This document shows positions 1 through 55,486 of a stretch of DNA of 55,486 nt, in pieces. Origin of the DNA: a bacterium. GTDB taxonomy: Bacteria > Patescibacteriota > Minisyncoccia > Phycocordibacterales > GWA1-40-21. The DNA lies in assembly GCA_041308645.1 (NCBI GenBank), contig JBFZBC010000013.1, forward strand, positions 1-55,486. The letters are read 5' to 3'. The position numbers and the translations under genes are program-made. How positions within the stretch are numbered: the stretch's first letter is position 1; every line of letters begins with the position of its first letter. A model generated the notes under the pieces. That model saw only the letters and a program-made list of their open reading frames with translations, did not search any database and was not told where the DNA came from.

Positions 1-245
1 CAAAATAAGTAATAATCAACATCCACTTCACCTAAATTATGCCAATCTTTAGCTAAAAATGTTATGACTTCTACACCTTCTGCTGTCAAATATAGAGCTG
101 TAATATCGTTAATACTATCCGTCGAAGTTCTAAAGTAGGTTAAATTAGCAAAAACCAAAATAGAAGAAACCAAAAGAGTGATTGCTAAGGCACTTATTAC
201 CTCTACTAAACTCAAACCAGACTTTTTCTTTAAAAAAATGTGCAT
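1..245 (-). CDS. Type IV pilin-like pseudopilin, 3' end outside window
   Basis: Absent from the ORF track because the window edge truncates it. The reverse complement from the ATG at 243-245 reads MHIFLKKKSGLSLVEVISALAITLLVSSILVF... This is a short basic leader, a G|LSLVE prepilin cleavage/methylation-type motif, then a hydrophobic helix. It lies directly downstream of another pilin gene and pilC/pilB. Confidence 0.65.
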   Translation of the reverse strand, partial: MHIFLKKKSGLSLVEVISALAITLLVSSILVFANLTYFRTSTDSINDITALYLTAEGVEVITFLAKDWHNLGEVDVDYYLF

Positions 246-246
246 A

Positions 247-708
247 TTATTTGTATTCCACTACCCCTGTCCTATAAATTTTAATAATACGATCTGGTAA
301 AAAATTATCTTTAAGTGATATAGAGACAGTGCCACTAGCATTAGAATAACCAGTAATTCGGCTAAAAGTAATTTGGTTAGTACTACTTCCTATTAAATTA
401 ATGGAGGATATATTAACCCGATTATTTAAAAAATATATTTCATTACTGGTGCTTGTTGGAATATAATTTATACCTTTATATAGTACAGCGGTTGAACTTG
501 AAAAATACACCCCGTATTGACTAGCAGATTCAGAGTTTAGAGCAAGAGATTTTGCCCGATCAATGATAGCAATGATTGAAGAAAGATCACGTTCGAGTGC
601 CTGAGTTTTTACTAATTTATAAAAAGAACTGATCACAATTATAAGAATTGAAGAGGAAATAATTAGAACAATTAAAACCTCAATTAAAGTAAACCCTTTA
701 TTTTTCAT
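247..708 (-). CDS. Prepilin-type N-terminal cleavage/methylation domain protein (GspH/FimT-like minor pilin)
   Basis: N-terminus is MKNKGFTLIEVLIVLIISSSIL, the classic KGFTLIE motif plus a hydrophobic helix. IDRAKSLAL resembles the GspH/FimT segment. 153 aa, immediately downstream of pilC. Confidence 0.8.
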   Translation of the reverse strand: MKNKGFTLIEVLIVLIISSSILIIVISSFYKLVKTQALERDLSSIIAIIDRAKSLALNSESASQYGVYFSSSTAVLYKGINYIPTSTSNEIYFLNNRVNISSINLIGSSTNQITFSRITGYSNASGTVSISLKDNFLPDRIIKIYRTGVVEYK

Positions 709-721
709 CTTTTTTTTATAA

Positions 722-1948
722 TTAAATAGTGTCCATTACAGAATAGATTGGTGTAATCATCGAAAAAGCAAAGAAACCTACTACAATACCAATAATAACC
801 ATTAAAACTGGTTCAATAATAGTTGATATATCTTTTGTTTTTTCCTCAACGTCAGTTTCATAATAAATAGCTACCTCCCCAAGCATCGAGGCCATACTAC
901 CTGTTTCTTCTCCAACACTCATCATTTCTCCGACAAAGGTTGGATATAATTCCGGATTACTCATAAAAATACTAGAAATAGTATCTCCTTTTTCTACAGC
1001 TTTTAGGGACTGCACTAGGACTTGTTTATAATAATAGTTATTTACGATTCCCATAACAATTTGAATAGCCTGTGCTATCGGTACCCCAGCAGAAAGAAGG
1101 GAGGACAATGTTCTAGCAACTTTAGCGGAATTTGCTTCTTTAACTAATTCCCCTACAACTGGTAACTTCATAACGACAAAATCCCGAATTCTTTTCCCAG
1201 TAAATGTTTTTAGAGAAAAGTATATTCCGAGAATAAAAACTATAACTACAGATACTGTGATGGGCCAATAAATGATCAGAAAGTCACTTGAGGAGATAAG
1301 TAATTTTGTACTAAAAGGTAATTCAGTGTTCAACTCCTTAAAGGTTAGGGTTAGACCCGGTACTACAAAAATAAACATTAGTATTCCAACAGCTATCATT
1401 ACCAAAATGATTACAGCCGGATAAATCATTGCCCCTTTAATTTTCTTTTGGAGATGATATGTTTTCTCCATTTGGATAACAACATTAGTTAAGGCCTGTG
1501 ATAGACTACCACTTTCCTCACCGGCCTTAGCAACAGAGATAAAAAAATTAGAAAAAATGTTCGGATATTTTTTTAAACTCTCACTTAAAGTTTTTCCTTT
1601 TTTGATCTCAATGTTTATGTCAATAACCACGCTTCTAAAGTGAGGGTCCTTCATTTGTCTTTCAATGACTGATAGAGCTCGGCTTAAAGACAGACCAGCT
1701 TTTGTCATGGTGGCTAGGTTTTTTGCAAAATTTATCTTTTGGATAGTTGAAACTCCTATAAGAAAACTGAAAATATTTAAAAACCTATAATAATATTTCC
1801 TAAGACCAATATTATTTATTTCCTCTGCTGATATAAGCATCCCCCCCTCAGCTTTTAACTCATTAAACAAATCAAACTTACTTTGAGACTCAGAAATCCC
1901 TTCATACTTTTCACCACTTTTTTTAATTGCTTTAAATTTATAACGCAT
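722..1948 (-). CDS. pilC: Type IV pilus assembly platform protein PilC (GspF family)
   Basis: 408 aa with a duplicated GspF-type organisation and three TM segments (e.g. MIYPAVIILVMIAVGILMFIFVVP, EPVLMVIIGIVVGFFAFSMITPIY). Stop is 1 nt from the pilB stop-start junction. Confidence 0.93.
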   Translation of the reverse strand: MRYKFKAIKKSGEKYEGISESQSKFDLFNELKAEGGMLISAEEINNIGLRKYYYRFLNIFSFLIGVSTIQKINFAKNLATMTKAGLSLSRALSVIERQMKDPHFRSVVIDINIEIKKGKTLSESLKKYPNIFSNFFISVAKAGEESGSLSQALTNVVIQMEKTYHLQKKIKGAMIYPAVIILVMIAVGILMFIFVVPGLTLTFKELNTELPFSTKLLISSSDFLIIYWPITVSVVIVFILGIYFSLKTFTGKRIRDFVVMKLPVVGELVKEANSAKVARTLSSLLSAGVPIAQAIQIVMGIVNNYYYKQVLVQSLKAVEKGDTISSIFMSNPELYPTFVGEMMSVGEETGSMASMLGEVAIYYETDVEEKTKDISTIIEPVLMVIIGIVVGFFAFSMITPIYSVMDTI

Positions 1949-1949
1949 T

Positions 1950-3707
1950 TTATTCTGAAATTACTCGCAAAATCTCCTCAATGGTTGTTATGCCTTGAGC
2001 AGCCTTAAATAATCCGTCTTCCATCATACTCATCATCCCCTCTTTTTTAGCTTGTGCATTTATAACATTATCAGCCTCTCCTTTTATTATAAGCTCTTTG
2101 ATAGTCTCCGATATCTTTAATACTTCATTAATACAAACACGTCCACTATATATATCTTCAGCTTCCACTGACTCCTTTGGTCTATAAAAAGGTATCGTCT
2201 CAATGGTATCTTTGTCTTCAATAATTTTCTCTTTTTTCAAAAAATGTAAAACCCTATCTAAATCTATAATTCTAGCCAGGGAAGTTATTTCTGATTTAGA
2301 TAACAAATATTTTTCTGTATTTTTATTTAATTTTCTAACCAACCTTTGGGCTATAACTACTTTAATAGTAGAAACAAGCAGAAAAGGCTCAATCTTCATA
2401 TCAATTAACCTTGGCATCGCTCCCGCCGCAGAGTTTGTGTGTAAAGTGGAAAGCACAAGATGTCCCGTCAAAGCAGCATTGATAGCGAGAGAGGCTGTCT
2501 CATTATCACGGATTTCCCCAACCATAATTATATCTGGATCTTGACGGACAAGGGAGCGAAGACCGTTCGCAAAAGAAAGACCGATTTCAGGTTTTACTTG
2601 AGTTTGATTTATCCTATTCATCTGATATTCTACCGGGTCCTCAATTGTAGAAATATTAACACCGGGGGTATTAAGAACATCTAATAAAGTATATAAGGTG
2701 GTTGTTTTTCCCGAGCCAGTTGGACCAGTGATTAGAATCAGGCCAGTTGTTTGTCTGACTGACTCATGTAAAATTTCTAGAGAGTCTCCGTGAAAACCCA
2801 TCATTTCAAGGGTAAAACCAGAAGCGCTCTCCCTAAGTAATCTTAGGACAACCTTCTCTCCATAATATATAGGTAGAATAGAAACACGGAAAGAGACATC
2901 CTCATCATTTACTTTTATTTTAAATCGTCCGTCTTGTGGTAAACGTCTTTCATCAAGTTTTAGGTTCGCTAAAACTTTTATTCTAGCGACAATACTAGAT
3001 GCAATGCTTTTAGGTAAAATCATGGCATCATGGAGAATACCATCAATCCGATACCTGATTAACAATTCGCCTTCTAGAACTTCTATGTGAATATCTGAGG
3101 CATTTTGAGTGATGGCATGTTTTAATAAAGTATCTAAAATCCTTATGACTGGCAAATCCTCAGCCAACTTTTTCAAATCCCCTTCTACACTAATGTTACC
3201 TTGGCCTTCAATAATATTTGATAAAGCGGCAGCATCTTTTTTTATAATATCACCAAACTCATCTCGCAAACTTTTCTGATACTGGAGAAGAGCACTTTTG
3301 ATAGAGTCACTATCAGTTAGGCGAAGTAATATTCTCAAATCAACTTTCTTTTTAATAAATTCAATAGCTGAAAGATCTTTTGTATCAAGCATTGCTACTT
3401 CTAAAGCATCACCCGACTTTCTAAAAGCAATGGCATTGTGCTTTCTAGCTATTGGCTCGGGGATAAGAGAGAGAACATTTAAATCAATCTTCTGATCTTT
3501 CAAACTGACATAGGGAATACCAAAGACATAAGCTTCTGCTCGTCTATAATCATTTTCGCTAATCCTACCGCTATTTACAAGAACATTACCAACTTTTAAT
3601 TTACTTTTACTTTCTGAAGATTCTTTTAAAGCACGGCTGTAATCAGACTCAGTTATTAAACCAGAATCAATTAAGAACTCTTTCAATTGCTTTTCCTGAA
3701 CAATCAT
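1950..3707 (-). CDS. pilB: Type IV pilus assembly ATPase PilB (GspE family) with N-terminal T2SSE_N/MshEN-like domain
   Basis: Walker A is GPTGSGKTTTLY. Asp box / Walker B is DPDIIMVGEIRD, and the His box is GHLVLSTLHTN. 585 aa. Confidence 0.95.
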   Translation of the reverse strand: MIVQEKQLKEFLIDSGLITESDYSRALKESSESKSKLKVGNVLVNSGRISENDYRRAEAYVFGIPYVSLKDQKIDLNVLSLIPEPIARKHNAIAFRKSGDALEVAMLDTKDLSAIEFIKKKVDLRILLRLTDSDSIKSALLQYQKSLRDEFGDIIKKDAAALSNIIEGQGNISVEGDLKKLAEDLPVIRILDTLLKHAITQNASDIHIEVLEGELLIRYRIDGILHDAMILPKSIASSIVARIKVLANLKLDERRLPQDGRFKIKVNDEDVSFRVSILPIYYGEKVVLRLLRESASGFTLEMMGFHGDSLEILHESVRQTTGLILITGPTGSGKTTTLYTLLDVLNTPGVNISTIEDPVEYQMNRINQTQVKPEIGLSFANGLRSLVRQDPDIIMVGEIRDNETASLAINAALTGHLVLSTLHTNSAAGAMPRLIDMKIEPFLLVSTIKVVIAQRLVRKLNKNTEKYLLSKSEITSLARIIDLDRVLHFLKKEKIIEDKDTIETIPFYRPKESVEAEDIYSGRVCINEVLKISETIKELIIKGEADNVINAQAKKEGMMSMMEDGLFKAAQGITTIEEILRVISE

Positions 3708-3715
3708 TTGATTTA

Positions 3716-3725
3716 ATTATATCAC
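3716..3725 (-). promoter_or_regulatory. Extended -10 promoter GTGATATAAT for pilB (near-leaderless)
   Basis: The minus strand reads GTGATATAAT, then 8 nt (TAAATCAA), then the pilB ATG at 3707. No SD is present. Confidence 0.55.
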
Positions 3726-3741
3726 AAATAAATATAATAAT

Positions 3742-3771
3742 AAAAAGCTCGGTGTTTTAACCGAGCTTTTT
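3742..3771 (-). terminator. Intrinsic terminator after the 891-aa surface protein gene
   Basis: AAAAAGCTCGGT-gtttta-ACCGAGCTTTTT: a 12-bp stem flanked by A and T runs, so the shape is bidirectional. Confidence 0.7.
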
Positions 3772-3857
3772 AGTATATTGTTTTACGCTTAAAATTTTGC
3801 ATTATTTCCCGTCGAAAATCTACTGATTTCGACGCGAATTTTACGCTTAAAATTCGT

Positions 3858-6533
3858 CTACTGCTCACCAATTCCTCCACCTTGCAAGACAACGGTGGTG
3901 GTAGCGGTACATTCACCATAATGAGTACTGTTAGAAACTAATGCTTGTACTGTCTTCAAACCAACAGTACTGAAATACCTTTCTAAGATATTATTATTTT
4001 CACCAGTAACAACAGTCCCATTTACCTTCCAATCAATTCTATTAGTAGTAGAGCTAATATTCCATTCAGTTCTGGTATTTACTTGGATAGGACTAGTTGG
4101 TGGACTATTGAAGGTACAGTTTAAATTTGAATCATATGTTAGTTGGGGAATATATGGGTTACAAGTACTCGTTGTACAATTTGGATCAATTATTGATGTA
4201 CCAGGACTGCTCCCAGGAGAAGATGCTGAAGAGGAAGAAGATGCTGGCAGAGAACAAGCAGCTGTAGCTGGGCAGGTTTGAGTAGTTGAACCAACACAAC
4301 TATTTCCTCCATTGGATGGAGGGGGATTAGTACAAGTTCTAATTTGAGTACTAGCCGGTAAACCACAAGCGGTTGGGCAAGAGGCAGGACTCCAAGCGGA
4401 CCATCCGCCGTGTATTGGTGTTTGTATATTTACTGTCCAAGTAAAATCCGTACCTGGTAAAGAAATAGAATAATCATTTATATTATAATTATTAGTTGAA
4501 CCAAAACCAATACGAGTAGATATATTTCCTCCATCACAATCGGGATTATTATTATTAGGATTAGTAGCGGTTACTCTAATATCTCCTCCACTAACTGCAC
4601 AAGCATACATATTAGAATTTCCCGCTGTAAAAGTAGTACTAACGGTACTTACTCCAGCTCCTGTAGCAGTACATTTCCAAACTGTAGTATAGTTAGTTCC
4701 AGACCCTAAACTTACATCCCACTCAGTATCTGCTAAGGCTGAGTTTACTAAGACACAACTTATTTTACTAGAATCAAAATTAATAGCTGGAGTATGAGCA
4801 GGAGTTGTCATAAATAATCTACCTTCATTATCAGAAGCTGAATCAGTAAAGTTTAGAACATTATCACAATATGGTGTATCCCAATTTCCACCGGCAGTTA
4901 GAAATGTACACACAGACCTAGCTCTGACATAAAAAACATCTCCTATTTTTAATGAAGATATATCTGTAGAAGCATTATTACTATCTACATTTATCCAAGC
5001 ATCTAATCTTCTAGAAACCATAATATCGGCGAACCGTCTATCCTCCCAACCAGAGGTTCTGTAAACACTAGATGTATTACTCTGAGAAGTTGAAGGTATA
5101 TATATTTCACTAGCAGAAACCAACCCTGTCTTAGCTACAATACTGGAAATCAATGGAAATAAAGAGAAGAATAACAAAAACCCAGTCAAAGCAACTAATG
5201 GTTTGTTATTATCACTTTTTTTACTCTTGATCAAAAGGAAAATTATGATTAATAAGAACAAAACAGCAAATAGTGAGTATAGTAAAATCTTGTAATCATA
5301 ACCACTGGCTCTCATAGCATAACAAGCTTCAGAATTTAAGGTATCGCAATCATATACAGCTTGATAAGAATCAACTATTTTTCCTTCACTATCTTTTAGC
5401 TCGGCCTCTAATTTTAAATAAGTGTAATCTGATTCCGCCACGAGCTCTGCAGCTGATGCTTCAACTTGAGTCCCAATATCTGTAGTTTGAGTATTGGAAT
5501 ATAGGATATTATTCTCCTGATCCTTCAAGGTTACAGACAATACTGCATCTTTGTTTACTCCGGAAGTGGTGTGGTAAGAAATAAAGGAACTAAAACTATC
5601 CCCTTTTAATAATGGGAATTTGTTTATTGCAGAATAATTAATACGAGTCTCTGTTATATCTGAACCTAATCTAATATTAACAATAGATGTTACACCATCC
5701 TTCTCTGCTGTTACTTTTATATAAGAAACCGGTAGCTCTATTTTCTCTATATTATAAACTAGGTTAATAGTAGACTTGGCTGGTACAGTAATAGTTTCTT
5801 TTTTAGTGTTAACAAAATCCTCTTTCCTTAATGAATCCCAAGAATATAGATCATAAGTAACATCAAGTGAGATAGCATTATCACTATAATTCACAATTGG
5901 CTGATTAATAGCAACAAATGAACCAGTACTAAATGATGGCCAAGCACCAATATGGTAATATTGCGCCCCGTTAATAGTGGTCAATGTTTTATCCAATTCA
6001 AAAACTTTTTTTACATCAGTGTCTATAAAAAAATCTGAGGCTCCAGCGTTAATTTCATTTGTAAAAGGTAAACCACCTAAGTTAAACCTATTATCAACAG
6101 AGAAGAAATAATCTACTGAATATTGGCCATTATTTAAACCAGCGGGAACTGTCCAAGAAAAGTTTACTGGTAGCTGTGAGTCCGCGTCAATAGCAATATC
6201 CTCTGCTACATAGAATTCATCCACGATTTTGTAACCTTCGGACATATAGGCTCCATGGACTTCCCCCACTCGAGCAAAAATATAACCATGGACTACAGGG
6301 TAACTGTTTTTATTGTGCACTGAACCTTCAAAATCAATTACATCACCAGGTTTGTATGTTTTACCCATAGCATTGTCCCCTGTGGATACAGCAAAATCAA
6401 CACTTTGGAATTTATACAAGCCTTCTTCGCCAGTGGCTGTTCGCAACTGACCTACAGTTCCTGCCAAAAGAAGTGCTGGGGTGGAGATTAATATTGCCAA
6501 CCCCAAGAACATAGTAAAAAATATTTTTTTCAT
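3858..6533 (-). CDS. Large chimeric surface protein: signal peptide, N-terminal beta-rich ectodomain, two central TM helices, Cys-rich C-terminal ectodomain with TSP1 repeat and PKD-like end
   Basis: N-terminal signal peptide is MKKIFFTMFLGLAILISTPALLLA. TM helices lie around residues 415-436 and 446-467. Residues 711-760 match the thrombospondin type-1 repeat consensus. A Ser/Pro linker and a C-terminal Ig/PKD-like segment follow. Confidence 0.85.
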   Translation of the reverse strand: MKKIFFTMFLGLAILISTPALLLAGTVGQLRTATGEEGLYKFQSVDFAVSTGDNAMGKTYKPGDVIDFEGSVHNKNSYPVVHGYIFARVGEVHGAYMSEGYKIVDEFYVAEDIAIDADSQLPVNFSWTVPAGLNNGQYSVDYFFSVDNRFNLGGLPFTNEINAGASDFFIDTDVKKVFELDKTLTTINGAQYYHIGAWPSFSTGSFVAINQPIVNYSDNAISLDVTYDLYSWDSLRKEDFVNTKKETITVPAKSTINLVYNIEKIELPVSYIKVTAEKDGVTSIVNIRLGSDITETRINYSAINKFPLLKGDSFSSFISYHTTSGVNKDAVLSVTLKDQENNILYSNTQTTDIGTQVEASAAELVAESDYTYLKLEAELKDSEGKIVDSYQAVYDCDTLNSEACYAMRASGYDYKILLYSLFAVLFLLIIIFLLIKSKKSDNNKPLVALTGFLLFFSLFPLISSIVAKTGLVSASEIYIPSTSQSNTSSVYRTSGWEDRRFADIMVSRRLDAWINVDSNNASTDISSLKIGDVFYVRARSVCTFLTAGGNWDTPYCDNVLNFTDSASDNEGRLFMTTPAHTPAINFDSSKISCVLVNSALADTEWDVSLGSGTNYTTVWKCTATGAGVSTVSTTFTAGNSNMYACAVSGGDIRVTATNPNNNNPDCDGGNISTRIGFGSTNNYNINDYSISLPGTDFTWTVNIQTPIHGGWSAWSPASCPTACGLPASTQIRTCTNPPPSNGGNSCVGSTTQTCPATAACSLPASSSSSASSPGSSPGTSIIDPNCTTSTCNPYIPQLTYDSNLNCTFNSPPTSPIQVNTRTEWNISSTTNRIDWKVNGTVVTGENNNILERYFSTVGLKTVQALVSNSTHYGECTATTTVVLQGGGIGEQ

Positions 6534-6580
6534 TTTTATTTAGATAAAATTAATAAATGCTAGTAAATAATTATTAGTTT

Positions 6581-6590
6581 ATTATATCAC
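6581..6590 (-). promoter_or_regulatory. Extended -10 promoter GTGATATAAT for the 891-aa gene
   Basis: The same 10-mer as at pilB and both Cas2-like genes. It lies 47 nt upstream of the ATG at 6533. Confidence 0.45.
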
Positions 6591-6598
6591 ATATAAAT

Positions 6599-6626
6599 TT
6601 GACAGCAATGGAAAATTTGCTATACT
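6599..6626 (+). promoter_or_regulatory. Sigma70-type promoter upstream of nusA (TTGACA-16-TATACT)
   Basis: Consensus TTGACA at 6599-6604, a 16-nt spacer, then TATACT at 6621-6626. This predicts a leader of about 195 nt before nusA. Confidence 0.6.
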
Positions 6627-6826
6627 AGTAAATAAGTACGCAGTTCGCCAAAAAGGCGGACTCGTTTTGTAAGAAAACACTGAGTAAAAGTAGCAATTTA
6701 TTAATTTAATAAGAGGAGGTGGTAGACTTTAGTGTCACGACCCCGTGCAATAGAAACTGTTTTGCTAAAACAAAACATTGCACAGGGTGTTGATTTTTAT
6801 AGTCGCTTCGCTCCTTAAAAATCAAC

Positions 6827-8032
6827 ATGGTAGATCTAAAAGTATTAAATGCGGTTTTAGAACAGTTAGAACAAGAAAGGGGTGTCCAAAAGGAAAAGAT
6901 GCTTGAGGCTATTAGTATGTCTTTAGCCACCGCTTATAAAAAGGAATATGGTAAAAGAGGTCAGATCATCAAAGCTAAATTTGATATAAATTCAGGTAAA
7001 ACTGAGTTTGAACAAGTAAAGGTTGTTGTAAAAAAAGATGAGGTGGTCATGCCAGATGAAAATGAGCCTTTAGATAATAAAAAGACCGAATACGGTCATA
7101 AAACAAAAAGTAAAGAATTTGGAGATGATGAAGATGAAGTGGTTTATTTTAATCCAGAACATCATATCTTAATAGAAGACGCCAAAAAAATTAAAAAGGG
7201 GGTAGAAGCTGGTGAAGAAATAATTTTTCCACTTGAAACTAAAGATGATTTCAGCCGAATTGCTGCCCAAACTGCTAAACAAGTTATCATCCAAAAGCTC
7301 CGAGAGGCAGAGAAAGTTTCTGTTCTTGGTGAATATGGTAAAAAGGAAGGTGAAATTGTTACTGGTAATGTTCAAAGAATGGAGCGAGGAAATATCTTCA
7401 TTGATATGGGCCGGGCCACTGCTATCTTGCCTTATGAAGAACAAATCCCTGGTGAAAAGTATAAGCAAGGAGAAAGAGTTCGAGCTTATCTTTACCGAGT
7501 AGAAGAAACTCCTAAAGGAATCTTTCTTAAGCTTTCACGTTCTCACCCAAAATTTCTAGAAGAATTATTTAAGCAAGAAGCTCCAGAAGTGTCCAACGGT
7601 ACGGTAATAATGAAGGCAATTGCCAGGGAAGCTGGCTCTCGCTCAAAGGTAGCTGTCCAATCAATTGATGAACATATTGATCCAGTGGGTTCACTTGTGG
7701 GTCAACGTGGAGTCCGTGTAGCGACCGTTATGAGCGAACTAGGTGGAGAAAAAATAGATATTATTGAATGGTCGGCAGATCAGAAGAGATTTATTGAGGA
7801 CGCCCTATCTCCTGCTAAAATATTAAATATTGAGACTGATGATGAAGAGAAAAAAGCAATTGTAGAAGTTTCTCCTGACCAGCAATCTCTCGCTATTGGT
7901 AAAGGTGGTCAAAATGTCCGCCTCGCAGCTAAACTCACCGGCTGGAAAATTGATATTCACTCCACTGCCGCTCCGATTGTGGCAGAGGAAAATGATGATT
8001 TAGAAACTGCGAATGGAAGTGATGGGAAGTAA
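6827..8032 (+). CDS. nusA: Transcription termination/antitermination factor NusA
   Basis: NusA N-terminal domain (LNAVLEQLEQERGVQKEKMLEAISMSLATAYKK). S1 domain (GEIVTGNVQRMERGNIFIDMG). Two KH domains (GQRGVRV..., IGKGGQNVRLAAKLTGWKIDI). There is an acidic/basic insertion after the NTD. Confidence 0.95.
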   Translation: MVDLKVLNAVLEQLEQERGVQKEKMLEAISMSLATAYKKEYGKRGQIIKAKFDINSGKTEFEQVKVVVKKDEVVMPDENEPLDNKKTEYGHKTKSKEFGDDEDEVVYFNPEHHILIEDAKKIKKGVEAGEEIIFPLETKDDFSRIAAQTAKQVIIQKLREAEKVSVLGEYGKKEGEIVTGNVQRMERGNIFIDMGRATAILPYEEQIPGEKYKQGERVRAYLYRVEETPKGIFLKLSRSHPKFLEELFKQEAPEVSNGTVIMKAIAREAGSRSKVAVQSIDEHIDPVGSLVGQRGVRVATVMSELGGEKIDIIEWSADQKRFIEDALSPAKILNIETDDEEKKAIVEVSPDQQSLAIGKGGQNVRLAAKLTGWKIDIHSTAAPIVAEENDDLETANGSDGK

Positions 8033-8085
8033 AAAACACCCCAAAATCAGAATTTGACCTCTCCTAAGAAAGGAAGGGTTGGTAA

Positions 8086-8126
8086 TTAAAAAAGGCGGGG
8101 ATGTTCAAAAAACACTCCCCGCCTTT
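8086..8126 (-). terminator. Intrinsic terminator for the 8204..8724 two-gene unit
   Basis: AAAGGCGGGGA-14 nt-TCCCCGCCTTT: an 11-bp GC-rich stem followed on the minus strand by a T6-7 run. Confidence 0.75.
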
Positions 8127-8203
8127 AGCAATAACCGCTACCGATTTTAGATAGCCAAAGCTACTTGAATCACTTCCACAATGCGACTTCCGATAGAGAT
8201 GCC

Positions 8204-8413
8204 TCAGCTATTCTGGAGTTTGATCTCCTCCTCGGTCAGTTCGCGGGTGGTAGCTTTTGGAAACTTCACATTGAAAAAACCAAAGCCTTCAACCCATGAC
8301 CCAGTATAGTAATCCCCCTCTTCTCCATCAACAAAGCAGAGGGTGGGCTCATCTTCGCTCAAATCCCCAAGCCTATGCTCTGCCTTTGTTGCCATCATGT
8401 AATGTGGACTCAT
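8204..8413 (-). CDS. Small acidic hypothetical protein (69 aa)
   Basis: ORF with SD AAAGGAGAT. It overlaps the upstream gene by ATGA. Visibly higher GC than its surroundings. No recognisable motif. Confidence 0.6.
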   Translation of the reverse strand: MSPHYMMATKAEHRLGDLSEDEPTLCFVDGEEGDYYTGSWVEGFGFFNVKFPKATTRELTEEEIKLQNS

Positions 8414-8724
8414 AATGATCTCCTTTCTGTGACATTATTAGACTCAATTTTTATCAACCTATCCATATCCCAATAAACCAAAACCAGGGTAAGGACTCCC
8501 ACTAAAGCTAGCAGCTCATTCCAAGGGAAAGGAGCTATCCACATGCTAATCAGGGAGACAAGGGCTACTATGCCAAAAAAACTATTTCTAGCAAAATTTG
8601 CCGCTTCCCTTTTTTTATTCTCTTTGACCATACGATAAGTCCACCAAAATGAAAGGATTGAGCAGAGAATAAAAACGAAAGAAAAAATAATGACAATGCC
8701 TAATCTATTAAAGAACTTATTCAT
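8410..8724 (-). CDS. Small membrane protein (104 aa, about 3 TM)
   Basis: Near-perfect SD GGAGGTGAT lies just before the ATG. Hydrophobic segments: IVIIFSFVFILCSILSFWW, FFGIVALVSLISMWIAPF, LLALVGVLTLVLVYW. Confidence 0.65.
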   Translation of the reverse strand: MNKFFNRLGIVIIFSFVFILCSILSFWWTYRMVKENKKREAANFARNSFFGIVALVSLISMWIAPFPWNELLALVGVLTLVLVYWDMDRLIKIESNNVTERRSL

Positions 8725-8898
8725 ATCACCTCCATTAGTAATTTAGTAACTATTCTATCTATAGAATTACATTTATTCTAAATTTTGTCAATAATTTTTA
8801 TCGTGCAAAGAAAAAATAAAATTTCAAGGGTTCCTCCTTGTAGAAAAACCCAAAATCCGCTATAGTATTTCTCATTATTAGTTAATTAATTTTTAATT

Positions 8899-10917
8899 AT
8901 GAATCCATACATTTGGTTTGTTTTAATCGCTTCGATTGTCGCTATTGCTTACGGCTTAGTATTAGCGAAGACTATTTTACAAAAAAGTGCCGGTAGTGCC
9001 CGCATGCAAGAAATTGCCAAGGCTATCCAAGATGGAGCTCGCGCTTATTTAAACAAACAGTACACAACAATTTCCTATATTGCTATAGCTATTTTTCTTA
9101 TAATTGGTTTTATACCAAAACTTGGCTGGGGAATGTCTATAGGTTTTATTGTTGGTGCTATATTATCTGCCCTAGCTGGTTATATCGGAATGAATGTTTC
9201 AGTCCGCGCTAATGTTAGAACAACCGAAGCAGCGAAAAGTGGTTTAAAACAAGCTCTAGATTTAGCTTTTAAAGGAGGAACAGTTACTGGACTTTTAGTT
9301 GTTGGTCTTGCTCTTCTTGGTGTTACTAGTTTTTATGTTTTGAGTGGTGGAAATGTTAATGCTCTTGTTGGTCTTGGTTTTGGAGCTTCTTTAATTTCTA
9401 TTTTTGCTAGACTTGGTGGAGGAATATTTACAAAAGCTGCAGATGTGGGTGCTGACCTTGTAGGAAAAATTGAGGCAGGAATTCCAGAAGATGACCCAAG
9501 AAACCCAGGAGTGATTGCTGATAACGTAGGAGACAATGTGGGTGACTGTGCTGGTATGGCCGCTGATTTGTTTGAAACTTATGCTGTGACTTCTGTCGCT
9601 ACCATGCTTTTAGGCTCACTTTTATTTGCTGGTTTTGAGGGTGCAATATTATATCCATTGGCAATCGGCGGTATCTCTATCTTTGCGTCAATCATTGGTA
9701 CTTGGTTTGTTAAACTTGGAAAATCACAAAATATTATGGGGGCTTTATACAAAGGTTTAATTGTCGCCGGAGTCCTTGCGGCGGCTGCCTTCTACCCTAT
9801 CACTAAAATGTTGATGGTGGATAATGGGACAGACTATACAGTGATGGATCTTTTTATCTGCTCACTTGTAGGACTAATTGTTACTGGTGCCTTAGTAATC
9901 ATCACTGAATATTTTACTTCTACCAAATACACTCCAGTTCAGTCTATAGCTAAAGCTTCAGTTTCTGGTCACGGAACAAATGTTATCCAAGGATTAGCGG
10001 TTTCTATGAAATCTACAGCTTGGCCTTTAATCACTATTGTTCTAGGTATTACCACCACATATCATTTCGGTGGACTTTACGGAATTGCTGTAGCTGCTAT
10101 GTCCATGCTTTCCATGACTGGAATTATTGTGGCAATTGATGCTTATGGACCTATCACTGATAACGCTGGTGGTATTGCGGAAATGTCTGAATTACCAAAG
10201 GAAGTTCGTGATGTTACAGATCCACTTGATGCCGTGGGTAACACTACTAAAGCCGTAACAAAAGGTTACGCTATTGGTTCTGCTGGTCTAGCGGCTCTTG
10301 TTCTGTTTGCTGCCTACACAGAAGAAATTGTAAAAGCGGAAAAAGTCATCTCTTTTGACCTTTCAAATCCATTTGTAATCATCGGACTTTTTATAGGAGG
10401 ACTTCTACCATATTATTTTGGGGCTCTTTGTATGGAAGCAGTTGGAAAGACTGCTGGTAAAGTAGTAGAAGAAGTTCGAAGACAATTTAGAGAAATAAAA
10501 GGAATCATGGAAGGGACTAGCAAACCAGATTATGCAAAATGTGTTTCTATCGTCACTGGTGCCGCTATAAAACAAATGATTATTCCAGCTTTGATTCCGG
10601 TTCTTGCTCCAATCTTGGTAATTTTAGTTTTTGGAAAAGAAAATGGTTTAGTGGTTCTCGGTGGACTTCTTATGGGTTCTATTGTTACTGGACTTTTTGT
10701 AGCTATCTCTATGACTTCCGGTGGTGGAGCCTGGGATAATGCCAAGAAATATATTGAACTTGGAAATTACGGGGGAAAGGGTGGTGATGCTCATAAGGCT
10801 GCTGTTACTGGTGATACTGTTGGGGATCCTTATAAGGATACCGCCGGTCCAGCTATCAACCCAATGATTAAAATACTCAATATCGTAGCCCTTATTATTG
10901 TTGCCTTAGTCCTTTAA
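8899..10917 (+). CDS. hppA: Membrane-bound proton/sodium-translocating pyrophosphatase
   Basis: 672 aa and polytopic. Diagnostic motifs: [68 protein letters not shown]. Confidence 0.96.
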
Positions 10918-10936
10918 AAAATAAGCAAATTACATT

Positions 10937-10968
10937 TAAAATGCCCGCCTTGCTAGGCGGGCATTTTA
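10937..10968 (+). terminator. Intrinsic terminator after hppA
   Basis: ATGCCCGCC-ttgcta-GGCGGGCAT followed by TTTT. Confidence 0.8.
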
Positions 10969-11033
10969 GTATATAATTATTATGTATAGTTTAATAATAA
11001 TTATATAAATTTATTAGCTAATTAATATAAAAT

Positions 11034-11726
11034 ATGAAAAAAATATTAAGTTTGATTATGTTACTTTCGTTGTTAGTCCCATCACTATCGGTTGCAAAAG
11101 CTGAGGAAGATTCAAAAGTTAATCGAGAAACTAAAATAGAAAACCGTGAAATAAAAATTGAAAGCCGTTTTGAACGAGCCAGCACTACTGAAAGAAGGTT
11201 GGAAAATAGAGAAAATAATATCGAAAGAATTAGAGCGAGAATTGCTTCTACTACAGCCTCAACTACTATTTATGCCCCAGGGAAAAAAGTTGAGAGACTA
11301 AACGAAAGATTACAAAAACAGTTAGAGCAAATGGGAAAAGTTAAGGAAAGATTATTAAATAAAGAACTGAAAGTAACTGATGTTCTTGGGAAAATTGCCT
11401 CTAAAATACAAGCCAGAATCACCATCTTAGAAGGTAGGAGTCTAGATATGACCGCCGCTAAAGCAAAGCTAGCTGAGGCCTCCGTAAAAATTGAGGACTT
11501 AATAGCTAAAGGAGAAGCTTTGGCAACCATGATAGAAACCGAGATAACAGAAGCCGACAGCACCCAACTATTTCAGGATATAAAAGCTGCCCAAGTAGAA
11601 ATCCGAACCCTAGCCAAGGCTACCCATGCCCTGTTAGTTGATACCATAAAGGAAATAACAAAGGTTTTACCTCAAAAAGAAAAGAATGAAAAAGCCAGCT
11701 CCACCGCCACCTCAACAAATGAGTAA
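11034..11726 (+). CDS. Secreted coiled-coil protein (hypothetical)
   Basis: Signal peptide is MKKILSLIMLLSLLVPSLSVAKA. It has ENRE-type short repeats and is heptad-rich and charged throughout. Confidence 0.7.
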   Translation: MKKILSLIMLLSLLVPSLSVAKAEEDSKVNRETKIENREIKIESRFERASTTERRLENRENNIERIRARIASTTASTTIYAPGKKVERLNERLQKQLEQMGKVKERLLNKELKVTDVLGKIASKIQARITILEGRSLDMTAAKAKLAEASVKIEDLIAKGEALATMIETEITEADSTQLFQDIKAAQVEIRTLAKATHALLVDTIKEITKVLPQKEKNEKASSTATSTNE

Positions 11727-11752
11727 TTATTAATATAATAAAATAAAACTAT

Positions 11753-11983
11753 ATGGAAAATGAAGTAAAAGCAGAATCAAATGGAATAGGTGGAGTGACC
11801 GGGGCTATTATAATTATAATTCTCTTAATTATTGGGAGTTGGTATTTTATCAGTAATCGACTTGATAAAATTGAACAACAAAAAGCTACAATGGAAGTTG
11901 GAGATGTGGTTACTGGAGATTCAACTGAGGTAGAAGATATCCAAACTGACTTAAACAATTTAGATCTTAAAGTTTTAGACTAG
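11753..11983 (+). CDS. Small single-pass membrane protein (hypothetical)
   Basis: 76 aa with one TM (GAIIIIILLIIGSWYFI) and an acidic C-terminus. Follows the previous gene by 26 nt. Confidence 0.55.
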   Translation: MENEVKAESNGIGGVTGAIIIIILLIIGSWYFISNRLDKIEQQKATMEVGDVVTGDSTEVEDIQTDLNNLDLKVLD

Positions 11984-11985
11984 TA

Positions 11986-12059
11986 GAAAAATTCTCGTTG
12001 AACCATCTTCCTTTGGAGAGGCTTTTGAGGCTGGCTGAGCCGAAAACGGAGAATTTTTT
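11986..12059 (+). terminator. Long compound hairpin with U-tract (candidate terminator or structured RNA)
   Basis: GAAAAATTCTCG (11986-11997) pairs with CGGAGAATTTTTT (12047-12059) around a GC-richer 49-nt interior. It begins 3 nt after the stop of the 76-aa gene. Confidence 0.4.
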
Positions 12060-12163
12060 AAGCTTCAAAAAATTCGTACTCGGAAAAGGATGTGGTGAGA
12101 AAGAGAATTCTTATTACGTTTATTTTTGCTTTTTTCCTATTTTTTCGGTAGACTCAAGGAATT

Positions 12164-13276
12164 ATGAAAAATACAAAATATAAAATTATCGACTCTAAGA
12201 ATTTAGCAGACTCTGAAGTTGAAATAGAGTGTGAGATAGACGCTGATTCTGTGGCCTGCCACCGGGCAAAAGCCGTTGCTAAAATTCAAAAAGATATAAA
12301 TCTTCCAGGTTTTCGTCCAGGTCATGTACCTGAGGCAATACTGGTAAAACAAGTTGGAGAATTGGCTCTTTATAATGAAATGGCTGAACTTGCCATTAAC
12401 GAAGTTTTCCCAGATGTTTTAGCTCAAAACAAAACAAACTTTATAACTATGCCCCAAATTCAAATAACAAAACTTGCGGAAAAAAATCCTGTTCAGTTTA
12501 AAATTATTGGCCCCGTCATGCCGGAGATAAAGCTAGCCAATTATAAAAAAATTGCCCAGGCCGAGAGTAAAACAAAAGCTGAACCATTTGAGGCAACAGA
12601 AAAAGAGTTAGACGAGACAATAGAAGAAATAAGAAAAAATTACGCTTTAAAAAATCACCACGCCCATCAGGATAATGGTCGTGCAGGCACTCACCCCACT
12701 CCGCCTGCTGGCTCCGACGGGGCATGTGCCGAAAAATGTGATCATGATAATTTACCGCTTCCGGAAGTAAATGAAGAGTGGGTAAAAAAACTTGGTGCTT
12801 TTACAACCGTGGATGATTTTAAAAATAGGATTAAGGAAGGAATTAAAAAAGAAAAAGAATTTAAGGCTAAGGACAAAAAGAGAATGACAATTGTTGAAAA
12901 GATAATGGCTGATACAAAAGTCACTATGCCAAAAATATTAGTAGAAAATGAGCTAAGAAAAATGCACGCTCAGTTTGAGGATGATATCGCTCGCGCTGGT
13001 TTGAAGGTAGAAGATTATTTAAAACACTTAAAAAAGACGCCGGAAGATTTAAAAAAGGATTGGACACCTGACGCTGAGAAAAGAGCTAAAGTTCAACTTA
13101 TTATTACCAAGATTGCTTTAGATGAAAAAATAGAAGCTGATCCAGAAGTAGTCAAAAGAGAGGTTGAAAATCTTTTAAAGACTTACAAGGGTACTACTGA
13201 AGACCGCACCAAAGCCTACGTGGAAATGATGCTCACTAACGAGAAAGTATTCGAATATTTAGAAAATATAAAATAA
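12164..13276 (+). CDS. tig: Trigger factor lacking the PPIase domain
   Basis: The N-terminal ribosome-binding domain carries the TF signature GFRPGHVP. The C-terminal TF arm domain is present (VNEEWVKKLG...LVENELRKMH...). At 370 aa it is short, and the central FKBP-type segment is replaced by a short linker. Confidence 0.75.
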   Translation: MKNTKYKIIDSKNLADSEVEIECEIDADSVACHRAKAVAKIQKDINLPGFRPGHVPEAILVKQVGELALYNEMAELAINEVFPDVLAQNKTNFITMPQIQITKLAEKNPVQFKIIGPVMPEIKLANYKKIAQAESKTKAEPFEATEKELDETIEEIRKNYALKNHHAHQDNGRAGTHPTPPAGSDGACAEKCDHDNLPLPEVNEEWVKKLGAFTTVDDFKNRIKEGIKKEKEFKAKDKKRMTIVEKIMADTKVTMPKILVENELRKMHAQFEDDIARAGLKVEDYLKHLKKTPEDLKKDWTPDAEKRAKVQLIITKIALDEKIEADPEVVKREVENLLKTYKGTTEDRTKAYVEMMLTNEKVFEYLENIK

Positions 13277-13381
13277 TTTAATAATCACTACTGTTAAAAA
13301 GCTTACCCTGTAGTGAAAATTCTTATTTTCTAATACTGGGTTTTTGAGTGGCTAGAGAATCAAAAATAAAAAAATAAATTT

Positions 13382-13418
13382 AAAAATAGCCGGTTCCTTT
13401 CAGAAACCGGCTATTTTT
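13382..13418. terminator. Bidirectional intrinsic terminator shared by tig (+) and the Cas2-like gene (-)
   Basis: AAAAA-TAGCCGGTT-cctttcaga-AACCGGCTA-TTTTT. Confidence 0.8.
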
Positions 13419-13498
13419 ACCTGGCTCTTTTCCACTTAGTTCCTCGCCTTATAACTTATTCTTAGTAAATATCATCCCCCAATATTATCATATATAAT

Positions 13499-13530
13499 AT
13501 TAAAACTTTCACCTAGGTGAAAGTTTTAAT
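13499..13530. repeat. 32-bp perfect palindrome, downstream copy of cassette 1
   Basis: ATTAAAACTTTCACCT|AGGTGAAAGTTTTAAT. It lies 24 nt beyond the stop of 13555..13944 and before the terminator. Confidence 0.95.
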
Positions 13531-13554
13531 TGATTAATTTATTTACACATAATT

Positions 13555-13944
13555 TTATTGAATATATTTGTGATTTTTCGAATAAGGTTTAGCTAGTTTT
13601 AATATATTTAATTTATTTAAAAAACCAATAGATTCAGCATAGTTGATAAATTCTTTTGGTAATGGTGAAGGACCCACCCAAACACCTTTTTGAATCATCG
13701 AGTAATTAAATCCTTTCAACTGGTACCTTAACCAGTCCCTCTCGCTCCTCTTGTTTGAGGGTATATCAAACATTACAATAGTATCCATTGGTAATGAGAT
13801 AGAAAAATTAAAATCAAAGTGCTTATACTCTGAATATTTTCTCTGAGTATTTTTAAATTTTTTCTTCTTATTCGTATTTGAAACAAGTATCGGTAAGCCA
13901 AAAGCATTAACTGCGACTCCCTTATATTTTAAATATTTTTTCAT
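13555..13944 (-). CDS. Cas2-like / PaaX-middle-domain-like small protein (paralog 1)
   Basis: TIVMFDIPSNKRSERDWLRYQLKGFNYSMIQKGVWVGPSPLP fits the DIP-x6-R...L-x3-GF...Q-x-(S/G)VWV-x-P pattern of the Cas2-like fold. The N-terminus is Lys-rich and there is no wHTH. It is a paralog of 20634..21017. Confidence 0.6.
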   Translation of the reverse strand: MKKYLKYKGVAVNAFGLPILVSNTNKKKKFKNTQRKYSEYKHFDFNFSISLPMDTIVMFDIPSNKRSERDWLRYQLKGFNYSMIQKGVWVGPSPLPKEFINYAESIGFLNKLNILKLAKPYSKNHKYIQ

Positions 13945-13950
13945 TCTTTA

Positions 13951-13959
13951 ATTATATCA
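13951..13959 (-). promoter_or_regulatory. Extended -10 (TGATATAAT) plus 6 nt plus ATG: leaderless promoter of paralog 1
   Basis: The minus strand reads GTGATATAAT-TAAAGA-ATG. Confidence 0.6.
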
Positions 13960-13967
13960 CAAAAATA

Positions 13968-13991
13968 AAACTTTCACCTAGGTGAAAGTTT
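13968..13991. repeat. 24-bp perfect palindrome, upstream (operator-position) copy of cassette 1
   Basis: AAACTTTCACCT|AGGTGAAAGTTT, the same core as 13499-13530. Its centre is 35.5 bp upstream of the ATG. Confidence 0.95.
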
Positions 13992-14023
13992 AGATTAGTT
14001 GATTCCTATTAAAATAATTACTA

Positions 14024-14797
14024 CTAATTAAAAGCCTCCCACACTGCCACAATCGCTGCAGTTTCAGCACGAAGAATATTTTGACCGAGCGAACGTATTT
14101 CAAAATTATTTTTCTTAAAAAGTGCCATTTCTTTTTCAGTCCATCCACCTTCCGGACCAATAAAAATAGCCACTTCCCCTTCGAACTTATTCAGAAAACT
14201 ATCAGAATGATTAGTCCGCGTTAAATGGAGAGAGTTAGTCTGAGTAATTTCGAAGGGGGTAAAAGAATTGGCGTCAGTGTGAAACGTTATACATAACTTA
14301 CCCTCAGTAATAGCCTGTGAAACAGCAATTTCTAAAGGATTTATATTTAAAACCTTTGGCAAAGTACATCTACCACTTTGTTCACTAGCTTCTTTCACTA
14401 TTTTCTCTAAACGTTCAATATTTAAATCTTTTTTCTCGCTGCGCTCAGAAATAACTGGGTGAATTTCAGTTACTCCTATTTCGGTACATTTTTCAACAGC
14501 TAATTCAAAATTACTTTTTTTAATAAGAGAAAGATAAAGTGAGATGCTTACATCCCGCGTAGCTTTGGCGGAGTAAGACAAAATTTTCACCACCAATTCT
14601 TTTTTAGTTAATGAAATTATTTCTGAAATATATTCAAGGCCTGATCCATCAAATAAAATAACTTGGTCTTCAATCTTAAACCGAAAAACATTTGCGAGTT
14701 GGTGAATAAGCTCCGGATCGGTGAGGGTAATTTCTTTTTCTTCCCCAATAACTTGATTAATATAAAATCTATGTAATCTCATCCTATTAGAGATCAT
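14024..14797 (-). CDS. rsmE: 16S rRNA (uracil1498-N3)-methyltransferase RsmE
   Basis: Begins MRLHRFYI with a PUA-like N-terminus. The C-terminal SPOUT motif is IGPEGGWTEKE...LGQNILRAETA. Confidence 0.85.
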   Translation of the reverse strand: MISNRMRLHRFYINQVIGEEKEITLTDPELIHQLANVFRFKIEDQVILFDGSGLEYISEIISLTKKELVVKILSYSAKATRDVSISLYLSLIKKSNFELAVEKCTEIGVTEIHPVISERSEKKDLNIERLEKIVKEASEQSGRCTLPKVLNINPLEIAVSQAITEGKLCITFHTDANSFTPFEITQTNSLHLTRTNHSDSFLNKFEGEVAIFIGPEGGWTEKEMALFKKNNFEIRSLGQNILRAETAAIVAVWEAFN

Positions 14798-14934
14798 TGT
14801 GTTATAATTTTTTACAATAATCTAATTATGATTTTTAAATGATTAATTACTATTATCTCGCTAATATAGGAAATAATCTGTTCCTTAATCATTATCACAT
14901 TATACTAACATAGTTAGAAAATAGTTGTAATATC

Positions 14935-14964
14935 AAAAAAGATGACATTAAATTTCATCTTTTT
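14935..14964 (-). terminator. Intrinsic terminator after the pilin-LamG gene
   Basis: AAAAAGATGA-cattaaatt-TCATCTTTTT. Confidence 0.6.
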
Positions 14965-14976
14965 ATTTGAAATAAA

Positions 14977-16140
14977 TTATTGAATTAAACTCCGTCCACT
15001 ACCACTATTATAAAGTTGGGAAACTTCAGTTGGAGTTAAAGCCCTACTCCAGATAGCGGATTCATCTATTAAACCGTCATAAGTATAGTTTGCTAAAGGA
15101 TAATAAGTAATGTGTCCAAGAGCTATTGGCTTATCGCCTGTAACGCTATTGCCACTATAGGTTCCACCTAATTGACCGTTGATATAAAGATAGTGGTTGG
15201 CATTATCGTTAACCAGCACTATATGCGTCCAGTTTGCGTTTACATTGACCCCAGTGACCGTGATGGACGGCTCCCAACCGGCGATAGATCTAAGTTCAAC
15301 ATAACTATCAGTTGCCAAAATTATAAAACTGCCATCATCATGTCCTGGTAGACAAGAAGAAAGCACAAAGCCGTTTCCTTTTGCCCAAAGAGAAATTGTT
15401 TGAACGGGGTCACTGGTCAGAGGAGTATTAACAAAATTGTCGCCGTTCGTGGGATTTACAACTTCAAAGCAGGCATCTCCCAGAAAATTATCAGTCCCGT
15501 TAAAAGTAACTGTGCCAACCTCTGTGGCATCATTCTCTCCAAAATAATCATCTATATCATTATCAAAAGGATAATATGCTACTAATCCTACTCTTAAAGC
15601 CTGACAAGTAGTGTCACAAACAATTACTTCTCCACCCTCTGCCACAGTCGTCGTCCCAATCGCAATTATAACATCGAGTTCAGCTTGAGGTGCTGTTATT
15701 ACCACTTTTTTGTTTTCTATCATTGTATAGTAACTAGTACCATTAGTAGCGGCCAAGACTTTAGTGATGAGTTTGTCTAGGAAAGAGGTTACTGGTCCTT
15801 GAGGGTCAACAGGTATAGAGACAATGTAGGTTGGGACAAGGATAGAGAGGTCAGTGAGACCATCACAGTCTACAGTATGTTCAGTAGAGGAAGCAGAACC
15901 AGTATCACAGATTTCTTCCAGAGCCGTAGTGGAGGCTGTCGCTGGATAGATACTGTTATCTATATAGTACTGGATGATAGCATTATTGATCTGTTTGATA
16001 TCAGAGGCTCTCTCGGCATTACGAGCTTGAGCTAACTGACGAGCGGGGTTGATGGCAAGTATCACTATACCAGCAAGGATGGCGATGATACCAACGACTA
16101 ATAATACTTCGAGTAATGTAAATCCTTTTTTGTTAGACAT
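14977..16140 (-). CDS. Type IV pilin with C-terminal LamG/concanavalin-A-like lectin domain
   Basis: The likely start is MSNKKGFTLLEVLLVVGIIAILAGIVILAINP (ATG at 16140; the track ORF extends to 16188). The C-terminal half has LamG_3-type landmarks: LVAYYPFDND...GENDATEVGTVTF and DGLIDESAIWSRALTPTEVSQLYNSG. Confidence 0.85.
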   Translation of the reverse strand: MSNKKGFTLLEVLLVVGIIAILAGIVILAINPARQLAQARNAERASDIKQINNAIIQYYIDNSIYPATASTTALEEICDTGSASSTEHTVDCDGLTDLSILVPTYIVSIPVDPQGPVTSFLDKLITKVLAATNGTSYYTMIENKKVVITAPQAELDVIIAIGTTTVAEGGEVIVCDTTCQALRVGLVAYYPFDNDIDDYFGENDATEVGTVTFNGTDNFLGDACFEVVNPTNGDNFVNTPLTSDPVQTISLWAKGNGFVLSSCLPGHDDGSFIILATDSYVELRSIAGWEPSITVTGVNVNANWTHIVLVNDNANHYLYINGQLGGTYSGNSVTGDKPIALGHITYYPLANYTYDGLIDESAIWSRALTPTEVSQLYNSGSGRSLIQ

Positions 16141-16295
16141 TTTTTTGACCTTATGTGGGTAAGTTAAATTAATAAAGATTAAACACAATGAGTATTATAC
16201 CCCCCCCACATAGTTTTGGCAATGGAAATAACATTAAAAAAGAAATACAGATAATTTAGATAGATTTTTATGATATTATATTATAATTATATTTA

Positions 16296-16304
16296 TGCTA
16301 TAAT
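16296..16304 (+). promoter_or_regulatory. Extended -10 (TGCTATAAT) plus 6 nt plus ATG: leaderless promoter
   Basis: TGCTATAAT-TGATCA-ATG(16311). Confidence 0.55.
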
Positions 16305-16310
16305 TGATCA

Positions 16311-16886
16311 ATGATAAAAGAAACAAAACAATTATTAGTTCAAAAAAATACTCAAAACGTGACCGGACTTCACCCAGAAATATTTGGTGATTTTAGTAAC
16401 ATTAAGGGTGATATCTCAAAAATAAAAGGTAATGTTAATATACACAAAATAAAAGGTGATGCTTCTAAAATTTCTGGTCAAATAAATGGTGTCTCTGGTG
16501 AAGTCTCAAATATTTCTGGTGATGTTAGTGATATTATTGGTGACACTTCAAATATTCGAGGGTTTATATCGCCTATCTCTGGTGATATCAGTGGTATTAC
16601 TGGTGATGTCTCAAATATCTCTGGTGATGTGACAAAAATACGTGGTAATGTTAGTAAAATTTCTGGTGATGTCTCAAATATAATTGGCGATGTCGCTGAT
16701 CTATCTGGTGATGTCAGTAAACTTAGTGGAAACATAACCCGCCTCGAGGGTTATGTCAGTAATATTTCTGGTTTTGTTACAAACATCACCGGTGATGTAA
16801 CAAATATTTTTGGTGATGTGACTGGACTTGAAGGTGATGCTACAGGTATCTCTGGTGATATCAGAGAATTATTAAAAAAGAAGTAA
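16311..16886 (+). CDS. Heptapeptide-repeat protein (23 x G-D/N-V/I-S/T-x-I/L-x), no signal peptide
   Basis: After a 25-aa head, the whole protein is GDFSNIK GDISKIK ... GDVSNIS ... GDATGIS GDIRELL, followed by KKK. Confidence 0.8.
   Translation: MIKETKQLLVQKNTQNVTGLHPEIFGDFSNIKGDISKIKGNVNIHKIKGDASKISGQINGVSGEVSNISGDVSDIIGDTSNIRGFISPISGDISGITGDVSNISGDVTKIRGNVSKISGDVSNIIGDVADLSGDVSKLSGNITRLEGYVSNISGFVTNITGDVTNIFGDVTGLEGDATGISGDIRELLKKK
16386..16874 (+). repeat. Imperfect 21-bp tandem repeat array (coding, 23 units)
   Basis: Units resemble ATTTCTGGTGATGTCTCAAAT. One unit is 27 bp. The antisense track ORFs here are artefacts of the repeat. Confidence 0.9.
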
Positions 16887-17045
16887 AAAACCCCGTTGAT
16901 ATTATCGTTGGGGATTTTAAATCTATAACAATTATCACACAATACAAATATACGATAACCTTTCTTTATTCTAAAAAGTATGCTTTAATAGAAATTCACT
17001 TTTGCGCTTCGGCGCTTTTAATTTGTTAACGAAGATACTAAAATT

Positions 17046-18848
17046 ATGGAGATACGAAATATAGCTATTATTGCTCACGTGGATCATGGAAAAACTACTT
17101 TAACTGATGCTATCATGCGCCAGACTGGCATGGCTGAAGAAGGAGTATCTATGGACTCAAATAAACTCGAGCTTGAGCGTGGTATTACTATATATTCTAA
17201 AAATACTTCTATTTATTATCCGCCAGAAGGTTCTGGTCACCCTGTCACAAAAATTAATATTGTGGATACTCCTGGTCATGCTGACTTTGGTTCAGAAGTG
17301 GAGCGCGTCCTCCGTTCAATCGACACTGTTCTTTTAGTAGTGGATGCTCAAGAAGGGCCCATGCCACAAACTAGATTCGTCTTAAAAAAATCATTGGAGC
17401 TTGGTTTGAAACCTATTGTTGTTATAAATAAAATCGATAAAAATGCTGCCAAACCAGAATGGGCGCATGAAGCAGTCTTAGAGCTTTTTATGGAACTGGG
17501 CGCTAACAATGAACAGTTAGACTTCCCCACTATTTATGCCATTGGTAGAAAAGGGGTGGCCATGAAAAACCCGACTGATGAACAAAAAGATCTAACTCCT
17601 CTTTTAGATTTAATTTTAGAAAAAATACCACCTGCTGATAAGAAAGAAGATGAAAAACTTCCATTAACTGCACAAATTTTTAACTTAGCTTATGACAACT
17701 TCATGGGACGCCTTGCAATTTGCCGAATCTACAAAGGAACACTGAAAAGTGGTCAGCGGATTTTTTCTAAAACCCATTCTGGTGGATCTAGACCATTTAA
17801 AATTACGAAGCTTTTTACTTTTGAAGGTTTAAAAAGAAAGGAAGTATCTGAAGCCTATGCAGGAGATATTGTTCTTTTTGCTGGTTTGGATGATGCTTAT
17901 ATTGGTGAAACAGTCTGTGAAGATGAAAATCAGGAACCGCTACCATCAATCAATATTGATGAACCTACAATCTCCCTTAATTTCTTGGTTAATGATTCGC
18001 CTTTTGCGGGACGAGAAGGAAAATTTGTTACTGGCCGCCAGATTCGTGAACGTTTAGAAAAAGAACTAGAGATGAACGTGGGCTTAAAAATTGAGTTTAC
18101 CTCTGACACAATGAAGGTTTATGGCCGAGGCGAATTACATGTAGCAATACTGATTGAAAATATGCGCCGTGAGGGTTTTGAACTTCAAGTTTCCCAGCCT
18201 CAAGCTATTATCAAAGATATTGACGGCGTTAAATCCGAACCTTATGAAGAAGTAACGATTGACGTACCAGAAGAATCTGCCGGAATAGTTATTGAAAAAC
18301 TTGGTAAGAGACGCGGGATAATGAATGATATGAAAACAAAAGATGGTCAAACAAAAATGGTATTTGAAGTACCGACCAGAGGACTTTTGGGTTTCAAGGG
18401 ACAGTTTATTGTTGATACAAGAGGTAATGGAATATTATGTAGCCGTTTTGTTGGATTCAAACCTTTTGCTGGTGATATTTATAGACAGGATTTTGGTTCC
18501 ATGGTCTCAATGATAACCGGAAAGGCAGTCGCCTTTGCTTTATGGAACTTACAGGAACGTGGAATTCTTTATATTGAACCTGGTATAGAATTATATGAGG
18601 GTATGATAATTGGTAGTGTTACTAAAGGCGAGGATATGGACGTGAATCCGATCAAAGGGAAAAACCTTACAAATATTCGTAAAACTTCATCCGATGAATC
18701 TATTTACCTTACTCCTTCATTACCTATTGATATAGAAAAAGGTCTTGAGATTATGGGAGAGGAAGACTACCTAGAAATTACTCCTAAATCAACACGTTTA
18801 AGAAAAAAATATTTAACTAAAATAGAAAGAGCTAGAGCAGTGAGATAA
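17046..18848 (+). CDS. typA: Translational GTPase TypA/BipA
   Basis: IRNIAIIAHVDHGKTTLTD (G1), DTPGHADF (G3), NKID (G4). 600 aa with an EF-G-like domain order. Confidence 0.95.
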   Translation: MEIRNIAIIAHVDHGKTTLTDAIMRQTGMAEEGVSMDSNKLELERGITIYSKNTSIYYPPEGSGHPVTKINIVDTPGHADFGSEVERVLRSIDTVLLVVDAQEGPMPQTRFVLKKSLELGLKPIVVINKIDKNAAKPEWAHEAVLELFMELGANNEQLDFPTIYAIGRKGVAMKNPTDEQKDLTPLLDLILEKIPPADKKEDEKLPLTAQIFNLAYDNFMGRLAICRIYKGTLKSGQRIFSKTHSGGSRPFKITKLFTFEGLKRKEVSEAYAGDIVLFAGLDDAYIGETVCEDENQEPLPSINIDEPTISLNFLVNDSPFAGREGKFVTGRQIRERLEKELEMNVGLKIEFTSDTMKVYGRGELHVAILIENMRREGFELQVSQPQAIIKDIDGVKSEPYEEVTIDVPEESAGIVIEKLGKRRGIMNDMKTKDGQTKMVFEVPTRGLLGFKGQFIVDTRGNGILCSRFVGFKPFAGDIYRQDFGSMVSMITGKAVAFALWNLQERGILYIEPGIELYEGMIIGSVTKGEDMDVNPIKGKNLTNIRKTSSDESIYLTPSLPIDIEKGLEIMGEEDYLEITPKSTRLRKKYLTKIERARAVR

Positions 18849-18924
18849 AAATTTAAATAAAAAAAAGTGGAGTTGAACCTAATGATATTATCAATAGATT
18901 CAACCCCACTTCAACTCCTTTTCC

Positions 18925-19485
18925 TTATGCTTTTGATACAAAAGGAAGTACCATAGCTGATGGTACAGGTGCATCAAAAACTAACTTCGTAAGATGCAGG
19001 AGTGGTTTATGTCCACCGAAACGGTCAATTTCATAAACTGGAATTAATTCTCCAGTTTGAGAACTGACAGCTGAGGCTAAACATGCCACTGACATTGACG
19101 ATTTTGGAAAAAGACCTGACGAATACCTAATCGAATCAGTTTGGCTAAACAATTTCCAAATCTGCTCTCGATCTGCGGCCTCAAGTGAACTCACAGTCTC
19201 GTGGTGAGTTGCGGGTGAAAACCCGAAATTATCCGCTTCAATAAGAGCTTGCTCTAGGGACATTTTCTTGTCCCTAGGATGAATGAAACAAAGTGATATT
19301 ACACCTCTTTTAATTGAGAACTGACGACTAATCCTCAGAATGACCTTACCGTCATGATTCTCATCATCAGAAGTATGAACATTGACTAAAATATCTTTTT
19401 TGGTGTAGTCTACCCTTGCTTTAAATGAGTTCACCGACACAAAGACATTACTGAAACCAACCTGACAAATTCTTTCTTTAGACAT
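18925..19485 (-). CDS. Hypothetical protein (186 aa from the SD-led ATG)
   Basis: GAGGAG SD lies 7 nt before ATG 19485 (MSKERICQVGF...). The track ORF extends to 19581. GC is visibly above the local background. No recognisable motifs. Confidence 0.6.
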   Translation of the reverse strand: MSKERICQVGFSNVFVSVNSFKARVDYTKKDILVNVHTSDDENHDGKVILRISRQFSIKRGVISLCFIHPRDKKMSLEQALIEADNFGFSPATHHETVSSLEAADREQIWKLFSQTDSIRYSSGLFPKSSMSVACLASAVSSQTGELIPVYEIDRFGGHKPLLHLTKLVFDAPVPSAMVLPFVSKA

Positions 19486-19641
19486 AATTCCTACTCCTCT
19501 TTTATGTATCGCATCAACCACTATAGTTAATACAATAAATTTAAAGAACAAACTACAGACTAGTCTACCACAGATATACAAAAAGGCAAATCTTTCGATC
19601 TACCTTTTTGTTTCATTTTAATTAAATAAGATGAGGCTTAT

Positions 19642-19944
19642 TTAGTATCTTGAACCACCACCTCGGTTATCAAAGTTTCTTCTTGGGGGTCTTTCTGAAA
19701 GAGGTTTTGCCTCATTTACAGTAAGCTTTCTTCCATCCACTTCGGCACCATTCATTGATTCGATAGCCTTCATTGCCTCGTCATCATTGGTCATAGTAAC
19801 AAATCCGAAACCACGAGATCGGCCAGTCATCTTATCAATGATAACATTAGCAGATTCCACAGTTCCCATAGCGGAGAAAGTATCCTTCAAACTTGCATCA
19901 GTTGCATTGTAAGAAAGATTACCAACATATAATTTCTTTGCCAT
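19642..19944 (-). CDS. RRM-type RNA-binding protein
   Basis: RNP-2 is KLYVGNL and RNP-1 is RGFGFVTM. The C-terminal tail is Gly/Arg-rich. 100 aa. Confidence 0.92.
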   Translation of the reverse strand: MAKKLYVGNLSYNATDASLKDTFSAMGTVESANVIIDKMTGRSRGFGFVTMTNDDEAMKAIESMNGAEVDGRKLTVNEAKPLSERPPRRNFDNRGGGSRY

Positions 19945-20127
19945 TTTGCTTGCCCGTTCAAGTTTTTCTTTTTAAAAAAATTTGTTCGGGTTAATTATTC
20001 TAGTAATAATTTATCGATAGAGCGACCCCTGCACCGGCTAAGAAATTAACTTTTGATTAACTTGACCTTAAACCCGCGAGACATCTTCGACGAAATCAGG
20101 ATAGCATAAATAATTCCCATTCGCAAT

Positions 20128-20155
20128 ATAATAAAAATAGCCCGGTTAAGGGCTA
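20128..20155 (-). terminator. Intrinsic terminator after 20170..20448
   Basis: TAGCCC-ttaacc-GGGCTA on the minus strand, followed by TTTTTAT. Confidence 0.6.
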
Positions 20156-20169
20156 GATTTAGTTATTAT

Positions 20170-20448
20170 TTAGAGCATCTGTTGTATTTCCCACAGTCGT
20201 CTTTTATATTTTTCCACGAATACAGAACTGTTGGTTTCTTCTACTTTTTTTAATTCTCTTTCAAATTTTTCTTTAAAAAAAAGGGCTTGTTTTTTATATT
20301 TTGGCAATTCATCATTACTAGTATGCAAGGATGAAGCAGAAAACTCCACGTCCTCCCAATTACTCACCGCGTTCTCTAATTCTTTAAAAAGATTATCAAT
20401 TTCAATTTCGATCATTAATTCCGTATCTTGCTTAATTCCTTTCTCCAT
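20170..20448 (-). CDS. Small helical hypothetical protein (92 aa)
   Basis: Start set at MEKGIKQ (ATG 20448). The 39-codon N-terminal extension in the track ORF runs through a strong terminator at 20498-20538. Confidence 0.55.
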   Translation of the reverse strand: MEKGIKQDTELMIEIEIDNLFKELENAVSNWEDVEFSASSLHTSNDELPKYKKQALFFKEKFERELKKVEETNSSVFVEKYKRRLWEIQQML

Positions 20449-20497
20449 ATTTTTATAATTAATTATTAATCCCGACTCACCTAATAATACAGGGTGC

Positions 20498-20538
20498 AAA
20501 AAAAAAGCAACCTTCCGGGTCAGAACCCAAAAGGTTGC
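20498..20538 (-). terminator. Intrinsic terminator of Cas2-like paralog 2
   Basis: The minus strand reads GCAACCTT-16 nt-AAGGTTGC followed by T9. Confidence 0.8.
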
Positions 20539-20590
20539 GGAAATTTGGTAGTTTTTATAACTCATAAAATAAGAAGTATTCTACTACCAC

Positions 20591-20606
20591 ATACGCCATG
20601 GCGTAT
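20591..20606. repeat. 16-bp perfect palindrome, downstream copy of cassette 2
   Basis: ATACGCCA|TGGCGTAT. It lies 27 nt beyond the stop of 20634..21017 and before the terminator. Confidence 0.95.
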
Positions 20607-20633
20607 TTAATTCATACAAATACAATAATATTT

Positions 20634-21017
20634 CTACAGATTTTTTTCTTCTTTTGAATATGGTTTGGCTAGTTTTAGAGTTCGTAACTGATCTAAAAGA
20701 CCAATAGATTTTATGTATGCAAGAAAATCTATTGGCAGTGGTGAAGGTCCGACCCAGACGCTTTTTTGAATCATAATATAGTCAAACTTTTTCAGCTGTC
20801 GGAGAAGCCATTCCCTTTCACTTCTTTTGTCATAAGGGATATCGTACATCACAATCAGATCTTTTGGTGAAGTATTTGCAAAATTAAAATCAAAGCACTT
20901 ATGGAAAGAATAACTCCGTTTTGGTGTCGATGCTAGATTTTTCTTTTTATCAGAATTAAATATAGGCAAACCAAGAGCATTAACAATCACTCCTTTATAT
21001 TTAAAATGTTTCCTCAT
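20634..21017 (-). CDS. Cas2-like / PaaX-middle-domain-like small protein (paralog 2)
   Basis: LIVMYDIPYDKRSEREWLLRQLKKFDYIMIQKSVWVGPSPLP. More than half of the positions are identical to 13555..13944 by eye, including the N-terminal KYKGV-VNA-GLPI and the C-terminal LKLAKPYSK. Confidence 0.6.
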   Translation of the reverse strand: MRKHFKYKGVIVNALGLPIFNSDKKKNLASTPKRSYSFHKCFDFNFANTSPKDLIVMYDIPYDKRSEREWLLRQLKKFDYIMIQKSVWVGPSPLPIDFLAYIKSIGLLDQLRTLKLAKPYSKEEKNL

Positions 21018-21023
21018 CTTTCG

Positions 21024-21032
21024 ATTATATCA
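21024..21032 (-). promoter_or_regulatory. Extended -10 (TGATATAAT) plus 6 nt plus ATG: leaderless promoter of paralog 2
   Basis: The minus strand reads GTGATATAAT-CGAAAG-ATG. Confidence 0.6.
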
Positions 21033-21044
21033 CTCTCCATTAAA

Positions 21045-21060
21045 ATACGCCATGGCGTAT
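21045..21060. repeat. 16-bp perfect palindrome, upstream (operator-position) copy of cassette 2
   Basis: ATACGCCA|TGGCGTAT. Its centre is 35.5 bp upstream of the ATG, the same spacing as cassette 1. Confidence 0.95.
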
Positions 21061-21115
21061 CTATAAATCAATTCATAATAAAGTGAATATTCTGATAGAC
21101 AGAGTGGCTGTGTTG

Positions 21116-21817
21116 TTAATATTTTTCTACCCTTACTCGTTTTATACTATAGGCTAAGCTGGAGATACCAAACTTTTGACCTATTTCTTCAGCGAGTTGG
21201 CGCATATAGACGCCGGAGGAGGAATGGATTTTGAATTTTATAATTAAATACTTACTTTCTTTTTTATTTAGAGCTTTTTTCCACCGAGCCAGAATTTTAG
21301 ACTGGCGGAAATCACCATTTACCAAGGCGATTCTTTTTTGAATATTTTTTAATAAGTTTTGATTAGTAATATATTTATTACTAATATATTTGAATGATTT
21401 TATCTCCCCTTCTTTTTCTTGAATCTTGGCTTTGGCCAAAGCCGGTGAAGAATATTTTGGATATGGACGGGTTTTAGTTCCGATAAAATCATTCAGACTT
21501 TTCCTGATTTCATCTACTTTTAAATCCGTTCTTTTTTGTCCAGCAACTAAACCGAGCGCGTCTCCCGTATCTGTCGCAAAACCAAATAAAACTTCCACTT
21601 CATATTCTTTATCCAAATTTAAATATTTATCTTTCTTTTTACACTCTTCTCCGACTAAAACAATTAAAACACCTGAGGCTAGTGGATCTAGGCGCCCAGC
21701 ATATGTCATCTTTTCCTTTTTATATTCAGGATTATCCACCTTGAAACGATTAATACATTCCAAAGGAGTTTCCCCCACCTTTTTATCCAAATTTATAACT
21801 GCTTGTTTCTGACTCAT
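21116..21817 (-). CDS. truB: tRNA pseudouridine(55) synthase TruB (short form, no PUA domain)
   Basis: The catalytic motif YAGRLDPLASGVLIV is present. Start set at ATG 21817 (MSQKQAV); the track ORF uses an upstream TTG. Confidence 0.8.
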   Translation of the reverse strand: MSQKQAVINLDKKVGETPLECINRFKVDNPEYKKEKMTYAGRLDPLASGVLIVLVGEECKKKDKYLNLDKEYEVEVLFGFATDTGDALGLVAGQKRTDLKVDEIRKSLNDFIGTKTRPYPKYSSPALAKAKIQEKEGEIKSFKYISNKYITNQNLLKNIQKRIALVNGDFRQSKILARWKKALNKKESKYLIIKFKIHSSSGVYMRQLAEEIGQKFGISSLAYSIKRVRVEKY

Positions 21818-21821
21818 ATTT

Positions 21822-21830
21822 TGATACAAT
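21822..21830 (+). promoter_or_regulatory. Extended -10 (TGATACAAT) plus 8 nt plus ATG for hisS
   Basis: TGATACAAT-ACTCAAAT-ATG(21839). It lies in the 21-bp gap between divergent truB and hisS. Confidence 0.45.
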
Positions 21831-21838
21831 ACTCAAAT

Positions 21839-23164
21839 ATGAAGAAAAACACAAACATCCGTCTAATTGCCGGGCAGGAATTAAGCACTGAAGCCTACAA
21901 AGGTGTTCGGGATTTTTATCCGGAAGATATGTTTACTCAAAACTACATTTTTGATGTATTTAAAAAGATTTGTGAAAGCTATGGTTATAATCAGTATGAT
22001 GCCTCAGTTTTGGAACCAGCTGACCTATACCGCGCTAAATCTGGTGAAGAAATAGTCAATGAACAAACTTATACTTTCACAGACAGAGGAGACCGAGAAG
22101 TGACTTTAAGACCAGAAATGACCCCGACCGTAGCTCGTATGGTAGCGGCTAGAAAACAAGAACTTTCCTTCCCCCTCCGCTGGTATTCCATTCCTAATCT
22201 TTTTAGATATGAAAAACCTCAAAAAGGTCGCTTAAGAGAGCATTGGCAATTAAATGTAGATTTGTTTGGTGTTAGTGACACTTCAGCGGAAGTAGAAGTT
22301 ATTTCTCTAGCTTATTCTATTATGAAAGAATTGGGATTAAAAGATGCTGACTTCCAGATCCGACTGAATAGCAGAAAAATAATGAATTATGTCTTAAACG
22401 ATTTAATGTCTTTAGATGAAGTAACTGCTAAAAAAATTTGTAAGTTGATTGATAAAAAAAATAAACTTTCCTCAAAAGATTTTGATAATGGTATCAAAGA
22501 ATTACTATCTGAAAAAAGTGCTGAATTCTTAACTTTAATAAATTCACAAAATTTTGAAGAATTTATCTCAAGACTACCTAAAAGTTTGGAAGTATCTGAA
22601 AAAATTGAGGAAATAAGAAACGTAATGGCGAGCCTTGAAAAACTTGGTATTACTAACACCGTCTTTGATCAAACTTTAATGCGTGGTTTTGATTACTACA
22701 CCGGTATTGTTTTTGAAGTGTATGACAACAATCCAGACAATCATCGTTCCGTTTTTGGAGGAGGCCGTTATGATGACCTGCTTTCAATCTTTGGAGATGA
22801 AAAAATCCCAGCGTTTGGTTTTGGCGCAGGTGACGTAATAATCAAAGATATTTTAGAAACATACAAACTGATGCCTATGTATAAACCAAAAACAAATCTT
22901 TATATTTGCACCTTAGGAAAAGAATATCAGGAGTATTCCAATGAAATAGCCCAAAAATTACGAGATGATGGACTAAATGTTTCAATAAATCTAACTGATA
23001 AAAAAATTGGAGACCAGATAAAATCTGCCGATAAACAAAAGATCCCTTATATAATATGTATTGGTGAGGATGAAGTTAAAAAGGGAGAATTTAAATTAAA
23101 AAATCTTAAAACTGGTGAGGAAAAAGTGGTCACTGAAGTAAGTTTGTCTAAAAATATAAAATAA
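21839..23164 (+). CDS. hisS: Histidine--tRNA ligase
   Basis: Class II aaRS motifs: KGVRDFYPED, TLRPEMTPTVARM, FRYEKPQKGRLREHWQLNVD, GGGRYDDL. A C-terminal anticodon-binding domain is present. Start at ATG 21839 (MKKNTNI). Confidence 0.95.
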   Translation: MKKNTNIRLIAGQELSTEAYKGVRDFYPEDMFTQNYIFDVFKKICESYGYNQYDASVLEPADLYRAKSGEEIVNEQTYTFTDRGDREVTLRPEMTPTVARMVAARKQELSFPLRWYSIPNLFRYEKPQKGRLREHWQLNVDLFGVSDTSAEVEVISLAYSIMKELGLKDADFQIRLNSRKIMNYVLNDLMSLDEVTAKKICKLIDKKNKLSSKDFDNGIKELLSEKSAEFLTLINSQNFEEFISRLPKSLEVSEKIEEIRNVMASLEKLGITNTVFDQTLMRGFDYYTGIVFEVYDNNPDNHRSVFGGGRYDDLLSIFGDEKIPAFGFGAGDVIIKDILETYKLMPMYKPKTNLYICTLGKEYQEYSNEIAQKLRDDGLNVSINLTDKKIGDQIKSADKQKIPYIICIGEDEVKKGEFKLKNLKTGEEKVVTEVSLSKNIK

Positions 23165-23168
23165 AAAA

Positions 23169-23552
23169 ATGCCCATTGATCACGTAAAACTCTGGAAAAG
23201 AAAAAAGTATATTGACCTTTGGTCTGTTCCCCATATTTTAACCGGTACCATCTTGGCAAGCTTCTTTTACTGGCTACAATTTGATTTTTTGTTAAATATA
23301 CTTATTTCCACAATCCTTATTATTTCTTGGGAATTTATTGAATATTTTATAATCCTGGACGTCAAAGAAAAATTATCTAATAGTATCTCAGACATACTCG
23401 CAGGCTGGCTTGGATTTTCTATAATGTACTTTTTTATACTGAAATTTTCATTTGATTTAATTTATCCATATTTTATAACAATAATAATTATCAATATATT
23501 CTTAGCGATTTGGGGCTTTTTAGCATATGAAGAAAGAATAAATAAAGTTTAA
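23169..23552 (+). CDS. Small polytopic membrane protein (hypothetical)
   Basis: 127 aa with 4 hydrophobic segments. Tightly packed between hisS and the exonuclease gene. Confidence 0.6.
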   Translation: MPIDHVKLWKRKKYIDLWSVPHILTGTILASFFYWLQFDFLLNILISTILIISWEFIEYFIILDVKEKLSNSISDILAGWLGFSIMYFFILKFSFDLIYPYFITIIIINIFLAIWGFLAYEERINKV

Positions 23553-23554
23553 AT

Positions 23555-24130
23555 ATGAGAAAAATTATTTTTGATTGTGAAACATCAAATATTTTTACTG
23601 AGGTTGGTAGTTCAAATGCCGTTGATTTAGATTTGTCGGTGGTTTGTATTTACGATAGCGAAACCGACAAATATAATTCCTACTTTAAAGAAGAGTTGAA
23701 AGATCTCTGGCCTATTTTGGAAAAAGCGGATTTACTTATCGGTTTTAACTCTGACCATTTTGATATTCCCTTATTAAACAAATACTACTCTGGTGATCTA
23801 ACAAAAATGAAAAGTCTGGACTTATTAAAAGAAATTAAAAATTCTCTTGGTCGTCGAATAAAATTGGATACTATAGCCGAAGCGACTCTTGGTAAAAACA
23901 AAAGTGGTCATGGTTTGGAGGCAGTTACTTGGTGGAAGCAAGGTAAATATGATGAAGTGAAAAAATACTGTCTAGATGATGTAAAAATCACTAAAGAGAT
24001 TTACGAATATGCTTTGAAAAATGGACTACTAAAATATAAGGATATGGGTGTGATAAAAGATATCAAAATTGATACATCTAAATGGAACGATAAGGGTGAT
24101 TCCGCTATTACTCACACTTTGTTTGGATAA
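23555..24130 (+). CDS. DEDD-family 3'-5' exonuclease (RNase H-like fold)
   Basis: Exo I is IFDCET. Exo II is GFNSDHFDIPLL. Exo III-like is YCLDDVKITKEIYEY. Confidence 0.7.
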   Translation: MRKIIFDCETSNIFTEVGSSNAVDLDLSVVCIYDSETDKYNSYFKEELKDLWPILEKADLLIGFNSDHFDIPLLNKYYSGDLTKMKSLDLLKEIKNSLGRRIKLDTIAEATLGKNKSGHGLEAVTWWKQGKYDEVKKYCLDDVKITKEIYEYALKNGLLKYKDMGVIKDIKIDTSKWNDKGDSAITHTLFG

Positions 24131-24133
24131 AAT

Positions 24134-24166
24134 CCTTCCTCCCTAGGACGGACCTAGGGAGAGAGG
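24134..24166. terminator. GC-rich hairpin exactly filling the gap between convergent genes
   Basis: CCTTCCTCCCTAGG-acgga-CCTAGGGAGAGAGG: 14-bp arms with 2 mismatches and no clear U-tract. Confidence 0.4.
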
Positions 24167-25024
24167 TTACAACCAGATTAAAATAATCACAGCTAGAATA
24201 ATTCTATAAACTCCAAAATAATTTAGGGAGTGATTTTTGAGGAATTTGATGAGAAAATGGATGGCGAAAAGACCAGAAATAAAAGCAAAAATACTTGCGA
24301 TAATTAATGATGACTCTACTTCGGCCAGTGTACCAGTTTGATACAGATCAAAAAGTTTTTTTAAACCGGAACCAAAGATAATCGGCATTGATAATAAAAA
24401 TGAAAATCTGGCCGCTAATCCCCTATTTAAACCTAAAAACAAACCGCCAGAAATAGTAGAACCAGAACGAGAAAAACCAGGAATTAAAGCGAGGCACTGA
24501 AACAAGCCGACAACAAATCCCAGTGTAAGAGGAGAAGGTGCACTAGATACTTCCAAAGAGATTTGGGAGTGCAAAATGTGATCCTTCTTATTAAATTTCT
24601 CAGCAAAGTAAAATAGAATTGCTCCAAGAATTAGAGTAATAGCGACCACGTGATTTCCCCTAAATATAGTGTCCATGTATTTCTGTAAAAATAGACCTAG
24701 GACTATTGCAGGAATTGTACCAATTACCAAAGCCAAAAATAAATTATTTGAATCCTTCTCCTGTTGAGTCATCTCTATATTTTTGAACCTAAAACCTAAA
24801 AACCAAAACCTGAAACCTTTTATAATATTCCAAATATCCTTCCAAAAATAAATAAGGGCAGCAAAGGCGGTCGCTAATTGTAATATAGCATCAAAAGTAA
24901 TTGTTCCTATAATTGGCAAACCTAGAAGTTCTCTAGCGACAATCAAGTGACCGGTCGAAGACACCGGAATAAACTCCGTCATGCCCTGTATCAAACCTAA
25001 AATTGCAGACTTGAAAAAATTCAT
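24167..25024 (-). CDS. uppP: Undecaprenyl-diphosphate phosphatase
   Basis: GLIQGMTEFIPVSSTGHL and PGFSRSGSTISGG motifs. 8 TM. Confidence 0.95.
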   Translation of the reverse strand: MNFFKSAILGLIQGMTEFIPVSSTGHLIVARELLGLPIIGTITFDAILQLATAFAALIYFWKDIWNIIKGFRFWFLGFRFKNIEMTQQEKDSNNLFLALVIGTIPAIVLGLFLQKYMDTIFRGNHVVAITLILGAILFYFAEKFNKKDHILHSQISLEVSSAPSPLTLGFVVGLFQCLALIPGFSRSGSTISGGLFLGLNRGLAARFSFLLSMPIIFGSGLKKLFDLYQTGTLAEVESSLIIASIFAFISGLFAIHFLIKFLKNHSLNYFGVYRIILAVIILIWL

Positions 25025-27990
25025 TAATTTTTCATTATTTCACGCAAAGCACAGTACTCGCATTTCTTATCATCACATTTTTTATTCCAAAAATCAAAGC
25101 GAGCAATCGCTGTCGCTGTTTGGCCAATCAAATCCAAGACTTCCTTTTCATCTTCAACACTAATATCAAAACTCTCTTTTTTATAATCATCTTTATCATT
25201 TGGTTCAATAAAATCTATTTCACCAGTTTTCATTTGATACTTACCTTTCTCATATTTATCCAATAAAATTTTATAGAAAATCAATTGTCTTTTATAATTA
25301 CCGTCATCATTTTTGGTTTTACCTTCAATGGCATTTCTTGACATCGGTTTTTTAGTTTTATAGTCAACCACTGTAACTCCACCGTCATCCTGGATTTCAA
25401 TTTTATCTAGCTGACCTTTCAATAAAATTTTATCTTCATCTTCCACTTTCTCAGATAAATCTGTGTAAACACCCACAATATTAAATTCATTGATCACCGA
25501 ACGTGCCCAGGTGCCGTTGTAAGTATCAAAATAACCCTTTAGGGCAGTTTGGCCTTTTACCAGTGTTTCGATATAATCTTTTTCATTAATTGGTTGTTTT
25601 GCTAAATATTTTTGGAATAGGTCTAAAAGCTCTTGCTGATTTAGATCATCACCATCACGATACTTATCGAAAAAATGTTTAAGCGTTTGATGAATGGCTG
25701 TTCCATACATTTGATGTTTTGATAAGACTTGAGGCAGACGAACGAGATTACAAAAAAAATACCGCCAAGGACAGACTAGAAAATTATTCAGGGCAGTAAC
25801 TGATAACCCTTGATCAAAAAATAGTCGACGTAAATAATCGCGATCCTTGATATTCTTAGCTTTGGCTGTTGAAACTGAAAAGTCTTCTAATTGATCAACT
25901 TCAAGCTTAGTCTCATTAACCTTAATCAAACTTGATTCAATCTCACCTAAAAACTGCGACGGTAAAAGAGCTTTACCATCTTCGGCTAATTTAGAATATG
26001 TGAGAACGACATGCTTTCGAGCTCGAGTTAAAGCAACATAAAACAATCTTCTTTCATCTTCAATCGCATCATAACTCAAAATATCAACATTGGAGATTGG
26101 TAATTTAAATTTATGCATATCCCTTTTATTACCCCAATGACCGTCAACTAGGTTTATGATGTAAATATAATCAAACTCCAAACCCTTACTCTTATGAGCA
26201 GTCATTAAGTGAACAGATTTTTCCGATAAGGTTTTACCTCGAGTTTTAATAACAATATTGTGCTTTTCTAAAACATCCAGATAACTAATAAAATCTTCTA
26301 AGCGATAATTTCGATGAGTACTAATTAACTCTTTCATCTGGTTCATCAACTTGTCTAATTTAGCTAATTTTTCAATCGATTCACTGCTCACCAGTAAATG
26401 TTTAAGAAAACCAGATTCATTGACTATGGCTTCAAAAAAGTCTAAGAGACCTATATTTTTAGCTTGCTTGCTCCATTTCGTTAAAAGACTTGATAGATCA
26501 TAAAAAACTTCAGAGTCATGCAGGGCGTCTAAAATAGAGACCTTTTTTTCTTTAGCTAGAGCAATAATCTTATAAACATCAACATAATCTAAATTTAAAT
26601 AATCAATAAACAAGGCTCGAGATAAAATTTCACTAGCACCCAAATCATTAATTGCTCGCATTAATAAAATCATTTTTCCAATATCACTATCAGAAAAAAG
26701 ATCTTGATCAGACTCAATAGTAAAGGAAATGCCTAATTTTTCCAAGGATCGAGCAATAGCTGAAGCGTCGCGATTCTCTCGATATAAAATTGCGATTTCA
26801 CTTAGATTTACACCCTGCTTAATTTTCTCATTAATACTTTCAGCTATAAATTTAAACTCACTTTTAGCTTTGTCGAAAGTATATAAATCAATTGGCACGT
26901 TTTGATGATTACTTTGAGCTTGAAGTTTGACTTGTAAATCCTTACCACTAGTATTCTTATCAATCAGAGAATGCGAAGCATCTAAAATAGACTGCGAGGA
27001 ACGATAATTATCAGTCAGGTAAATGAGTGCCGCTGTTGGGTAAATCTTTTTGAAATAGAGAAAGTTTTCTAATGATGCTCCTTGAAAACGAAAGATGGCT
27101 TGTTTTTCATCACCAACAATAAAAATATTTGGGTTTTCATGAAAACCAGAAATCAGTTCTAGTATTTTATTCTGGGAGTTATTGGCATCTTGATGCTCGT
27201 CAGCTAAAACATACTGATATTTTTCCTGAAGTTGTAAAAGTAAATCTTTGTTTGACTGTAGGGCCTTAATAACTTCAAGAATCATGTCTTGATAGTCATA
27301 CAATCTTTTTGTTTCTAGAGCTTTTTCATACTGAGTATAAATCTTTTGTAATTCTAGATTTTTAGCATTATTTTTTTCCAAATCTTTATACTTACCTTTC
27401 ATTTCACCTTGGTACTTTCCTTTATCATGATAGAGATCTGGTATGAGTTCAAAATTGCTGATTTGTTTTTTCAAAATCTCGAGCAAATCACTTGGGCTTA
27501 TATTTTCCTGCTTAAGATTATTTATTTCAGAAATAATCGAACGGATATAATGATAAGTATCACCATATGGTTTTAAAATTTCTAATTTAGTTTGATCAAT
27601 GATTTCCTCTAAAATTTTAATTTGATCAATATCAGTGATATTTTGTGCCCCAATAATTCTTGGAAACTCTTCAGGGTAATTCTTGATGATATCATTACAG
27701 AAACCATGAAAAGTATAGATGTTAACTTTATAAGCTGAACTACCAATAATATCCGCCAACTTTTTACGCATTGAATAGACCCCTGATTCAGTAAAAGTGA
27801 GAGCTAAAATACTATCAGCACTAGTATCTGTTTTCTTTAAAATATTGGCGATGCGTAAGGTCAAAATCGAAGTCTTACCAGTTCCCGGTCCCGCTACTAC
27901 CATCACTGGTCCGTCTATCGCATCCACGGCCTCCCTTTGTTTGGGATTTAATTGCCTGTATTTAGCATCAAAAACATCATCTGCTTTCAT
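25024..27990 (-). CDS. UvrD/PcrA-type SF1 helicase fused to a C-terminal PD-(D/E)XK (Cas4/AddB-like) nuclease with a Cys cluster
   Basis: Walker A is VVAGPGTGKT. Motif II is VLADEHQD. Further helicase motifs: TAHKSKGLEF and YVALTRARK. In the C-terminus, CPWRYFF ... DKIE...VVDYKT ... C-x5-C-x2-C suggests a 4Fe-4S RecB-family nuclease. Confidence 0.88.
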   Translation of the reverse strand: MKADDVFDAKYRQLNPKQREAVDAIDGPVMVVAGPGTGKTSILTLRIANILKKTDTSADSILALTFTESGVYSMRKKLADIIGSSAYKVNIYTFHGFCNDIIKNYPEEFPRIIGAQNITDIDQIKILEEIIDQTKLEILKPYGDTYHYIRSIISEINNLKQENISPSDLLEILKKQISNFELIPDLYHDKGKYQGEMKGKYKDLEKNNAKNLELQKIYTQYEKALETKRLYDYQDMILEVIKALQSNKDLLLQLQEKYQYVLADEHQDANNSQNKILELISGFHENPNIFIVGDEKQAIFRFQGASLENFLYFKKIYPTAALIYLTDNYRSSQSILDASHSLIDKNTSGKDLQVKLQAQSNHQNVPIDLYTFDKAKSEFKFIAESINEKIKQGVNLSEIAILYRENRDASAIARSLEKLGISFTIESDQDLFSDSDIGKMILLMRAINDLGASEILSRALFIDYLNLDYVDVYKIIALAKEKKVSILDALHDSEVFYDLSSLLTKWSKQAKNIGLLDFFEAIVNESGFLKHLLVSSESIEKLAKLDKLMNQMKELISTHRNYRLEDFISYLDVLEKHNIVIKTRGKTLSEKSVHLMTAHKSKGLEFDYIYIINLVDGHWGNKRDMHKFKLPISNVDILSYDAIEDERRLFYVALTRARKHVVLTYSKLAEDGKALLPSQFLGEIESSLIKVNETKLEVDQLEDFSVSTAKAKNIKDRDYLRRLFFDQGLSVTALNNFLVCPWRYFFCNLVRLPQVLSKHQMYGTAIHQTLKHFFDKYRDGDDLNQQELLDLFQKYLAKQPINEKDYIETLVKGQTALKGYFDTYNGTWARSVINEFNIVGVYTDLSEKVEDEDKILLKGQLDKIEIQDDGGVTVVDYKTKKPMSRNAIEGKTKNDDGNYKRQLIFYKILLDKYEKGKYQMKTGEIDFIEPNDKDDYKKESFDISVEDEKEVLDLIGQTATAIARFDFWNKKCDDKKCEYCALREIMKN

Positions 27991-27996
27991 TCTTCC

Positions 27997-28005
27997 ATTT
28001 TAGCA
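27997..28005 (-). promoter_or_regulatory. Extended -10 (TGCTAAAAT) plus 6 nt plus ATG for the helicase gene
   Basis: The minus strand reads TGCTAAAAT-GGAAGA-ATG(27990). Confidence 0.5.
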
Positions 28006-28013
28006 CATTTTTA

Positions 28014-28022
28014 TGCTATAAT
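28014..28022 (+). promoter_or_regulatory. Extended -10 (TGCTATAAT) plus 6 nt plus ATG for the cupin PGI gene
   Basis: TGCTATAAT-AAAAAG-ATG(28029). Confidence 0.55.
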
Positions 28023-28028
28023 AAAAAG

Positions 28029-28598
28029 ATGTTTAAACCTTTCGCCGAAAGAGATAATGAAAAAATGAGGGAGGTGCTTATGAAACCAAACGCTCTCGCA
28101 CCAGCGATTCATTATTACATGATCCGTGGTGGTAAAAATAAAACTAATATCACTGTCTGGGAAACCGGCACAGTGGATGGTGAATATATTAAAACTTACG
28201 GACATTACCATGTGGGTGATATTTCCGAGACTTATAACATTATCCAAGGTGAAGGGATTTTACTTTTACAAAAAAGAAAAACTGGTGCTGATGGTCAACC
28301 TATAGATGATGAAATAGAAAGTTTTGAAGCTAAAAAAGTAAAAGCTGGTGATAAAATTTTCATCCAGCCAGAAATGGGACATCTCTTGGTGAATACTGGA
28401 GACATCTGGCTAGTTACTTCTGATGATAGCCCAGTGTATGAAACAGATGTAGATCCAGCGGGTCTACCTGGCCACGCTGATTATGAGGCGGTAAAAAAAA
28501 TGGGTGGTTTTGCCTATTTTATAGTAGAAAAAGACGGCGTCCCTACCCTAGTCAAAAATCCTAAATATAAAGTGATACCAGAAGCTGAAATTGAATAA
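28029..28598 (+). CDS. Cupin-type glucose-6-phosphate isomerase (archaeal cPGI-like)
   Basis: At 189 aa it matches the length of the Pyrococcus enzyme. It has the YGHYH...E.Y metal motif, GEGILLLQ, IQPEMGHLLVNTGD, GHADY and a C-terminal NPKYK, all parallel to cPGI as I recall it. Confidence 0.65.
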   Translation: MFKPFAERDNEKMREVLMKPNALAPAIHYYMIRGGKNKTNITVWETGTVDGEYIKTYGHYHVGDISETYNIIQGEGILLLQKRKTGADGQPIDDEIESFEAKKVKAGDKIFIQPEMGHLLVNTGDIWLVTSDDSPVYETDVDPAGLPGHADYEAVKKMGGFAYFIVEKDGVPTLVKNPKYKVIPEAEIE

Positions 28599-28660
28599 TT
28601 TGAACTATTTTTTGCATCTTAGCCAGACACTTTAAAAGAAAATATGGTTCAAGGATAGTT

Positions 28661-31600
28661 TTATAAAGTGACTTCTACTTTATGAGTTTTCTTATCATTA
28701 ATTAGGTGTATCACATCTCCAGAAAGAGTCTCGCCATTCACAATTATTTTCTTATTTTCTTTTATTGAATTTTGATTATTTAAGATATGAATATTATATT
28801 TTGTATTTTTATGGGTATACAAAAGAGAAAAATTCTTCCAACTTTTTGGTATACATGGATTTATCTCCATTTTATTATTTCTGATTTTTATACCTAAAAT
28901 ACTTTCTAATATCGTACAGTACATTACTCCCGCTGAACCAGTATACCAAGTCCAACCTCCTCGCCCAGCTGGAGCTGGTTTAGCATAAATATCTGAAGCG
29001 ACAACATATGGTTCTACTTTATATAAGGATGCCTTTTTAATACTCTCTGATCTTTTGATTGGATTCACACTGTCAATAATTTTCATGGCTGAAAGAGGGT
29101 CATTTAACTTCGCATAAGCCTGAGCAGCCCATAAAGCTCCGTGATTATATTGGGCACCATTTTCTCTAACACCTGGTGGGTAATCTTTAATATACCCTGG
29201 ATCCATCGAGGTGTCCTTAACAGCAGGAAAAATCAATAATAATAAATCATTATTTTGGAAAAGATTCTTCATAACTGAATTCATCGCGATCTTACTTCTG
29301 TCAGTCCGTGCAACACCAGATAACACTGACCAAGACTGAGAAATAGAGTCTATTTTAAATTCCCTATTTGAAGAAGAACCTAAAGCGACTCCGTTGTCAT
29401 AAAAAGCTCGTTTGTACCACTTACCATCCCAAGCCTTTCTTTCTAAAGCAGTGGTTAAGTTTTGTAAAGTCACTTCAAATCTCTTGACTCTATCCTCGTC
29501 TCCACGATTTTTAATATATGGGGTAAATTTCTTAATAACCGCACATAAGAACCAGCCTAGCCAGACACTTTCTCCTTGCCCTTTTTCTCCTACTTTATTT
29601 AGACCATCATTCCAATCCCCATTACCTATAATAGGTAGCCCATTCTTACCGAAAACAAAAGTCTTTTCAATCGCTCTTAAACAGTGATCATATAAATCAT
29701 ACTTTTCCTTATCCACCTCAGCTATACCAGCCCAATTTGAATTACTAATAAAATCTAAAAGTGGACCCTTCAGATACGGAATTTTTTCATCAAGAATCTT
29801 AATATCATTTGTTATCTCCAAATAAAAACTTACAACGTAAGGTAACCACAATTGTTGATCAGAAAAGACTGTTCTAACTCCAAATGAATTATGTTCATGC
29901 CACCAATTTTGGACATCACCCTCCAAAAATTGGTGATGACTTGCCTTAAGAATAATTTCCTTGGTCACTTCAGGATTAGTCCAAACTAAAGACATGGAAT
30001 CTTGTAATTGATCGCGAAAACCATAAGCACCAGACGGTTGATAATAACCTGTCCGAGCCAGCAACCTAGATGACATTACCTGATGGATAAGTCTAAAATT
30101 AAATAATATATTTAGTGATTGATCAGGAGTTTTGATTTGTACTTTATTTAAAAGATTATTCCAATTTGACTCAATTTCCTTTAATGAAGAGTGATAATGA
30201 GTCAAACTTCGATATTTTGCTATAAGTTTATGGACAGCCTCTATGGAATATCCACCTCCTAATAGAGAAATAATTTCGATCTCTTCACCTGGATTCAAAG
30301 TAAAGAAGGTCTCAAGAGCAACGCAATGATCAACATCATCATGAATAATATTTGATAATTTCTCACGGTGCAGAGCGGCTGGATTATTCACATCTCCCCC
30401 TTTCCCAAGAAACTCCTCTCGATCATTGGTCACTAAGCTATTTCCAGCGTTAAGATCCACAAAAGCTAGGACTTTCTTGAAAGATTCGCTAAAAATATTT
30501 TTTACTATTATTGCTCCTGTTGTTTTATCTAGTGTCGTTTTTAAATAATCTTTATTATCTTGCCTATTTGCTCCACCAACAGACATTTCAAAAAATCCTG
30601 TTAATGATAGTTTTTTTATAATTTTAGTCGTATTAGTAAATTTGAATTTAACGATCTTAACATTATCTTCCACTGGTACATGGACAACCATACTTTGATC
30701 TATTCCCCGGCTTTTGTGTTCAAACTTCGTAAAACCTAAACCGTGGCTTACGATATAAGTATGAGGGCTCTTGATTGGTAAAGGTGTAGGGTTCCAAAAA
30801 TCTCCCGTCTCCTCATCTCTCAGATAAAAGATTTCACTGCTTCTATCAATCAGCGGATCATCAATACGTTTAGTTAAACGATTATCATAACTATCAGCAA
30901 ACCAAGTATAAGATGAACCACTTTCAGTAATAACGGTACCAATATTTTTATTAGCAATAATATTTGCCCAAGGGCAAGGAGTATAAAGTGATTTTTTATA
31001 ATTAATATTCATTTTATATTCCCGACCATCATCCGCAAAACCACCTAGACCGTTATAAAATGATAATTTATCAAGAGTTGGGTGTGTGTCTTTACTCAAA
31101 GTATTAACTTTTTTAGTGGTTTTTAAATACGGTACGGAAGCCTTAGAGTTTGATTTAGTGATTTCTAATATTTGTTGCTCAATTGTCCCAAGCTTACTAT
31201 CAATCACTACCCTTGATAGAAGGAGTAGATCTTCTTTATCAACTAATGATAGATGCGAAGCTTGAATATGGAAAACATTTCCTCTAATAGTCTTACTAAC
31301 TGTCGTCTGATTATAACGGATAAGAAAATCAACCTCATCCTCAAATGATTTAATATAGCTGGTTGGATATTCATTTAAAAGAACTAAATCATGAGCAATA
31401 CCTTTGTGTTTTAAATATTTATGACAAATAAGCATATTCTTTACCATCGCCATATCATTCATGTCATAAAAACGAACAATCAATATTGGTAGGTCACCTG
31501 AAATACCGATTCGCCACAGGGTTTGAACTTTTGCTTCATGACTGTCTTGTCTAAAACTTTTAATATCACTAGAATAATGTGGTGACAATAATCTAGAGGC

Positions 31601-34600
31601 CAAAGCTTGATATGACAAAGCTAGCTCATGTGATATTCCCAAACTATTTACAACGTCATAACTATGTTTATCTGATTTTATTATAGCCTGATTTATATGT
31701 TTTTGATTTGAATATTTTTTTAGATTATTTATCAATTCTTCTTGTGAATTACCAAAGATGTTTACGTATGTTATGGTGATCGCCTCATTACTTTTTAATT
31801 CAATCTGATTTTGGAAACTAAAAATCGGGTCAAAGTTATAACCCAAATCAGGATTTCCTTGATGGTGAGTTGGAGAAAAAATATCTGGTTGACTTAAAGT
31901 ACCCCCTCTATCAATAAACTGATTTCTATTTGTGGTATAAATAGATTCACCTTCATTATAAAGAGAAGTGAAAACCTTATGGGCTAAATATAAATTAGTT
32001 CCCCTTTTAACATTATTTGGCCTGCTGTAAACTAGGGCATTATATTTCTTCCAATATTCTGATTTTATAAACAATTTTTGGAAGGCAGTATGATGCAAAT
32101 CATCATTCGATTTTGCCAAACAGACTTCCCCATAACTAGTAATATTTAATGTTTTAGCTTCTTTGTGGTGATTGGTTAAGGTTAGTATCCGAAATTCTAC
32201 ATTACTATCTGGAGCAATAGCTATAGTTAAAGAGCTTTCAATATTATTATGAATCTTAATAAATCTTGCTTTATTTTCAAAATATTCAATTTTATTTTTA
32301 CCCAAAGACACACCAGTTGGTCTAGTGGTTGGAGACCAAAGATTATTTTTATTTTCATCATATAAATAAATAAATTGCCCCCAAGTCTCTGCCACCGTAT
32401 CTTCCCTAAACCTTGTTAAATTTATATCAGCAACTCGACTCCCTCCCGCTCCAGTATTACTTACATCCACAAAATAAGAGCCATTGGAAATAAATGCCCG
32501 TCTTGGATATGAAGTATATAAAGGAATGAACTGTTTTACATGGACATCATTGTTCCCAGTGGTTACATATTCTGCCTGTAAGTGATCTATACTTTTTATG
32601 GGACGAGCTGGTATAGAGGATGGTATTTTTTCTTCAAAAATTGTGTCCAAAGCTTCCACTCGAGGGTCTGAAAGAAAAAGTGAATGCACTCGCTCGTGAT
32701 TAACCTGATTATTTAAAGACTGAAGAGAAAAACCTTGATGGTGAGCATAATATATTTTTGCTGGTACACCAACACTATTCTGACTACCGTCCTCTAATTT
32801 TGCTCCATAATCAATTGCATCATAAAAACCATAACGTCCCATAAACTTTGACTTGATCATTTTTCTCATATTTAAGGTTGCTTCTTTTGGTTTAAACGCC
32901 AAGGAGAGTACGGTAGTATACGGTGCAACAACAAGATAATCCTTAAGGTCACGCTTAAGACCAAGCTCTGGGTGGCCAAAAATCTGGTATTGATAATTAT
33001 TATTTAAATCCAAAGCGGAATATGCTGACTCTCCCATTCCCCAAGGAATCTTATACTTTTTACCATACTTAATATGCGCATTTATAGCAACATTTGCCGT
33101 GCGACCAAGTAATGACTCTTTATGTACTTTGAAAAATATCAGAGAAGTTAAATATTCAAAAAGTGAGCCACCCCAAGATACCAAAGAGATGTTTTTTTGA
33201 TCAAGTTGGACAAGTTTTCTACTCAAATAAAACCAATGCTTTATCGGTACATCATTTTTCAAAACGGCCATAAAACTGATGGCATTGGCCTCTGACGCTA
33301 AAAAGTCATAATAATAGTTATCGATTTTTTCTAAAATAGCGTTATAACCAATATGAAACAAACCACGCTCTTCATTATACAAAAAGGCAAAATTAGTTTC
33401 ATCAACAAACTTATTGGCCAAAGAAACAATATGTAGAAATTCATTTTTAATTTTTATTGCATGATTTTGGGCATGAGTAATATGGGTAATAACTTGATGA
33501 TACCATTTCTCAATATTTTCCTTCTCATCATTATCTAGACTAGCAGAATGGATGAGATTTATAAAAAATAAATCCTCGATTTCACATTTGAGCTGTCCAT
33601 TTAAAGTCTCAAGGGAGGGAATAATATCTAATTTTGAACAAATATTTTTAAGCGTTTTTGCTAGATGAGAATTCCTTTTTTCATTTCTGATAACTGGTTT
33701 TGCCAGACGGTCCTGATTATAAAACATAAAAACAGCAAGCTCATCTATTTGCTGCTTAAGTAATGTATTAAAATGTTCAATACTAGAATATATACTAGAC
33801 AAAATTCCCTTGCTAATTCCAAGATTCAAATTACTTACTATTCTTTTCATCTTCTCATTACTTTCCGTCAAATCATTTAAAACCTTACTTACACATTCGA
33901 TAGATTCTAGTTTATCAATAATCTTTATTTTTATAAGAATCTGACGAGCCTCATTATATATACCTCTAACTGCCTTTCGGTCTACCTTTATAACACCTCG
34001 TTCATTCATAATTAAACAGGCATCATCAATCAAACTATTTAAAATATCCTCAAAACCAACAAAGCTAGCTTTACTGATAATTGGTTTTCCTATGATATCC
34101 AAAATCCCCTGTTTTAAGGTTATTAGGTTTAATAATAAATTTGCACTATCTACACTTGAAACATATTTAGGGTTTAGAGGTTGTAAAGTACAAATATCAT
34201 ACCAGTTATAAAAGTGCCCTTTGTAACGCTCTAAATGATCTAGACTTCTAAAAGAAGAAGTTAAACGCCATAATAAGTTAGACAAACTTATATAACCTAA
34301 ATCATAAGCAGAAAAATTACCTAAAAGATGACAACCAATATTTGTTGGTGATGTGGCGGAACGAGAATTTGTGACTGGTTCTTCCTGATAATGATCCGGA
34401 ATAAGGTAATTATTGTCTCGACGGGCCAACTCTAGGAAAAAGCGGGCTGAGCGGCAAGCCACCCCTCTTAAAAGCTTGGTATCACTTTTTTTATACTGAA
34501 ATACTTTTTCTTTTCGACTTATATGATAAGCAACTAATGGAGAAATAAACCAAAATATAGTTGTAAAATATGGTGAAAAACTGTCATGAAAACTAAGTAA

Positions 34601-37405
34601 AATAAAAACTAAAGCTAGTGCGATAATTTGAGTAGGAAACATCATGATAATAAACTCGCGTAATGTTCCTTTTAAATTTTTAGCTACTTCATGGGAGTTT
34701 TGCCAAAGTAACATATTTTTGTGTCTAAAATTCATTCTATATATTGAGATAGAAATAGCCCTCAAAGAAATAATGGCCTGATCAAGAAGAAAGATGAAAC
34801 GATAAATTATCTGCCATATAACCGAGTCTAAATTATCAAATAAATTATTTATCTTCATGAGCAGAGTCATCTCCTTTGGCCACTCAAACAACTTGATGAT
34901 GTAGGAAATAATAAATGAAGAACCGATAACCAATAGGATATAAACAAAAGAATAAATGTAATAATCATGGAAAAATAGATAAGAAAATACTAGGAAAAAA
35001 ATAGCAAAGATTGGCAAAGTACTTCTTCTCAAATTATCAAATATTTTCCATTTATCAGTGATATCAAAATTATTATTTTTTAACTTATTAAACTTTAGCC
35101 AACTGATAATCTGCCAATCCCCTCTAATCCAGCGATGCATCCTTAAAATATATTCCTTATAACTATCAGGAAAGCCTTCAAACAGATATATATCAGTAGC
35201 AAAACCTACTCTAGTATAAAGACCTTCAAGTAAATCATGACTTAAAACCTGATTCTCTGGGATTCTGTCCCCGATTGTTGCTTCCATAGCGTCCACATCA
35301 TAAATTCCTTTACCAAAAAACAAACTGTTATTGAAAAGATCCTGATAAACATCAGCTCCTGGACCAGTATATGAATCTATTCCAATGGAAAAAGAAAATA
35401 AACGTGAAAAGATTGTGGCACGAGCTAAGTTAAACTTTGTGGTCATCCTAGGCTGAATGATTCCATAACCACTGATTACTTTTCCTTTTTTCTCGTCCAA
35501 AATAGGCCTATTAAGTGGGTGGTCAATACAACCAATTAATTTTATAGCAGAATCTTTTGGTAAACGAGTATCTTCATCAATCGTTAAAACATATTTGATT
35601 GATGGTAGATCTTTAGGTAAAGCTTCAAAATAAGAAGTTGGTCTTATATTTCTTAATAATAAATTAAACTCTCTTAATTTACCTCTTTTTCTTTCCCAAC
35701 ACATGAAGGTATTCTCATTTGGATTCCAAATCCTTCGACGATGGAATATATAAAATCTGTCTACTTTTGCTTTGTATTTTTTATTTAATTCCCTTATCCC
35801 TTCATTCATTTGCTCCACTAAAATCTGATCAGATGTAGTGGTCTCCATCTTTGAATCCTTAAAATCCATCAGTAAAGCAAAATAAATATTCTGGTCTGAG
35901 TTACTTAGAAAATTTACTTCCAACCGCTTGAGTAGCTCCTGTGAATTTTTACTATCCCTTAGCATTGATGGTATGACAACAAAAGTACTCTGCCTTAATT
36001 CAACCCCTGAAGAAAGATCTAGCTGAGGTAACATACGAACTGGGATAAATGAAACGACAGAAAGATTTATCAGGTTAATTACTATGTCACAATTAAGAAT
36101 AAAGACTAAAATGAATAAAATAATAGAAAAAATATTTAACCCAAAAATATTTGGGAACAAAATAACTAGACTGGTGGTCAGAATTATATCTACTAGTAAG
36201 ATTAAGCCAAGATAAAAAAGAGGCGCCTTACTTAAAACAAAAGATCGTAAAATTTCTAGAAAAGGTTTTTGATAACCAATTTTTTTTTCTAGTTCATTAC
36301 GTCCTTCACCCACTAGGTAATATCCGATATGGTTCTCAGGATTATTATTCTCTTGAGAAACAACTGAAGTATGACACAAACGTAAAGCCAGCTTTGCGAC
36401 CTCAGACTCATAAACGCCTGCTCTATCACTGATTTTAACTAGCTCATTTCTATAAGCCGCTTGACTTGCTTGATCTAAAGTACCATAAGCTTCCGCTGGA
36501 TCCTTTAATAAGAAGGAATCCACAATATTTATATCTACAACAAAATTATCCCAACGTACTTGATTTATCCAACGCAAACTATTTATTATATTTAAAATTT
36601 GATTTGAGGTTTCTGTTTGATATTTATTTTCTATTTCAGCCAAGTTGGAAATATTTATCCCTTGTTTAAGTAAGTTTAGTTTTAACCATTTTACTATCGG
36701 TCTGGTATCTGGACCATATTGAGAAAGTCTTTGTAAAAGATTAAAACCTAGATTAACTGGAATAACACCATATTTACTTGCCAGATTTGATGTTATTTGA
36801 GAATAATTCTTTTCCTTATCTTTTGATTTCTTTTTTACTATTTGGTCAAACCAATCCTCGGCATCTTTATACTCATTAAGAGAAACAATGGCTTTATGCA
36901 TCAAACTCTCAGTGTTTTTTATTAAAATAATCCTTAAGAAAAAAGGTACAAAACTTAATTCCCTAATAGAAAGATGGGCCTTCGCTTGGTAAGCACGTAA
37001 AAAAGTATATAGCACTTCCTTATCGATTTTATATTCAGAGACCTTCAATAATTCGACTAAAATAGAATAAATTCTAGGAATATAGATATTTGGAGTTATT
37101 TCAATCTGAAATAATTTTTTAAAACCCTTATCAACTGATGTATTTGTAACATCGGAAATAGCACTATCAATAATGTAATAGTTATCAAATAAGTTTTCAA
37201 CTTCGTGAGTCAAATGCTTATTTAATCTAACTAAATTAATAAGTTTTTTGTAAGTATTCTTAGTTTGAGAAATACTCTTATTAATAAACGACAAAAAAGA
37301 CTTGGCCTTTTCTGGCTTAGAAACAATAAATACTTTGGCACCTAAAACGTGAGCTTTTTTTCTAACTTTATTAATAAGCTCAATATCTTCCTTGATAATT
37401 TTCAT
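28661..37405 (-). CDS. Cyclic beta-1,2-glucan synthase-like giant protein (membrane GT84-type transferase plus GH94 glycan phosphorylase-like C-terminus)
   Basis: 2914 aa. A TM cluster at about 395-460 is followed by a GT domain (TIDEDTRLP, HRWIRGDWQ). A second TM cluster at about 790-960 follows. The C-terminal (alpha/alpha)6 GH94-type region has GYYQPSGAYGFRDQLQDS, NGDWNDGLN and GGWTWYTGSAG. Confidence 0.85.
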   Translation of the reverse strand: MKIIKEDIELINKVRKKAHVLGAKVFIVSKPEKAKSFLSFINKSISQTKNTYKKLINLVRLNKHLTHEVENLFDNYYIIDSAISDVTNTSVDKGFKKLFQIEITPNIYIPRIYSILVELLKVSEYKIDKEVLYTFLRAYQAKAHLSIRELSFVPFFLRIILIKNTESLMHKAIVSLNEYKDAEDWFDQIVKKKSKDKEKNYSQITSNLASKYGVIPVNLGFNLLQRLSQYGPDTRPIVKWLKLNLLKQGINISNLAEIENKYQTETSNQILNIINSLRWINQVRWDNFVVDINIVDSFLLKDPAEAYGTLDQASQAAYRNELVKISDRAGVYESEVAKLALRLCHTSVVSQENNNPENHIGYYLVGEGRNELEKKIGYQKPFLEILRSFVLSKAPLFYLGLILLVDIILTTSLVILFPNIFGLNIFSIILFILVFILNCDIVINLINLSVVSFIPVRMLPQLDLSSGVELRQSTFVVIPSMLRDSKNSQELLKRLEVNFLSNSDQNIYFALLMDFKDSKMETTTSDQILVEQMNEGIRELNKKYKAKVDRFYIFHRRRIWNPNENTFMCWERKRGKLREFNLLLRNIRPTSYFEALPKDLPSIKYVLTIDEDTRLPKDSAIKLIGCIDHPLNRPILDEKKGKVISGYGIIQPRMTTKFNLARATIFSRLFSFSIGIDSYTGPGADVYQDLFNNSLFFGKGIYDVDAMEATIGDRIPENQVLSHDLLEGLYTRVGFATDIYLFEGFPDSYKEYILRMHRWIRGDWQIISWLKFNKLKNNNFDITDKWKIFDNLRRSTLPIFAIFFLVFSYLFFHDYYIYSFVYILLVIGSSFIISYIIKLFEWPKEMTLLMKINNLFDNLDSVIWQIIYRFIFLLDQAIISLRAISISIYRMNFRHKNMLLWQNSHEVAKNLKGTLREFIIMMFPTQIIALALVFILLSFHDSFSPYFTTIFWFISPLVAYHISRKEKVFQYKKSDTKLLRGVACRSARFFLELARRDNNYLIPDHYQEEPVTNSRSATSPTNIGCHLLGNFSAYDLGYISLSNLLWRLTSSFRSLDHLERYKGHFYNWYDICTLQPLNPKYVSSVDSANLLLNLITLKQGILDIIGKPIISKASFVGFEDILNSLIDDACLIMNERGVIKVDRKAVRGIYNEARQILIKIKIIDKLESIECVSKVLNDLTESNEKMKRIVSNLNLGISKGILSSIYSSIEHFNTLLKQQIDELAVFMFYNQDRLAKPVIRNEKRNSHLAKTLKNICSKLDIIPSLETLNGQLKCEIEDLFFINLIHSASLDNDEKENIEKWYHQVITHITHAQNHAIKIKNEFLHIVSLANKFVDETNFAFLYNEERGLFHIGYNAILEKIDNYYYDFLASEANAISFMAVLKNDVPIKHWFYLSRKLVQLDQKNISLVSWGGSLFEYLTSLIFFKVHKESLLGRTANVAINAHIKYGKKYKIPWGMGESAYSALDLNNNYQYQIFGHPELGLKRDLKDYLVVAPYTTVLSLAFKPKEATLNMRKMIKSKFMGRYGFYDAIDYGAKLEDGSQNSVGVPAKIYYAHHQGFSLQSLNNQVNHERVHSLFLSDPRVEALDTIFEEKIPSSIPARPIKSIDHLQAEYVTTGNNDVHVKQFIPLYTSYPRRAFISNGSYFVDVSNTGAGGSRVADINLTRFREDTVAETWGQFIYLYDENKNNLWSPTTRPTGVSLGKNKIEYFENKARFIKIHNNIESSLTIAIAPDSNVEFRILTLTNHHKEAKTLNITSYGEVCLAKSNDDLHHTAFQKLFIKSEYWKKYNALVYSRPNNVKRGTNLYLAHKVFTSLYNEGESIYTTNRNQFIDRGGTLSQPDIFSPTHHQGNPDLGYNFDPIFSFQNQIELKSNEAITITYVNIFGNSQEELINNLKKYSNQKHINQAIIKSDKHSYDVVNSLGISHELALSYQALASRLLSPHYSSDIKSFRQDSHEAKVQTLWRIGISGDLPILIVRFYDMNDMAMVKNMLICHKYLKHKGIAHDLVLLNEYPTSYIKSFEDEVDFLIRYNQTTVSKTIRGNVFHIQASHLSLVDKEDLLLLSRVVIDSKLGTIEQQILEITKSNSKASVPYLKTTKKVNTLSKDTHPTLDKLSFYNGLGGFADDGREYKMNINYKKSLYTPCPWANIIANKNIGTVITESGSSYTWFADSYDNRLTKRIDDPLIDRSSEIFYLRDEETGDFWNPTPLPIKSPHTYIVSHGLGFTKFEHKSRGIDQSMVVHVPVEDNVKIVKFKFTNTTKIIKKLSLTGFFEMSVGGANRQDNKDYLKTTLDKTTGAIIVKNIFSESFKKVLAFVDLNAGNSLVTNDREEFLGKGGDVNNPAALHREKLSNIIHDDVDHCVALETFFTLNPGEEIEIISLLGGGYSIEAVHKLIAKYRSLTHYHSSLKEIESNWNNLLNKVQIKTPDQSLNILFNFRLIHQVMSSRLLARTGYYQPSGAYGFRDQLQDSMSLVWTNPEVTKEIILKASHHQFLEGDVQNWWHEHNSFGVRTVFSDQQLWLPYVVSFYLEITNDIKILDEKIPYLKGPLLDFISNSNWAGIAEVDKEKYDLYDHCLRAIEKTFVFGKNGLPIIGNGDWNDGLNKVGEKGQGESVWLGWFLCAVIKKFTPYIKNRGDEDRVKRFEVTLQNLTTALERKAWDGKWYKRAFYDNGVALGSSSNREFKIDSISQSWSVLSGVARTDRSKIAMNSVMKNLFQNNDLLLLIFPAVKDTSMDPGYIKDYPPGVRENGAQYNHGALWAAQAYAKLNDPLSAMKIIDSVNPIKRSESIKKASLYKVEPYVVASDIYAKPAPAGRGGWTWYTGSAGVMYCTILESILGIKIRNNKMEINPCIPKSWKNFSLLYTHKNTKYNIHILNNQNSIKENKKIIVNGETLSGDVIHLINDKKTHKVEVTL

Positions 37406-37441
37406 GCTACTTGTTTATTATAACAGATTTTGTGTCGTTTG

Positions 37442-37450
37442 TGCTATAAT
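37442..37450 (+). promoter_or_regulatory. Extended -10 (TGCTATAAT) for the PMM-like gene
   Basis: TGCTATAAT is followed directly by ATGGTGACAATG. An ATG at 37460 would give a leader of about 3 nt. Confidence 0.5.
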
Positions 37451-37459
37451 ATGGTGACA

Positions 37460-38245
37460 ATGACTGTTTATAATACAAAAAAGACTTTTCAGAAAAAAAA
37501 GCTATTCGCTTTTGATGTTGACGGTACCATTACACCAAGCCGAGGCATAATGGATTCAGAAATGACAAAGCTTTTCCTAAAACTCCTAGAGTATAAAAAG
37601 GTGGCAATTATTACTGGTGGAGCGTTTGCTGATATTAACAGACAGGTTCTTCAACCACTTAACCTACCCAATCACCTGAAAAAAAATCTTATTCTTTTAC
37701 CAACGAATGGTGGTGGTCTATGGGTATTCAATAATGAGTGGCAAGAAATTGCCTCACATAAATTTACGGAAGATGAAAAACAAAAAATAACTGAGGTGTT
37801 AATAGAAGTAAATAATGCAGATCAAAAATTAAAAAACAATATTTGCTATGGTCAAAAAATTCAAGATCGTGAATCTCAAATAACATATGCAGCATTAGGC
37901 GAATATGCACCAATTGAACTCAAATTAGCTTGGGACCCAGACCTAAAAAAAAGAATTGCATTACAACACAAACTACAGAGGAAACTACCAGAATTTGAAG
38001 TAAAAATTGGCGGAAAAACTTCTATTGATATTACACCTAAAGGTATGGACAAGGCCTATGCGATTAAGAAAGTTATGGAGTATTTGAAACAACCTAAGGA
38101 AGAGGTTTTGTTCATCGGCGATGCGGTTTACGAAAACGGCAACGATTTTCCCGTCCAACAAGCTGGGATTGAAACCATCAAAGTCAATGGTCCCGAAGAA
38201 ACCAAGGAAAGATTAATAAAATTACTTACAAATATTTCTTCCTAA
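37460..38245 (+). CDS. HAD-IIB hydrolase, phosphomannomutase (eukaryotic PMM)-like
   Basis: Motif I is FAFDVDGTIT. The cap region and the late motifs GGKTSIDITPKGMDK and FIGDAVYENGNDFPV run parallel to PMM/Sec53. The start is ambiguous (37451 or 37460; the track uses 37430). Confidence 0.65.
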   Translation: MTVYNTKKTFQKKKLFAFDVDGTITPSRGIMDSEMTKLFLKLLEYKKVAIITGGAFADINRQVLQPLNLPNHLKKNLILLPTNGGGLWVFNNEWQEIASHKFTEDEKQKITEVLIEVNNADQKLKNNICYGQKIQDRESQITYAALGEYAPIELKLAWDPDLKKRIALQHKLQRKLPEFEVKIGGKTSIDITPKGMDKAYAIKKVMEYLKQPKEEVLFIGDAVYENGNDFPVQQAGIETIKVNGPEETKERLIKLLTNISS

Positions 38246-39243
38246 AAAATACTTTTGCCCATATTCCAATAGCGAGAATCATTTTTCTCTACCAACATCC
38301 AATACCACCACTCCGCCCCCCAAAGATACGCCCGAGAAGCGCCTAAACGTTTCGCATAGGAAATATTTTCTAAAAGACGATCTAAACTTAAAGTTTTTTC
38401 CATTTCTAAAATGGAGGTTTCGCTAGGTAAATAATCACCAAACCACGGCTCGGCCTGTAATTCCGAAATGAAAAAATCAGCGGTTTTTTTCCCCCATAAC
38501 CATGCCCGCAATTTATAATAGGCCGCCGGTAACCAATCATAAGTAATAATCATTCCTCCGGGTGTCCGCACTGTTCGATAAAGAGTCGCGCCCAAAATAT
38601 CCCCCGCACGTGTCGCTTCATACCAGGTAGACATCTCACCACTATCAGAAATTATGATGGGATGCTTATTATCAAGATTCCTAACTAGCATCACCTCAGC
38701 TTCCACCGCCGATAAATCAAAAAGAAGACATTCACCAAATTTAAACTTAATAAATGGTTCATTTTCTACCTGCCAAAACTCCAGTGCTGGATGATTCCGA
38801 TAACGCTTCACCGTTTCCTCCACATAAGACAATAATGATTCTTTTTTATCATTTAGATCTATCTGTTTTGACCAGGCTGGTAAGTGACATTCTGGCCAGC
38901 GAGGCACTTTCTGCCCAACCACTAAAATTACTTTGCCTCCACGCTCTGCGGCTTGATCCAATAAATAATCCACTGTGGTAAAATTATAAATTCCCCTTCT
39001 CTCCTCAATTCGGTCCCAAGGTGCCGATAAACGCAAATAAGTTGGTTTCAAATCATCAAGAATAGAAATATAAGCCTCCTGCCAATTAAGCCCCAATTTT
39101 TCAGCATAACCAATATCAAAACTTATACCATATTCTAAAGGATACGTTTTAAAAGAAAAAGACCATAATAATCCATAAATAAATAAAATTACTATTAATA
39201 AATAAAATAAAATTTTAAGAAATAAATTAGCATTCTTTTTCAT
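38242..39243 (-). CDS. Membrane-anchored clan GH-A (TIM-barrel) glycoside hydrolase
   Basis: N-terminal TM anchor. FWQVENEP is the acid/base NEP motif, and ISELQAEPW is a candidate nucleophile Glu. Overlaps neighbours by 4 nt at both ends. Confidence 0.6.
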   Translation of the reverse strand: MKKNANLFLKILFYLLIVILFIYGLLWSFSFKTYPLEYGISFDIGYAEKLGLNWQEAYISILDDLKPTYLRLSAPWDRIEERRGIYNFTTVDYLLDQAAERGGKVILVVGQKVPRWPECHLPAWSKQIDLNDKKESLLSYVEETVKRYRNHPALEFWQVENEPFIKFKFGECLLFDLSAVEAEVMLVRNLDNKHPIIISDSGEMSTWYEATRAGDILGATLYRTVRTPGGMIITYDWLPAAYYKLRAWLWGKKTADFFISELQAEPWFGDYLPSETSILEMEKTLSLDRLLENISYAKRLGASRAYLWGAEWWYWMLVEKNDSRYWNMGKSIF

Positions 39244-40148
39244 TGAAAATAAATGAGACCGATTATTATTAATAAAATAGCACTAATTTCCATAAATATT
39301 TCCCGACGGGTAAAATATTCAAAAAATATTTTCGGCCATAATTTTGTAAATATATAAATAATAACAAAAACTAAAACATATTGAATACCCGCCAAGCCAT
39401 TAACTACCGTCACACTACCAACCGCGATCGCATATTGAATACCTAACGCGCCCAACACACCCAGAATTTTATCTAACACTATAATAAAAATTTTATGTTT
39501 AGAAACGGTGGAGTTATTATCAACTAAAACTGGAGGATGAATTATCTCTTTAAAGACATTTGGCCAACATAAAATAATCAGACCAACAAAACCAATAGAA
39601 CCCTTAGTCCAAACCAAACCAGTTATAAAGGGATAAATTTCATAAATATGTTTAGCCGTCACATGTGATAAACCAAACAAAATACCAGCCAAAGTGGCCC
39701 AAAAAAAACCACGATGAAAACCTTTATATTTCTGACTCTTTTCAAAAGATAATAAAAAACAGGCAACGATTAAAAAAACTAAACCAATTTTGGTAGAATC
39801 TACTAAACTTTCATTCAACAAAAAAACTGAAAAAACATAAGTAGCTAAAGCAACAATACCACCAATAAACGGTGCAATATGACTTGTTTCGCCTCCACGT
39901 AAACCAATATACATGAGACATAAACCAAAACCAAAAGCCAAGCCTGAAATAATCGCCCAAATAAAATCCCCGGTAGTTAAAAATTGACTCCATGGGACTA
40001 GCAAAAAAACCACTAAGAAAAAAATCGTGGAATAAAAAGCATAAATAATCGGTTTTTTTACTGATTTTGTTAAAATATATTTATCTAAAATTGACACAAC
40101 GGCTAATAGTAAATAGCCGATGACAGCAAAAATTAATGCGGTGATCAT
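39240..40148 (-). CDS. DMT/EamA-like 10-TM transporter
   Basis: 302 aa with about 10 hydrophobic helices in two 5-TM halves. Confidence 0.55.
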   Translation of the reverse strand: MITALIFAVIGYLLLAVVSILDKYILTKSVKKPIIYAFYSTIFFLVVFLLVPWSQFLTTGDFIWAIISGLAFGFGLCLMYIGLRGGETSHIAPFIGGIVALATYVFSVFLLNESLVDSTKIGLVFLIVACFLLSFEKSQKYKGFHRGFFWATLAGILFGLSHVTAKHIYEIYPFITGLVWTKGSIGFVGLIILCWPNVFKEIIHPPVLVDNNSTVSKHKIFIIVLDKILGVLGALGIQYAIAVGSVTVVNGLAGIQYVLVFVIIYIFTKLWPKIFFEYFTRREIFMEISAILLIIIGLIYFQ

Positions 40149-40159
40149 ATTATATTAAT

Positions 40160-41491
40160 TTAATTATTTTCATTTTTATTAAGTATGTTTTTTATATTAT
40201 ATGTTCCATATTTAGGTGCCTCAACAAAACCGTTTACTGCCGCTTCTGCTAATTTACCAGAATTTATTAAATCCAATAGCCAATTACTAGTAACACTAGG
40301 GATTCCCTGATCGATTCCACTTCCGATAGAGAGTAACCATTCTCGATTAAACCTCTCTTGTGATCCGAGAGGTGGAGCTATTAAAATAGGTAAACCAAGT
40401 GCACTATAAAAAGAAAGTTCACAGGGTTTTGTCCATAAAATATCTGTAAGTTTTATTAAGGAGTTAAATTTTCTAAAATATTCAAACTTATCAGCTTCAT
40501 AAAGAATAAAAATATCTCCTTGTGCTAAAGAATCAATTAAATCAGCACTAGCTATATTATCTAAAAATCTATTTCTTACCAATTCTGAAATACCAGCAAT
40601 TAAATTCAACTTGATCATACCGGTTTTTATTAGAGGAGCGAGAGAATTTATGATCTTTTCGCCTATCTCTACTTGGGCACCAGCCCCTCCCACAGCAAAA
40701 GTTAAATCAATAGGAATAATAGCGGTATCACTAGGTACTAAATATTCTGAAACTAATGCTTCATATTTTTCTCGAAAAATTCCTTTAGGATCAAGTTTCT
40801 TAACTCTACGGCCCAATGATTCCTTAGTAATAGATAAACTATCCCTTTCACCTTGTAATTCTAATGGTAAAGGAAAACCAGTCATAATTATTTTTTCTTC
40901 CCTAATACCATACATCAATAATCTTTCAAAAACCCTTTGAGAAGGGGCTAGATAAATAATTCGACTATTAGCTGGCTTAAGAGGAACCCAGGCCCGAGAA
41001 ATATCAGTATCAGTACATAAACAATATATTTCACCTTTATAGCCATGCTCTTCTGCAAATATAGCTGGTATAAAAAAAGATGTTAAAAAAGATAAAGGAT
41101 TATTGTTTAATTTATCAATCAAATCCCTACCGAGACCCGCTTTAATCATACGATATATTTGTTTTGTCTGAAGTGTTGGTTTTGATAAATCACGCTTGGG
41201 ATAAAAAGACTCTATCCTTTGAACATAATCCATGATTCCAAAAATAAAACTACCAATCAAAGGTAAACTGCGAAGACGAGAGATTATTTCATAAATTCTT
41301 CTGGTTGCCGCCCAACTTAATTTATCTTTTTTAGGGATAGAAGGATAATTATCTGCCGGAATTATTTTAGATGGCAATATTTCCCAACCAGGTGGTATCA
41401 TAGCTAAAAATTCTAATGGTTGAACCGCTCTTTGATGACCATAACCCATATCAACTGCTACAATATAAGCTTTTGATTGTTTTTTAAACAT
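40160..41491 (-). CDS. GT-B glycosyltransferase, MGDG-synthase/UgtP (GT28)-like
   Basis: N-terminal VAVDMGYGHQRA resembles the GGGH motif. C-terminal WTKPCELSFYSALGLPILIAPPLGSQERFN resembles TKPGG...PGQEE.N. ATG 41491 is preferred over the TTG at 41512. Confidence 0.55.
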   Translation of the reverse strand: MFKKQSKAYIVAVDMGYGHQRAVQPLEFLAMIPPGWEILPSKIIPADNYPSIPKKDKLSWAATRRIYEIISRLRSLPLIGSFIFGIMDYVQRIESFYPKRDLSKPTLQTKQIYRMIKAGLGRDLIDKLNNNPLSFLTSFFIPAIFAEEHGYKGEIYCLCTDTDISRAWVPLKPANSRIIYLAPSQRVFERLLMYGIREEKIIMTGFPLPLELQGERDSLSITKESLGRRVKKLDPKGIFREKYEALVSEYLVPSDTAIIPIDLTFAVGGAGAQVEIGEKIINSLAPLIKTGMIKLNLIAGISELVRNRFLDNIASADLIDSLAQGDIFILYEADKFEYFRKFNSLIKLTDILWTKPCELSFYSALGLPILIAPPLGSQERFNREWLLSIGSGIDQGIPSVTSNWLLDLINSGKLAEAAVNGFVEAPKYGTYNIKNILNKNENN

Positions 41492-41546
41492 AGTATGCTT
41501 TTTAAAAACCAAATCAATTATAAACTATAGTTAGATATATATCAAT

Positions 41547-42470
41547 TTAGATTTCAACCTGACCAAGGAATTCACCATCATTAATATAAATATTATTATT
41601 AAAAACTCTAAAATCTGGTGCTTTACCACTATATAAAACCTGTAATTTCTTTTCGGGGTTGTTTTCAGCTTCTACAGCGTAAACCTTATCCCCCACTGAA
41701 ATGATAATTACCTCTGACTCACCAGGGAAGAAATCTAGACTGACTATATTTGATCCAAATGAATATACCTTTAATTGACTTTGGAATTTTATTTCATTAA
41801 TAGATTCCTCCCAAAAAATACTGGGGGTGGAATTAGCACTGCCGTTCCAGCCTATATAAATATCCCCGCTTTCATACCATATTGATAAATACCAATTTTT
41901 AATAGGATTTTCTTTTGTGCCAGGTGCATATTTTGTTGTTTTATCTGTTGTGGTTGATAAGACAGAGATATATTTTTCTAAAGTTAAATCTTCGTCAAAT
42001 AAATTTTTAATAATTTTATAATTAGGATTTAATTTTGTTTCATGAATCGTTGTAGTACTCAATATTTTTTCAATTTCTAATGATTTCTTTATTTCTGTAA
42101 TATCAATACTGCTCGGCAACATGAACACTTTACTTTCTGTTACTTTATTAGCAAAAACCTTGATTTTATTTGACCAATCATTATAACCATCTTTTTTCAC
42201 CGAAACAGCATACACGCCAGGTTTGAGATTTTTTAAAAGATAATTTCTTGTAAAAAAACCGGTTGTTTCTTTTATCTTGCCATTCACATATAGTTGCGAA
42301 TCAGGTTGCATCGAATTAATAAAAAGACCACCTGTTGCTAAAATATTCCAACCTTCACCTAAAATATTACCATTAGCGTAAAAAACAATAGTTGGTGCCA
42401 GTACCAAAAAAAGTAATATAAAAACTACTACTGTAATCCTTCTTTTAATAATTGAAACTTTATTTTTCAT
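41547..42470 (-). CDS. PEGA-domain membrane-anchored protein
   Basis: N-terminal TM. LKPGVYAVSVKKDGYNDWSNKIKV is a PEGA-type motif. Confidence 0.6.
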   Translation of the reverse strand: MKNKVSIIKRRITVVVFILLFLVLAPTIVFYANGNILGEGWNILATGGLFINSMQPDSQLYVNGKIKETTGFFTRNYLLKNLKPGVYAVSVKKDGYNDWSNKIKVFANKVTESKVFMLPSSIDITEIKKSLEIEKILSTTTIHETKLNPNYKIIKNLFDEDLTLEKYISVLSTTTDKTTKYAPGTKENPIKNWYLSIWYESGDIYIGWNGSANSTPSIFWEESINEIKFQSQLKVYSFGSNIVSLDFFPGESEVIIISVGDKVYAVEAENNPEKKLQVLYSGKAPDFRVFNNNIYINDGEFLGQVEI

Positions 42471-42476
42471 TTTAAA

Positions 42477-44006
42477 TTAACGGTGTTTTGGTGTTACCCA
42501 AAAACCCATATACCTACCAAACATTAACCTAGTTTGGGCATCCAAGGCTGGGATAGCTCCAAAGATTGTAACTGTTAATGGTACAAAAATCCACTGAACT
42601 ATCATAAAGATATTCTGCTTCCAAGATATTCCATCTGGCCGTGGTGGTAAAAATGAAATAGAAATAGCTGCTGAAGTGACCAAGCCAAACATGGCTAAAA
42701 TCATTAAATTTCTGGTGAGAATTGGTAAATTGTAAGACAAAACAGTGCTTTGAAAATGTCCCCCACCAATTATGATGGGCAACCAGCCGAGTAAAAAAAT
42801 CATTATAGGATTTGTAGCCCAAGACCAAAATCCTTCAATTAAGATAAAAGTAAATCTGAACTTTTTATAAAAAGGGATTTTTTTGTTTTTTATAAAACCA
42901 AACAAAGCATACGGCATATTCTCCACTCCCCACGCCCACCGCCTTTGCTGTTTATAAATACTCTTTATTGTCTGCCAGAGATTGTAATCAAGATTGGCAT
43001 CCATAGAAATAGGGTAAGACATTGGCACCACTTGATAATCACCATTACGCACTAAAAATGAGTTCCAAAAAATACGCGAATCCTCAGACACCATATTTTT
43101 TTGCCAATAACCCATTTCAAACAGATTTTTAAAACAAAGAGAGTGAGAGGAAAAAGTGGAAAGCCTCTCCGGACGCTCCTGTTGGATCATTTGCCAAAAA
43201 GTACCAGAAACGGCCACTACCCGTGACAGAGCTGGAGCTTGCCAAATATTGTTATGATAAAAAGGCACTGGCTGGAAAGATGATTTGAATGGTTCCTCAG
43301 CTGTTAAAAAATTCCAAGTTAAGCATTCAAAATACTGCGGATAAATAACTGTATCTATATCAAAAGCGGAGACCAAAACATCTTCATATTTTATTTGATT
43401 TTTATCTAAAATTTTTCGTCTTGCCTGTTCGGCGGCATATGCAATATTTGAACCCTTACCTCCCATCTCCCCTGATAAGCCACTAGGATGCCTAGTAATT
43501 AAAAAATGCCCAAACTGTGTTGCATAATATTGACGCATCTTCTCAGCTATTTCAATGGCCATCTGGCCAGCCCTCTCTTCAATGGCTAAAATAACAATAA
43601 ACTTTTTCTTGTCATATTTTGAAGAAACCAAAGAATCTAAACTGTAGCGAATCACTAATTCACTTTCATTATAAAAAGGTAAAAGAACCATTTGATGAAT
43701 ATGATCATATTTTAAATTAACAAGCATCTTTCTCCAATCCAAATTCATATTGTGCTTCATCTTTTTCCAATTTTGCCTCAGATGGATAGATAAATAAACT
43801 GTCTTTAAAAGCCAATAAAGATCAAAAACAATGATAAAAATTGCCGCCCAAAAGGGCAAAAAATATGAAATGATAATTGTACCCAAAATTGTTGTCCAGG
43901 ATAAAAACCCCGGCAATATTTCCAGTAACCGATAAATCAGCCAGTCTGTTCCCTGCAAATCTGTCGCCCGCCCTACTCTATAATATGGCGTGTTTTTATA
44001 CTCCAT
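42477..44006 (-). CDS. Processive membrane family-2 glycosyltransferase (cellulose/chitin-synthase-like)
   Basis: QQRRWAWG is the Q(Q/R)xRW motif. SAFDIDT and SEDSRIFW are the D and ED motifs. N- and C-terminal TM bundles are present. Confidence 0.8.
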   Translation of the reverse strand: MEYKNTPYYRVGRATDLQGTDWLIYRLLEILPGFLSWTTILGTIIISYFLPFWAAIFIIVFDLYWLLKTVYLSIHLRQNWKKMKHNMNLDWRKMLVNLKYDHIHQMVLLPFYNESELVIRYSLDSLVSSKYDKKKFIVILAIEERAGQMAIEIAEKMRQYYATQFGHFLITRHPSGLSGEMGGKGSNIAYAAEQARRKILDKNQIKYEDVLVSAFDIDTVIYPQYFECLTWNFLTAEEPFKSSFQPVPFYHNNIWQAPALSRVVAVSGTFWQMIQQERPERLSTFSSHSLCFKNLFEMGYWQKNMVSEDSRIFWNSFLVRNGDYQVVPMSYPISMDANLDYNLWQTIKSIYKQQRRWAWGVENMPYALFGFIKNKKIPFYKKFRFTFILIEGFWSWATNPIMIFLLGWLPIIIGGGHFQSTVLSYNLPILTRNLMILAMFGLVTSAAISISFLPPRPDGISWKQNIFMIVQWIFVPLTVTIFGAIPALDAQTRLMFGRYMGFWVTPKHR

Positions 44007-44129
44007 TTGTGCTTAATATTACGCATTTTTGCCAAAAAAACAAGGTAAAATTGTTTCTTCATAGACCAATCATATTAAAAAATAGATAAAATAACAATCA
44101 ATTTTTTCCATTAATTTAATAACGTGTAC

Positions 44130-44279
44130 AGAATAATACAAGAAAATATCCTACTTCACAGACAAGGGAATCTCCACATAGAAAGTGGTACCTTGACCAC
44201 GACCTGCTGATTCGGCCCAGACCTTACCACCATGACCTTCTACTATCTTCTTTACAATATATAAGCCATAACCGGTACT
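44130..44279 (-). pseudogene. Orphan duplicate of the histidine kinase 3' end (direct repeat copy A)
   Basis: 147/150 identical to 44989-45138. It still encodes the same 42 aa (STGYGLYIVKKIVEGHGGKVWAESAGRGQGTTFYVEIPLSVK) plus the stop, but has no upstream kinase body. Confidence 0.9.
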
Positions 44280-44343
44280 AGTCACTTCTACGACTACCTC
44301 AACAAAAACTACCGTTAACAATTAAAAAAAATAATCCACTGTA

Positions 44344-44892
44344 TTAAAAAGTCGCAAATTTATTTACTAAGACAGATGATGACTGCGTTTTTTGATTCTT
44401 TAAGATCAAATCAGAATATGAAAAAGGAACAACTTTTTCTGAATCAATCTTTAATAATTTTAATACTTCATTAAACTCTATAAGGCCTTTTTGTTTAGAA
44501 ATATTTTTAATAACTGTTTCTAATTCTAAAAAATTTCCCAATCTCATAACCTTATCTAAATGAATTCTTGTATTTTTATATATCCACAATTTTCTTAATT
44601 TATCCACAATACACAAAACTTTCTTTTGTTTTAACAAATCTTTTTTTTCTTTTTTGCTAATTTCTTGAATCTCATACTTCGACTCTTTCCGACCAAGGAT
44701 CTCATCCCGGCTGTAAGATATTTTCTGTATCTCTTTTCCATTAATCTCTCTAATTTTTTCTTTATAAATTCCTAGACTAAGGTAATAATCAGTTTGATGC
44801 ATATCATACTTGTACACAGCTTGAGTTTTTTCTATGATATTTATAATACCATCAATATCCTGTATTTTTACCTTTATCTCAAAATTTTTCAT
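44344..44892 (-). CDS. CYTH-domain protein (class IV adenylate cyclase CyaB / triphosphatase family)
   Basis: N-terminal FEIKVKI is an ExExK-type motif. QTDYYL, then KLRKLWIYKNTRIHLDKVMRLGNFLELE, with a C-terminal FSYSDLI. The order parallels CyaB. Confidence 0.72.
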   Translation of the reverse strand: MKNFEIKVKIQDIDGIINIIEKTQAVYKYDMHQTDYYLSLGIYKEKIREINGKEIQKISYSRDEILGRKESKYEIQEISKKEKKDLLKQKKVLCIVDKLRKLWIYKNTRIHLDKVMRLGNFLELETVIKNISKQKGLIEFNEVLKLLKIDSEKVVPFSYSDLILKNQKTQSSSVLVNKFATF

Positions 44893-44988
44893 AATTTACT
44901 ACCCTTAAAAAAATCAATTCCTTGTGCTGCTCCTGTAAAAAAGGCTTTGCCGTGTTTCTCTACAAGATCCTTCAAGTCTAGAATAAAT

Positions 44989-45138
44989 AGAATAATACAA
45001 GAAAATATTCTACTTCACAGACAAGGGAATCTCCACGTAGAACGTGGTACCTTGACCACGACCTGCTGATTCGGCCCAGACCTTACCACCATGACCTTCT
45101 ACTATCTTCTTTACAATATATAAGCCATAACCGGTACT
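44989..45138 (-). repeat. Direct repeat copy B (authentic 3' end of the histidine kinase gene plus 21 nt)
   Basis: See 44130-44279; the offset is exactly 859 bp. Confidence 0.9.
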
Positions 45139-46611
45139 TTGAACATTTACTCTCAATGATTCTTCACCTCTTCCTCCCTCTTTAAATAGTTTTCCTTTAT
45201 CATCCTCAGATAAACCTATTCCACTGTCTATTATAGAAAAAGATATTTTCTTTCCATTAGTTTTAAGATTTACTTTTACAAAACCGGAAATTGTGTATTT
45301 TATAGAATTATCAATCAGATTTTTTATTACTTGAGTCAAGTGTAATTTATCAATCTTAACAAAGATCTTTTCTTGTGGCAGATTTATTTCTAGATTAAGA
45401 CCTTTCTTCACGGCATTATCTTTAAACATTTCAGCTATCCCTCTCACAAATTCAGTAAAATCCGTTTCTTCAAAATTATATGTCATCTTACCACTTCTTA
45501 AGCTTGAAGCATGAAGAATTTCTTGGACCATGGCCACCGCCTGATTATCAGAGTCCATCCCTTGCTCCACAATCTCCTTAACTGGACCTGATACTTCACC
45601 CACATCCCCTTCTAAAATGGAAGAAAAAACCATCTTTGACTTAGTAAAGAAACCTTTAACTTGATGAGTGATAAAGCGGATCAAAAGTTGTTGATTATTA
45701 TTGGCAATTTCAAGTTCCTCCCGTAAGGCCACCTCCTTTTTCACACTTCGAATAATGATAAGTCCCAACCAACCAGAAATAACCAAAGTAATAGCGGTCA
45801 AAATTCTATTCACATTACTCTGGATAAAGAAAAACTGTGCCCCAATAAGTATCAGTAACGCCCACACAAGTGCCTGTGTCGCCAGTAATTTAATATCAAA
45901 GGTTTTAAACCGTACAATCATATAAGCTAGGAAAGCCATAAATATGACCATCCCAAATAAACCGTAGAATTCAATATTATAATTTTCTAAATAACTGGCA
46001 ATATACCCAAGAGAAAGAAACAATAATAAGAATAATTCCAAACCAATAGCCATAAAAATAGCCTCTTTTTTTGTTATATTTATTTTTTTCCACCAACTGG
46101 ATATTAATAACCCTAAAATACCAGTCATCGCCAGCCCACCAACAATATAATAATAAGTAACCAAATAAATATTATTGATTGCTTCACAATTAACTAGGTC
46201 AAAATATTTAATATTTAAAATTGTTGGTGTTAATATTAGAATTGGTAACAAAGGAGAAAAGATTAGTATTTTCTTAATTAGATTTAAATCTCTTTGAAAC
46301 ATGAAGACATAAAAAAAGTAAAGAGTAAGTATCGCTATTAATGCTGTCAAAAGCGGAAAAAACGCCCAAACAAAAGAAATAATCAAGGAGGTGTCATTTA
46401 CCCAAGCAATTAAATTAAAAAATACCCAAACTGAGAAAAAAACAGAGATAAATAGTAATATTTTACTAACTAGATTCTTACTTTTTACGTAGACAAATAA
46501 TCCTAAAATCAGTGCGATCAATACTGCTGGAATATGAGTATAATAAAGCAATCTCGGTGCTTCACTCGTAATTATTAAGTATGTAGGATGCCAAGATTCT
46601 ATACAATACAT
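45010..46611 (-). CDS. Sensor histidine kinase with N-terminal multi-TM sensor; no response regulator nearby
   Basis: About 8 TM helices, then a DHp (RFITHQVKGFF). The HATPase_c N, G1 and G2 boxes are NLIDNSIKYT, DSGIGL and STGYGLYIVKKIVEGHGG. Confidence 0.9.
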   Translation of the reverse strand: MYCIESWHPTYLIITSEAPRLLYYTHIPAVLIALILGLFVYVKSKNLVSKILLFISVFFSVWVFFNLIAWVNDTSLIISFVWAFFPLLTALIAILTLYFFYVFMFQRDLNLIKKILIFSPLLPILILTPTILNIKYFDLVNCEAINNIYLVTYYYIVGGLAMTGILGLLISSWWKKINITKKEAIFMAIGLELFLLLFLSLGYIASYLENYNIEFYGLFGMVIFMAFLAYMIVRFKTFDIKLLATQALVWALLILIGAQFFFIQSNVNRILTAITLVISGWLGLIIIRSVKKEVALREELEIANNNQQLLIRFITHQVKGFFTKSKMVFSSILEGDVGEVSGPVKEIVEQGMDSDNQAVAMVQEILHASSLRSGKMTYNFEETDFTEFVRGIAEMFKDNAVKKGLNLEINLPQEKIFVKIDKLHLTQVIKNLIDNSIKYTISGFVKVNLKTNGKKISFSIIDSGIGLSEDDKGKLFKEGGRGEESLRVNVQSTGYGLYIVKKIVEGHGGKVWAESAGRGQGTTFYVEIPLSVK

Positions 46612-46614
46612 ATT

Positions 46615-47313
46615 TTATTTAATTATAATTGGTACAAGCATGGTGTCAACCTTCCAATACTCACAATTTTTAGGGGGTGATACCTTACACACACCACAAT
46701 TAATGTTTTCATTTTTAAAACCACTTTCTTTTAGCTTTTCCAAATGAACCTTACCAAACTTTTTTATTTCATCAGAGTAATAAGTAAATACGCCACCCTT
46801 TTTTAATTTTTTATAAGCAAACGGAAAAAAGAAAAAATGATTTTGATAAAGCTCCTTGTCGCTTAATGGGTATGTATCAAAAAGAATACCGTCTAACGAT
46901 CCATTAGGTATTTTATTTATCATCTCTTCCCAAAAACCCTCAAAAACCTGGACTTTATGTTTAGCTTTTTTTCCAAATTCTCTAGCTCTTTTTGCGACTT
47001 CTCTATTTGCTTCTATTATTATATGTTTTTTTATATCTTCTTTTTGAATAAATTTAGCTGATATTGCCATACCAAAACCAAGTTCAAGAATAATCCCCCC
47101 TTTTGAACATGCAATCTTTGCTAACTCCTTCATATATGGAGTTTCCCAATCTTCCATTACAGCGCAACCAAAAATTTTAAGATCATGCTTAGTAAATTTT
47201 GCTGGAGCTTTTAACCACTCAGATTTTTTAAAATCAATTTCCCCACTGTTTGATTTTTTGTATTTTTTTTCCCAATCAGGAATTTGTGATAAAAATTTTT
47301 TTGTTTTCTTCAT
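46615..47313 (-). CDS. Guanidinoacetate N-methyltransferase (GAMT/RMT2)-family SAM methyltransferase
   Basis: VMEDWETPYMKELAKIACSKGGIILELGFGMAISA, HKVQVFEGFWEE, DGILFDTYPLS, LKKGGVFTY and SGFKNENI are collinear with vertebrate GAMT as I recall it. Start at ATG 47313. Confidence 0.78.
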   Translation of the reverse strand: MKKTKKFLSQIPDWEKKYKKSNSGEIDFKKSEWLKAPAKFTKHDLKIFGCAVMEDWETPYMKELAKIACSKGGIILELGFGMAISAKFIQKEDIKKHIIIEANREVAKRAREFGKKAKHKVQVFEGFWEEMINKIPNGSLDGILFDTYPLSDKELYQNHFFFFPFAYKKLKKGGVFTYYSDEIKKFGKVHLEKLKESGFKNENINCGVCKVSPPKNCEYWKVDTMLVPIIIK

Positions 47314-47319
47314 TTTCCT

Positions 47320-47328
47320 ATTATACCA
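47320..47328 (-). promoter_or_regulatory. Extended -10 (TGGTATAAT) plus 6 nt plus ATG for the GAMT-like gene
   Basis: The minus strand reads TGGTATAAT-AGGAAA-ATG(47313). Confidence 0.55.
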
Positions 47329-47448
47329 CCCAAAAGTTAAATGACAATCAAAATTCCTCATCTAAAATAAACCAACAAAATAATATGACGGTTATTTCCA
47401 GTGGTATTTACAGGAGAAAATTAATAAATTAAAAAAGAGGAAGTAAAA

Positions 47449-48702
47449 TTAAAAATCCCCAATACCAGCTAGGAGTAGCCTTTTATCAGCTAAATATTTT
47501 TTAATAAAAGAATTTACATCATCAACGGAAATTAGCTTTAATATATCAACATATTGATCTATTAAAATTGGTTTGGACTCGCTGGTAAGCCTTTTCATCA
47601 TAAACGTTTCAACCCAATAACCAGCCGTCTCTGACTGAAATCTAATATCTCTAATAATATTTTTCTTAGCAAATTCAAGCTCAAGCTCACTAACTCCAGT
47701 AGAAATTATTTTTGATAATTCATCTTTAATTATTCCTATAACCACCTTTGTATTAGCCACCTTACAATTGGTATTTATTGAGAATCCAGAATATTCTGAG
47801 TTAATAAATAAATTCGAGTTTACACCATAAACCAACCCTTTCTTACTTCTAAGCGCTTTATATAATCTTGAAGTATTATTTTGGCCAAAAATAGTGTTAA
47901 AAATATTTGCTGGCACTATATCTTTTTTATCTCCTATCGTATTTATTCTAGTACCTAAAAATAAATAATTTTGCTCACTATTAGATGATTTTTTAGTTAA
48001 TTCCTTTTTTTCATCAAAAATGGGCGTAACATTGTTTAGGATATCTATAGGCCTTCTTGATTTATTTATCTGATTTAATGAATCAATAACCGTCTTCTTA
48101 TTAAAATCTCCAGAAATAAAGTATGCAACTTGCCCATTTATTAGATATTTATCACGGTAATCTATTAAATCCTGTCGTGTAATTGCTCTTACACTCTCAT
48201 CAAATCCTAAAACAGGATTTTCAATATTTGTGCCCTGAAAAAGCAATGAGAATGATAGATCATAAATATGCTGGGCGGGATTTGAGATTTTTCTTGTTTG
48301 TTCAGCAAGAATTACCTTTCTCTCCATATTCACACTGTCCTGAGTAAAAAGTGAATGATTTAGTAATTGATCCACAACTTCAAACATTGCCGACGAATCT
48401 GCTTTATCAGCTAAATCAATAGTGAACCATAAATTTTTATAGTAAGTATAGGCGTTTTTTCTCCCACTTATTTCCTGAACCCTTTGATTAATAATATCTT
48501 TTGTTGGATACTTTTCTGTTCCTGAAGCAAAAAGATGTTCACAAAAATGAGCTAGACCTGGTTTATCTCCGTCAAATTGGGAACCGGCATAAAAATAAAC
48601 TCTAAAATATATAGGAGAATTCGGTTTGTAAAAAGAATAGAGTTTTACATTATTTACCAAAGGGGTTTCTTCAAACTCTACCCCAAAATTTTCTAATTTC
48701 AT
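47449..48702 (-). CDS. M16-family (pitrilysin/insulinase-like) zinc peptidase
   Basis: The inverted zincin motif HFCEHLFASGT (HxxEH) is near the N-terminus. 417 aa with a two-lobed M16 layout. Confidence 0.85.
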   Translation of the reverse strand: MKLENFGVEFEETPLVNNVKLYSFYKPNSPIYFRVYFYAGSQFDGDKPGLAHFCEHLFASGTEKYPTKDIINQRVQEISGRKNAYTYYKNLWFTIDLADKADSSAMFEVVDQLLNHSLFTQDSVNMERKVILAEQTRKISNPAQHIYDLSFSLLFQGTNIENPVLGFDESVRAITRQDLIDYRDKYLINGQVAYFISGDFNKKTVIDSLNQINKSRRPIDILNNVTPIFDEKKELTKKSSNSEQNYLFLGTRINTIGDKKDIVPANIFNTIFGQNNTSRLYKALRSKKGLVYGVNSNLFINSEYSGFSINTNCKVANTKVVIGIIKDELSKIISTGVSELELEFAKKNIIRDIRFQSETAGYWVETFMMKRLTSESKPILIDQYVDILKLISVDDVNSFIKKYLADKRLLLAGIGDF

Positions 48703-48768
48703 ATATCATAGTAATGATAACATGAATACTTATTAAATAAAAATATTTTAATTATATTTAATATTATA

Positions 48769-48798
48769 CCCCTCATTACAATTTCTTGTAATGAGGGG
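48769..48798. promoter_or_regulatory. 30-bp palindrome abutting the putative -10 of the M16 peptidase gene
   Basis: CCCCTCATTACAA-tttc-TTGTAATGAGGGG: 13-bp arms. On the minus strand it is followed immediately by TATAAT (48763-48768). Confidence 0.45.
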
Positions 48799-49009
48799 TA
48801 AGGTTGTACAAATATCGTTAGACTCAATCTGGGCAGTCGCTACCACCGCCATCGTCATCACCGTCTCCGGGGGAGGGGCAAAAGTCAAACCAGGTCAAAT
48901 TTAATCATTTTTATTTTTTTAAACACAAAACCCCTATTTACTATATTTTTTTAGGATTTAGACTTAAAAAGTTGTCTTAGGGACAATAGTATATTATACT
49001 TTATAAGTA

Positions 49010-50311
49010 ATGAACATCTTATTTATTTCAAGTGAGTGTATTGCTGGAAATCTGGCTATTTTACTTAAAAATGAAGGTCATATTGTCAAGCTTTTTATTA
49101 AAAATAAGGATCATCGCCAGGACTTTGATAATTTAGTGGAAAAAGTCACTAATTGGAAAAAGGAATTAAAGTGGGTCGGTAAGGATGGATTAATTATTTT
49201 TGATGATGTGGGTTGGGGAAAAACACAGGATAATTTACGTAAAAAGGGTTATAAAGTCTTTGGTGGTTGTGAATTGGGTGATAAAATGGAGCAAAAAAGA
49301 GAATTTGGTCAGAAAATATTTAAGGAATGTGGTTTGAGGACGGTAGAGCTCAAAGATTTTGATGATATTGAGGAAGCTATCTTTTTTATTAAAAATAATC
49401 CTAAAAAATGGGTGGTAAAATGTAATGATCACTCCAATAAATTTTTAACCTACATTGGTGAATTTTCATGTGGTAAGGATGCGGTGAGTGTTTTAAAAAA
49501 TTATTTTAATAATAGATATATAAATAGAGAGAAAATTACTTTGCATGAGAGAATTGATGGTATAGAGATGGGCGTTGGGAGATATTTCAATGGTTCAGAC
49601 TGGGTAGGACCTATTGAGATAAATTTTGAGCATACAAAAATGTTCCCCGGTGATGTAGGCCCAGTAACCAGTGAAATGGGTACACTTGCTTGGTATGATA
49701 GTGATGAGAAAAATAAACTGTTTGTTGAGGTTTTAAATAAATTAAAACCCTATCTTCAGTCAATTAATTTTCGGGGTGATTTTGAAATAAATTGTATAGT
49801 AAATGAAAAAGGGGCTTATCCACTTGAGGTAACAGCTAGAATGGGGACACCGATTGTCCACCTTCATAGTGAATTACATAAATCTCCTTGGGGTGAGTTT
49901 TTATATGCAATTGCCTCAGGTAAAAAGTATGATTTAAAATATAAAAAAGGATATGGCATTGTGAATTTAATTGCTACTCCACCATTTCCTTATGGTAAAA
50001 AACATAGTAAGGAGACATTATATGGAGTGAATGTTTATTTTGATAATCTTAATAATAAGGAATTGCAAAGTTTACATTTTGAGGGAGTATCAGTGAGGGT
50101 GGGAAAAGATAGCGGTCAATATTTTATATCAACTGATGATGGTTATATTGCTTATACCACAGCAGTGGCAGATAAGGTTGAAAAAGCCCGTATGGCTAGT
50201 CTGGAAATTATAAAAAAAATTGTTATACCCAAAGCTTTTTATAGAAATGATATTGGTAAAGAGTTTGAACAACAAATTCCAGCTTTAAAAAAGTGGGGGT
50301 ATATTAAATAA
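49010..50311 (+). CDS. ATP-grasp enzyme, PurD (glycinamide ribonucleotide synthetase)-like
   Basis: 433 aa with PurD-like N/ATP-grasp/C domain order. GDVGPVTSEMGT occupies the position of the PurD GPNTGGMG loop. No other pur genes are in the window. Confidence 0.6.
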   Translation: MNILFISSECIAGNLAILLKNEGHIVKLFIKNKDHRQDFDNLVEKVTNWKKELKWVGKDGLIIFDDVGWGKTQDNLRKKGYKVFGGCELGDKMEQKREFGQKIFKECGLRTVELKDFDDIEEAIFFIKNNPKKWVVKCNDHSNKFLTYIGEFSCGKDAVSVLKNYFNNRYINREKITLHERIDGIEMGVGRYFNGSDWVGPIEINFEHTKMFPGDVGPVTSEMGTLAWYDSDEKNKLFVEVLNKLKPYLQSINFRGDFEINCIVNEKGAYPLEVTARMGTPIVHLHSELHKSPWGEFLYAIASGKKYDLKYKKGYGIVNLIATPPFPYGKKHSKETLYGVNVYFDNLNNKELQSLHFEGVSVRVGKDSGQYFISTDDGYIAYTTAVADKVEKARMASLEIIKKIVIPKAFYRNDIGKEFEQQIPALKKWGYIK

Positions 50312-50325
50312 ATAAGTAAAAGAAA

Positions 50326-50354
50326 ACCGCCTCTGGGATTATCCATGAGGCGGT
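50326..50354. terminator. Bidirectional terminator between convergent genes
   Basis: ACCGCCTC-13 nt-GAGGCGGT with flanking A and T runs. Confidence 0.7.
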
Positions 50355-50376
50355 GTTTTAAAAAGGTTTTGTTCAC

Positions 50377-50991
50377 TTAGGCAATTTGATTTGCCTGTTT
50401 TTCTTGCTTCCCGCTAAACTTGCCGATAATAAAACCAGCAATTGCGAGAATAATAAGTGCTGAACTCAGAATTGTAATTGCAACACCAAGCTTTGCCCCC
50501 ATTGTTTCAAGAATCCTTACTCCTGACCAACAAACTGTTGCCCAGAAAAGGTTGCTTATAAGCAGTGCGATGAAGAAGTTTTTCCAATCCTTCTTTGTCA
50601 TCTTACCGTACTCATGTGCGCCTTCACGCAGGAATATCGTTACAATAAACGGATCCTGTGCGACGGACAGAATAACAAGCTGTACCAACTGGCTTTTCTT
50701 GAAGAATCGAGCGATTATACGATTCGCTTTAGAATTCTCAAGTTCACGTGCCTCTTTTAGAGTCTCAATTCCTATCCAATCTTTACTAGACCAGTCATAG
50801 AATTTAAGAGTCAGAAGACAAATGAGTGCTGACAGGAAAAGCATAATTATCAGTCCGATAATGAATCCTTGTGTACCCATTACCCAAGGATACAGAACAC
50901 TGTCAAATCCCTGAATGGTTACTTGATTGGCGGTGAGGCCAATAAGCATAATACCAATCCGCTTCTTCCAAGAAACTTTAGATGTAGCCAT
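50377..50991 (-). CDS. Polytopic membrane protein (hypothetical), SD-led, GC-richer
   Basis: AAAGGAGG SD lies 7 nt before the ATG. 204 aa with 4-5 TM. Confidence 0.7.
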   Translation of the reverse strand: MATSKVSWKKRIGIMLIGLTANQVTIQGFDSVLYPWVMGTQGFIIGLIIMLFLSALICLLTLKFYDWSSKDWIGIETLKEARELENSKANRIIARFFKKSQLVQLVILSVAQDPFIVTIFLREGAHEYGKMTKKDWKNFFIALLISNLFWATVCWSGVRILETMGAKLGVAITILSSALIILAIAGFIIGKFSGKQEKQANQIA

Positions 50992-51032
50992 TTAAGGCCT
51001 CCTTTCTTTTTTTTATTTTAAGGAACTTCTAC

Positions 51033-51046
51033 CTAGGACATCCTAG
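51033..51046. promoter_or_regulatory. Operator-like palindrome CTAGGA-ca-TCCTAG just downstream of a TATAAT box
   Basis: The minus-strand TATAAT is at 51056-51061. The palindrome falls at about +3 to +16 of the predicted transcript of 50377..50991. Confidence 0.4.
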
Positions 51047-51201
51047 ATACATATAATTATAGCATACTTTGCAAAAAAAAGCAAGTAATAAGGCTTCCTA
51101 TAAAATATGCCTATTTATAAGGTTTTTATCAGATAATAATACAATATGAAAAGCTAGACAAAAGACCAGTAAATAATCAAAAAAAAGGATAGTGAGGAAA
51201 A

Positions 51202-51687
51202 TTATATTTCTTCAGGGGTTATTTCTTCTGTGCTAGTGGTTTGTTCAGTATTGGTTTCATTCATAATTTCTGGCTCTATTACCTCTTCTGATTTAACGGC
51301 ACAAGCTTCATCTTCTCCTAACTCTGCTTCTATACAATTTGTGTATGAACAATTTAGCTCATCCTCTAAACACGATAATTCTTCATCGCAACCTAGTTTT
51401 TCTTCTGTCTGTTCACAAGCATAAATATTGGCAGCGTTCTTACTAATCATTTTATAATCATAAGCTTCTTCTGGAATACACTCTGAATCACCTTCTACAC
51501 AAGGTTCGGGCTCATATCGGTAACAAGCTTCAATAGTTGAATCACAGGAGACCTCAGCGACGATTTGATAATCTTTTTGAATTACTATTTTCCAGAAGGT
51601 AACACCCACCGAGGCCAGGATTAGAAGGATTAATATAGTATAAAAAATCCTGTTTGCTATTTTAGTTTTATTATCTATTGTTTCCAT
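51202..51687 (-). CDS. Membrane-anchored acidic Cys-rich protein (hypothetical)
   Basis: N-terminal TM (IFYTILILLILASVGVTFW). The ectodomain has 12 Cys and many Glu/Asp. TATAAT-ACAACT-ATG gives a leaderless arrangement. Confidence 0.7.
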   Translation of the reverse strand: METIDNKTKIANRIFYTILILLILASVGVTFWKIVIQKDYQIVAEVSCDSTIEACYRYEPEPCVEGDSECIPEEAYDYKMISKNAANIYACEQTEEKLGCDEELSCLEDELNCSYTNCIEAELGEDEACAVKSEEVIEPEIMNETNTEQTTSTEEITPEEI

Positions 51688-51725
51688 AGTTGTATTATAA
51701 CTCTTTTTTAATTTTAAACCAAATG

Positions 51726-51770
51726 AAAAACCCGCTTCTCACAAGAACATGTCTTGTTTGAAGCGGGTTT
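51726..51770 (-). terminator. Intrinsic terminator overlapping the stop of 51769..51981
   Basis: AAACCCGCTTC-21 nt-GAAGCGGGTTT followed on the minus strand by T5. Confidence 0.75.
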
Positions 51771-51981
51771 ATAAAATCGCACGTGCATTCCTGAGTTTCG
51801 CTTTTATACTTTGAAGTTTATGGCTATTAGGACGGCCGACATGCCAGGCTGAACAGAATTGGCACCGGTATGAAAAATATCCAAACCCCAAACTCTTGGC
51901 ATGATTAATCGCTAAGCTCTCGCTCAAATGTTTAATCTTTGACCCACAAGAACGTCGTCGCAAATGTCGTTTGCTAGACAT
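51769..51981 (-). CDS. Small basic zinc-ribbon-like protein (70 aa)
   Basis: AAAGGAGGT SD. The CGSK...SE..A...A...SYRCQFCSAWHVGR pattern (C-x2-C-x2-WH) resembles small phage/plasmid-borne ORFs, from memory. Confidence 0.6.
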   Translation of the reverse strand: MSSKRHLRRRSCGSKIKHLSESLAINHAKSLGFGYFSYRCQFCSAWHVGRPNSHKLQSIKAKLRNARAIL

Positions 51982-52057
51982 ATACTACCTCCTTTCAAAA
52001 TCGTTTAGAATCGTTGTTGTCTAAGAACTTTTACTCAGGTCCACCTGGACACACCTA

Positions 52058-52261
52058 TTATAGCACGGCAGATATCATTTTGTCAAATTTACGTAAATAA
52101 GCATAAACATTAAAGCTACCAGTCTTTTTATCCACCGGTTGCTTTTTAACAGTAAAGCCAAGCTTCTTGAGATAGGCAGAAATATACTCCCCAATCTCTT
52201 TTTCATTTCCTGACTCAGATTTAATTCTTATTAGGTCTAGAAGTAATTTATTATTTTTCAT
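52058..52261 (-). pseudogene. N-terminal fragment of an M20-family peptidase (ArgE/DapE-like)
   Basis: LLLDLIRIKSESGNEKEIGEYISAYLKKLGFTVK is the typical first 50-60 aa of M20 deacylases. The ORF stops after 67 aa and no remainder is visible downstream. Confidence 0.6.
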
Positions 52262-52268
52262 ATATATA

Positions 52269-53474
52269 TTATAACATTATATTAGTCTCCAAAACAAAAT
52301 CAATATCTTTGTCTCCCCTACCTGATAGATTTGCAATTATTATTTTATCTTTAGGTAGTGTTTTAGCAAGTTTCATAGCGTAGGCAATGGCATGAGAACT
52401 TTCTAGGGCTGGAATTATCCCCTCAATTTTTGATAGATCCATAAAGGCCTTAACAGCTTCTTTATCATCTATAGATTTATAGTCTACACGACCTATTTCT
52501 TTTAGATAAGCATGGATGGGGCCAACGCCGGGGTAATCAAGACCTGAAGCAATAGAATGTACCGGATTTGGATTATTATCCTTATCTTGTAATACCAAAG
52601 TTTTCATGCCATGAATTGTGCCAGTGGTACCGTATGAAATAGTAGCCGCATTGTCACCTACTGCCGGTCCTTTACCTAAAGGTTCTACACCAATTAATTT
52701 TACTTCACTATCATCCAGGAATTCATTAAATATTCCTATAGCATTTGAGCCACCACCAACACAACCTATAACATAATCTGGTAATCTATTTTCCTGCTCA
52801 AGAATTTGTTCCTTGGCTTCTTTACCAACAATCGACTGAAAGTCCCTAACTATCATTGGGTAAGGGTGTGGGCCAACGACTGAACCAATAGCAAAAAAAG
52901 TATCTTTATAATCAGAAACAAATTTACCAAAAGCACTATCCACCGCATCCTTTAAACATTTACCACCATTGTTTACTTCTACAACCTTTGCTCCCAGTAG
53001 TCTCATACGGGTCACGTTTGCACTTTGTTTTGCTATATCTATAGCACCCATATGGATCTCACATTCCAGACCTACCAGGGTGGCTGCAGTAGCCAGAGCT
53101 ACTCCGTGTTGACCGGCACCAGTTTCAGCTAATAATTTCTTCTTACCCATTTTTTTTGCTAGCAATGCTTCACCAATACAGTGATTTATTTTATGGGCAC
53201 CAGTATGATTCAAGTCCTCCCTTTTTAGATATATTTTTGCCCCACCTACTTTTGCAGTCAAATTTTTAGCAAAATATAATGGTGATGGTCGGCCAACATA
53301 ATTTTTTAGCAAGTCATGATATTCTTTTAAAAACTCTGGATCATTTTTTGCTATTTTATATTCTCTCTCAATTTCTTGTAACGGTATTTCAAGTTCTGGG
53401 GGGACAAAACGCCCACCGTATGATCCGTAATATCCGTTTTCATCCGGTAAATTTTTTAATGTTAAATTTTTCAT
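52269..53474 (-). CDS. trpB: Tryptophan synthase beta chain (stand-alone)
   Basis: [12 protein letters not shown], the PLP lysine motif [19 protein letters not shown] and GGGSNAIG are present. Start at ATG 53474 (MKNLTLK). No trpA is adjacent. Confidence 0.95.
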
Positions 53475-53594
53475 ATATTTTTTTATTATTTTAATAATTT
53501 TGTAATAGAAATAAGTAAACATATTATTATGCCAGAATTCCGTGCAGTGATTTTTGTGTATAAAATGATTCATTTTATTTATAGATTGATAGTT

Positions 53595-53626
53595 AAAAAC
53601 ACCCCGAGCTCAAGTGGGGTGTTTTT
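53595..53626. terminator. Bidirectional-shaped intrinsic terminator after 53743..54252
   Basis: AAAAACACCCC-10 nt-GGGGTGTTTTT. Confidence 0.75.
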
Positions 53627-53742
53627 AAATTTAGTAAGTTTATCTAAAACAAACAGCTAAAAACTACTCTCACCTGAATGAGTATAGCTCCACTGCCAAT
53701 TTGTTTTTATAAACTTCATATATTCAGTATGAATTATTGAAC

Positions 53743-54252
53743 TCACTTTGTCAAATTATTTAAAAAGTTATTGATTTCCTTAAATGAAGATAAGGTGAGC
53801 ACTTTGTGCTTATGAGGGGCCAGGACTTCTACGTGAGTTAGTTTACCCCTTTTATAGCTAAGGCCATATCTCTTATAAAATACATGCCGCATAAGTAATA
53901 ATGTTTGAATAACGGTCTCATCTTTTCTTGTAAAATGCCTTTTAATAAGGGTAAACCACTGATGAAATATATTACCGTATTTTAAGTAAATAATTATATC
54001 TGCTGAATAAAATCCTGGGTCCAATAACCATTGGGTTGTCCCCTCTACAATCCATCTGTCCTCATCATACACCTTCGAAATTTTACTAAGACTGTCTTCT
54101 CTACTTCTTGGTTTAGTAAATTTTACCTCATAATAAAAATCATCAGTAGAATAGTGTTTTATCCCAAGTTTTTTTGAGAGTTCCGAGGCCATGGTTGATT
54201 TTCCCCTTCCTGCATCTCCTATGATAATTATTTTATTATAAAGCTGGTTCAT
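53743..54252 (-). CDS. P-loop NMP-kinase-like protein (adenylate kinase / topology modulation FlaR-like)
   Basis: Walker A is IIIGDAGRGKST. WIVEGT and ADIIIYL follow, as in AAA_18/FlaR-type kinases. Confidence 0.65.
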   Translation of the reverse strand: MNQLYNKIIIIGDAGRGKSTMASELSKKLGIKHYSTDDFYYEVKFTKPRSREDSLSKISKVYDEDRWIVEGTTQWLLDPGFYSADIIIYLKYGNIFHQWFTLIKRHFTRKDETVIQTLLLMRHVFYKRYGLSYKRGKLTHVEVLAPHKHKVLTLSSFKEINNFLNNLTK

Positions 54253-54983
54253 ATTTTATTTATTACCTTCAAACTTTCTCTAATAAATTCTGAAAAATCC
54301 TTCTTCTTTATAACGAATTTATCATACAATTCTCTTATTATTTCTGTAACTAATTTACCGTTTATCTCAAGTCTCCGGTGATCATCATAAAAACCAGCTC
54401 CTCTTCCAATAATTTTCCTTATCCTAATATCGTTCAAAACTGTTGGCGTTATAATCTCGCTTAAAAGCCACTCTTTATGAGGAAACTCATATTTTTCTTC
54501 TTTTATTTCAGGAAAAATTTCCTTGAATTTTTTAAAATACAAAAAATGTGATACTTCATGAGCAATTATTATATTCGGTGATTTAGTATTTGGTGACACA
54601 GAAAAACTCCAGGAATCGAGATACCTAGGACAGATTGGGTTAATTGAAATATAGGCAATAATCTCTCTTGTTGACCAATCTTCTTGAATAATTTCTGCTA
54701 GGGTTTGAAAGGTTTTTTCCTCGACTTTTTGCCAATCTTTCTTGATGGTTTCCAAAGCTTTACCCATTCTTTCACCCAATTCTATCCTTATTTTAGATAT
54801 TTCTTTTTTTATCTCAATTATTTTCTTCTTTTTTGTTTTAATATCTTTTATCCTCAAAAATTCCGGGTATTTATCAGTCATTATCTTACTCCAGTCCCCT
54901 TCCAAAAAGTCAAAAAACATTTCTGTTTCCAGTTTAATTGGCATTTGGACGAAGGTAATTGACGGTGATATTTTTTTAGTCAT
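54249..54983 (-). CDS. Putative HExxH metallopeptidase-like protein (paralog A)
   Basis: IIAHEVSHFLYF motif. Overlaps neighbours by 4 nt and 1 nt. Confidence 0.45.
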   Translation of the reverse strand: MTKKISPSITFVQMPIKLETEMFFDFLEGDWSKIMTDKYPEFLRIKDIKTKKKKIIEIKKEISKIRIELGERMGKALETIKKDWQKVEEKTFQTLAEIIQEDWSTREIIAYISINPICPRYLDSWSFSVSPNTKSPNIIIAHEVSHFLYFKKFKEIFPEIKEEKYEFPHKEWLLSEIITPTVLNDIRIRKIIGRGAGFYDDHRRLEINGKLVTEIIRELYDKFVIKKKDFSEFIRESLKVINKI

Positions 54984-55474
54984 TATAATTTAATTGGCTT
55001 GGTAAATTCCTTCTTTAGTTTTGGATCAGTAAAAGTCTCTCGGCCATTTTTATTAAAAAAGTCATCACGTTTTATAACTTCAGGCTCGATCTGCTCAAAT
55101 AAACGAACCAGCCAGTGCAGAAAAGGCATATATCCTTCTGGTGTTGGATTTTTCTGATATTCTTGATTAACATAATCATAAATACTCATTACTTTCCCAT
55201 TAAAATCTACCTGGTATTTTATTGATTCATCATTTCCACAAACAAAATTACCTTTTCTATATTTAAGCATGGCAGGATGCTGTAATAATACTGGAGTCAA
55301 AACTTCCTTTAGATGATGAATACCAATATCTGATAAATTATTGGGAATATTTTCAATTTGTCGAAAAAATATGAAGTGAGAAATTTCATGTGGGGCGGTA
55401 GACGATAATCTATCAAATTTTGTTTGATCATTAGCCACTCCGGTAATAGAAAAATAAAATAACTGTAATTTCAC
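54983..55474 (-). CDS. Putative HExxH metallopeptidase-like protein (paralog B); N-terminus may lie beyond the window
   Basis: APHEISHFIFF motif. The listed start is GTG, and the frame stays open to the window edge. Confidence 0.45.
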   Translation of the reverse strand: MKLQLFYFSITGVANDQTKFDRLSSTAPHEISHFIFFRQIENIPNNLSDIGIHHLKEVLTPVLLQHPAMLKYRKGNFVCGNDESIKYQVDFNGKVMSIYDYVNQEYQKNPTPEGYMPFLHWLVRLFEQIEPEVIKRDDFFNKNGRETFTDPKLKKEFTKPIKL

Positions 55475-55486
55475 ATTAAATGGACA

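Follow-up and report, generated by a model that had tools for sequence, protein, structure and literature searches.

How ultra-small episymbiotic bacteria recognize and hold their hosts is, to our knowledge, largely unknown. In the stretch of DNA analyzed here (the window, 55,486 nucleotides), a thrombospondin type-1 repeat (TSR) had been predicted from the sequence alone within an 891-residue surface protein, which raises the questions of whether this repeat is authentic, where it came from and what it might do for the cell. The genome had also been described as reduced, and it is indeed small, at 614 kb and 95.5% complete.

Authenticity of the repeat

The gene occupies positions 3858..6533 on the minus strand of the ORF list (891 aa, stop codon included). 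The encoded protein starts with a signal-peptide-like hydrophobic segment picked out by a hydropathy scan (residues 1-25, MKKIFFTMFLGLAILISTPALLLAG, 6459..6533), which is probably cleaved, and continues into a conserved N-terminal ectodomain (residues 31-405, 5319..6443, alignment A4) with a Cys396-Cys404 pair at its end. Two putative transmembrane helices follow, the first at residues 416-435 (5229..5288, hydropathy maximum 3.19), next to which lies the basic loop KSKKSDNNKP, and the second at residues 446-467 (5133..5198, hydropathy maximum 2.11), which is predicted to bring the chain back outside the cell. Beyond them lie a membrane-proximal ectodomain with a GGxWDTPxC motif and three Cys pairs (residues 470-705, 4419..5126), the TSR (residues 711-760, 4254..4403, with the profile match extending to residue 706 at position 4418), a Ser/Pro-rich linker read from the translation (residues 761-785, SLPASSSSSASSPGSSPGTSIIDPN, 4179..4253) and a C-terminal beta-rich domain ending in GEQ (residues 786-891, 3861..4178), all on the minus strand. 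On hydropathy, the signal peptide and the two-helix hairpin predict that both halves of the protein are outside the cell. All 18 cysteine residues fall outside both helices, in the ectodomains, and among the proteins of the genome is a DsbA-like one that is anchored in the membrane and has a CPFC site, whilst a search of the genome for VKOR found none. Disulfide formation and an extracytoplasmic topology are predictions here. PDB sequence searches gave no match for either the membrane-proximal ectodomain or the C-terminal domain, and an NCBIfam search gave no match. The C-terminal domain is provisionally assigned as PKD/Ig-like, the PKD matches in this region being found in two paralogous proteins, both sub-threshold. 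Homologs of the 891-residue protein show 28-37% identity, and one of them is named Candidatus Paceibacterota.

The translation of 4254-4403 on the minus strand is WSAWSPASCPTACGLPASTQIRTCTNPPPSNGGNSCVGSTTQTCPATAAC, running from W711 to C760, with cysteines at 719, 723, 734, 746, 754 and 760. The predicted coordinates do correspond to residues 711-760; the string quoted with them began two residues earlier, at G709/G710, and the strand was unstated, both minor points. The six-cysteine spacing is that of thrombospondin-1 (TSP-1) TSR2/3, and the WSxWS, CG, RTC and NPxPxxGG elements also align, as the proposed consensus of six cysteines with WSxWS/CG/R.C/P.P..GG had suggested. This canonical group-1 register (C1-C6) is common to the repeat, TSP-1 TSR2/3 and 52 of 63 prokaryotic TSRs. 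The layered core is reduced to W711, W714, Q730 and R732, with the third Trp and the second Arg absent. A phmmer search with a 79-residue piece against 177,635 PDB sequences matched the TSRs of human TSP-1 with an E-value of 2.2e-16 (best single-domain E-value 5.5e-8), and further matches were to UNC5, ADAMTS13, properdin and C6-C9. Scores for Pfam TSP_1 (PF00090) were marginal relative to its curated cut-off of 21.6 bits: the excised domain scored 21.7 bits and the genome search 21.6 bits, whereas the whole 891-residue protein scored 16.3 bits (E 0.011), so the suggested profile check succeeds on the excised domain and falls short on the intact protein. On a profile of 61 prokaryotic TSRs, from which the window's protein and its ortholog were left out, the repeat scored 69 bits and human TSP-1 TSR3 50 bits.

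Modeling of the fold had likewise been suggested. An AlphaFold2 (AF2) model of the TSR from 63 prokaryotic TSR sequences had a pLDDT of 84.4, and its best 26 Foldseek matches in the PDB were all TSRs (properdin, ADAMTS13, 1lsl, UNC5, C6-C9). Matches 1-13 had probabilities of 0.99-1.0 and TM-scores (TMq) of 0.48-0.59, with E-values of only 4e-3 to 1e-1 due to the shortness of the domain. The TSR is thus predicted to adopt the elongated three-stranded fold. AF2 with a single sequence (residues 668-891) was unusable, with a pLDDT of 35, and the Ser/Pro linker was a low-confidence stretch of that model. The predicted disulfides are C719-C754, C723-C760 and C734-C746. C1 is absent in 9 of the 63 relatives and C5 is absent in exactly those nine, with no relative missing just one of the two. 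This joint loss fits the C1-C5 pairing of TSP-1, although the nine K/Y-variant sequences may share one ancestral event, in which case the co-variation counts as a single observation. Co-variation lends no support to C2-C6 or C3-C4, as those cysteines are essentially invariant in the 63 relatives.

Could a Cys/Gly/Pro-rich, low-complexity stretch have come to resemble a TSR by chance or convergence? The region is compositionally biased and the whole-protein Pfam score is below cut-off, as such an explanation would expect. Against it stand the PDB E-value with its position-by-position matches, the confident TSR-like AF2 model and at least 78 loci that share this cysteine register as a coherent family. 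We give this explanation practically no credence; the PDB phmmer search, the Foldseek matches and the prokaryotic TSR profile effectively refute it already. Residues ~706-760 are a real TSR with the TSP-1 (group 1) cysteine pattern, and the original prediction is borne out by sequence (phmmer, Pfam, profile), by predicted fold and by cysteine co-variation.

Distribution and origin

To place the repeat among prokaryotic relatives, we turned to genome samples and sequence records. A TSR scored above the Pfam cut-off in 6/401 Patescibacteria genomes and the prokaryotic TSR profile matched in 3/400 other Patescibacteria genomes. The prokaryotic TSR group is present in ~1-1.5% of those sampled. No full-length TSR was found in 350 other genomes of the control phylum (centered on G531). 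Two genomes with the TSR sub-variant escaped the Pfam-based genome screen: G536 and, when the phylum was run, G000 itself. One 9-residue pattern retrieved 78 prokaryotic TSR loci, a biased subset because this single pattern ([SG]T[QI][TI]RTCTN, from the four-sequence alignment A2) was used. The proposed rarity of TSRs in bacteria therefore holds as a frequency, but the 78 loci show that this one is not unique. The titles of the TSR records are mainly CPR, and also include DPANN archaea, Rickettsiales, Omnitrophota and Bdellovibrionota. These titles are partly unreliable: the sample centered on the 'Gammaproteobacteria'-titled G530 consisted of the same genomes as the Patescibacteria sample, and therefore is no control. 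A literature search for type-1 TSRs in CPR found no paper, and its one CPR-related match concerned type-3 repeats. Among tiny microbes of symbiotic type, TSRs turn up seldom but repeatedly, indicating that the module is real but fairly ordinary. Taken alone, the TSR is not unique and holds no mechanistic surprise, and the gene adds one well-supported example of a CPR surface protein with an adhesion module of animal type.

The protein that carries the repeat belongs to a large family. The profile of its N-domain matched at least 1210 cluster representatives (813 at E<=1e-30), whilst the conserved N-domain itself had no match in Pfam or NCBIfam, and against the PDB it gave only a weak hint of complement C3 MG domains (E 0.07). 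In the family layout, a signal peptide and the conserved N-domain precede two membrane helices, after which comes an ectodomain that is variable and rich in cysteine. Many members consist of the N-domain and one helix, and the short ones stop after helix 1 with a basic tail. Only 4 of the 153 members examined contain a TSR, whilst the GGxWDTPxC motif is present in 44. Orthologs have 4-Cys CGxANG..WxWxC or PKD-like modules in place of the TSR, and other TSR proteins resemble the window's protein only at residues ~640-860, mostly 700-780. Since so few members have one, the TSR appears to be a module gained within the host family, and these comparisons support domain shuffling as the route. Neither Pfam nor NCBIfam matches this family, and none of its members has a name. 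Its distal end is assembled anew from small modules rich in cysteine, and host-specificity determinants might plausibly be sought in this family.

We judged the origin of the TSR by profile scores and identities, as 50 residues resolve poorly in phylogeny. The syntenic, collinear ortholog P0005 is 37% identical overall, and it keeps the TSR at 56% identity. Its C-terminus is 35% identical to residues 786-891, and the membrane-proximal ectodomain is partly collinear, the first BLASTP block reaching residue 556. GC3 is 0.231 for the TSR and 0.230 for the whole gene. TSRs are overwhelmingly eukaryotic in the literature and the repeat is 42-45% identical to animal TSRs, so a recent capture from a eukaryote (host mimicry) or an assembly chimera might be considered. 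Yet the TSR is in frame within a bacterial ORF with bacterial homologs on either side, its GC3 is that of the gene, it is retained in an ortholog of such low overall identity, and with 47-59% identity and 69 bits it is nearer to the TSRs of prokaryotes than to those of animals; the contig, moreover, has NusA, H+-PPase, trigger factor and pilus genes. We regard recent capture or a chimera as very improbable. The evidence favors an ancient acquisition from a prokaryotic pool over a fresh import from a eukaryote, which agrees with the domain acquisition suggested at the outset.

A more far-reaching interpretation holds jointly that TSRs belong to a set of attachment tools which episymbionts and predators with reduced genomes have in common and exchange laterally, that the prokaryotic pool is old enough to have been the source and not the recipient of the eukaryotic TSR, and that the window's TSR is a host-cell recognition determinant. 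We consider this combination quite unlikely. The groups it would cover are CPR, DPANN, Rickettsiales-like, Omnitrophota and Bdellovibrionota.

Pilus genes and possible function

The protein had also been described as pilus-adjacent. Downstream of the TSR gene and on the same strand are genes for a PilB-type ATPase (1950-3707, Pfam T2SSE), a PilC-type platform protein (722-1948, Pfam T2SSF) and a 153-residue pilin with an N-methylation motif (247-708, Pfam N_methyl). This order is kept in the orthologous locus L017, and type IV pili are reported to drive episymbiosis in Saccharibacteria (PMC11623550). On these grounds the 891-residue protein might work specifically as part of the type IV pilus, for instance as a tip adhesin or as a factor for assembly or anchoring, with the TSR serving pilus-mediated attachment. 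However, a palindromic hairpin with a 13-bp stem, terminator-like on both strands, separates the gene from pilB (3741..3772), and the protein had no match to the N_methyl (class III signal) motif at E<=10. Five other family members (P0004, P0006, P0007, P0009 and P0011), spread over four loci, lie between fusA on the upstream side and rplJ on the downstream side, with no pilus genes nearby, and the many members reduced to the N-domain and one helix fit poorly with such a role. The adjacency is thus real here and in one syntenic ortholog but lineage-specific, which makes the link to the pilus weak, and we find a dedicated pilus role decidedly improbable.

A specific ligand-binding role deserves more weight. 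Known ligands of the TSRs in TRAP or thrombospondin-1 are heparan sulfate or CD36. Adhesion is a property of animal and apicomplexan TSRs (PMC3417536), and most of the TSR records bear the titles of lineages that live attached to cells or depend on a host (the five groups of titles listed above), so the TSR itself could be a binding site for a host-cell glycan or protein rather than mainly a spacer. The sequence argues otherwise: the repeat contains a single Arg but neither Lys nor acidic residues, it has CPTACG where TSP-1 has CSVTCG, and the third Trp is missing. Conservation within the prokaryotic group is strongest at GTQTRTCTNPxPxxGG, residues that fall on structural positions of animal TSRs. 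Having a single Arg and lacking both Lys and the third Trp, the repeat probably does not form the positively charged, glycosaminoglycan-binding groove of animal TSRs. We consider a dedicated ligand-binding site unlikely, if still worth entertaining.

Our favored explanation, which we hold to be likely as a whole, is that the repeat is a genuine group-1 TSR, located outside the cell, that acts as an interchangeable stalk or adhesion unit and was gained from a prokaryotic pool. The ~50-residue, elongated three-stranded domain would be held by three disulfides in the variable distal part of a protein anchored by the two-helix membrane hairpin, most likely as one exchangeable, disulfide-stapled unit. 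Together with the Ser/Pro linker it may hold the C-terminal beta-domain off the membrane and contribute to the cell-surface contact of an episymbiont-type bacterium. The source would be the pool circulating among prokaryotes, mainly in CPR-titled genomes, with domain shuffling bringing the TSR in before this lineage and its syntenic relative diverged. That the repeat serves as a stalk or in adhesion is inferred by analogy with animal and apicomplexan TSR proteins.

Comparison with known TSR proteins

The repeat shares the six-Cys register of the group-1 TSRs of thrombospondin-1 (TSR2/TSR3; PDB 1LSL, 3R6B, 7YYK), UNC5, properdin and ADAMTS13, together with the strand-A WSxWS, the Arg before Cys3, the NPxPxxGGxxC 'jar-handle', a length of ~50 residues and the elongated three-stranded fold, which is predicted here. 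Animal group-1 TSRs have three Trp residues, an RxR(xR) motif and a basic patch, whereas the window's repeat contains two Trp with a single Arg and a single Gln, lacks such a patch and occurs only once in its host, a bacterial membrane protein with two helices. The eukaryotic-type O-fucosylation consensus (CxxS/TCxxG) is absent, as Ala, not Ser/Thr, precedes Cys2 (C-P-T-A-C-G).

The prokaryotic TSRs, with the consensus NGGWSxWSxCSxxCGGGTQTRTCTNPxPANGGxxCxGxxSQSCNTQxC, have the same two-Trp, Q-x-R core and are likewise shuffled as a module among Cys-rich surface proteins. Compared to these, the window's repeat is two residues longer ahead of Cys1 (WSPASC), and its loop between Cys2 and Cys3 is extended (GLPASTQIRT versus GGGTQTRT), a sub-variant that it shares with P0005, L021 and L023. 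The apicomplexan TSR adhesins (TRAP, MIC2 and the CSP family) also present an extracellular TSR on a membrane-anchored protein of an attaching cell (PMC3417536). Their TSRs are group 2, however, with another cysteine arrangement, and these adhesins have vWA domains, a gliding motor and glycosylation, none of which was seen for the window's protein, whose repeat belongs to group 1.

Identity and fold of the repeat

The 891-aa surface protein is encoded on the minus strand (3858..6533 in the ORF list), and translation places its thrombospondin type-1 repeat (TSR) at residues 711-760 (window 4254-4403, minus strand; WSAWSPASCPTACGLPASTQIRTCTNPPPSNGGNSCVGSTTQTCPATAAC). The original prediction had called a repeat with the TSP1 consensus and six cysteines over this same span, its quoted string beginning two residues before, at G709. 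The cysteines are residues 719, 723, 734, 746, 754 and 760. The Pfam TSP_1 search proposed there gave a divided outcome: the whole protein scored 16.3 bits (E 0.011), under the 21.6-bit cut-off, while an excised 79-aa piece reached 21.7 bits and the genome search 21.6 bits. By Pfam alone, the assignment would thus be marginal. In other genomes, Pfam TSP_1 detects the prokaryotic TSR subgroup of this repeat over the cut-off. A phmmer comparison of the 79-aa piece with all PDB sequences returned the human thrombospondin-1 TSRs at E 2.2e-16 (best single repeat 5.5e-8), followed by UNC5B/D, ADAMTS13, properdin, C6-C9 and BAI1. At the level of sequence comparison, this evidence is unambiguous. Residue-level agreement covers GGW..WSP, C..CG and R.C.NP.P..GG..CVG, and the extracellular-type cysteine pattern follows the register of group-1 (TSP-1 type) TSRs.

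With an alignment of 63 prokaryotic TSRs as input, AlphaFold2 gave a model with a mean pLDDT of 84.4. All of its 26 best Foldseek matches in the PDB contain TSRs, and the first 13 have a probability of 0.99-1.0, a TM-score of 0.48-0.59 and 42-45% identity, so that the modeling suggested at the outset yielded a predicted TSR fold. Natural variation within the 63-sequence alignment served as a test of cysteine pairing. Cys1 is absent from nine of the 63 repeats and Cys5 from exactly the same nine, with Lys, Ala or Arg at Cys1 and Tyr at Cys5; no repeat has lost only one of the two. This joint loss is consistent with the C1-C5 bond of TSP-1, although the nine repeats may share one ancestral event and hence count as a single observation. 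The four-cysteine variant, always altered at both positions, occurs at loci L034, L036, L039, L045, L058, L062, L070, L072 and L075. The window repeat shows each defining feature that could be tested, although its Pfam score is borderline and its Trp/Arg core is reduced; it belongs to the TSR family.

A two-helix surface-protein family with variable ectodomains

Hydropathy analysis revealed a signal-peptide-like segment at residues 1-25 and, at 416-435 and 446-467, two strongly hydrophobic helices linked by a basic loop, KSKKSDNNKP. From this arrangement, both large halves of the protein would be extracellular; between them they contain all 18 of its cysteines. A DsbA-like protein with a thioredoxin fold, a membrane anchor and a CPFC active site is encoded in this genome (78.5 bits; contig C26:851-1294, L099) and probably serves as the oxidase that forms the numerous disulfides predicted outside the cell; a search of this genome for a VKOR partner found none. 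Behind helix 2 lies a partly conserved domain that bears a GGxWDTPxC motif (residues 470-705), followed by the TSR, a Ser/Pro linker (761-785) and a C-terminal beta-rich domain (786-891), which is common to orthologues and resembles sub-threshold PKD matches of paralogues.

The N-terminal 375 residues (window 5319-6443, minus strand) define a large family, for which Pfam and NCBIfam searches gave no match. A 12-member profile found 1210 cluster representatives (50% clustering) at E<=1e-3 and 813 at E<=1e-30, in proteins of 450-1965 aa that all carry the domain N-terminally. Against the PDB, this profile yielded no more than a non-significant hint of complement C3 macroglobulin domains (E 0.07). 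In short members, of about 460-510 aa, only a basic tail follows helix 1; long members continue into a second helix and an ectodomain that varies. The long form thus resembles a fusion of two parts, an N-domain with type-I anchoring and a second ectodomain held by a signal anchor. A penultimate Glu at the C-terminus (IEI, VEQ, EEI, QEI) is present in 65 of 134 long members and 1 of 19 short ones; it may act as a signal for sorting or processing of the protein. The window protein ends in GEQ (window 3861-3872).

A prokaryotic TSR profile matches only 4 of the 153 family members examined: the window protein, its syntenic orthologue P0005, and two in which the repeat is C-terminal and reduced. 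Other members carry in the same place various small modules, such as a four-cysteine unit (CGxANG...WxWxC) or PKD-like domains. Conversely, other TSR-bearing prokaryotic proteins resemble the window protein only at residues ~640-860, mostly 700-780. In this family, the TSR is an accessory module subject to shuffling, and its combination with an uncharacterised two-helix surface-protein family is new here. The four-cysteine module, CGxANG...(P)T..LC..G.....W.W.C.G.NGG....C, has no Pfam match; it occurs in P0003, P0006, P0007, P0012 and the L023 protein, in the last together with tandem TSRs.

Distribution and age of the repeat

Pfam PF00090 exceeded its cut-off in 6 of 401 Patescibacteria genomes, where textbook repeats occur within several distinct architectures, and a profile from the 63-sequence alignment (E<=1e-6) matched 3 of 400 other genomes, none of them in the window's order. 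By these counts, some 1-1.5% of Patescibacteria genomes carry a TSR, in agreement with the rarity originally predicted for bacteria; the repeats are thinly spread but recur, and they are concentrated in lineages with small genomes. The frequencies are lower bounds, since the Pfam-based screen overlooked both the window's own genome (phylum run) and G536, which carries a window-like sub-variant. In a control phylum (2-6 Mb genomes, n=351), nothing reached the cut-off except the seed genome and a partial match spanning 20 positions. One 9-residue pattern, searched over 185,579 species genomes, gave 78 confirmed loci, by record title ~47 CPR, 4 DPANN archaea, 5 Rickettsiales, 2 Omnitrophota, 2 Bdellovibrionota, 2 Planctomycetales and several 'proteobacterial' MAGs. 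Such titles are partly unreliable: the record of G530 (L060), a MAG of 1.1 Mb, names an 'uncultured Gammaproteobacteria', yet the genome is placed in the same phylum as the window. In the open-access literature on CPR we found no study of type-1 repeats, only of type-3 repeats.

P0005 (1039 aa) is collinear with the window protein, with 37% identity in the N-half, 56% in the TSR and 35% in the C-terminal domain, and its locus is syntenic (H+-PPase, NusA, X, pilB, pilC, pilin). Since the TSR is kept, it predates the split of the two lineages. The TSR stretch has a GC of 0.51 against 0.34 for the window, an excess due to amino-acid composition, and third-codon-position GC is equal (0.231 in the TSR, 0.230 in the gene). 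A profile of 61 prokaryotic repeats, with the window protein and P0005 left out, scored the window repeat at 69 bits, human TSP-1 TSR3 at 50 and TSR2 at 36-37; identity is 47-59% to prokaryotic repeats and 42-45% to animal ones. Taken together, equal codon-position GC, retention in P0005 and closeness to prokaryotic repeats make it very unlikely that the repeat was recently imported from a eukaryote or results from chimeric assembly.

Gene neighborhood, proposed role and comparison with animal TSRs

The original description of a pilus-adjacent protein holds for position: pilB (T2SSE), pilC (T2SSF) and a pilin with an N-methylation motif follow on the same strand, in an order shared with the P0005 locus. 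However, a perfect palindromic hairpin with a 13-bp stem, TAAAAAGCTCGGT(N6)ACCGAGCTTTTTA (window 3741-3772), terminator-like on both strands, separates the TSR gene from pilB, and the window protein has no pilin motif. Moreover, five other family members, P0004, P0006, P0007, P0009 and P0011, have their genes inside the ribosomal-protein cluster (four loci), with fusA (EF-G) upstream of them and rplJ (L10) downstream. The pilus adjacency is thus lineage-specific and a weak indication of function. The fusA-rplJ position is an unusual, conserved place for a surface-protein gene; L019, L020, L101, L102 and L103 hold members so placed, with three tandem paralogues in one genome. Elsewhere in the window (28661-37405, minus strand), a 2914-aa ORF with GH94 supersandwich and GH94 catalytic domains and a glucoamylase-like domain has the layout of a cyclic beta-1,2-glucan synthase, its gene taking up 1.4% of the 614-kb genome.

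Solved TSRs are ~5 nm long. The window repeat would form three disulfides outside the cell and act as a rigid unit of about that length, which, with the Ser/Pro linker, would project the C-terminal domain and may contribute to contact with another cell. A specific ligand-binding site is the less probable role, because the basic groove of glycosaminoglycan-binding TSRs is probably absent from the window repeat; we therefore favor a stalk or general adhesion module.

Further differences from animal TSRs lie in the core and composition. The window repeat has two Trp residues instead of three, and Q730-x-R732 where animal TSRs have R-x-R. Unlike them, its TSR domain contains neither Lys nor acidic residues. 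At the place of the TSP-1 CSVTCG motif it reads CPTACG, whereas O-fucosylation requires a Ser or Thr ahead of Cys2.

Follow-up and report, generated by a model that had tools for sequence, protein, structure and literature searches.

Small PaaX_M-domain genes of Patescibacteria bracketed by cognate palindromes that also occur as dispersed copies

Why should a gene for a protein of 129 amino acids, placed between two housekeeping genes of a patescibacterial genome, carry the same perfect palindrome on both sides? The window, i.e., the whole stretch of DNA analysed (55,486 bases), was searched in full for palindromes, CRISPR-like arrays, tRNA and Rfam families. The locus that raises the question, cassette 1, contains the following features, with the two palindrome copies denoted U (upstream) and D (downstream):

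13968..13991, no strand: upstream palindrome copy (U), a 24-bp perfect core made of AAACTTTCACCT and AGGTGAAAGTTT
13951..13960, minus strand: extended -10 element GTGATATAAT, recognised by TG-n-TATAAT conserved across 51 loci
13555..13944, minus strand: 129-aa ORF, from the ORF call and the PaaX_M match
13499..13530, no strand: downstream palindrome copy (D), ATTAAAACTTTCACCTAGGTGAAAGTTTTAAT, 32 bp, perfect
13381..13419, minus strand: intrinsic terminator hairpin, 18 pairs followed by a T-run

U is centred 35.5 bp upstream of the ATG, counted from its A. A leaderless mRNA is predicted, since just 6 nt (13945-13950) separate GTGATATAAT from the ATG and no Shine-Dalgarno sequence precedes it. 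D lies 24 nt 3' of the stop codon and ahead of the terminator, which closes the cassette transcript and is placed between the cassette and the convergent gene tig. With up to 3 mismatches permitted, a search of all 55,486 bases still finds the 24-mer exactly twice (0 of 100 shuffles matched), and the palindrome is the longest perfect one in the window. A preliminary description of the locus had given the ORF, both palindrome copies, the -10 element, the terminator and their spacing, all of which are present in the sequence; the flanking housekeeping genes that it named, tig and rsmE, agree with the domain matches (Trigger_N/C for the former, Methyltrans_RNA and PUA_4 for the latter). Its statement that neither a CRISPR array nor cas1 accompanies the gene also stands, in that no CRISPR-like array was detected within the 55-kb window and cas1 was not seen among the ten flanking genes scanned, which are housekeeping or unknown. 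The window likewise gave no match to tRNA or Rfam families, and no paa genes occur near cassette 1, whose neighbours are tig and rsmE.

The first part of an answer comes from the protein. Its residues 56-118 match PaaX_M (PF20803) with 47.4 bits against a cutoff of 24 (E=2e-12), and this Cas2-like domain is predicted to have a ferredoxin fold. The layout consists of a wHTH remnant with the pattern YKGxxVNxFGxP and a basic linker (aa 1-52), followed by PaaX_M (aa ~53-118). Models of Cas2 itself score below threshold (PF09827, 17.9 vs 23.8 bits; TIGR01573, 19.9 vs 24.5 bits), with matches that cover only the first ~40 residues of those models; some longer relatives of the protein pass the PF09827 threshold, and a search with defence-system models returned weak Cas2 matches only. 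The AF2 model is of moderate confidence (pLDDT 75.6, with residues 22-32 below 50) and shows the expected order of strands and helices (E55-59, H66-78, E82-85, E88-91, H97-105, E112-116). When the model is compared with known structures by Foldseek, Cas2 structures rank top, but weakly (E 0.03-0.3, TM 0.3-0.5), with VapD also among the top matches, and a search of solved-structure sequences gave one marginal match, the Sulfolobus protein 3exc (listed as RNase SSO8090). The PaaX_M or Cas2-like assignment proposed at the outset is supported by the PF20803 score together with these top-ranking, if weak, structural matches.

The absence of an intact wHTH domain and of an HUH motif, both suspected from the first reading of the sequence, is confirmed. 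No HTH domain matched the cassette 1 protein at E<=10, and alignment to relatives of ~160 aa indicates that the short form keeps only the first strand and one helix of the wHTH, having lost helix 1 in addition to the recognition helix and wing (~28 aa); in the ~160-aa relatives themselves the wHTH matches are sub-threshold only. The 129 residues contain no His-hydrophobic-His (the only histidines are H42 and H125), and Y1_Tnp, the model for IS200/IS605-type Y1 transposases, gave no match at E<=10. There is no match to PaaX_C either, and the protein stops ~10 aa past the PaaX_M match. The large wHTH+PaaX_M family to which the cassette 1 protein belongs, as a shortened form, comprises 1,755 clusters at 50% identity (E<=1e-3), mostly proteins of 155-195 aa; the relatives match PaaX_M too, and their genes are annotated as 'Cas2' or 'PaaX' in metagenome-assembled genomes.

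The window holds a second cassette of the same layout (20591-21060), with a palindrome of a different type:

21045..21060, no strand: upstream palindrome, ATACGCCA and TGGCGTAT, centred 35.5 bp before the ATG
21024..21033, minus strand: extended -10 element GTGATATAAT, followed by 6 nt and the ATG
20634..21017, minus strand: paralog of 127 aa that shares 61% identity with the protein of cassette 1
20591..20606, no strand: downstream palindrome, ATACGCCA and TGGCGTAT, 27 nt after the stop and ahead of the terminator
20507..20538, minus strand: intrinsic terminator, 14 pairs followed by T9

This paralog also matches PaaX_M (PF20803). The arrangement extends to the family at large: of 63 related loci, 59 have the gene enclosed by two cognate dyad elements of ~30 bp, with D found at -8 to +61 nt relative to the stop codon in all loci with one exception. 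Of 76 related loci, 51 have U centred 33-38 bp ahead of the ATG, where it covers the -35 position; across these 51 the U centre falls at -34..-37, TGnTATAAT is conserved at -16..-7 and no Shine-Dalgarno sequence is present. The leaderless promoter with a palindrome over its -35 region, first described for cassette 1 alone, is conserved in these loci. The longest word that the 5' flank has in common with the 3' flank is 15 nt at the median, compared to 8 nt in mismatched pairs of loci; strict family-type sites in 464 kb of sequence flank a cassette in 84 of 92 instances (shuffled sequences yielded 0 sites), and the bracket is present also in distant members of the family (L203, L206). The skeleton of the element is symmetric: counted from the centre towards either end, T at position 1, G at 3, A at 7 and T at 10 hardly vary, and no terminal tag such as a GTAG/CGTC tetranucleotide is present. 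Only some loci have perfect palindromes of much greater length (up to 46 bp). All-against-all clustering of ORFs in 80 loci gave no conserved partner gene, the neighbours being varied housekeeping genes; no integrase is linked to the cassettes, as judged from the scanned flanking genes and the same clustering; and no relative of the family was found in IMG/VR contigs that would indicate phage origin.

Both the symmetry of the element and the identity between U and D fade at about +/-15 bp, a decay that fits a dimer footprint. This bears on the proposal that the palindromes are mainly RNA hairpins, acting as stabilisers or terminators at 3' ends, with the protein as a hairpin binder or a Cas2/VapD-like RNase on transcripts. 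D is transcribed and predicted to form a hairpin of 14 pairs, many of the solo copies described below lie directly 3' of stop codons, and the W1-type element, with its A/T tracts, is terminator-like on both strands. Against this, U, upstream of the predicted transcription start and in several loci next to a divergent gene, would not have to be transcribed; the other types, including that of cassette 2, have no T-run; the symmetry generally ends with the shared ~30 bp; and relatives carry a wHTH, which is a module for binding double-stranded DNA. Beyond the shared core the symmetry is near chance by +/-17 bp, and selection for a hairpin alone is rejected. We consider the RNA reading quite improbable.

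The fixed geometry of operator and promoter and a dyad site of dimer size are what an ordinary autoregulated transcription factor would be expected to have, with an operator at the promoter, an auxiliary operator after the gene (as in lac O1/O2 looping), and scattered copies that serve as regulon or decoy sites and are not mobile. The placement of U is consistent with the operator part of this scheme, and U is a putative operator over the -35 position in the preferred reading as well. The U-D distances range from 387 to 567 bp without 10.5-bp periodicity (Rayleigh p~0.75), so phase-locked looping is rejected, and the looping operator pair contemplated in the preliminary description finds no positive support. 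Nor is D the operator of a second promoter, as no -10 element is conserved at any fixed offset after it.

Whether the element belongs to its gene can be judged from how element types are distributed. Types differ between paralogs within one genome, as they do between the two paralogs in the window, and where orthologous loci differ in type, U and D have switched jointly (CCTAGG, CCATGG, CTATAG). The type follows the paralog and its genomic context (rsmE-tig or rpsG-fusA), and the cassettes are therefore vertically inherited. The cassette is kept between rsmE and tig across genomes whose Tig is 56-87% identical to that of the window, which argues against the earlier suggestion that the gene cassette is a recently mobile unit. 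Protein-DNA covariation has its top couplings between residues ~27-46 and half-site positions 8-9, a signal confounded with phylogeny, and linkage or gene conversion, instead of protein specificity, could account for the identity of U and D and for their tracking with the paralog.

Vertical inheritance also weighs on the possibility that promoter and gene are cargo, integrated into a pre-existing palindrome with duplication of the target, much as a CRISPR repeat comes to surround a new spacer. The tightness of the bracket, with U at a fixed distance from the 5' end and D so near the stop codon, would fit such an origin, as would one locus (L140) where the same palindrome and promoter precede a different gene. 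The cassette positions are conserved over long divergence, however; loci selected by gene or by palindrome include no empty site with a single palindrome between rsmE and tig; and the cassettes lack a linked integrase. Such an origin seems to us highly improbable.

What sets the palindromes apart from ordinary operators is that they occur elsewhere. No solo copy is present in the window's 55 kb; the dispersal is seen in related genomes and metagenome contigs. Additional cognate copies are found near cassettes in related loci, and a perfect cognate copy lies inside the coding sequence of the cassette gene itself in L012, L018 and L020, with no insert in L015 and L016. Low-GC metagenome contigs contain 31 solo copies, most of them at stop codons, in the gap between two convergent genes, or in arrays of mixed type; the arrays at L081, L113, L127 and L171 combine 4-6 element types. 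In one contig (Ga0073936_10000139), a W1-type cassette (L131) is accompanied by a further W1-type copy, which belongs to an array (L113). The copies also enter genes in frame: TatD orthologues are 254 aa long when empty and 277-323 aa long when they carry the in-frame inserts NFHLGES, EVxHGxL or EIRHGVS, which are translated family-type palindromes. In the DNA itself, the insert is present at L141 and L201 and absent from L202; filled and empty alleles share 84% aa identity, and their junctions are too diverged to show a target-site duplication. The window has no TatD gene, and these in-frame insertions are those of relatives.

The dispersed copies also bear on the case for a plain transcription factor. 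The solo copy at L140, in cassette promoter geometry before a P-loop kinase-like ORF, is what a regulon site would look like, but a -10 element at the cassette offset accompanies only 2 of the 31 solo copies, at the background level of 6%, and the reading of solo copies as a regulon is rejected. The locations of most solo copies, at stop codons, between convergent genes or in mixed-type arrays, speak against it too, and perfect 27-nt copies inserted in frame, with empty sites in close orthologues, are impossible by point mutation. A plain transcription factor without mobile sites is in our view rather unlikely. The preliminary description had expected the palindrome to lose significance if it proved to be a scattered repeat without a link to the gene family; the palindromes are indeed scattered, but each type is tied to its cognate gene.

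The mobile, copy-pasted part is, as far as comparison of sequences indicates, the palindrome and not the gene cassette. The protein could itself carry out the copying or movement of its cognate palindromes, as a functional analogue of the RAYT transposase built on a Cas2-like nuclease fold. The anatomy is like that of REP-RAYT pairs, the palindromes are insertion-polymorphic, and D60, the Cas2-type Asp that ends strand 1 in 'FDIP', shows at least 90% conservation in A1 and does not vary in A3. On the other hand, D60 is replaced by Asn in some bracketed members (e.g., L008), HUH motif and Y1 transposase match are missing, no target-site duplication is resolved between the filled and empty TatD alleles, the copy number of the element appears low, and wHTH+PaaX_M is the architecture of a regulator. 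We hold this to be unlikely.

We instead consider it fairly probable that the cassette encodes a palindrome-binding, autoregulated protein paired with a low-copy palindrome family of the REP/RPE kind, following the logic of REP-RAYT with a protein that is not of the HUH type. The gene would produce a small sequence-specific DNA-binding protein, probably dimeric, that would recognise the ~30-bp dyad-symmetric element of its own type. We infer that its binding represses transcription: U, over the -35 of an extended -10 leaderless promoter, would most likely be the operator for negative autoregulation. D, just after the stop codon, may be a second binding site; it may allow cooperative binding, act on transcription as a roadblock or an insulator, or simply provide the second flank. 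The dispersed elements appear to behave like REP/RPE-type mobile palindromes because they are found at the 3' ends of genes, in arrays and in frame within genes, and are polymorphic between close orthologues; the protein may act at these copies as well, and the gene with its two flanking copies would be the cognate 'home' locus. What counts against this explanation is that the short form has no recognition helix and would still have a 30-bp site to read; the moderate structure model with its weak matches, the phylogeny behind the covariation, the lack of solo copies in the window, linkage or gene conversion as another source of U-D identity, and the unphased U-D spacing weigh against it too.

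A bolder version is conceivable, if still unlikely: that Patescibacteria hold a previously undescribed class of repeats and genes, in which families of ~30-bp perfect palindromes are propagated or maintained by cognate Cas2-fold wHTH+PaaX_M proteins without HUH transposases, the protein repressing itself at the flanking copy and catalysing or licensing the copying of palindromes to gene ends, arrays and coding loops. We found no paper that ties PaaX_M or Cas2-like proteins to flanking palindromes in Patescibacteria. If the pairing of palindromes with cognate genes holds up, the small reduced genomes of this group would possess mobile palindromes of their own together with the genes that match them, and the REP-RAYT arrangement would have been arrived at a second time, independently, with a regulator-like Cas2-fold protein. 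It would explain the recurrent misannotation of these genes as 'Cas2' or 'PaaX', account for the length variation of housekeeping proteins such as TatD, and provide dozens of natural orthogonal pairs of a protein and a 30-bp site for study of the evolution of specificity, among them the short form, which would read DNA with no recognition helix. The handling of palindromic repeats by a Cas2-like fold outside CRISPR would become testable, with a bearing on CRISPR origins.

Several known systems share part of this arrangement. The lac O1/O2 and gal OE/OI repressors also pair a promoter site with another cognate site located some hundreds of bp downstream, whereas here the second site lies past the stop codon at a variable distance, without helical phasing, and the sites also exist as mobile copies elsewhere. 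PaaX, the phenylacetyl-CoA-responsive repressor of paa genes, has the central Cas2-like domain that is matched significantly, the N-terminal wHTH seen in longer relatives, and palindromic sites at its own promoter; the cassettes differ in having no PaaX_C, no intact wHTH and no paa genes nearby, and the 'FDIP' Asp of the cassette protein is Cas2-like. Cas2 and VapD have the ferredoxin-like fold that is predicted for it and are among its top (weak) structural matches, and Cas2 also shares the conserved Asp that closes strand 1 and the association with palindromic repeats that flank an insert. Unlike true Cas2, the protein falls below the curated thresholds, aligns with the start of the models only, and has neither cas1 nor a CRISPR array beside it. 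Rickettsia palindromic elements (RPEs) are ~100-150 bp in size. Like these and other in-frame MITE-like inserts, the palindromes studied here occur in frame in housekeeping genes and are present or absent among orthologues, but their units are ~21-30 bp and a cognate protein gene is linked to every type (for RPEs see PMC10969869 and PMC1779305).

The closest comparison is with REP-RAYT systems (REPtrons; REPINs/BIMEs), where rayt genes are flanked by cognate REPs and duplication of RAYT accompanies diversification of the REPs (PMC3686654). The differences are as follows: RAYT is an HUH/Y1 transposase, whereas the protein here has a wHTH remnant and a Cas2-like PaaX_M domain; REPs have a GTAG/CGTC tag at the 5' end of the repeat, which is lacking here, where the elements are fully symmetric dyads of ~30 bp; and in the cassettes the copy number seems low, U is part of the gene's promoter at a fixed distance, and copies also occur in frame within genes. 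In both systems a single-copy gene has its cognate palindromic repeat on both sides, each paralog has its own class of repeat, with repeats diversifying as the gene duplicates (PMC3686654), and the gene's position is stable and vertically inherited. Extragenic copies at gene ends and in clusters, as REPs have them, are seen here in related contigs. The resemblance to REPtrons and RAYTs pointed out in the preliminary description has turned out to be its most useful lead, with cognate brackets, paralog-specific types and dispersed copies in relatives.

All the cassette 1 features claimed in the preliminary description (the ORF, the palindromes and their spacings) are present in the sequence exactly as described, and the identification of the neighbours as trigger factor (tig) and RsmE is borne out by Pfam. 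The 24-mer core of the palindrome has two sites only in the 55,486 bases with three mismatches allowed, and none in 100 shuffles. A tblastn search of the window with the cassette 1 protein revealed a 61%-identical paralog that forms a second cassette with a palindrome of its own; its upstream copy is also centred 35.5 bp before the ATG, and GTGATATAAT plus six bases again precede the start codon. Below, U denotes the upstream copy of a palindrome and D the copy near the stop codon.

Features of the two cassettes in the window
13381-13419, minus strand: cassette 1 terminator, 18 pairs, beyond D
13499-13530: cassette 1 D, perfect 32-bp palindrome, 24 nt past the stop
13555..13944, minus strand: cassette 1 ORF, 129 aa
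13951-13960, minus strand: cassette 1 promoter element GTGATATAAT, then six bases, then ATG
13968-13991: cassette 1 U, equal to the 24-bp core of D, centre 35.5 bp before the ATG
20507-20538: cassette 2 terminator, after D
20591-21060: cassette 2, whole unit
20591-20606: cassette 2 D, perfect palindrome ATACGCCATGGCGTAT, different from that of cassette 1
20634..21017, minus strand: cassette 2 ORF, 127 aa
21045-21060: cassette 2 U, ATACGCCATGGCGTAT

A search of the 55,486 bases for a CRISPR-like array, a tRNA or an Rfam family returned none, in line with the earlier statement that a CRISPR array is absent. Between the cassettes, a 191-aa ORF (16311-16886, plus strand) consists nearly entirely of 7-aa/21-nt repeats (GDVSNIS-like), for which Tandem Repeats Finder reports periods of 21 and 63.

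The likeness of the cassette 1 protein to Cas2 and the middle domain of PaaX was recovered by Pfam, which matches residues 56-118 with PaaX_M (47.4 bits, cutoff 24), the Cas2-like domain at the centre of PaaX; Cas2 models score just under their thresholds. In an AlphaFold model built with 32 homologues, with a pLDDT of 75.6, the elements run strand-helix-strand-strand-helix-strand as in the ferredoxin fold, and Cas2 and VapD come out as the best matches in the PDB, with weak statistics. The Cas2-type Asp D60 ("FDIP") is conserved, though a few members carry Asn there. Searching 1.84 billion representatives with a profile yielded 1,755 clusters at E<=1e-3, mostly of 155-195 aa, and these longer relatives have a winged-helix region N-terminal to the PaaX_M domain. 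In alignment with them the cassette 1 protein lacks the first helix and a block of ~28 residues matching the recognition helix and wing, and of its N-terminal part the conserved YKGxxVNxFGxP segment and a basic linker are all that remains. The original remark that there is no wHTH is thus correct in that an intact one is absent, but needs qualifying: the protein is a shortened descendant of a wHTH protein.

A word-indexed search found more than 300 homologues (315 at E<=1e-3), every one from MAGs and metagenomes; the family was absent from viral contigs, where it was also looked for. The 80 genome loci that we fetched belong without exception to MAGs of Patescibacteria (Paceibacteria, Nomurabacteria, Taylorbacteria and similar); each genome has several paralogs, and we saw no recurrent partner gene beside the cassettes. 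The longest word that the upstream flank (100 nt) and the downstream flank (120 nt) of the gene have in common has a median length of 15 nt, compared with 8 nt in mismatched locus pairs, and reaches at least 12 nt in 65% of loci and 7.5% of controls. Where a clear upstream palindrome exists, a cognate copy with at most 4 mismatches in 20 lies near the stop codon in 59 of 63 loci, at -8 to +61 nt relative to the stop with one exception. When sites are defined strictly, 464 kb contain 92 of the family type, 84 of them beside a cassette, and shuffled sequence contains none. Among three more distant relatives, L203 and L206 are bracketed likewise; L208 has the D copy and has lost its upstream flank at the contig end.

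The type of element tracks the paralog and its surroundings in the genome, with ACTTTC(A/G)C types after rsmE, ATTTACGCTATAGCGTA types after rpsG and ahead of fusA, and AAGTTCGCCATGGCGAACTT types beside topA or dprA. Among orthologous rsmE-linked loci the central bases shift jointly in U and D (CCTAGG, CCATGG, CTATAG). A gene that integrated into a palindrome and duplicated its target would also be bracketed, and we consider such an origin very improbable. The order rsmE-cassette-tig is conserved in at least 12 genomes, with 56-87% identity between their Tig proteins and that of the window. The cassettes are therefore vertically inherited, which goes against the suggestion of a selfish or mobile mini-cassette, at least as regards recent mobility of the gene unit. 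At five Nomurabacteria-type loci (L038, L063, L068, L045, L011), the promoters before fusA, downstream of the cassettes, combine TTGACA, a spacer with 7-9 consecutive G and TACACT/TATAAT, an unusual conserved G-tract.

Alignment of 51 loci on the ATG places TATAAT at -12..-7 with TG ahead of it and the centre of U at -34..-37, and shows no Shine-Dalgarno sequence. From this we predict a leaderless transcript and an extended -10 promoter whose -35 position is covered by U, as had been proposed for cassette 1. The strongest reason to think that U would act as an operator on duplex DNA is this constant geometry; a role of the palindromes as RNA hairpins seems improbable. When sites are aligned on their centres, a common skeleton emerges: counted outward, T at position 1, G at 3, A at 7 and T at 10 are near-invariant, and the bases between them vary by element type. 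Dyad symmetry and U-D identity both remain high out to about +/-15 bp and drop to chance level beyond it, an extent expected of a dimer footprint. That the protein is a plain transcription factor with an auxiliary operator we regard as unlikely.

Some copies are perfect palindromes of 40-46 bp (upstream in L016, L018, L035, L039 and L067, downstream in L025 and L073), whose outer arms are symmetric yet vary from one orthologous locus to another and from U to D within a locus; template switching that "perfects" palindromes may have produced them, or else a constraint on hairpins. Two more perfect 16-bp palindromes of the window, GGCTTTGGCCAAAGCC (21428-21443, inside the truB ORF) and GGTTTTCATGAAAACC (27132-27147), do not match the family skeleton.

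Dispersal and insertion polymorphism were seen in related genomes and metagenome contigs; the window's 55 kb hold the four flanking copies of the two cassettes and no further copy. In about ten loci a further cognate copy, the third, occurs no more than 3 kb away. When metagenomes were scanned for the rsmE-linked type, at least 120 stretches matched, with a cassette gene in only 11 of 120 among the matches listed; the high-GC matches are probably chance or unrelated. Also among the matches listed, at least 31 perfect copies in low-GC contigs have no cassette gene in the fetched stretch; such solo copies mostly adjoin stop codons or sit between convergent genes, and a -10 at the cassette offset accompanies only 2 of 31, which is background. 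Copy number per genome appears low, with about 5 solo copies over ~430 kb of sequence adjoining cassettes. Four loci contain intergenic arrays, 100-200 bp long, of four to six different family-type palindromes back to back (L113 5040-5240; L081 2270-2375; L127 1195-1320; L171 1120-1225), whose members are types that flank different paralogs, both window types included; several of the solo copies belong to such arrays. The arrays at L113 and L171 share a neighbouring promoter, ahead of an unknown 236-aa gene and pnp, yet differ in composition, and arrays therefore turn over. Downstream of rsmE in L140 (12985-13536), a palindrome of the rsmE-linked type and the same GTGATATAAT leaderless promoter precede a P-loop kinase-like ORF (MKKTFICLITGPAGSGKS...) in place of the PaaX_M gene; either the gene inside the bracket was replaced, or this ORF is a genuine second target.

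Copies also occur inside coding genes. In L012, L018 and L020 (~3080-3110) a perfect cognate AAGTTCGCCATGGCGAACTT copy forms a 27-nt in-frame insert (SEVRHGEL) within the cassette gene's own CDS, absent from the orthologues L015 and L016. In L141 an rsmE-linked-type element lies in frame within a TatD gene (insert regions ~597-616 and ~880-930). Related Paceibacteria have TatD orthologues (72-92% identity) whose length goes from 254 aa without insert up to 323 aa; the inserts share one loop, reading NFHLGES, NFHHGES, EVNHGSL or EIRHGVS, which are translated family-type palindromes. At the DNA level, the L201 TatD gene (300-450) carries four family-type units in one reading phase, one containing the cassette 2 core, and L202 is an empty allele. 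Across an alignment of TatD orthologues, palindromic in-frame inserts occur at a few loops and only some are cassette-type; others come from unrelated families of palindromes, such as CAAAGGCTTCGCC-TTTGAA-GGCGAAGCCTTTG (a clean 48-nt indel) and a unit encoding EQGLTLF.

We favour, as probable, a composite reading with which the alternatives partly overlap. Gene and palindrome would form a cognate pair, with two copies bracketing the gene and one wired into its promoter. In the most parsimonious mechanism, the protein, putatively as a dimer, would bind its own ~30-bp dyad, repress its leaderless promoter through U, and also occupy D and the dispersed copies, where candidate roles are a roadblock or insulator, palindrome protection, or catalysis of palindrome spread; further copies would spread by low-frequency copy-paste to the ends of genes, into arrays and into protein loops that tolerate them. 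We infer the protein-DNA specificity from element type tracking the paralog, a pattern that linkage could mimic. That the protein is a RAYT-like enzyme built on a Cas2 fold is possible but doubtful.

A full-text literature search found no description of the palindrome-gene-palindrome layout. By curated thresholds and context the cassette 1 protein is not a Cas2. Having PaaX_M without wHTH, PaaX_C domain or paa context, it is best described as a partial member of the PaaX family. The in-frame inserts resemble Rickettsia palindromic elements (PMC10969869, PMC1779305), from which they differ in being short and in that each type has a linked protein gene. The suggested likeness to REPtrons and RAYTs extends to layout and stops at enzymatic features: HUH motif, Y1 transposase match and GTAG/CGTC tag, which define REP-RAYT systems, were not found in the cassette protein or element, so the cassette falls outside that family. 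By analogy, REP-RAYT is nevertheless the closest known arrangement, with a gene flanked by cognate repeats, a repeat class of its own for each paralog, and repeats that diversify with gene duplication (PMC3686654).

Follow-up and report, generated by a model that had tools for sequence, protein, structure and literature searches.

The window, by which we mean the whole 55,486-nucleotide (55 kb) stretch of DNA that was analyzed, carries two small genes, each lying between two copies of a palindrome. The gene of cassette 2 (20634–21017, minus strand) encodes a protein of 127 amino acids. Ahead of it stands a palindrome with the half-sites ATACGCCA and TGGCGTAT (21045–21060), our proposed operator, and between palindrome and gene an extended −10 element, GTGATATAAT (21024–21033, minus strand), is followed by 6 nt and the ATG. 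The same palindrome recurs downstream (20591–20606), where we propose a second binding site; it begins 27 nt past the stop codon and is followed by GTGGTAGTAG and, about 60 nt further on, by a separate intrinsic terminator with a 14-bp stem, a 4-nt loop, and T9 (20497–20538, stem 20507–20538, minus strand). Cassette 1 consists of a gene for a 129-residue paralog (13555–13944, minus strand), an upstream palindrome with the half-sites AAACTTTCACCT and AGGTGAAAGTTT (13968–13991), the same −10 element, GTGATATAAT (13951–13960, minus strand), again 6 nt from the ATG, and a downstream palindrome that is perfect over 32 bp (13499–13530) and shares the core 13503–13526 with the upstream copy. Here, too, a canonical terminator lies just past the downstream palindrome and apart from it, in this case a bidirectional one in the interval between the trigger-factor gene and cassette 1 (13381–13419).

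The geometry of the two cassettes is closely similar, with 35.5 nt between the upstream dyad and the first base of the ATG in both and the two dyads 454 bp apart in cassette 2 and 465 bp apart in cassette 1. ATACGCCATGGCGTAT, the exact palindrome pair of cassette 2, has no third match in the 55 kb window even when up to 3 mismatches are allowed (0.09 expected by chance), and AAACTTTCACCTAGGTGAAAGTTT occurs in the window just twice, at 13503–13526 and 13968–13991 in cassette 1 (0.00 expected). The neighbors are housekeeping genes (truB, hisS, typA, rsmE, and those for an RRM protein and trigger factor), together with a gene for a pilin-like protein. All coordinates given in a first-pass annotation of this DNA proved correct when the sequence was re-read, and its claim that cassette 2 holds a true paralog with the same architecture is borne out by 60% identity over 126 residues (E = 3e-50) and by the matching arrangement of palindrome, −10 element, and ATG.

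The cassette 2 protein begins with a beta-hairpin (KYKGV.VN), after which come a disordered, basic linker and a Cas2-like ferredoxin domain (residues 54–115) containing a conserved YD59IP loop. The two window proteins match the Pfam profile PF20803 (PaaX_M) at 40.7 and 47.4 bits (cut-off 24; E = 2.6e-10 and 2.1e-12). Their scores against Cas2 profiles lie around the cut-offs: for PF09827, with its cut-off of 23.8, cassette 2 reaches 24.9 bits and cassette 1 falls short at 17.9 bits, and TIGR01573 gives 22.9 and 19.9 bits, under its cut-off of 24.5. In the AF2 model of the 127-residue protein (pLDDT 81.5), just the hairpin (residues 5–12) and a low-confidence linker precede residue 54; the best PDB matches of this model in Foldseek are Cas2 chains (E = 0.013, prob 1.0), with TM scores of only 0.35–0.5, and a sequence search against the PDB returned just marginal Cas2 matches (E of at least 0.1). 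Relatives of 155–200 residues possess a winged helix, of which helix 1 and the recognition helix and wing are deleted in the 127-residue form when the two are aligned; the model of the long form (pLDDT 93.9) shows a winged helix and a Cas2-like domain, and E. coli PaaX (8a39) is the PDB entry that it matches best. D59, the acidic residue of Cas2, hardly varies among the short proteins, and a 63-sequence alignment joining long and short forms has an Asp at the equivalent position throughout. No PaaX_C match was found, the protein ending about 12 residues past the Cas2-like domain, and paa genes are absent nearby. The superfamily amounts to about 2,000 clusters at 50% identity; the short form alone accounts for at least 1,400 clusters at 90% identity and is present in two to three or more copies in tiny Patescibacteria genomes. 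By sequence and model, the short form appears to belong, as a shortened version, to a large Patescibacteria family; the longer proteins of this family begin with a winged helix and look like PaaX minus its ligand-binding end.

The association of gene and palindromes extends far beyond the window. In a gene-first sample of 80 loci from Paceibacteria-type MAGs, with other genes of the same loci as controls, a strong palindrome is centered 28–48 nt before the ATG of 65 of 77 family genes and 2 of 354 control genes, and a palindrome follows within 90 nt of the stop codon in 56/80 and 21/357, respectively; the association is far beyond chance. The downstream palindrome lies 3–60 nt past the stop, and the dyads are 406 to 487 bp apart, with no helical phasing evident by eye. 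In 55 of 67 cassettes the upstream and downstream copies have the same inner half-site. A common half-site, A-T-n-T-a-C-G-C-C/T-A, underlies all sites in 98 non-identical cassettes; p3 (C, 98/98), p7 (T, 97/98), and p10 (A, 97/98) are near-invariant, and p2, p6, p8, and p9 vary. Paralogs of one MAG usually differ at 1–6 of the 10 half-site positions, the two window cassettes at 5. The genes are single-copy at syntenic positions, across genera, and in the related loci examined they are surrounded by housekeeping genes, with topA/dprA or truB/hisS alongside or the rpsL-rpsG-fusA region around them. The long relatives are bracketed by palindromes likewise. In a syntenic relative with 85% identity (L210), both cassette 2 palindromes are unchanged and the adjacent intergenic DNA has diverged, which suggests purifying selection on the palindromes; the cassette 2 terminator shows compensatory stem changes there. 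Across about 200 related loci that were compared, protein and palindrome change together, which points to an undescribed family of site-specific DNA binders sitting on their own genes and probably controlling them.

The upstream palindrome also stands in a fixed relation to the promoter. A −10-like hexamer is present in 119 of 122 cassettes, 6–8 nt before the ATG in 98 of the 119 and exactly 6 nt before it in 69. In 90 of 103 cassettes the upstream dyad is 22–23 bp from the −10 box, i.e., at about −34.5 in place of a −35 box, and cassette 2 has this spacing. The run of GTGATATAAT, 6 nt, and ATG implies an mRNA that would be leaderless or nearly so, and given the spacing of the dyad from a −10 box that itself lies about 6 nt before the ATG, the dyad falls at the −35 position of what would be a leaderless promoter. 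This coupling is limited to the upstream copy and its gene-facing side: no −10 box was found 22–23 bp from downstream copies, and around solitary copies, those remote from any family gene, there is a weak bump at that distance in 9 of 188 directions. We therefore rejected the idea that solitary and downstream copies are hidden promoters, since apart from this bump they have no −10 box at operator distance. A TACAAT on the antisense strand beside the cassette 2 downstream copy we regard as coincidence.

Within the protein, one residue tracks one base pair of the site. Residue 62, immediately after YDIP, is acidic in none of the 75 cassettes with C at p2, the second base from the dyad, and is D or E in 17 of the 19 with T or G. 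The two switch together in five of six pure, independent sister contrasts, and in at least five independent lineages overall. Four further members (three long-form relatives and L066) obey the rule, which is also valid at asymmetric centers such as CGATAG; in cassette 2, Y62 goes with a CCATGG center. D or E opposite A or C, and H, Y, S, or T opposite G, is the expected logic of hydrogen bonding in the major groove. The same loop of E. coli Cas2 touches duplex DNA across the dimer through Asn10, Arg14, and Arg16 (PMC6395717). A global mutual-information analysis of alignment columns against site positions also indicated linker residues 33–43 for p8/p9; this signal was confounded by phylogeny, because the clustering was too coarse, and was set aside. 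Only the p2/residue 62 pair survived the sister-contrast test. The shared half-site and the tracking of p2 by residue 62 bear out the proposal of the first-pass annotation that protein and palindrome have co-evolved.

We consider it reasonably probable, on these comparative grounds, that a Cas2-fold dimer binds its own palindromes and thereby autoregulates. Each cassette would encode a small homodimeric, sequence-specific DNA-binding protein with a Cas2-type ferredoxin fold (Pfam PaaX_M), and we infer that the flanking palindromes are its binding sites, the dimer sitting on the dyad. The beta1-alpha1 loop (Y-D59-I-P-x62-x-K64) would read the central base pairs, and an N-terminal arm or the basic linker the outer, variable positions. 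Since the 127-residue form is without most of the winged helix, DNA binding would have to rest on the Cas2-like domain and the disordered basic arm; we know of no precedent for base-specific reading by a Cas2-like fold. In a leaderless promoter of the extended −10 type, the upstream site would take the place of the −35 element, so that its occupancy should feed back on transcription of the gene itself. Repression, by analogy with PaaX at the Px promoter, is most likely the outcome; because the TG of an extended −10 element is present in only 33 of 119 promoters, the effect may instead be activation. The downstream copy would be a second cognate site, probably an auxiliary operator that loops or insulates the approximately 450-bp gene. 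Counted against an operator model are the lack of a ligand-sensing domain in the protein and the lack of an evident target beyond its own gene.

The closest comparison is with PaaX, a GntR-type repressor of phenylacetate catabolism, the Pfam domain PaaX_M being its central Cas2-like domain (PDB 8a39 and 3L09). The window proteins have this dimerization domain (PF20803) in common with PaaX, and the 155–200-residue relatives also have its domain order, winged helix and then Cas2-like domain. At its own promoter, PaaX is a repressor that acts by sterically hindering RNA polymerase (PMC9493321), the mechanism that we propose for the upstream palindrome. The differences are that the window proteins lack the C-terminal domain that binds the ligand phenylacetyl-CoA, as well as most of the winged helix, and have no paa genes nearby; that the PaaX operator is TGATTC-N27-GAATCA, whereas the window family has a compact, dyad-centered palindrome of 16–30 bp; that in the window family the Cas2-like loop itself appears to read bases; and that its gene is bracketed by two sites. 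The latter arrangement recalls the auxiliary operators and DNA looping of lac (O1/O2/O3), gal, and deo, where the primary operator is likewise at the promoter and further identical sites lie hundreds of base pairs away, inside or behind the coding region, as they do in L016 (sites at about −125, −35, +98, and +452); the window family differs in that the second site hardly varies from member to member, although the family is large. With the Cas2 of CRISPR adaptation, part of the Cas1-Cas2 integrase, the proteins appear to share the ferredoxin fold and the conserved acidic residue at the end of beta1; the Cas2 dimer lays duplex DNA across its beta1-alpha1 loops, to which we liken the window family, and in both there is a tie to short palindromic repeats flanking a unit of DNA. 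Nevertheless, the window has no cas1, spacers, or regularly spaced repeat array anywhere in its 55 kb, cas1 is not among the cassette neighbors, and the position of a spacer is taken by the gene itself; moreover, Cas2 contacts only the DNA backbone, and the contact in the window family looks base-specific.

In the searchable literature on Cas2-like, PaaX-like, or palindrome systems in Patescibacteria, we found no description of this family, which is present in tiny genomes that have very few regulators. It offers a candidate recognition code, residue 62 with base pair p2, and does so on a fold that is not known for sequence-specific DNA reading; the loop concerned is the one by which Cas2 holds the prespacer. 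It could also open a first way into studying how ultra-small bacteria that have not been cultivated regulate their genes, and small orthogonal protein-palindrome pairs should be useful parts for synthetic biology.

A plain operator model leaves several observations unexplained. Palindromes of this family are not confined to its genes: among 120 metagenome loci retrieved with a single 20-mer, 75 contain a solitary copy remote from any family gene, in diverse contexts and behind unrelated genes. In 7 of 80 loci, further cognate copies are found within 3 kb and bound neighboring genes. In L013, L015, and L016, the cognate palindrome forms a clean 27-nt in-frame insertion in the linker of the gene itself, and perfect, copy-specific extensions of palindromes reach 54 bp. 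Solitary copies are not the scars of decayed cassettes, given that none of about 75 sites has a family remnant within 700 nt. The second copy, the solitary copies, the copy-specific extensions, and the in-frame insertion have a REP/RAYT-like flavor, and a gene inside its own candidate sites, with solitary copies and an insertion within the gene, is where transcription-factor biology meets that of repeat elements (REP/RAYT and CRISPR repeats).

An alternative that we think unlikely, and nonetheless the strongest, follows from this resemblance: a Cas2-like, metal-dependent nuclease or recombinase would cleave its cognate palindrome, at the dyad or close to it, the cutting would maintain, homogenize, and occasionally copy palindromes and whole cassettes, and the gene would be a domesticated, vertically inherited mobilizer with one of its own repeats on either side. 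Autoregulation through binding at the upstream repeat would persist under this reading, which therefore overlaps with the best explanation. Two flanking cognate repeats, paralog-specific repeat pairing, and single-copy, syntenic genes are hallmarks of RAYT genes. All three recur here, as do vertical inheritance and extra repeats behind stop codons and between convergent genes. Also in favor are the extra, inserted, and solitary copies just described, the solitary ones having no gene remnant near, and the differing placement of the cassette, which lies on one side of a given gene in L181 and on its other side in L038, and which is present in L193 and missing at the corresponding site in L034, L055, and L078. 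A further point in favor is D59, nearly invariant and three residues from base-reading residue 62. In its most specific form, in which the Cas2-fold protein would be more than a regulator, namely the enzyme that makes its own palindromic repeats and keeps them up by nicking or cutting at the dyad through the conserved Asp59 pair, a non-HUH counterpart of REP/RAYT, we regard the idea as doubtful. If true, it would be the first Cas2-type protein with a cognate, base-specifically recognized palindromic repeat outside CRISPR, and therefore possibly a living model of how Cas2 and palindromic repeats came together in the first place.

Against it, searches of Pfam and NCBIfam matched no HUH, tyrosine-recombinase, or other known transposase motif in the window proteins; a RAYT is an HUH/Y1 (IS200-like TnpA) enzyme, and the fold here is Cas2-like. 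REP repeats number tens to hundreds per genome and those of the window family a few at most, with none elsewhere in the 55 kb window and few non-selected copies in 715 kb of related metagenome loci around selected sites; the latter repeats are, in addition, perfect and loop-less. Paralogs within a genome are old (about 60% identity) and not products of recent transposition. Insertion sequences have near-identical copies within a genome, a target-site duplication, and a transposase, none of which the cassettes show, and the positions of the cassettes are syntenic across genera. Flanks beyond the palindromes are about equally similar in direct (0.40) and inverted (0.39–0.42) register, with no target-site duplication or direct-repeat signature, and we rejected an origin of the two copies by direct repetition or target duplication for this reason. 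A phage or plasmid origin was rejected as well: viral contigs contain no homolog of the family, PHROG gave no match, and PADLOC gave only weak Cas2 matches. Finally, the long relatives look like ordinary winged-helix regulators.

The positions of the solitary copies raise another possibility, which we judge improbable, that the protein is mainly a boundary or roadblock factor. Bound to palindromes at the 3′ ends of its own and other genes, it would block or insulate transcription or replication whichever way they run, and the upstream site would only set the protein level. Solitary copies are intergenic, lie between convergent gene pairs more often than divergent ones (25 versus 11), and cluster 12–22 nt past stop codons, a position like that of the second copy in the cassettes; a palindromic site works in both directions, and the lack of a −10 box at operator distance from solitary and downstream copies fits as well. 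However, the window cassettes already have canonical terminators just past the palindrome, the 55 kb window has no solitary copy, and no function is common to the genes beside solitary sites, of which 103 fall into 92 clusters. Nor would such a role account for a genome's need for two to four specificities.

Very little probability attaches to a role at the RNA level, in which the palindromes would be transcript hairpins that are processed or stabilized by a Cas2/VapD-like RNA-binding protein or ribonuclease. Ribonuclease activity is indeed reported for Cas2 and VapD proteins, the downstream copy lies within the 3′ UTR ahead of the terminator, and the palindromy can be far longer than a protein-sized footprint. 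The upstream copy, however, at −35 of a leaderless promoter, would be outside the gene's own mRNA; arm mismatches on the sense strand of the downstream copy have no G-U wobble bias (GT 15 versus AC 12); and the p2 rule, asymmetric centers included, fits base-pair readout in duplex DNA. A known RNA family is ruled out by this absence of bias and by Rfam, in which no family matched the window.

The first-pass annotation had further argued that the palindromes are not generic terminators, and we agree. Termination by the cassette 2 palindrome is rejected, a distinct T9 terminator lying beyond it, and a first impression that solitary copies are bidirectional terminators with A-runs and T-runs was undone by counting: T-runs accompany 29% of solitary copies against a background of 21%. 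The solitary copies bear in part on one outcome that it had named as a possible undoing of its proposal, a restriction-site-like motif over-represented genome-wide; even so, the palindromes are rare and family-specific, and within the 55 kb window they are confined to the cassettes. Least credible of all, and already contradicted by the data, is the view that the palindromes are ordinary terminators, restriction-type sites, or assembly artefacts unconnected with the protein, for although some copies, those of cassette 1 among them (e.g., 13499–13530), score as terminator-like and centers look like NcoI (CCATGG) and AvrII (CCTAGG) sites, the copies are exact duplicates without other occurrence in the window, the association is family-wide at fixed spacing, residue and base covary, both copies are kept in the syntenic relative, and the same layout is present in independent assemblies of many studies.

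Two genes in the window, a complete MAG contig of 55,486 bp with a G+C content of 33.9%, are each bracketed by a pair of matching palindromes. In cassette 1, a 129-aa ORF (13555..13944, minus strand) lies between copies of AAACTTTCACCTAGGTGAAAGTTT at 13503-13526 and 13968-13991; in cassette 2, a 127-aa ORF (20634..21017, minus strand) lies between copies of ATACGCCATGGCGTAT at 20591-20606 and 21045-21060. Neither palindrome has a third match anywhere in the 55,486-bp window, even with up to three mismatches allowed. The first-pass annotation had called the second ORF a paralog of the first, with more than half of its residues identical, and had seen in it the same layout around a different palindrome. 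Its coordinates and distances for both cassettes all proved correct when the sequence was reread: the ORFs are 60% identical (E = 3e-50), the distance between upstream dyad and ATG is 35.5 nt in either cassette, and each has GTGATATAAT, then 6 nt, then the ATG. Its argument that the palindromes are not generic terminators also stands, since separate canonical terminators lie beyond the downstream palindromes (13381-13419 in cassette 1; a stem at 20507-20538 plus T9 in cassette 2), and family-type palindromes without an adjacent family gene (solitary copies) show no enrichment for T-runs. The neighboring genes are housekeeping in character (trigger factor, rsmE, a pilin-like LamG protein, typA, an RRM protein, truB and hisS).

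In Pfam, both ORFs hit PaaX_M (2.6e-10 and 2.1e-12), which is the Cas2-like domain in the middle of PaaX, and they score only at or under the cut-offs of Cas2 models. An AlphaFold2 model built from 121 relatives (mean pLDDT 81.5) predicts a β-hairpin at residues 5-12 (the KYKGV.VN motif), a basic linker to residue 50 of low confidence, and a β-α-β-β-α-β domain at residues 54-115; its best PDB matches are Cas2 structures (E = 0.013, probability 1.0, modest TM scores). The family comprises at least 1,407 clusters at 90% identity, whose members, where named at all, are called "Cas2," "PaaX" or hypothetical. Genome matches fall in Paceibacteria, Nomurabacteria and Taylorbacteria MAGs, frequently two or three per MAG, and the viral contigs searched held no relative. 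PaaX is the closest family, sharing its middle domain with the window proteins and its overall build with their longer relatives, although the winged helix and effector domain that define it are missing from the window proteins. Unlike CRISPR Cas2, these proteins occur in a window without cas1 or an array, and unlike the tyrosine transposases of REP/RAYT systems they lack an HUH domain. A search of 7.7 million papers and preprints found nothing on this Cas2-like/palindrome family, which we rate as putative autoregulating palindrome-binding proteins of the PaaX/Cas2-like superfamily. Unusual in it are the apparent reading of bases by a Cas2-like loop, the bracketing of the gene by its own sites, and the spreading of those sites.

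A profile search of 1.8 billion representatives returned 1,990 clusters, the majority of them proteins of 155-200 aa whose C-terminal part is the Cas2-like domain and whose N terminus shows a recognition helix and wing pattern, with weak winged-helix matches. The model of one such long form, P0122 (pLDDT 93.9), runs from a helix through a YKG hairpin, recognition helix, wing and linker helix to the Cas2-like domain, and its best PDB match is E. coli PaaX (8a39), followed by MarR-type regulators and Cas2. A shared element occurs on both gene flanks in all six long forms whose DNA was read, and bracketing is therefore, judged from these flanks, an ancestral trait of the wider family. The element is a palindrome in five; in the sixth, the distant P0192 (locus L213, 560-600 and 1095-1135), it is a 21-nt direct repeat, TACAGCTGTnAATTATGATAA, that takes in the -10 region as well as an 8-bp palindrome, ACAGCTGT. 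The window proteins form a shortened lineage, in which helix 1, the recognition helix and the wing were lost and the cognate sites retained.

The association of gene and palindrome is family-wide. Among 80 loci fetched through the protein, a sample thus unbiased as to palindrome and drawn, like all our loci, from MAG and metagenome assemblies, a strong palindrome is centered 28-48 nt before the ATG (mode 34-35) in 65/77 family genes, versus 2/354 other genes of the same loci; within 90 nt past the stop the counts are 56/80 versus 21/357. Of the 67 cassettes with both copies, 55 have half-sites whose inner 10 nt are identical. A -10-like hexamer occurs in 119 of 122 cassettes; with start codons assigned by motif, it ends 6 nt before the start in 69 and 6-8 nt before it in 98 of those 119. 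In 90/103 cassettes, 22-23 bp separate the dyad from the hexamer downstream of it, and these spacings therefore put the palindrome at the -35 position of a promoter, whose mRNA, judged by sequence, would have to be leaderless or nearly so. The coupling is limited to the gene-facing side of the upstream copy; downstream and solitary copies have none. In many loci, cassette-adjacent genes also begin right after TGATATAAT with hardly any leader (in L181, 1800-1830, minus strand, gene B has its ATG directly after it), so leaderless transcripts may be a common feature of these genomes.

All sites in 98 non-identical cassettes are variants of one half-site, A-T/A-n-T-A/n-C-G/A-C-C/T-A, read from p10 to p1 at the dyad. 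Positions p3 (C, 98/98), p7 (T, 97/98), p10 (A, 97/98) and p1 (A, 95/98) are nearly fixed, and p2, p6, p8 and p9 vary. Such interleaving, mirrored across halves and copies, is expected of a conserved dimer whose specificity residues vary; a hairpin that needed only to fold would not give it. Paralogs within a MAG usually differ at one to six of the ten positions (five for the window cassettes), and one pair, L056/L071, has identical half-sites. The cassette genes have long been resident where they are: the same flanking genes recur within groups of loci (topA/dprA, the rpsL-rpsG-fusA region and others), and although arms vary within orthologous groups (ATACGCCA, TTCACCA, GTAAGCCA, GTTCGCCA), the four half-sites of each cassette stay matched. 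L210 is syntenic with the window (hisS-truB-cassette) and encodes a protein 85% identical; both palindromes are unchanged there, in contrast to the diverged DNA immediately outside them, and compensatory changes mark the terminator stem.

That protein and palindrome co-vary, as the first-pass annotation proposed, is borne out at residue 62, directly after the conserved Y-D-I-P loop. With C at p2 (center CCATGG) the residue is acidic in 0 and not acidic in 75, a class inflated by the skew of loci L081-L200 to one palindrome type; with T or G (centers CTATAG, CGATAG) it is D or E in 17 and not acidic in 2. L024 and L011 are exceptions; L066 fits. The skew leaves sister contrasts unaffected, and in a tree built without the residue 62 column five of six pure contrasts switch jointly. 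Residue/base pairs are E/T in L038 versus H/C in L044, D/T in L074 versus H/C in L037, L041 and L200, and E/G in L009 versus T/C in L007; at residue 62, L033 has E versus H in L101, and a typA/fusA-linked clade has E versus S/Q/F/H in its sister clade. Four long forms fit as well: P0122 (E, GCTATAGC), P0128 (E, GCTATCGC), P0123 (Q, GCCATGGC) and P0161/P0204 (E, ACGATCGT). Acidic side chains opposite A or C, and H/Y/S/T opposite G, are ordinary major-groove chemistry. Three residues before residue 62 is D59, which corresponds to the acidic residue of Cas2, and two after it is the near-invariant K64. The equivalent loop of E. coli Cas2 (Asn10, Arg14, Arg16) touches the prespacer duplex symmetrically across the dimer (PMC6395717), and we infer that the palindrome center is read by a Cas2-like dimer placed on the dyad. 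Linker residues 33-43 are likewise tied to p8/p9 by global mutual information, a signal confounded by phylogeny.

From the observed sites, geometry, conservation and co-variation, we think it somewhat probable that a Cas2-fold dimer binds its own palindromes, that occupancy of the upstream site at -35 would autoregulate the gene, probably by repression as in PaaX (PMC9493321), and that the second site, perhaps by looping, would act as an auxiliary operator or insulator. A simple operator leaves several features unexplained. A third or fourth cognate copy lies within 3 kb in 7/80 loci, often at the far end of a neighboring gene (L001, L005, L007, L008), so that the neighbor is bracketed too; L181 reads A-pal-gene-pal-B-pal-C, and L038 A-B-pal-gene-pal-C. 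In L193 the cassette lies between a DEAD helicase gene and rpmB, a site with neither palindrome nor cassette in L034, L055 and L078. In L013, L015 and L016 the Cas2-like coding sequence itself carries its palindrome (3087-3110 in L016, which has four cognate copies in 600 bp) as a clean 27-nt in-frame insertion in the disordered linker, encoding SEVRHGELR and absent from L010, L014 and L017; point mutation cannot produce it.

A metagenome scan with one 20-mer, ATATACGCCATGGCGTATAT, found at least 120 loci (chance expectation <1); among the matches listed, 45 have an adjacent family gene and 75 are solitary, with no gene remnant within 700 nt. Among these same matches, the solitary sites are intergenic (25 between convergent genes versus 11 between divergent genes), cluster 12-22 nt past stop codons beside genes unrelated to one another, and are enriched for neither T-runs nor -10 boxes. 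Perfect palindromy extends well past the shared core in copy-specific arms: half-lengths of 15 nt or more are seen in 46/104 solitary, 31/67 upstream and 15/51 downstream copies (maximum 27 nt), and orthologous solitary sites show compensatory change (tctgaaat...atttcaga in L113 versus tccgaaat...atttcgga in L143). The long arms might have a neutral cause, namely template-switch growth of a strong palindrome. Palindromes of two specificity types (ATATACGCCATGGCGTATAT and ATCTACGC[T/C]A...TAGAT) also occur no more than about 60 nt apart in stretches without a family gene (L091, ~10508-10590; L165, ~2500-2600; L131, ~138-210).

The extra, inserted and solitary copies, their long copy-specific palindromy and the near-invariance of D59 would suit a protein able to cut or copy its palindromes as well, which would make this a REP/RAYT-like system with a Cas2-fold protein. 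We consider this main rival, which overlaps with autoregulation, rather unlikely, since copy number is low, the paralogs are old, the flanks bear no duplication signature and the relatives look like regulators. A boundary or roadblock role, with the protein stationed on copies behind stop codons, strikes us as improbable. Still harder to credit is an RNA hairpin, given an untranscribed upstream copy, arm mismatches without wobble bias and the base-pair logic at p2, and a generic motif is excluded.

One further inverted pair, in a Nomurabacteria MAG (L026, 349-382), is perfect and contains GCCGTCTGAA, known as the Neisseria DNA-uptake sequence; coincidence, or an ordinary terminator, is the probable explanation. 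The window is otherwise dense housekeeping sequence, with no tRNA gene and no Rfam family match over its whole 55 kb. Adjoining the type IV pilin-like LamG protein (14977..16188) is a 191-aa ORF (16311-16886, plus strand) made almost entirely of about 16 tandem 21-nt repeats (7 residues, G-D-V-S-N-I-S-like), whose Pfam matches are all weak and of coiled-coil type. A CYTH-domain gene (44344..44892, minus strand) lies between the two copies of a 150-nt direct repeat, 98% identical (44130-44279 and 44989-45138). The second copy forms the 3′ end of a histidine-kinase gene (45010..46611) and the first is a non-coding duplicate of that end; the CYTH gene seems to have arrived with an 859-bp insertion or duplication.

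Follow-up and report, generated by a model that had tools for sequence, protein, structure and literature searches.

Results

The window, a stretch of 55,486 nucleotides from a bacterium of the Patescibacteriota, carries at the studied locus a series of genes that are all encoded on the minus strand. The central one encodes a multi-pass membrane sensor histidine kinase of 533 amino acids (45010..46611) with a HATPase_c domain (E=6e-24). It is directly preceded by an open reading frame of 248 aa (46615..47361), assigned to PF27704 (guanidinoacetate N-methyltransferase-like) in the Logan gene table, and the pair is kept in relatives, in which the upstream genes encode 244-257 aa. Homologues of the kinase numbered more than 1000, mainly from Patescibacteria; the nearest full-length ones were 62-63% identical, and the nearest kinase relatives (62-71%) were followed by different downstream genes. 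No response regulator was present among the scanned genes neighbouring the kinase. At the other end of the locus lies a conserved gene for a family-2 glycosyltransferase-like protein (42477..44006, 509 aa), which heads the downstream block outside the cassette and is preceded by its native upstream region (44007..44129), including a promoter-like site at 44097-44069.

Between these flanks, two direct repeats of 150 bp, copy A (44130..44279) and copy B (44989..45138), are offset by 859 bp. Comparison of both segments reproduced the 147/150 identical positions first reported from a sequence-only reading of the locus, and the duplication of 150 bp of the kinase gene end is real. Beyond both repeat ends the identity dropped at once to background, giving sharp ends, and no other long near-identical repeat was found across the 55.5-kb window. 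Copy B consists of the last 42 codons of the kinase (45013-45138), the stop codon (45010-45012) and 21 nt (44989-45009); it is continuous with the kinase gene and completes it, so that host sequence flanks the insert as direct repeats. Copy A comprises codons for the same 42 residues, a stop codon (44151-44153) and 21 nt, with no kinase body upstream. It retains a C-terminal HATPase_c match (E=2e-9), is in a different reading frame from the adjacent CYTH gene and has no convincing start. The open reading frames and the alignment agree with the previous assignment of copy B as the functional kinase 3' end and of copy A as a displaced, orphan fragment. The three differences were also located where that reading had placed them: 1 nt past the stop codon (44150/45009), in a Tyr codon (44178/45037, TAT vs TAC) and in a Thr codon (44184/45043, ACT vs ACG), the latter two being synonymous. 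The longest exact match between the copies was 95 nt. Two other origins of the duplication were considered and rejected: tandem duplication followed by deletion, as at least three events with matching end points would be required, and gene conversion of the remnant of a second kinase paralogue (L001 has such a paralogue), as the identity ends sharply and no kinase similarity exists upstream of copy A.

The 709 bp between the repeats had been described as carrying only a CYTH gene. This had to be amended, since tblastn revealed the 3' end of a radical-SAM (rSAM) gene (44889..44988, minus strand), consisting of its last 32 codons and a TGA that overlaps the CYTH start codon in the same ATGA arrangement as in relatives. 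The 96 nt following copy B correspond to this 3' end; the first approximately 246 codons are absent, the gene being cut off exactly at the border of copy B. The remnant aligned with residues 247-277 of the 278-aa rSAM protein of L004 (68% identity over 31 aa, E=4e-8) and with the rSAM protein of L009 (56% over 32 aa), while nucleotide homology to L004/L005 (74% over 647 nt) began at 44986 and ended at 44342. The intact gene behind it (44344..44892, minus strand, 182 aa) scored 28 bits against the Pfam CYTH model PF01928 (cut-off 23.2) and 35.8 bits against the cyaB equivalog TIGR00318, below its cut-off of 57.95. An alignment with 19 homologues indicated that the invariant residues E5, K7, R48, K69, R100, E123 and E125 are kept. 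Judged by these features, the gene is a member of the CYTH superfamily that failed the CyaB equivalog test. A spacer of 64 nt (44280..44343, minus strand) separates the CYTH stop codon from copy A. Homology to relatives stops in it at 44342, and it does not resemble the part of the kinase gene that lies upstream of copy B; by these comparisons its end is read as a non-homologous junction, either illegitimate or circle-closing.

The rSAM (278 aa) and CYTH (182 aa) genes form an overlapping pair that is conserved across many lineages and often located just downstream of the same kinase family; the kinase-rSAM-CYTH neighbourhood was found in several related Patescibacteria. The CYTH gene is therefore not a lone foreign gene, and the event at the locus did not newly put a cyclase-type gene beside a naive kinase. 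This conserved order contradicts the former proposal that its effect was to bring a cyclase/triphosphatase-type gene to an orphan kinase. PADLOC returned no match for either the rSAM or the CYTH protein, exact-sequence look-ups with the kinase and CYTH proteins of the window matched no further contig, and a literature search located nothing on CYTH proteins with radical SAM or on such bracketed cassettes in CPR bacteria.

The structure was subsequently compared with independent assemblies. The Logan assembly of run SRR28346265 reproduced the window from 44180 to 36477 at 100% identity, with the bases specific to copy A at 44150 and 44178, and Logan contig L172 confirmed that copy A is linked to the downstream sequence. 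In L173, mismatches at 44150, 44130, 44125, 44124 and 44122 accounted for five of its seven differences over 2 kb; the junction between copy A and the region upstream of the glycosyltransferase gene is polymorphic, and the sample holds at least two strains differing there. On the kinase side, the Logan contigs stopped within the kinase body, short of the copy B junction. It is conceivable that the true order is kinase end followed directly by the glycosyltransferase region, and that the assembler threaded a loop through an 859-bp circle or a strain variant sharing the 95-nt core. Phasing across this longest exact stretch is read-dependent, two Logan contigs end within the repeat, and the strain mixture at the junction would suit such an error. 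Nevertheless, we regard it as highly improbable: no assembler could report the spacer/copy-A junction unless molecules containing it exist, a circle of 859 bp would have no replication function, the distinguishing bases are tied to their flanks in the independent assembly, and the architecture recurs in approximately 20 assemblies. Since independent Logan contigs reproduce the copy-A side and comparable brackets are present on contigs of 360-650 kb from different pipelines, the assembler is unlikely to have invented the structure.

An unoccupied site, with the kinase directly before the glycosyltransferase gene, was not found through the closest relatives of the glycosyltransferase or the relatives of the kinase. 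In the closest relative, L174 (glycosyltransferase 93% identical in amino acids), homology to the window started only at 44049 and an NYN-domain gene lay upstream instead, and in L001, L003 and L011 other genes followed the kinase. The sequence-only reading had proposed to judge the age of the event from relatives with diverged repeats; as the exact site of the window is common to no relative, this comparison is inapplicable here. Orphan kinase ends were absent downstream of CYTH in L009, L012 and L016 (tblastn). The idea that relatives' contigs ending after CYTH do so through a kinase-end copy was also dropped, as L004 ends in a terminator hairpin and then Illumina adapter.

The same cassette with duplicated host gene ends was identified in approximately 20 other Patescibacteria genomes. 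The rSAM-CYTH pair, or CYTH alone, was bracketed by duplicated local host sequence at 13 of 111 distinct loci, compared with 47 of 3870 control placements; a more sensitive bracket test gave 24 of 119 distinct CYTH loci versus 3 of 155 control placements (Fisher p=3.5e-7). The duplicated host sequence differed by lineage, varied between 42 and 211 nt and shared no common motif or hairpin. It was derived from the 3' end of rpsG (L015, L094, L099), of a HisRS-like gene (L027, L111) or of the kinase (L034, L115, L032 and the window), from the 5' end of rsmA (L041) or of an M16-peptidase-like gene (L040), from promoter/5'UTR sequence (L052, L113, L114) or from a terminator (L007). In the rpsG-site family, we take the universal rpsG-fusA adjacency to represent the unoccupied site. 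The bracket repeats frequently ended exactly at the host stop codon or began at the host ATG, and the insert ends were variable in position relative to genes. The 211-nt structured repeat of L026 had no match in Rfam.

In two genomes the cassettes were arranged in arrays, each cassette being followed by a copy (Q) of the kinase end. The order was kinase[Q]-CYTH-NUDIX-[Q]-MNT/HEPN-[Q]-...-Ddl-[Q]-MNT/HEPN-[Q]-HIT in L034 and kinase[Q]-AbiEii-[Q']-rSAM-CYTH-[Q]-AAA_14/DUF4143-[Q]-HepT-HIT in L115. These arrays of similar repeats look integron-like and, together with the coincidence of repeat borders with stop and start codons, would fit site-specific recombination catalysed by an enzyme whose gene lies elsewhere (an integron-like or satellite integrase), in which the repeats are attL/attR and the cassette brings its own target end. 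This explanation appears very unlikely, as the repeat is a different piece of host DNA in each lineage and no mobile-element machinery accompanies it. No recombinase, insertion sequence or tRNA was present within about 10 kb of the locus, which bears out the former statement that a recombinase is missing. No integrase or transposase was found in or beside the examined bracketed inserts, except for an IS200-like gene upstream of the L115 kinase, and ARAGORN detected no tRNA in any bracket. The neighbouring genes included no integrase domain, and no intI, attI or attC-like structure was found. Transposon features were likewise missing, with no transposase, no inverted repeats at the insert ends and duplications of variable size, and the tyrosine or serine recombinase expected in or beside an integrase island was absent from the 709-bp insert of the window and its surroundings. 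A scan of viral contigs for the CYTH family of the cassette yielded none.

The substitution pattern between orphan and functional copies was then evaluated. In the window alone, there were two synonymous changes and one non-coding difference, a pattern with a chance probability of p=0.06-0.15 that is based on three differences only. For 11 bracket pairs, 38 synonymous and 10 non-synonymous differences were counted (pS 0.215, pN 0.014, pN/pS 0.07); neutrality was rejected (p=3e-18), and so was constraint confined to the functional copy (p=1e-10). The synonymous excess persisted when the fused case of L015 was left out. In some pairs, including that of L115, pS was 0.3-0.6 while the encoded residues were nearly unchanged, and one orphan copy of L034 (Q2) matched the functional kinase end of another genome, L032, at 94.3%, compared with 92.5% for the functional copy in its own genome. 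Over the 11 pairs as a class, the orphan copies look like functional alleles.

These data bear on a replication or repair accident in situ, in which an rSAM-tail/CYTH fragment was inserted with duplication of its 150-bp target and the orphan is now decaying. Either template switching or the homology-free capture of a 709-bp fragment at a staggered break could be envisaged, and both copies would then originate from the same chromosome. Such an accident would suit an insert that starts inside a gene (at rSAM codon ~247), as a random fragment would, and copies that are 98% identical; it would require no same-site donor and could account for the first arrival of a cassette at new sites. A 7-nt sequence, TTATTCT, is also repeated at the copy-B/insert junction, but its two occurrences are separated by AT and hence do not form a simple microhomology joint. 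Set against the mainly synonymous divergence of the 11 pairs, the high pS of pairs such as that of L115 and the orphan that is nearer to the functional allele of another genome, an accident in situ seems rather improbable.

Sister species share some of the brackets, with copies 95-100% identical within a genome and 76-88% identical between species, and high identity between copies is therefore no proof of recency. This homogenisation within genomes could be plain gene conversion without mobility. It also agrees with an old duplication whose orphan copy is retained for a function of its own, as a 3' element, a terminator or a translated peptide, with gene conversion keeping the copies alike. 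In genomes of the rpsG-site family, CYTH carries the orphan S7 tail as an in-frame fusion, and between species the final codons of this tail differ only synonymously; in the window, the two synonymous changes create, in copy A only, a hairpin with a T-run that scores as terminator-like. However, this hairpin is weak (5 pairs), the orphan of the window shares no reading frame with CYTH and lacks a convincing start, and the duplicated sequences are unrelated between sites (coding ends, starts, promoters and terminators), so that no single function fits. We consider a retained orphan function unlikely.

Discussion

It is moderately probable that a homology-anchored insertion, either of Campbell type or by homology-facilitated illegitimate recombination, left the 150-bp repeat as its scar. 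Donor DNA from a close relative, with the kinase 3' end joined to an rSAM/CYTH cassette, would have recombined with the resident kinase gene within its last 150 bp. Donors of this kind exist, as the kinase-rSAM-CYTH order occurs in several Patescibacteria. The second joint would be non-homologous: either the fragment was circularised and a single crossover followed, as in Campbell-type insertion-duplication, or the free end was joined illegitimately. In both cases the kinase would be left whole through copy B, with the cargo directly behind it and copy A displaced downstream as an orphan. The rSAM gene would have lost its first approximately 246 codons before, during or after the insertion, which would leave CYTH as the sole cargo gene still intact, probably in one transcript with the kinase. 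Later recombination between the direct repeats may loop out the cassette, leading to its loss or to its re-mobilisation as a one-repeat circle. The earlier proposal of a Campbell-type integration or an end-restoring cassette thus stands as a general comparative pattern; it falls short for the window itself, where the cargo is a truncated rSAM-CYTH pair and, judging from its relatives, at least one extra event, the deletion of 246 rSAM codons, is required. The rSAM break lies exactly at the repeat edge, and this would need either an earlier deletion in the donor or a further event. The homology-anchored model also presupposes that the donor already had the cassette beside the same gene and leaves the first arrival at new sites unexplained.

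In Campbell-type insertion-duplication, a circle with a segment of homology enters the chromosome by a single crossover, and the principle is used in suicide-vector mutagenesis. The locus resembles its product in the host-Q-insert-Q-host order, the direct host repeats, the possible later loop-out and the lack of a dedicated recombinase, as well as in leaving the gene intact where Q extends to the gene end. It differs from the use in mutagenesis in that the event would be a natural one, with only 150 bp of homology and a unit of 859 bp, and in that a single kind of cargo has this architecture at numerous host sites unrelated to each other. Homology-facilitated illegitimate recombination during transformation has been described in Acinetobacter, Pseudomonas stutzeri and Streptococcus pneumoniae (PMC5361080, PMC3240628). 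Its one-sided homologous anchor and single non-homologous joint, by which DNA lacking a homologue in the recipient is acquired, fit the sharp spacer/copy-A junction; the classical form, however, usually deletes recipient DNA, whereas here the anchor is duplicated.

The entry route may have been natural transformation. Com genes are present in Patescibacteria. Transforming DNA was shown to enter the genome of a Saccharibacterium via ComEC and homologous recombination, in that organism only (PMC10633639); in Paceibacteria, homology-facilitated illegitimate recombination is a putative process.

Arrays of displaced C-terminal ends are described for Rhs/CDI toxins and type VI secretion effector-immunity loci in passages of PMC5361080 (with Jackson et al. 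2009 cited there), which propose homologous or homology-facilitated illegitimate recombination with DNA from relatives. The similarity lies in a conserved gene followed by cargo and displaced orphan 3' fragments, and successive events of this type would build the arrays of L034 and L115. In contrast to those loci, the displaced end in the window encodes the identical 42 residues, so that neither a variable toxin tip nor an immunity logic exists; the anchors are a sensor kinase, rpsG, rsmA and others; and the cargo consists of rSAM-CYTH or toxin-antitoxin-type genes, that of the window (rSAM tail and CYTH) including no toxin-immunity pair. The kinase...HIT arrays share with integrons the small promoterless cassettes in one orientation, the similar repeats and the hotspot by a conserved gene, but they lack intI, attI and attC, and their repeats copy the neighbouring host gene end and vary between genomes. 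Tyrosine-integrase islands and satellites at the 3' ends of tRNA or protein genes likewise duplicate and restore their target; unlike them, the bracketed cassettes have no integrase, measure 0.7-2.5 kb and also target 5' ends and intergenic sequence.

Patescibacteria have tiny genomes with few recognisable mobile elements, and their gain and loss of accessory genes is poorly understood. The recurrent and statistically supported bracket signature would tie gene gain in this group to homologous or illegitimate recombination of transforming DNA, and under the homology-anchored model, circles formed by excision and alleles with a single repeat would be expected, as would a requirement for recA and comEC. 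More tentatively, and with some doubt, Patescibacteria may own a recombinase-free cassette system in which a copy of the adjacent host gene end serves each small accessory module as a portable homology arm, recombination between the repeats releases the module as a circle, and natural transformation followed by re-insertion spreads it. Its modules may include rSAM-CYTH, the MNT/HEPN, AbiE and HepT toxin-antitoxin pairs and ATPases, and single-crossover re-insertion in conspecifics may build integron-like arrays at hotspots such as the 7TM kinase end. If so, the 150-bp repeat of the window would mark one active unit of such a system. The company of toxin-antitoxin cassettes flags rSAM-CYTH as a mobile, possibly conflict-related module. 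For annotation, orphan gene-end fragments of this kind would be recorded as recombination scars and not as pseudogenes of lost paralogues.

The kinase 3' end is duplicated on both sides of a truncated rSAM-CYTH unit

The window, a complete 55-kb MAG contig with 34% GC whose homologues mostly carry Paceibacterota or Patescibacteria annotations, carries on its minus strand a gene for a 248-aa protein (46615-47361), a 533-aa membrane histidine kinase with a HATPase_c domain (45010-46611), a 182-aa CYTH protein (44344-44892; Pfam CYTH above threshold, TIGR00318 CyaB below cut-off) and a conserved family-2 glycosyltransferase-like protein (42477-44006). The direct repeats described in the sequence-only reading were recovered at 44130-44279 (copy A, an orphan kinase-end fragment on the minus strand between the CYTH and glycosyltransferase-like genes) and 44989-45138 (copy B), with an offset of 859 bp and 147/150 identical positions. 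As had been reported, copy B is the genuine kinase end (final 42 codons, the stop and 21 nt) and copy A specifies an identical 42-residue sequence followed by a stop; the copies differ at three positions, two of them synonymous (ACG/ACT, TAC/TAT) and the third a base past the stop. The longest exact stretch common to both copies is 95 nt. Identity drops at once outside both repeat ends, and self-comparison of the whole window (55,486 nt) revealed no second long near-identical repeat. An old paralogous pair (13576-13960 versus 20652-21033, 68% nucleotide identity), a gene with internal repeats (16385-16822) and, upstream of the glycosyltransferase block, an ORF of 2914 aa (28661-37405) with GH94/glycoamylase domains were also noted. 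CYTH is probably co-transcribed with the kinase, because no terminator is predicted in the interval between them; the glycosyltransferase has a promoter-like site downstream of copy A. A simple scan gave a terminator-like call in copy A (44185-44200, minus strand) that is absent from copy B, because the synonymous changes (ACT, TAT) supply extra T residues directly behind a hairpin centred on GGTACC; the hairpin has a weak stem, and the site may have arisen by chance.

The claim that only CYTH lies between the repeats had to be corrected. The 96 nt from copy B to the CYTH start code for the C-terminal 32 residues of a radical-SAM (rSAM) protein, matching in tblastn residues 247-277 of a 278-aa protein on the homologous contig L004 (68% over 31 aa, E=4e-8) and its counterpart in locus L009 (56% identity over 32 aa). 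The remnant ends in a TGA that overlaps the CYTH ATG, as is also seen in relatives. Against L004 and L005, nucleotide homology across rSAM-CYTH (74% over 647 nt) starts at 44986, two bases from the copy B edge, and stops at 44342, just beyond the CYTH stop. The inter-repeat unit is therefore an rSAM/CYTH pair without its first ~246 rSAM codons. The rSAM break coincides with the repeat boundary, and the rest of the window holds no rSAM homologue. L004, an ENA metagenome contig, ends in an Illumina adapter (2509-2528, AGATCGGAAGAGCGTCGTGT) directly after a terminator hairpin, an untrimmed adapter in a public assembly.

The glycosyltransferase block is present in two independent Logan assemblies. 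Contig L172 (SRR28346265), 28 kb long, reproduces window 44180..36477 at 100%; positions 44150 and 44178 carry the copy-A bases, and the contig ends 30 nt past 44150. Contig L173 (SRR28346267), which represents a second strain, matches 44160..42112 with 7 mismatches (99.7% over 2 kb), five of which (44150, 44130, 44125, 44124 and 44122) fall within 29 nt at the junction of copy A with the glycosyltransferase upstream region. Its first 30 nt are identical to copy B, with the copy-B base at 44150, and the contig ends there, as expected for a 31-mer graph at repeated or strain-mixed sequence. The downstream (copy-A) junction is therefore reproduced and polymorphic between strains. The kinase-side Logan contigs end inside the kinase body, so that independent support is limited to the copy-A side, and a short-read assembler must phase across the 95-nt exact shared stretch. 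The presence of similar brackets (duplicated host sequence flanking a cassette) on 360-650-kb contigs of other projects argues against a systematic artefact.

The rSAM-CYTH pair is conserved behind kinase genes

Loci for the neighbourhood survey, 80 from genomes and 80 from metagenomes, were retrieved with a CYTH alignment. The closest CYTH homologues (58-68% identity) reside in SET-kinase-rSAM(278 aa)-CYTH(182 aa) clusters. The pair was found in many Patescibacteria, as well as in Eggerthellaceae, Oscillospiraceae, Acidobacteriaceae and one Micrarchaeota MAG, and its two genes are conserved with a 4-nt ATGA overlap (L009:6168-7549, L012, L014-L016, L018, L020, L026, L028, L029, L031-L033, L041, L046, L051-L053). 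The kinase family lies directly upstream of the pair in L009, L012, L014, L016, L032 and L115, and CYTH follows the kinase without rSAM in L013 and L034. The CYTH-kinase neighbourhood is thus conserved in relatives; the placing of a cyclase-type gene behind the kinase, which the earlier reading gave as the effect of the insert, is no new arrangement. Genes downstream of the closest kinase homologues (62-71%) are unrelated, so the post-kinase region is variable. The 278-aa rSAM shows no more than weak similarity to the PA0069/Rv2578c (SplB-like) families of radical-SAM proteins. Neither it nor CYTH had a match in PADLOC, the CYTH family was absent from the viral contigs scanned, and we found no paper joining a CYTH domain with radical SAM.

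Brackets of duplicated host sequence recur in independent lineages

Self-comparison of every locus showed that rSAM-CYTH, or CYTH alone, is bracketed by 42-211-nt direct repeats in many independent lineages, and that the repeat duplicates, lineage by lineage, whichever host sequence adjoins the cassette. The duplicated sequences were the last 88-127 nt of rpsG (L015, L094, L099; cassette between rpsG and fusA), the last 76-88 nt of a HisRS-like gene (L027, L111), kinase 3' ends (L034, L115, L032 and the window), the first 105 nt of rsmA (L041), the first 67 nt of an M16-peptidase-like gene (L040), the promoter/5'UTR, alone or together with ten initial codons of the gene downstream (L052, L113, L114), and a terminator hairpin (L007). 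The event in the window would be a single putative instance of this pattern. Brackets were detected at 13/111 distinct testable loci versus 47/3870 shifted control placements and, in a more sensitive test, at 24/119 versus 3/155 (Fisher p=3.5e-7), a frequency well above background. The insert ends vary relative to the rSAM start and CYTH stop. In agreement with the sequence-only reading, which had noted no recombinase, the brackets examined, window included, had no accompanying integrase or transposase, nor a tRNA; L115 has an IS200-like gene nearby.

In the rpsG-site lineage (L015:6993-8591, L094:93-1783, L099:3550-4393; proteins P0132, P0138, P0141, P0148), the duplicated S7 C-terminal tail (...MAEANKAFAHFAW) is fused in frame to the CYTH C-terminus, giving 196-aa proteins that are kept in several species. 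The final five codons of the fusion differ from rpsG only synonymously. L094 and L099 carry an extra partial S7 tail 41 nt past the rpsG stop, which looks like a nested scar. In L123 (780-3169), three kinase-like 3' ends bracket rSAM-CYTH and another segment; the first copy is seemingly interrupted by ~30 nt with an in-frame stop, which could reflect a pseudogene, an insertion or a sequencing error.

Other cargo was also observed. L009:830-4051 holds a second, unrelated segment (346-aa MoaA/viperin-like rSAM, 180-aa CyaB-like CYTH, a 153-aa protein and thymidylate kinase) whose brackets duplicate 102 nt from the 5' end of the SET-domain gene (93%); the viperin-like matches of this rSAM are PADLOC pVip models. 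Non-CYTH segments of 0.7-3 kb with 52-385-nt flanking direct repeats occur in six Patescibacteria loci (L097:3731-7019, L098:2082-5370, L100:5053-8609, L028:7824-9645, L037:1392-2222, L034:1976-4260), and brackets may for this reason be general for accessory genes of Patescibacteria.

Orphan copies resemble alleles of functional genes

Functional and orphan copies were compared in 11 bracket pairs overlapping host coding sequence. The 38 synonymous and 10 non-synonymous differences (pS 0.215, pN 0.014, pN/pS 0.07) rejected neutrality (p=3e-18), and the result was unchanged without the fused L015 case. Some orphans (L115) show strong synonymous divergence and encode nearly the same peptide. In L034, orphan Q2 shares 94.3% identity with the functional kinase end of a different genome (L032), against 92.5% with the functional copy of L034 itself. 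Because the differences are mostly synonymous and Q2 lies nearer a foreign functional end, the orphans look like alleles evolved inside functional genes, a pattern expected where one of the two copies either arrived on donor DNA or formed the resident end until it was displaced. In the window itself, just three informative differences separate the copies. In sister species with a common site and identical repeat boundaries (L113/L114, L015/L099/L094, L027/L111), copies are 95.5-100% identical within a genome and 76-88% between species. Homogenisation therefore also occurs, by gene conversion or by repeated within-species loop-out and re-integration, and high repeat identity is no proof of a recent event.

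The most economical reading, which we hold with moderate confidence, is a homology-anchored insertion with a non-homologous second joint. DNA of a close relative, with a kinase 3' end joined to the cassette, would recombine with the resident kinase gene inside its terminal 150 bp. The non-homologous joint could form by circle closure followed by a single crossover (insertion-duplication); the Campbell-type event proposed earlier is retained to this extent, with an illegitimate end-join as the alternative. Either route would leave the kinase intact, the cargo directly behind it and the other end copy displaced downstream; the rSAM deletion would be a separate event, unless the donor already had it. 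A Saccharibacterium has been shown to take up DNA by natural transformation and integrate it homologously, and com genes are widespread in Patescibacteria (PMC10633639). No empty site, with the kinase directly adjoining the glycosyltransferase gene, was found via the closest relatives of the latter. Homology-anchored insertion leaves the first arrival at new sites unexplained, because its donor must already have the cassette at the same gene. For that step the main rival is an origin in situ, by template switching or by fragment capture with a long target duplication; against it, in-place duplication with constraint on the functional copy only was rejected over the 11 pairs (p=1e-10), a rejection that also held without the fused L015 case.

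Cassette arrays at the kinase end

Two loci carry arrays extending from a 7TM kinase to a HIT-family gene, with a 54-159-nt copy of the kinase 3' end (Q or Q') after each cassette. L034:7847-15030 reads kinase[Q]-CYTH-NUDIX-[Q]-MNT/HEPN-[Q]-263 aa-hydrolase-Mur ligase-Ddl-[Q]-MNT/HEPN-[Q]-HIT, and L115:3992-8214 reads kinase[Q]-AbiEii-[Q']-rSAM-CYTH-[Q]-AAA_14/DUF4143-[Q]-HepT-HIT. The kinase end is thus a hotspot for successive cassettes, many of toxin-antitoxin type. The arrays are integron-like in appearance and resemble the C-terminal displacement arrays of Rhs/CDI/T6SS loci, which have been proposed to arise by homologous anchoring on one side combined with an illegitimate joint (PMC5361080). 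Integron, transposon and integrase-island readings were each tested against their defining features and rejected, as was polymorphic-toxin displacement, since the displaced end encodes the same peptide.

The window scar itself is of known kinds (insertion-duplication, homology-facilitated illegitimate recombination, displacement). The searchable literature yielded no description of such recurrent brackets in Patescibacteria; what appears to be new is their recurrence there around one conserved cargo and toxin-antitoxin cassettes, together with the allele-like orphans, the within-genome homogenisation and the arrays. In L115, a 410-nt duplicate of the AbiEii 3' part (26-435 versus 4678-5087) was additionally observed adjoining the IS200-like gene.
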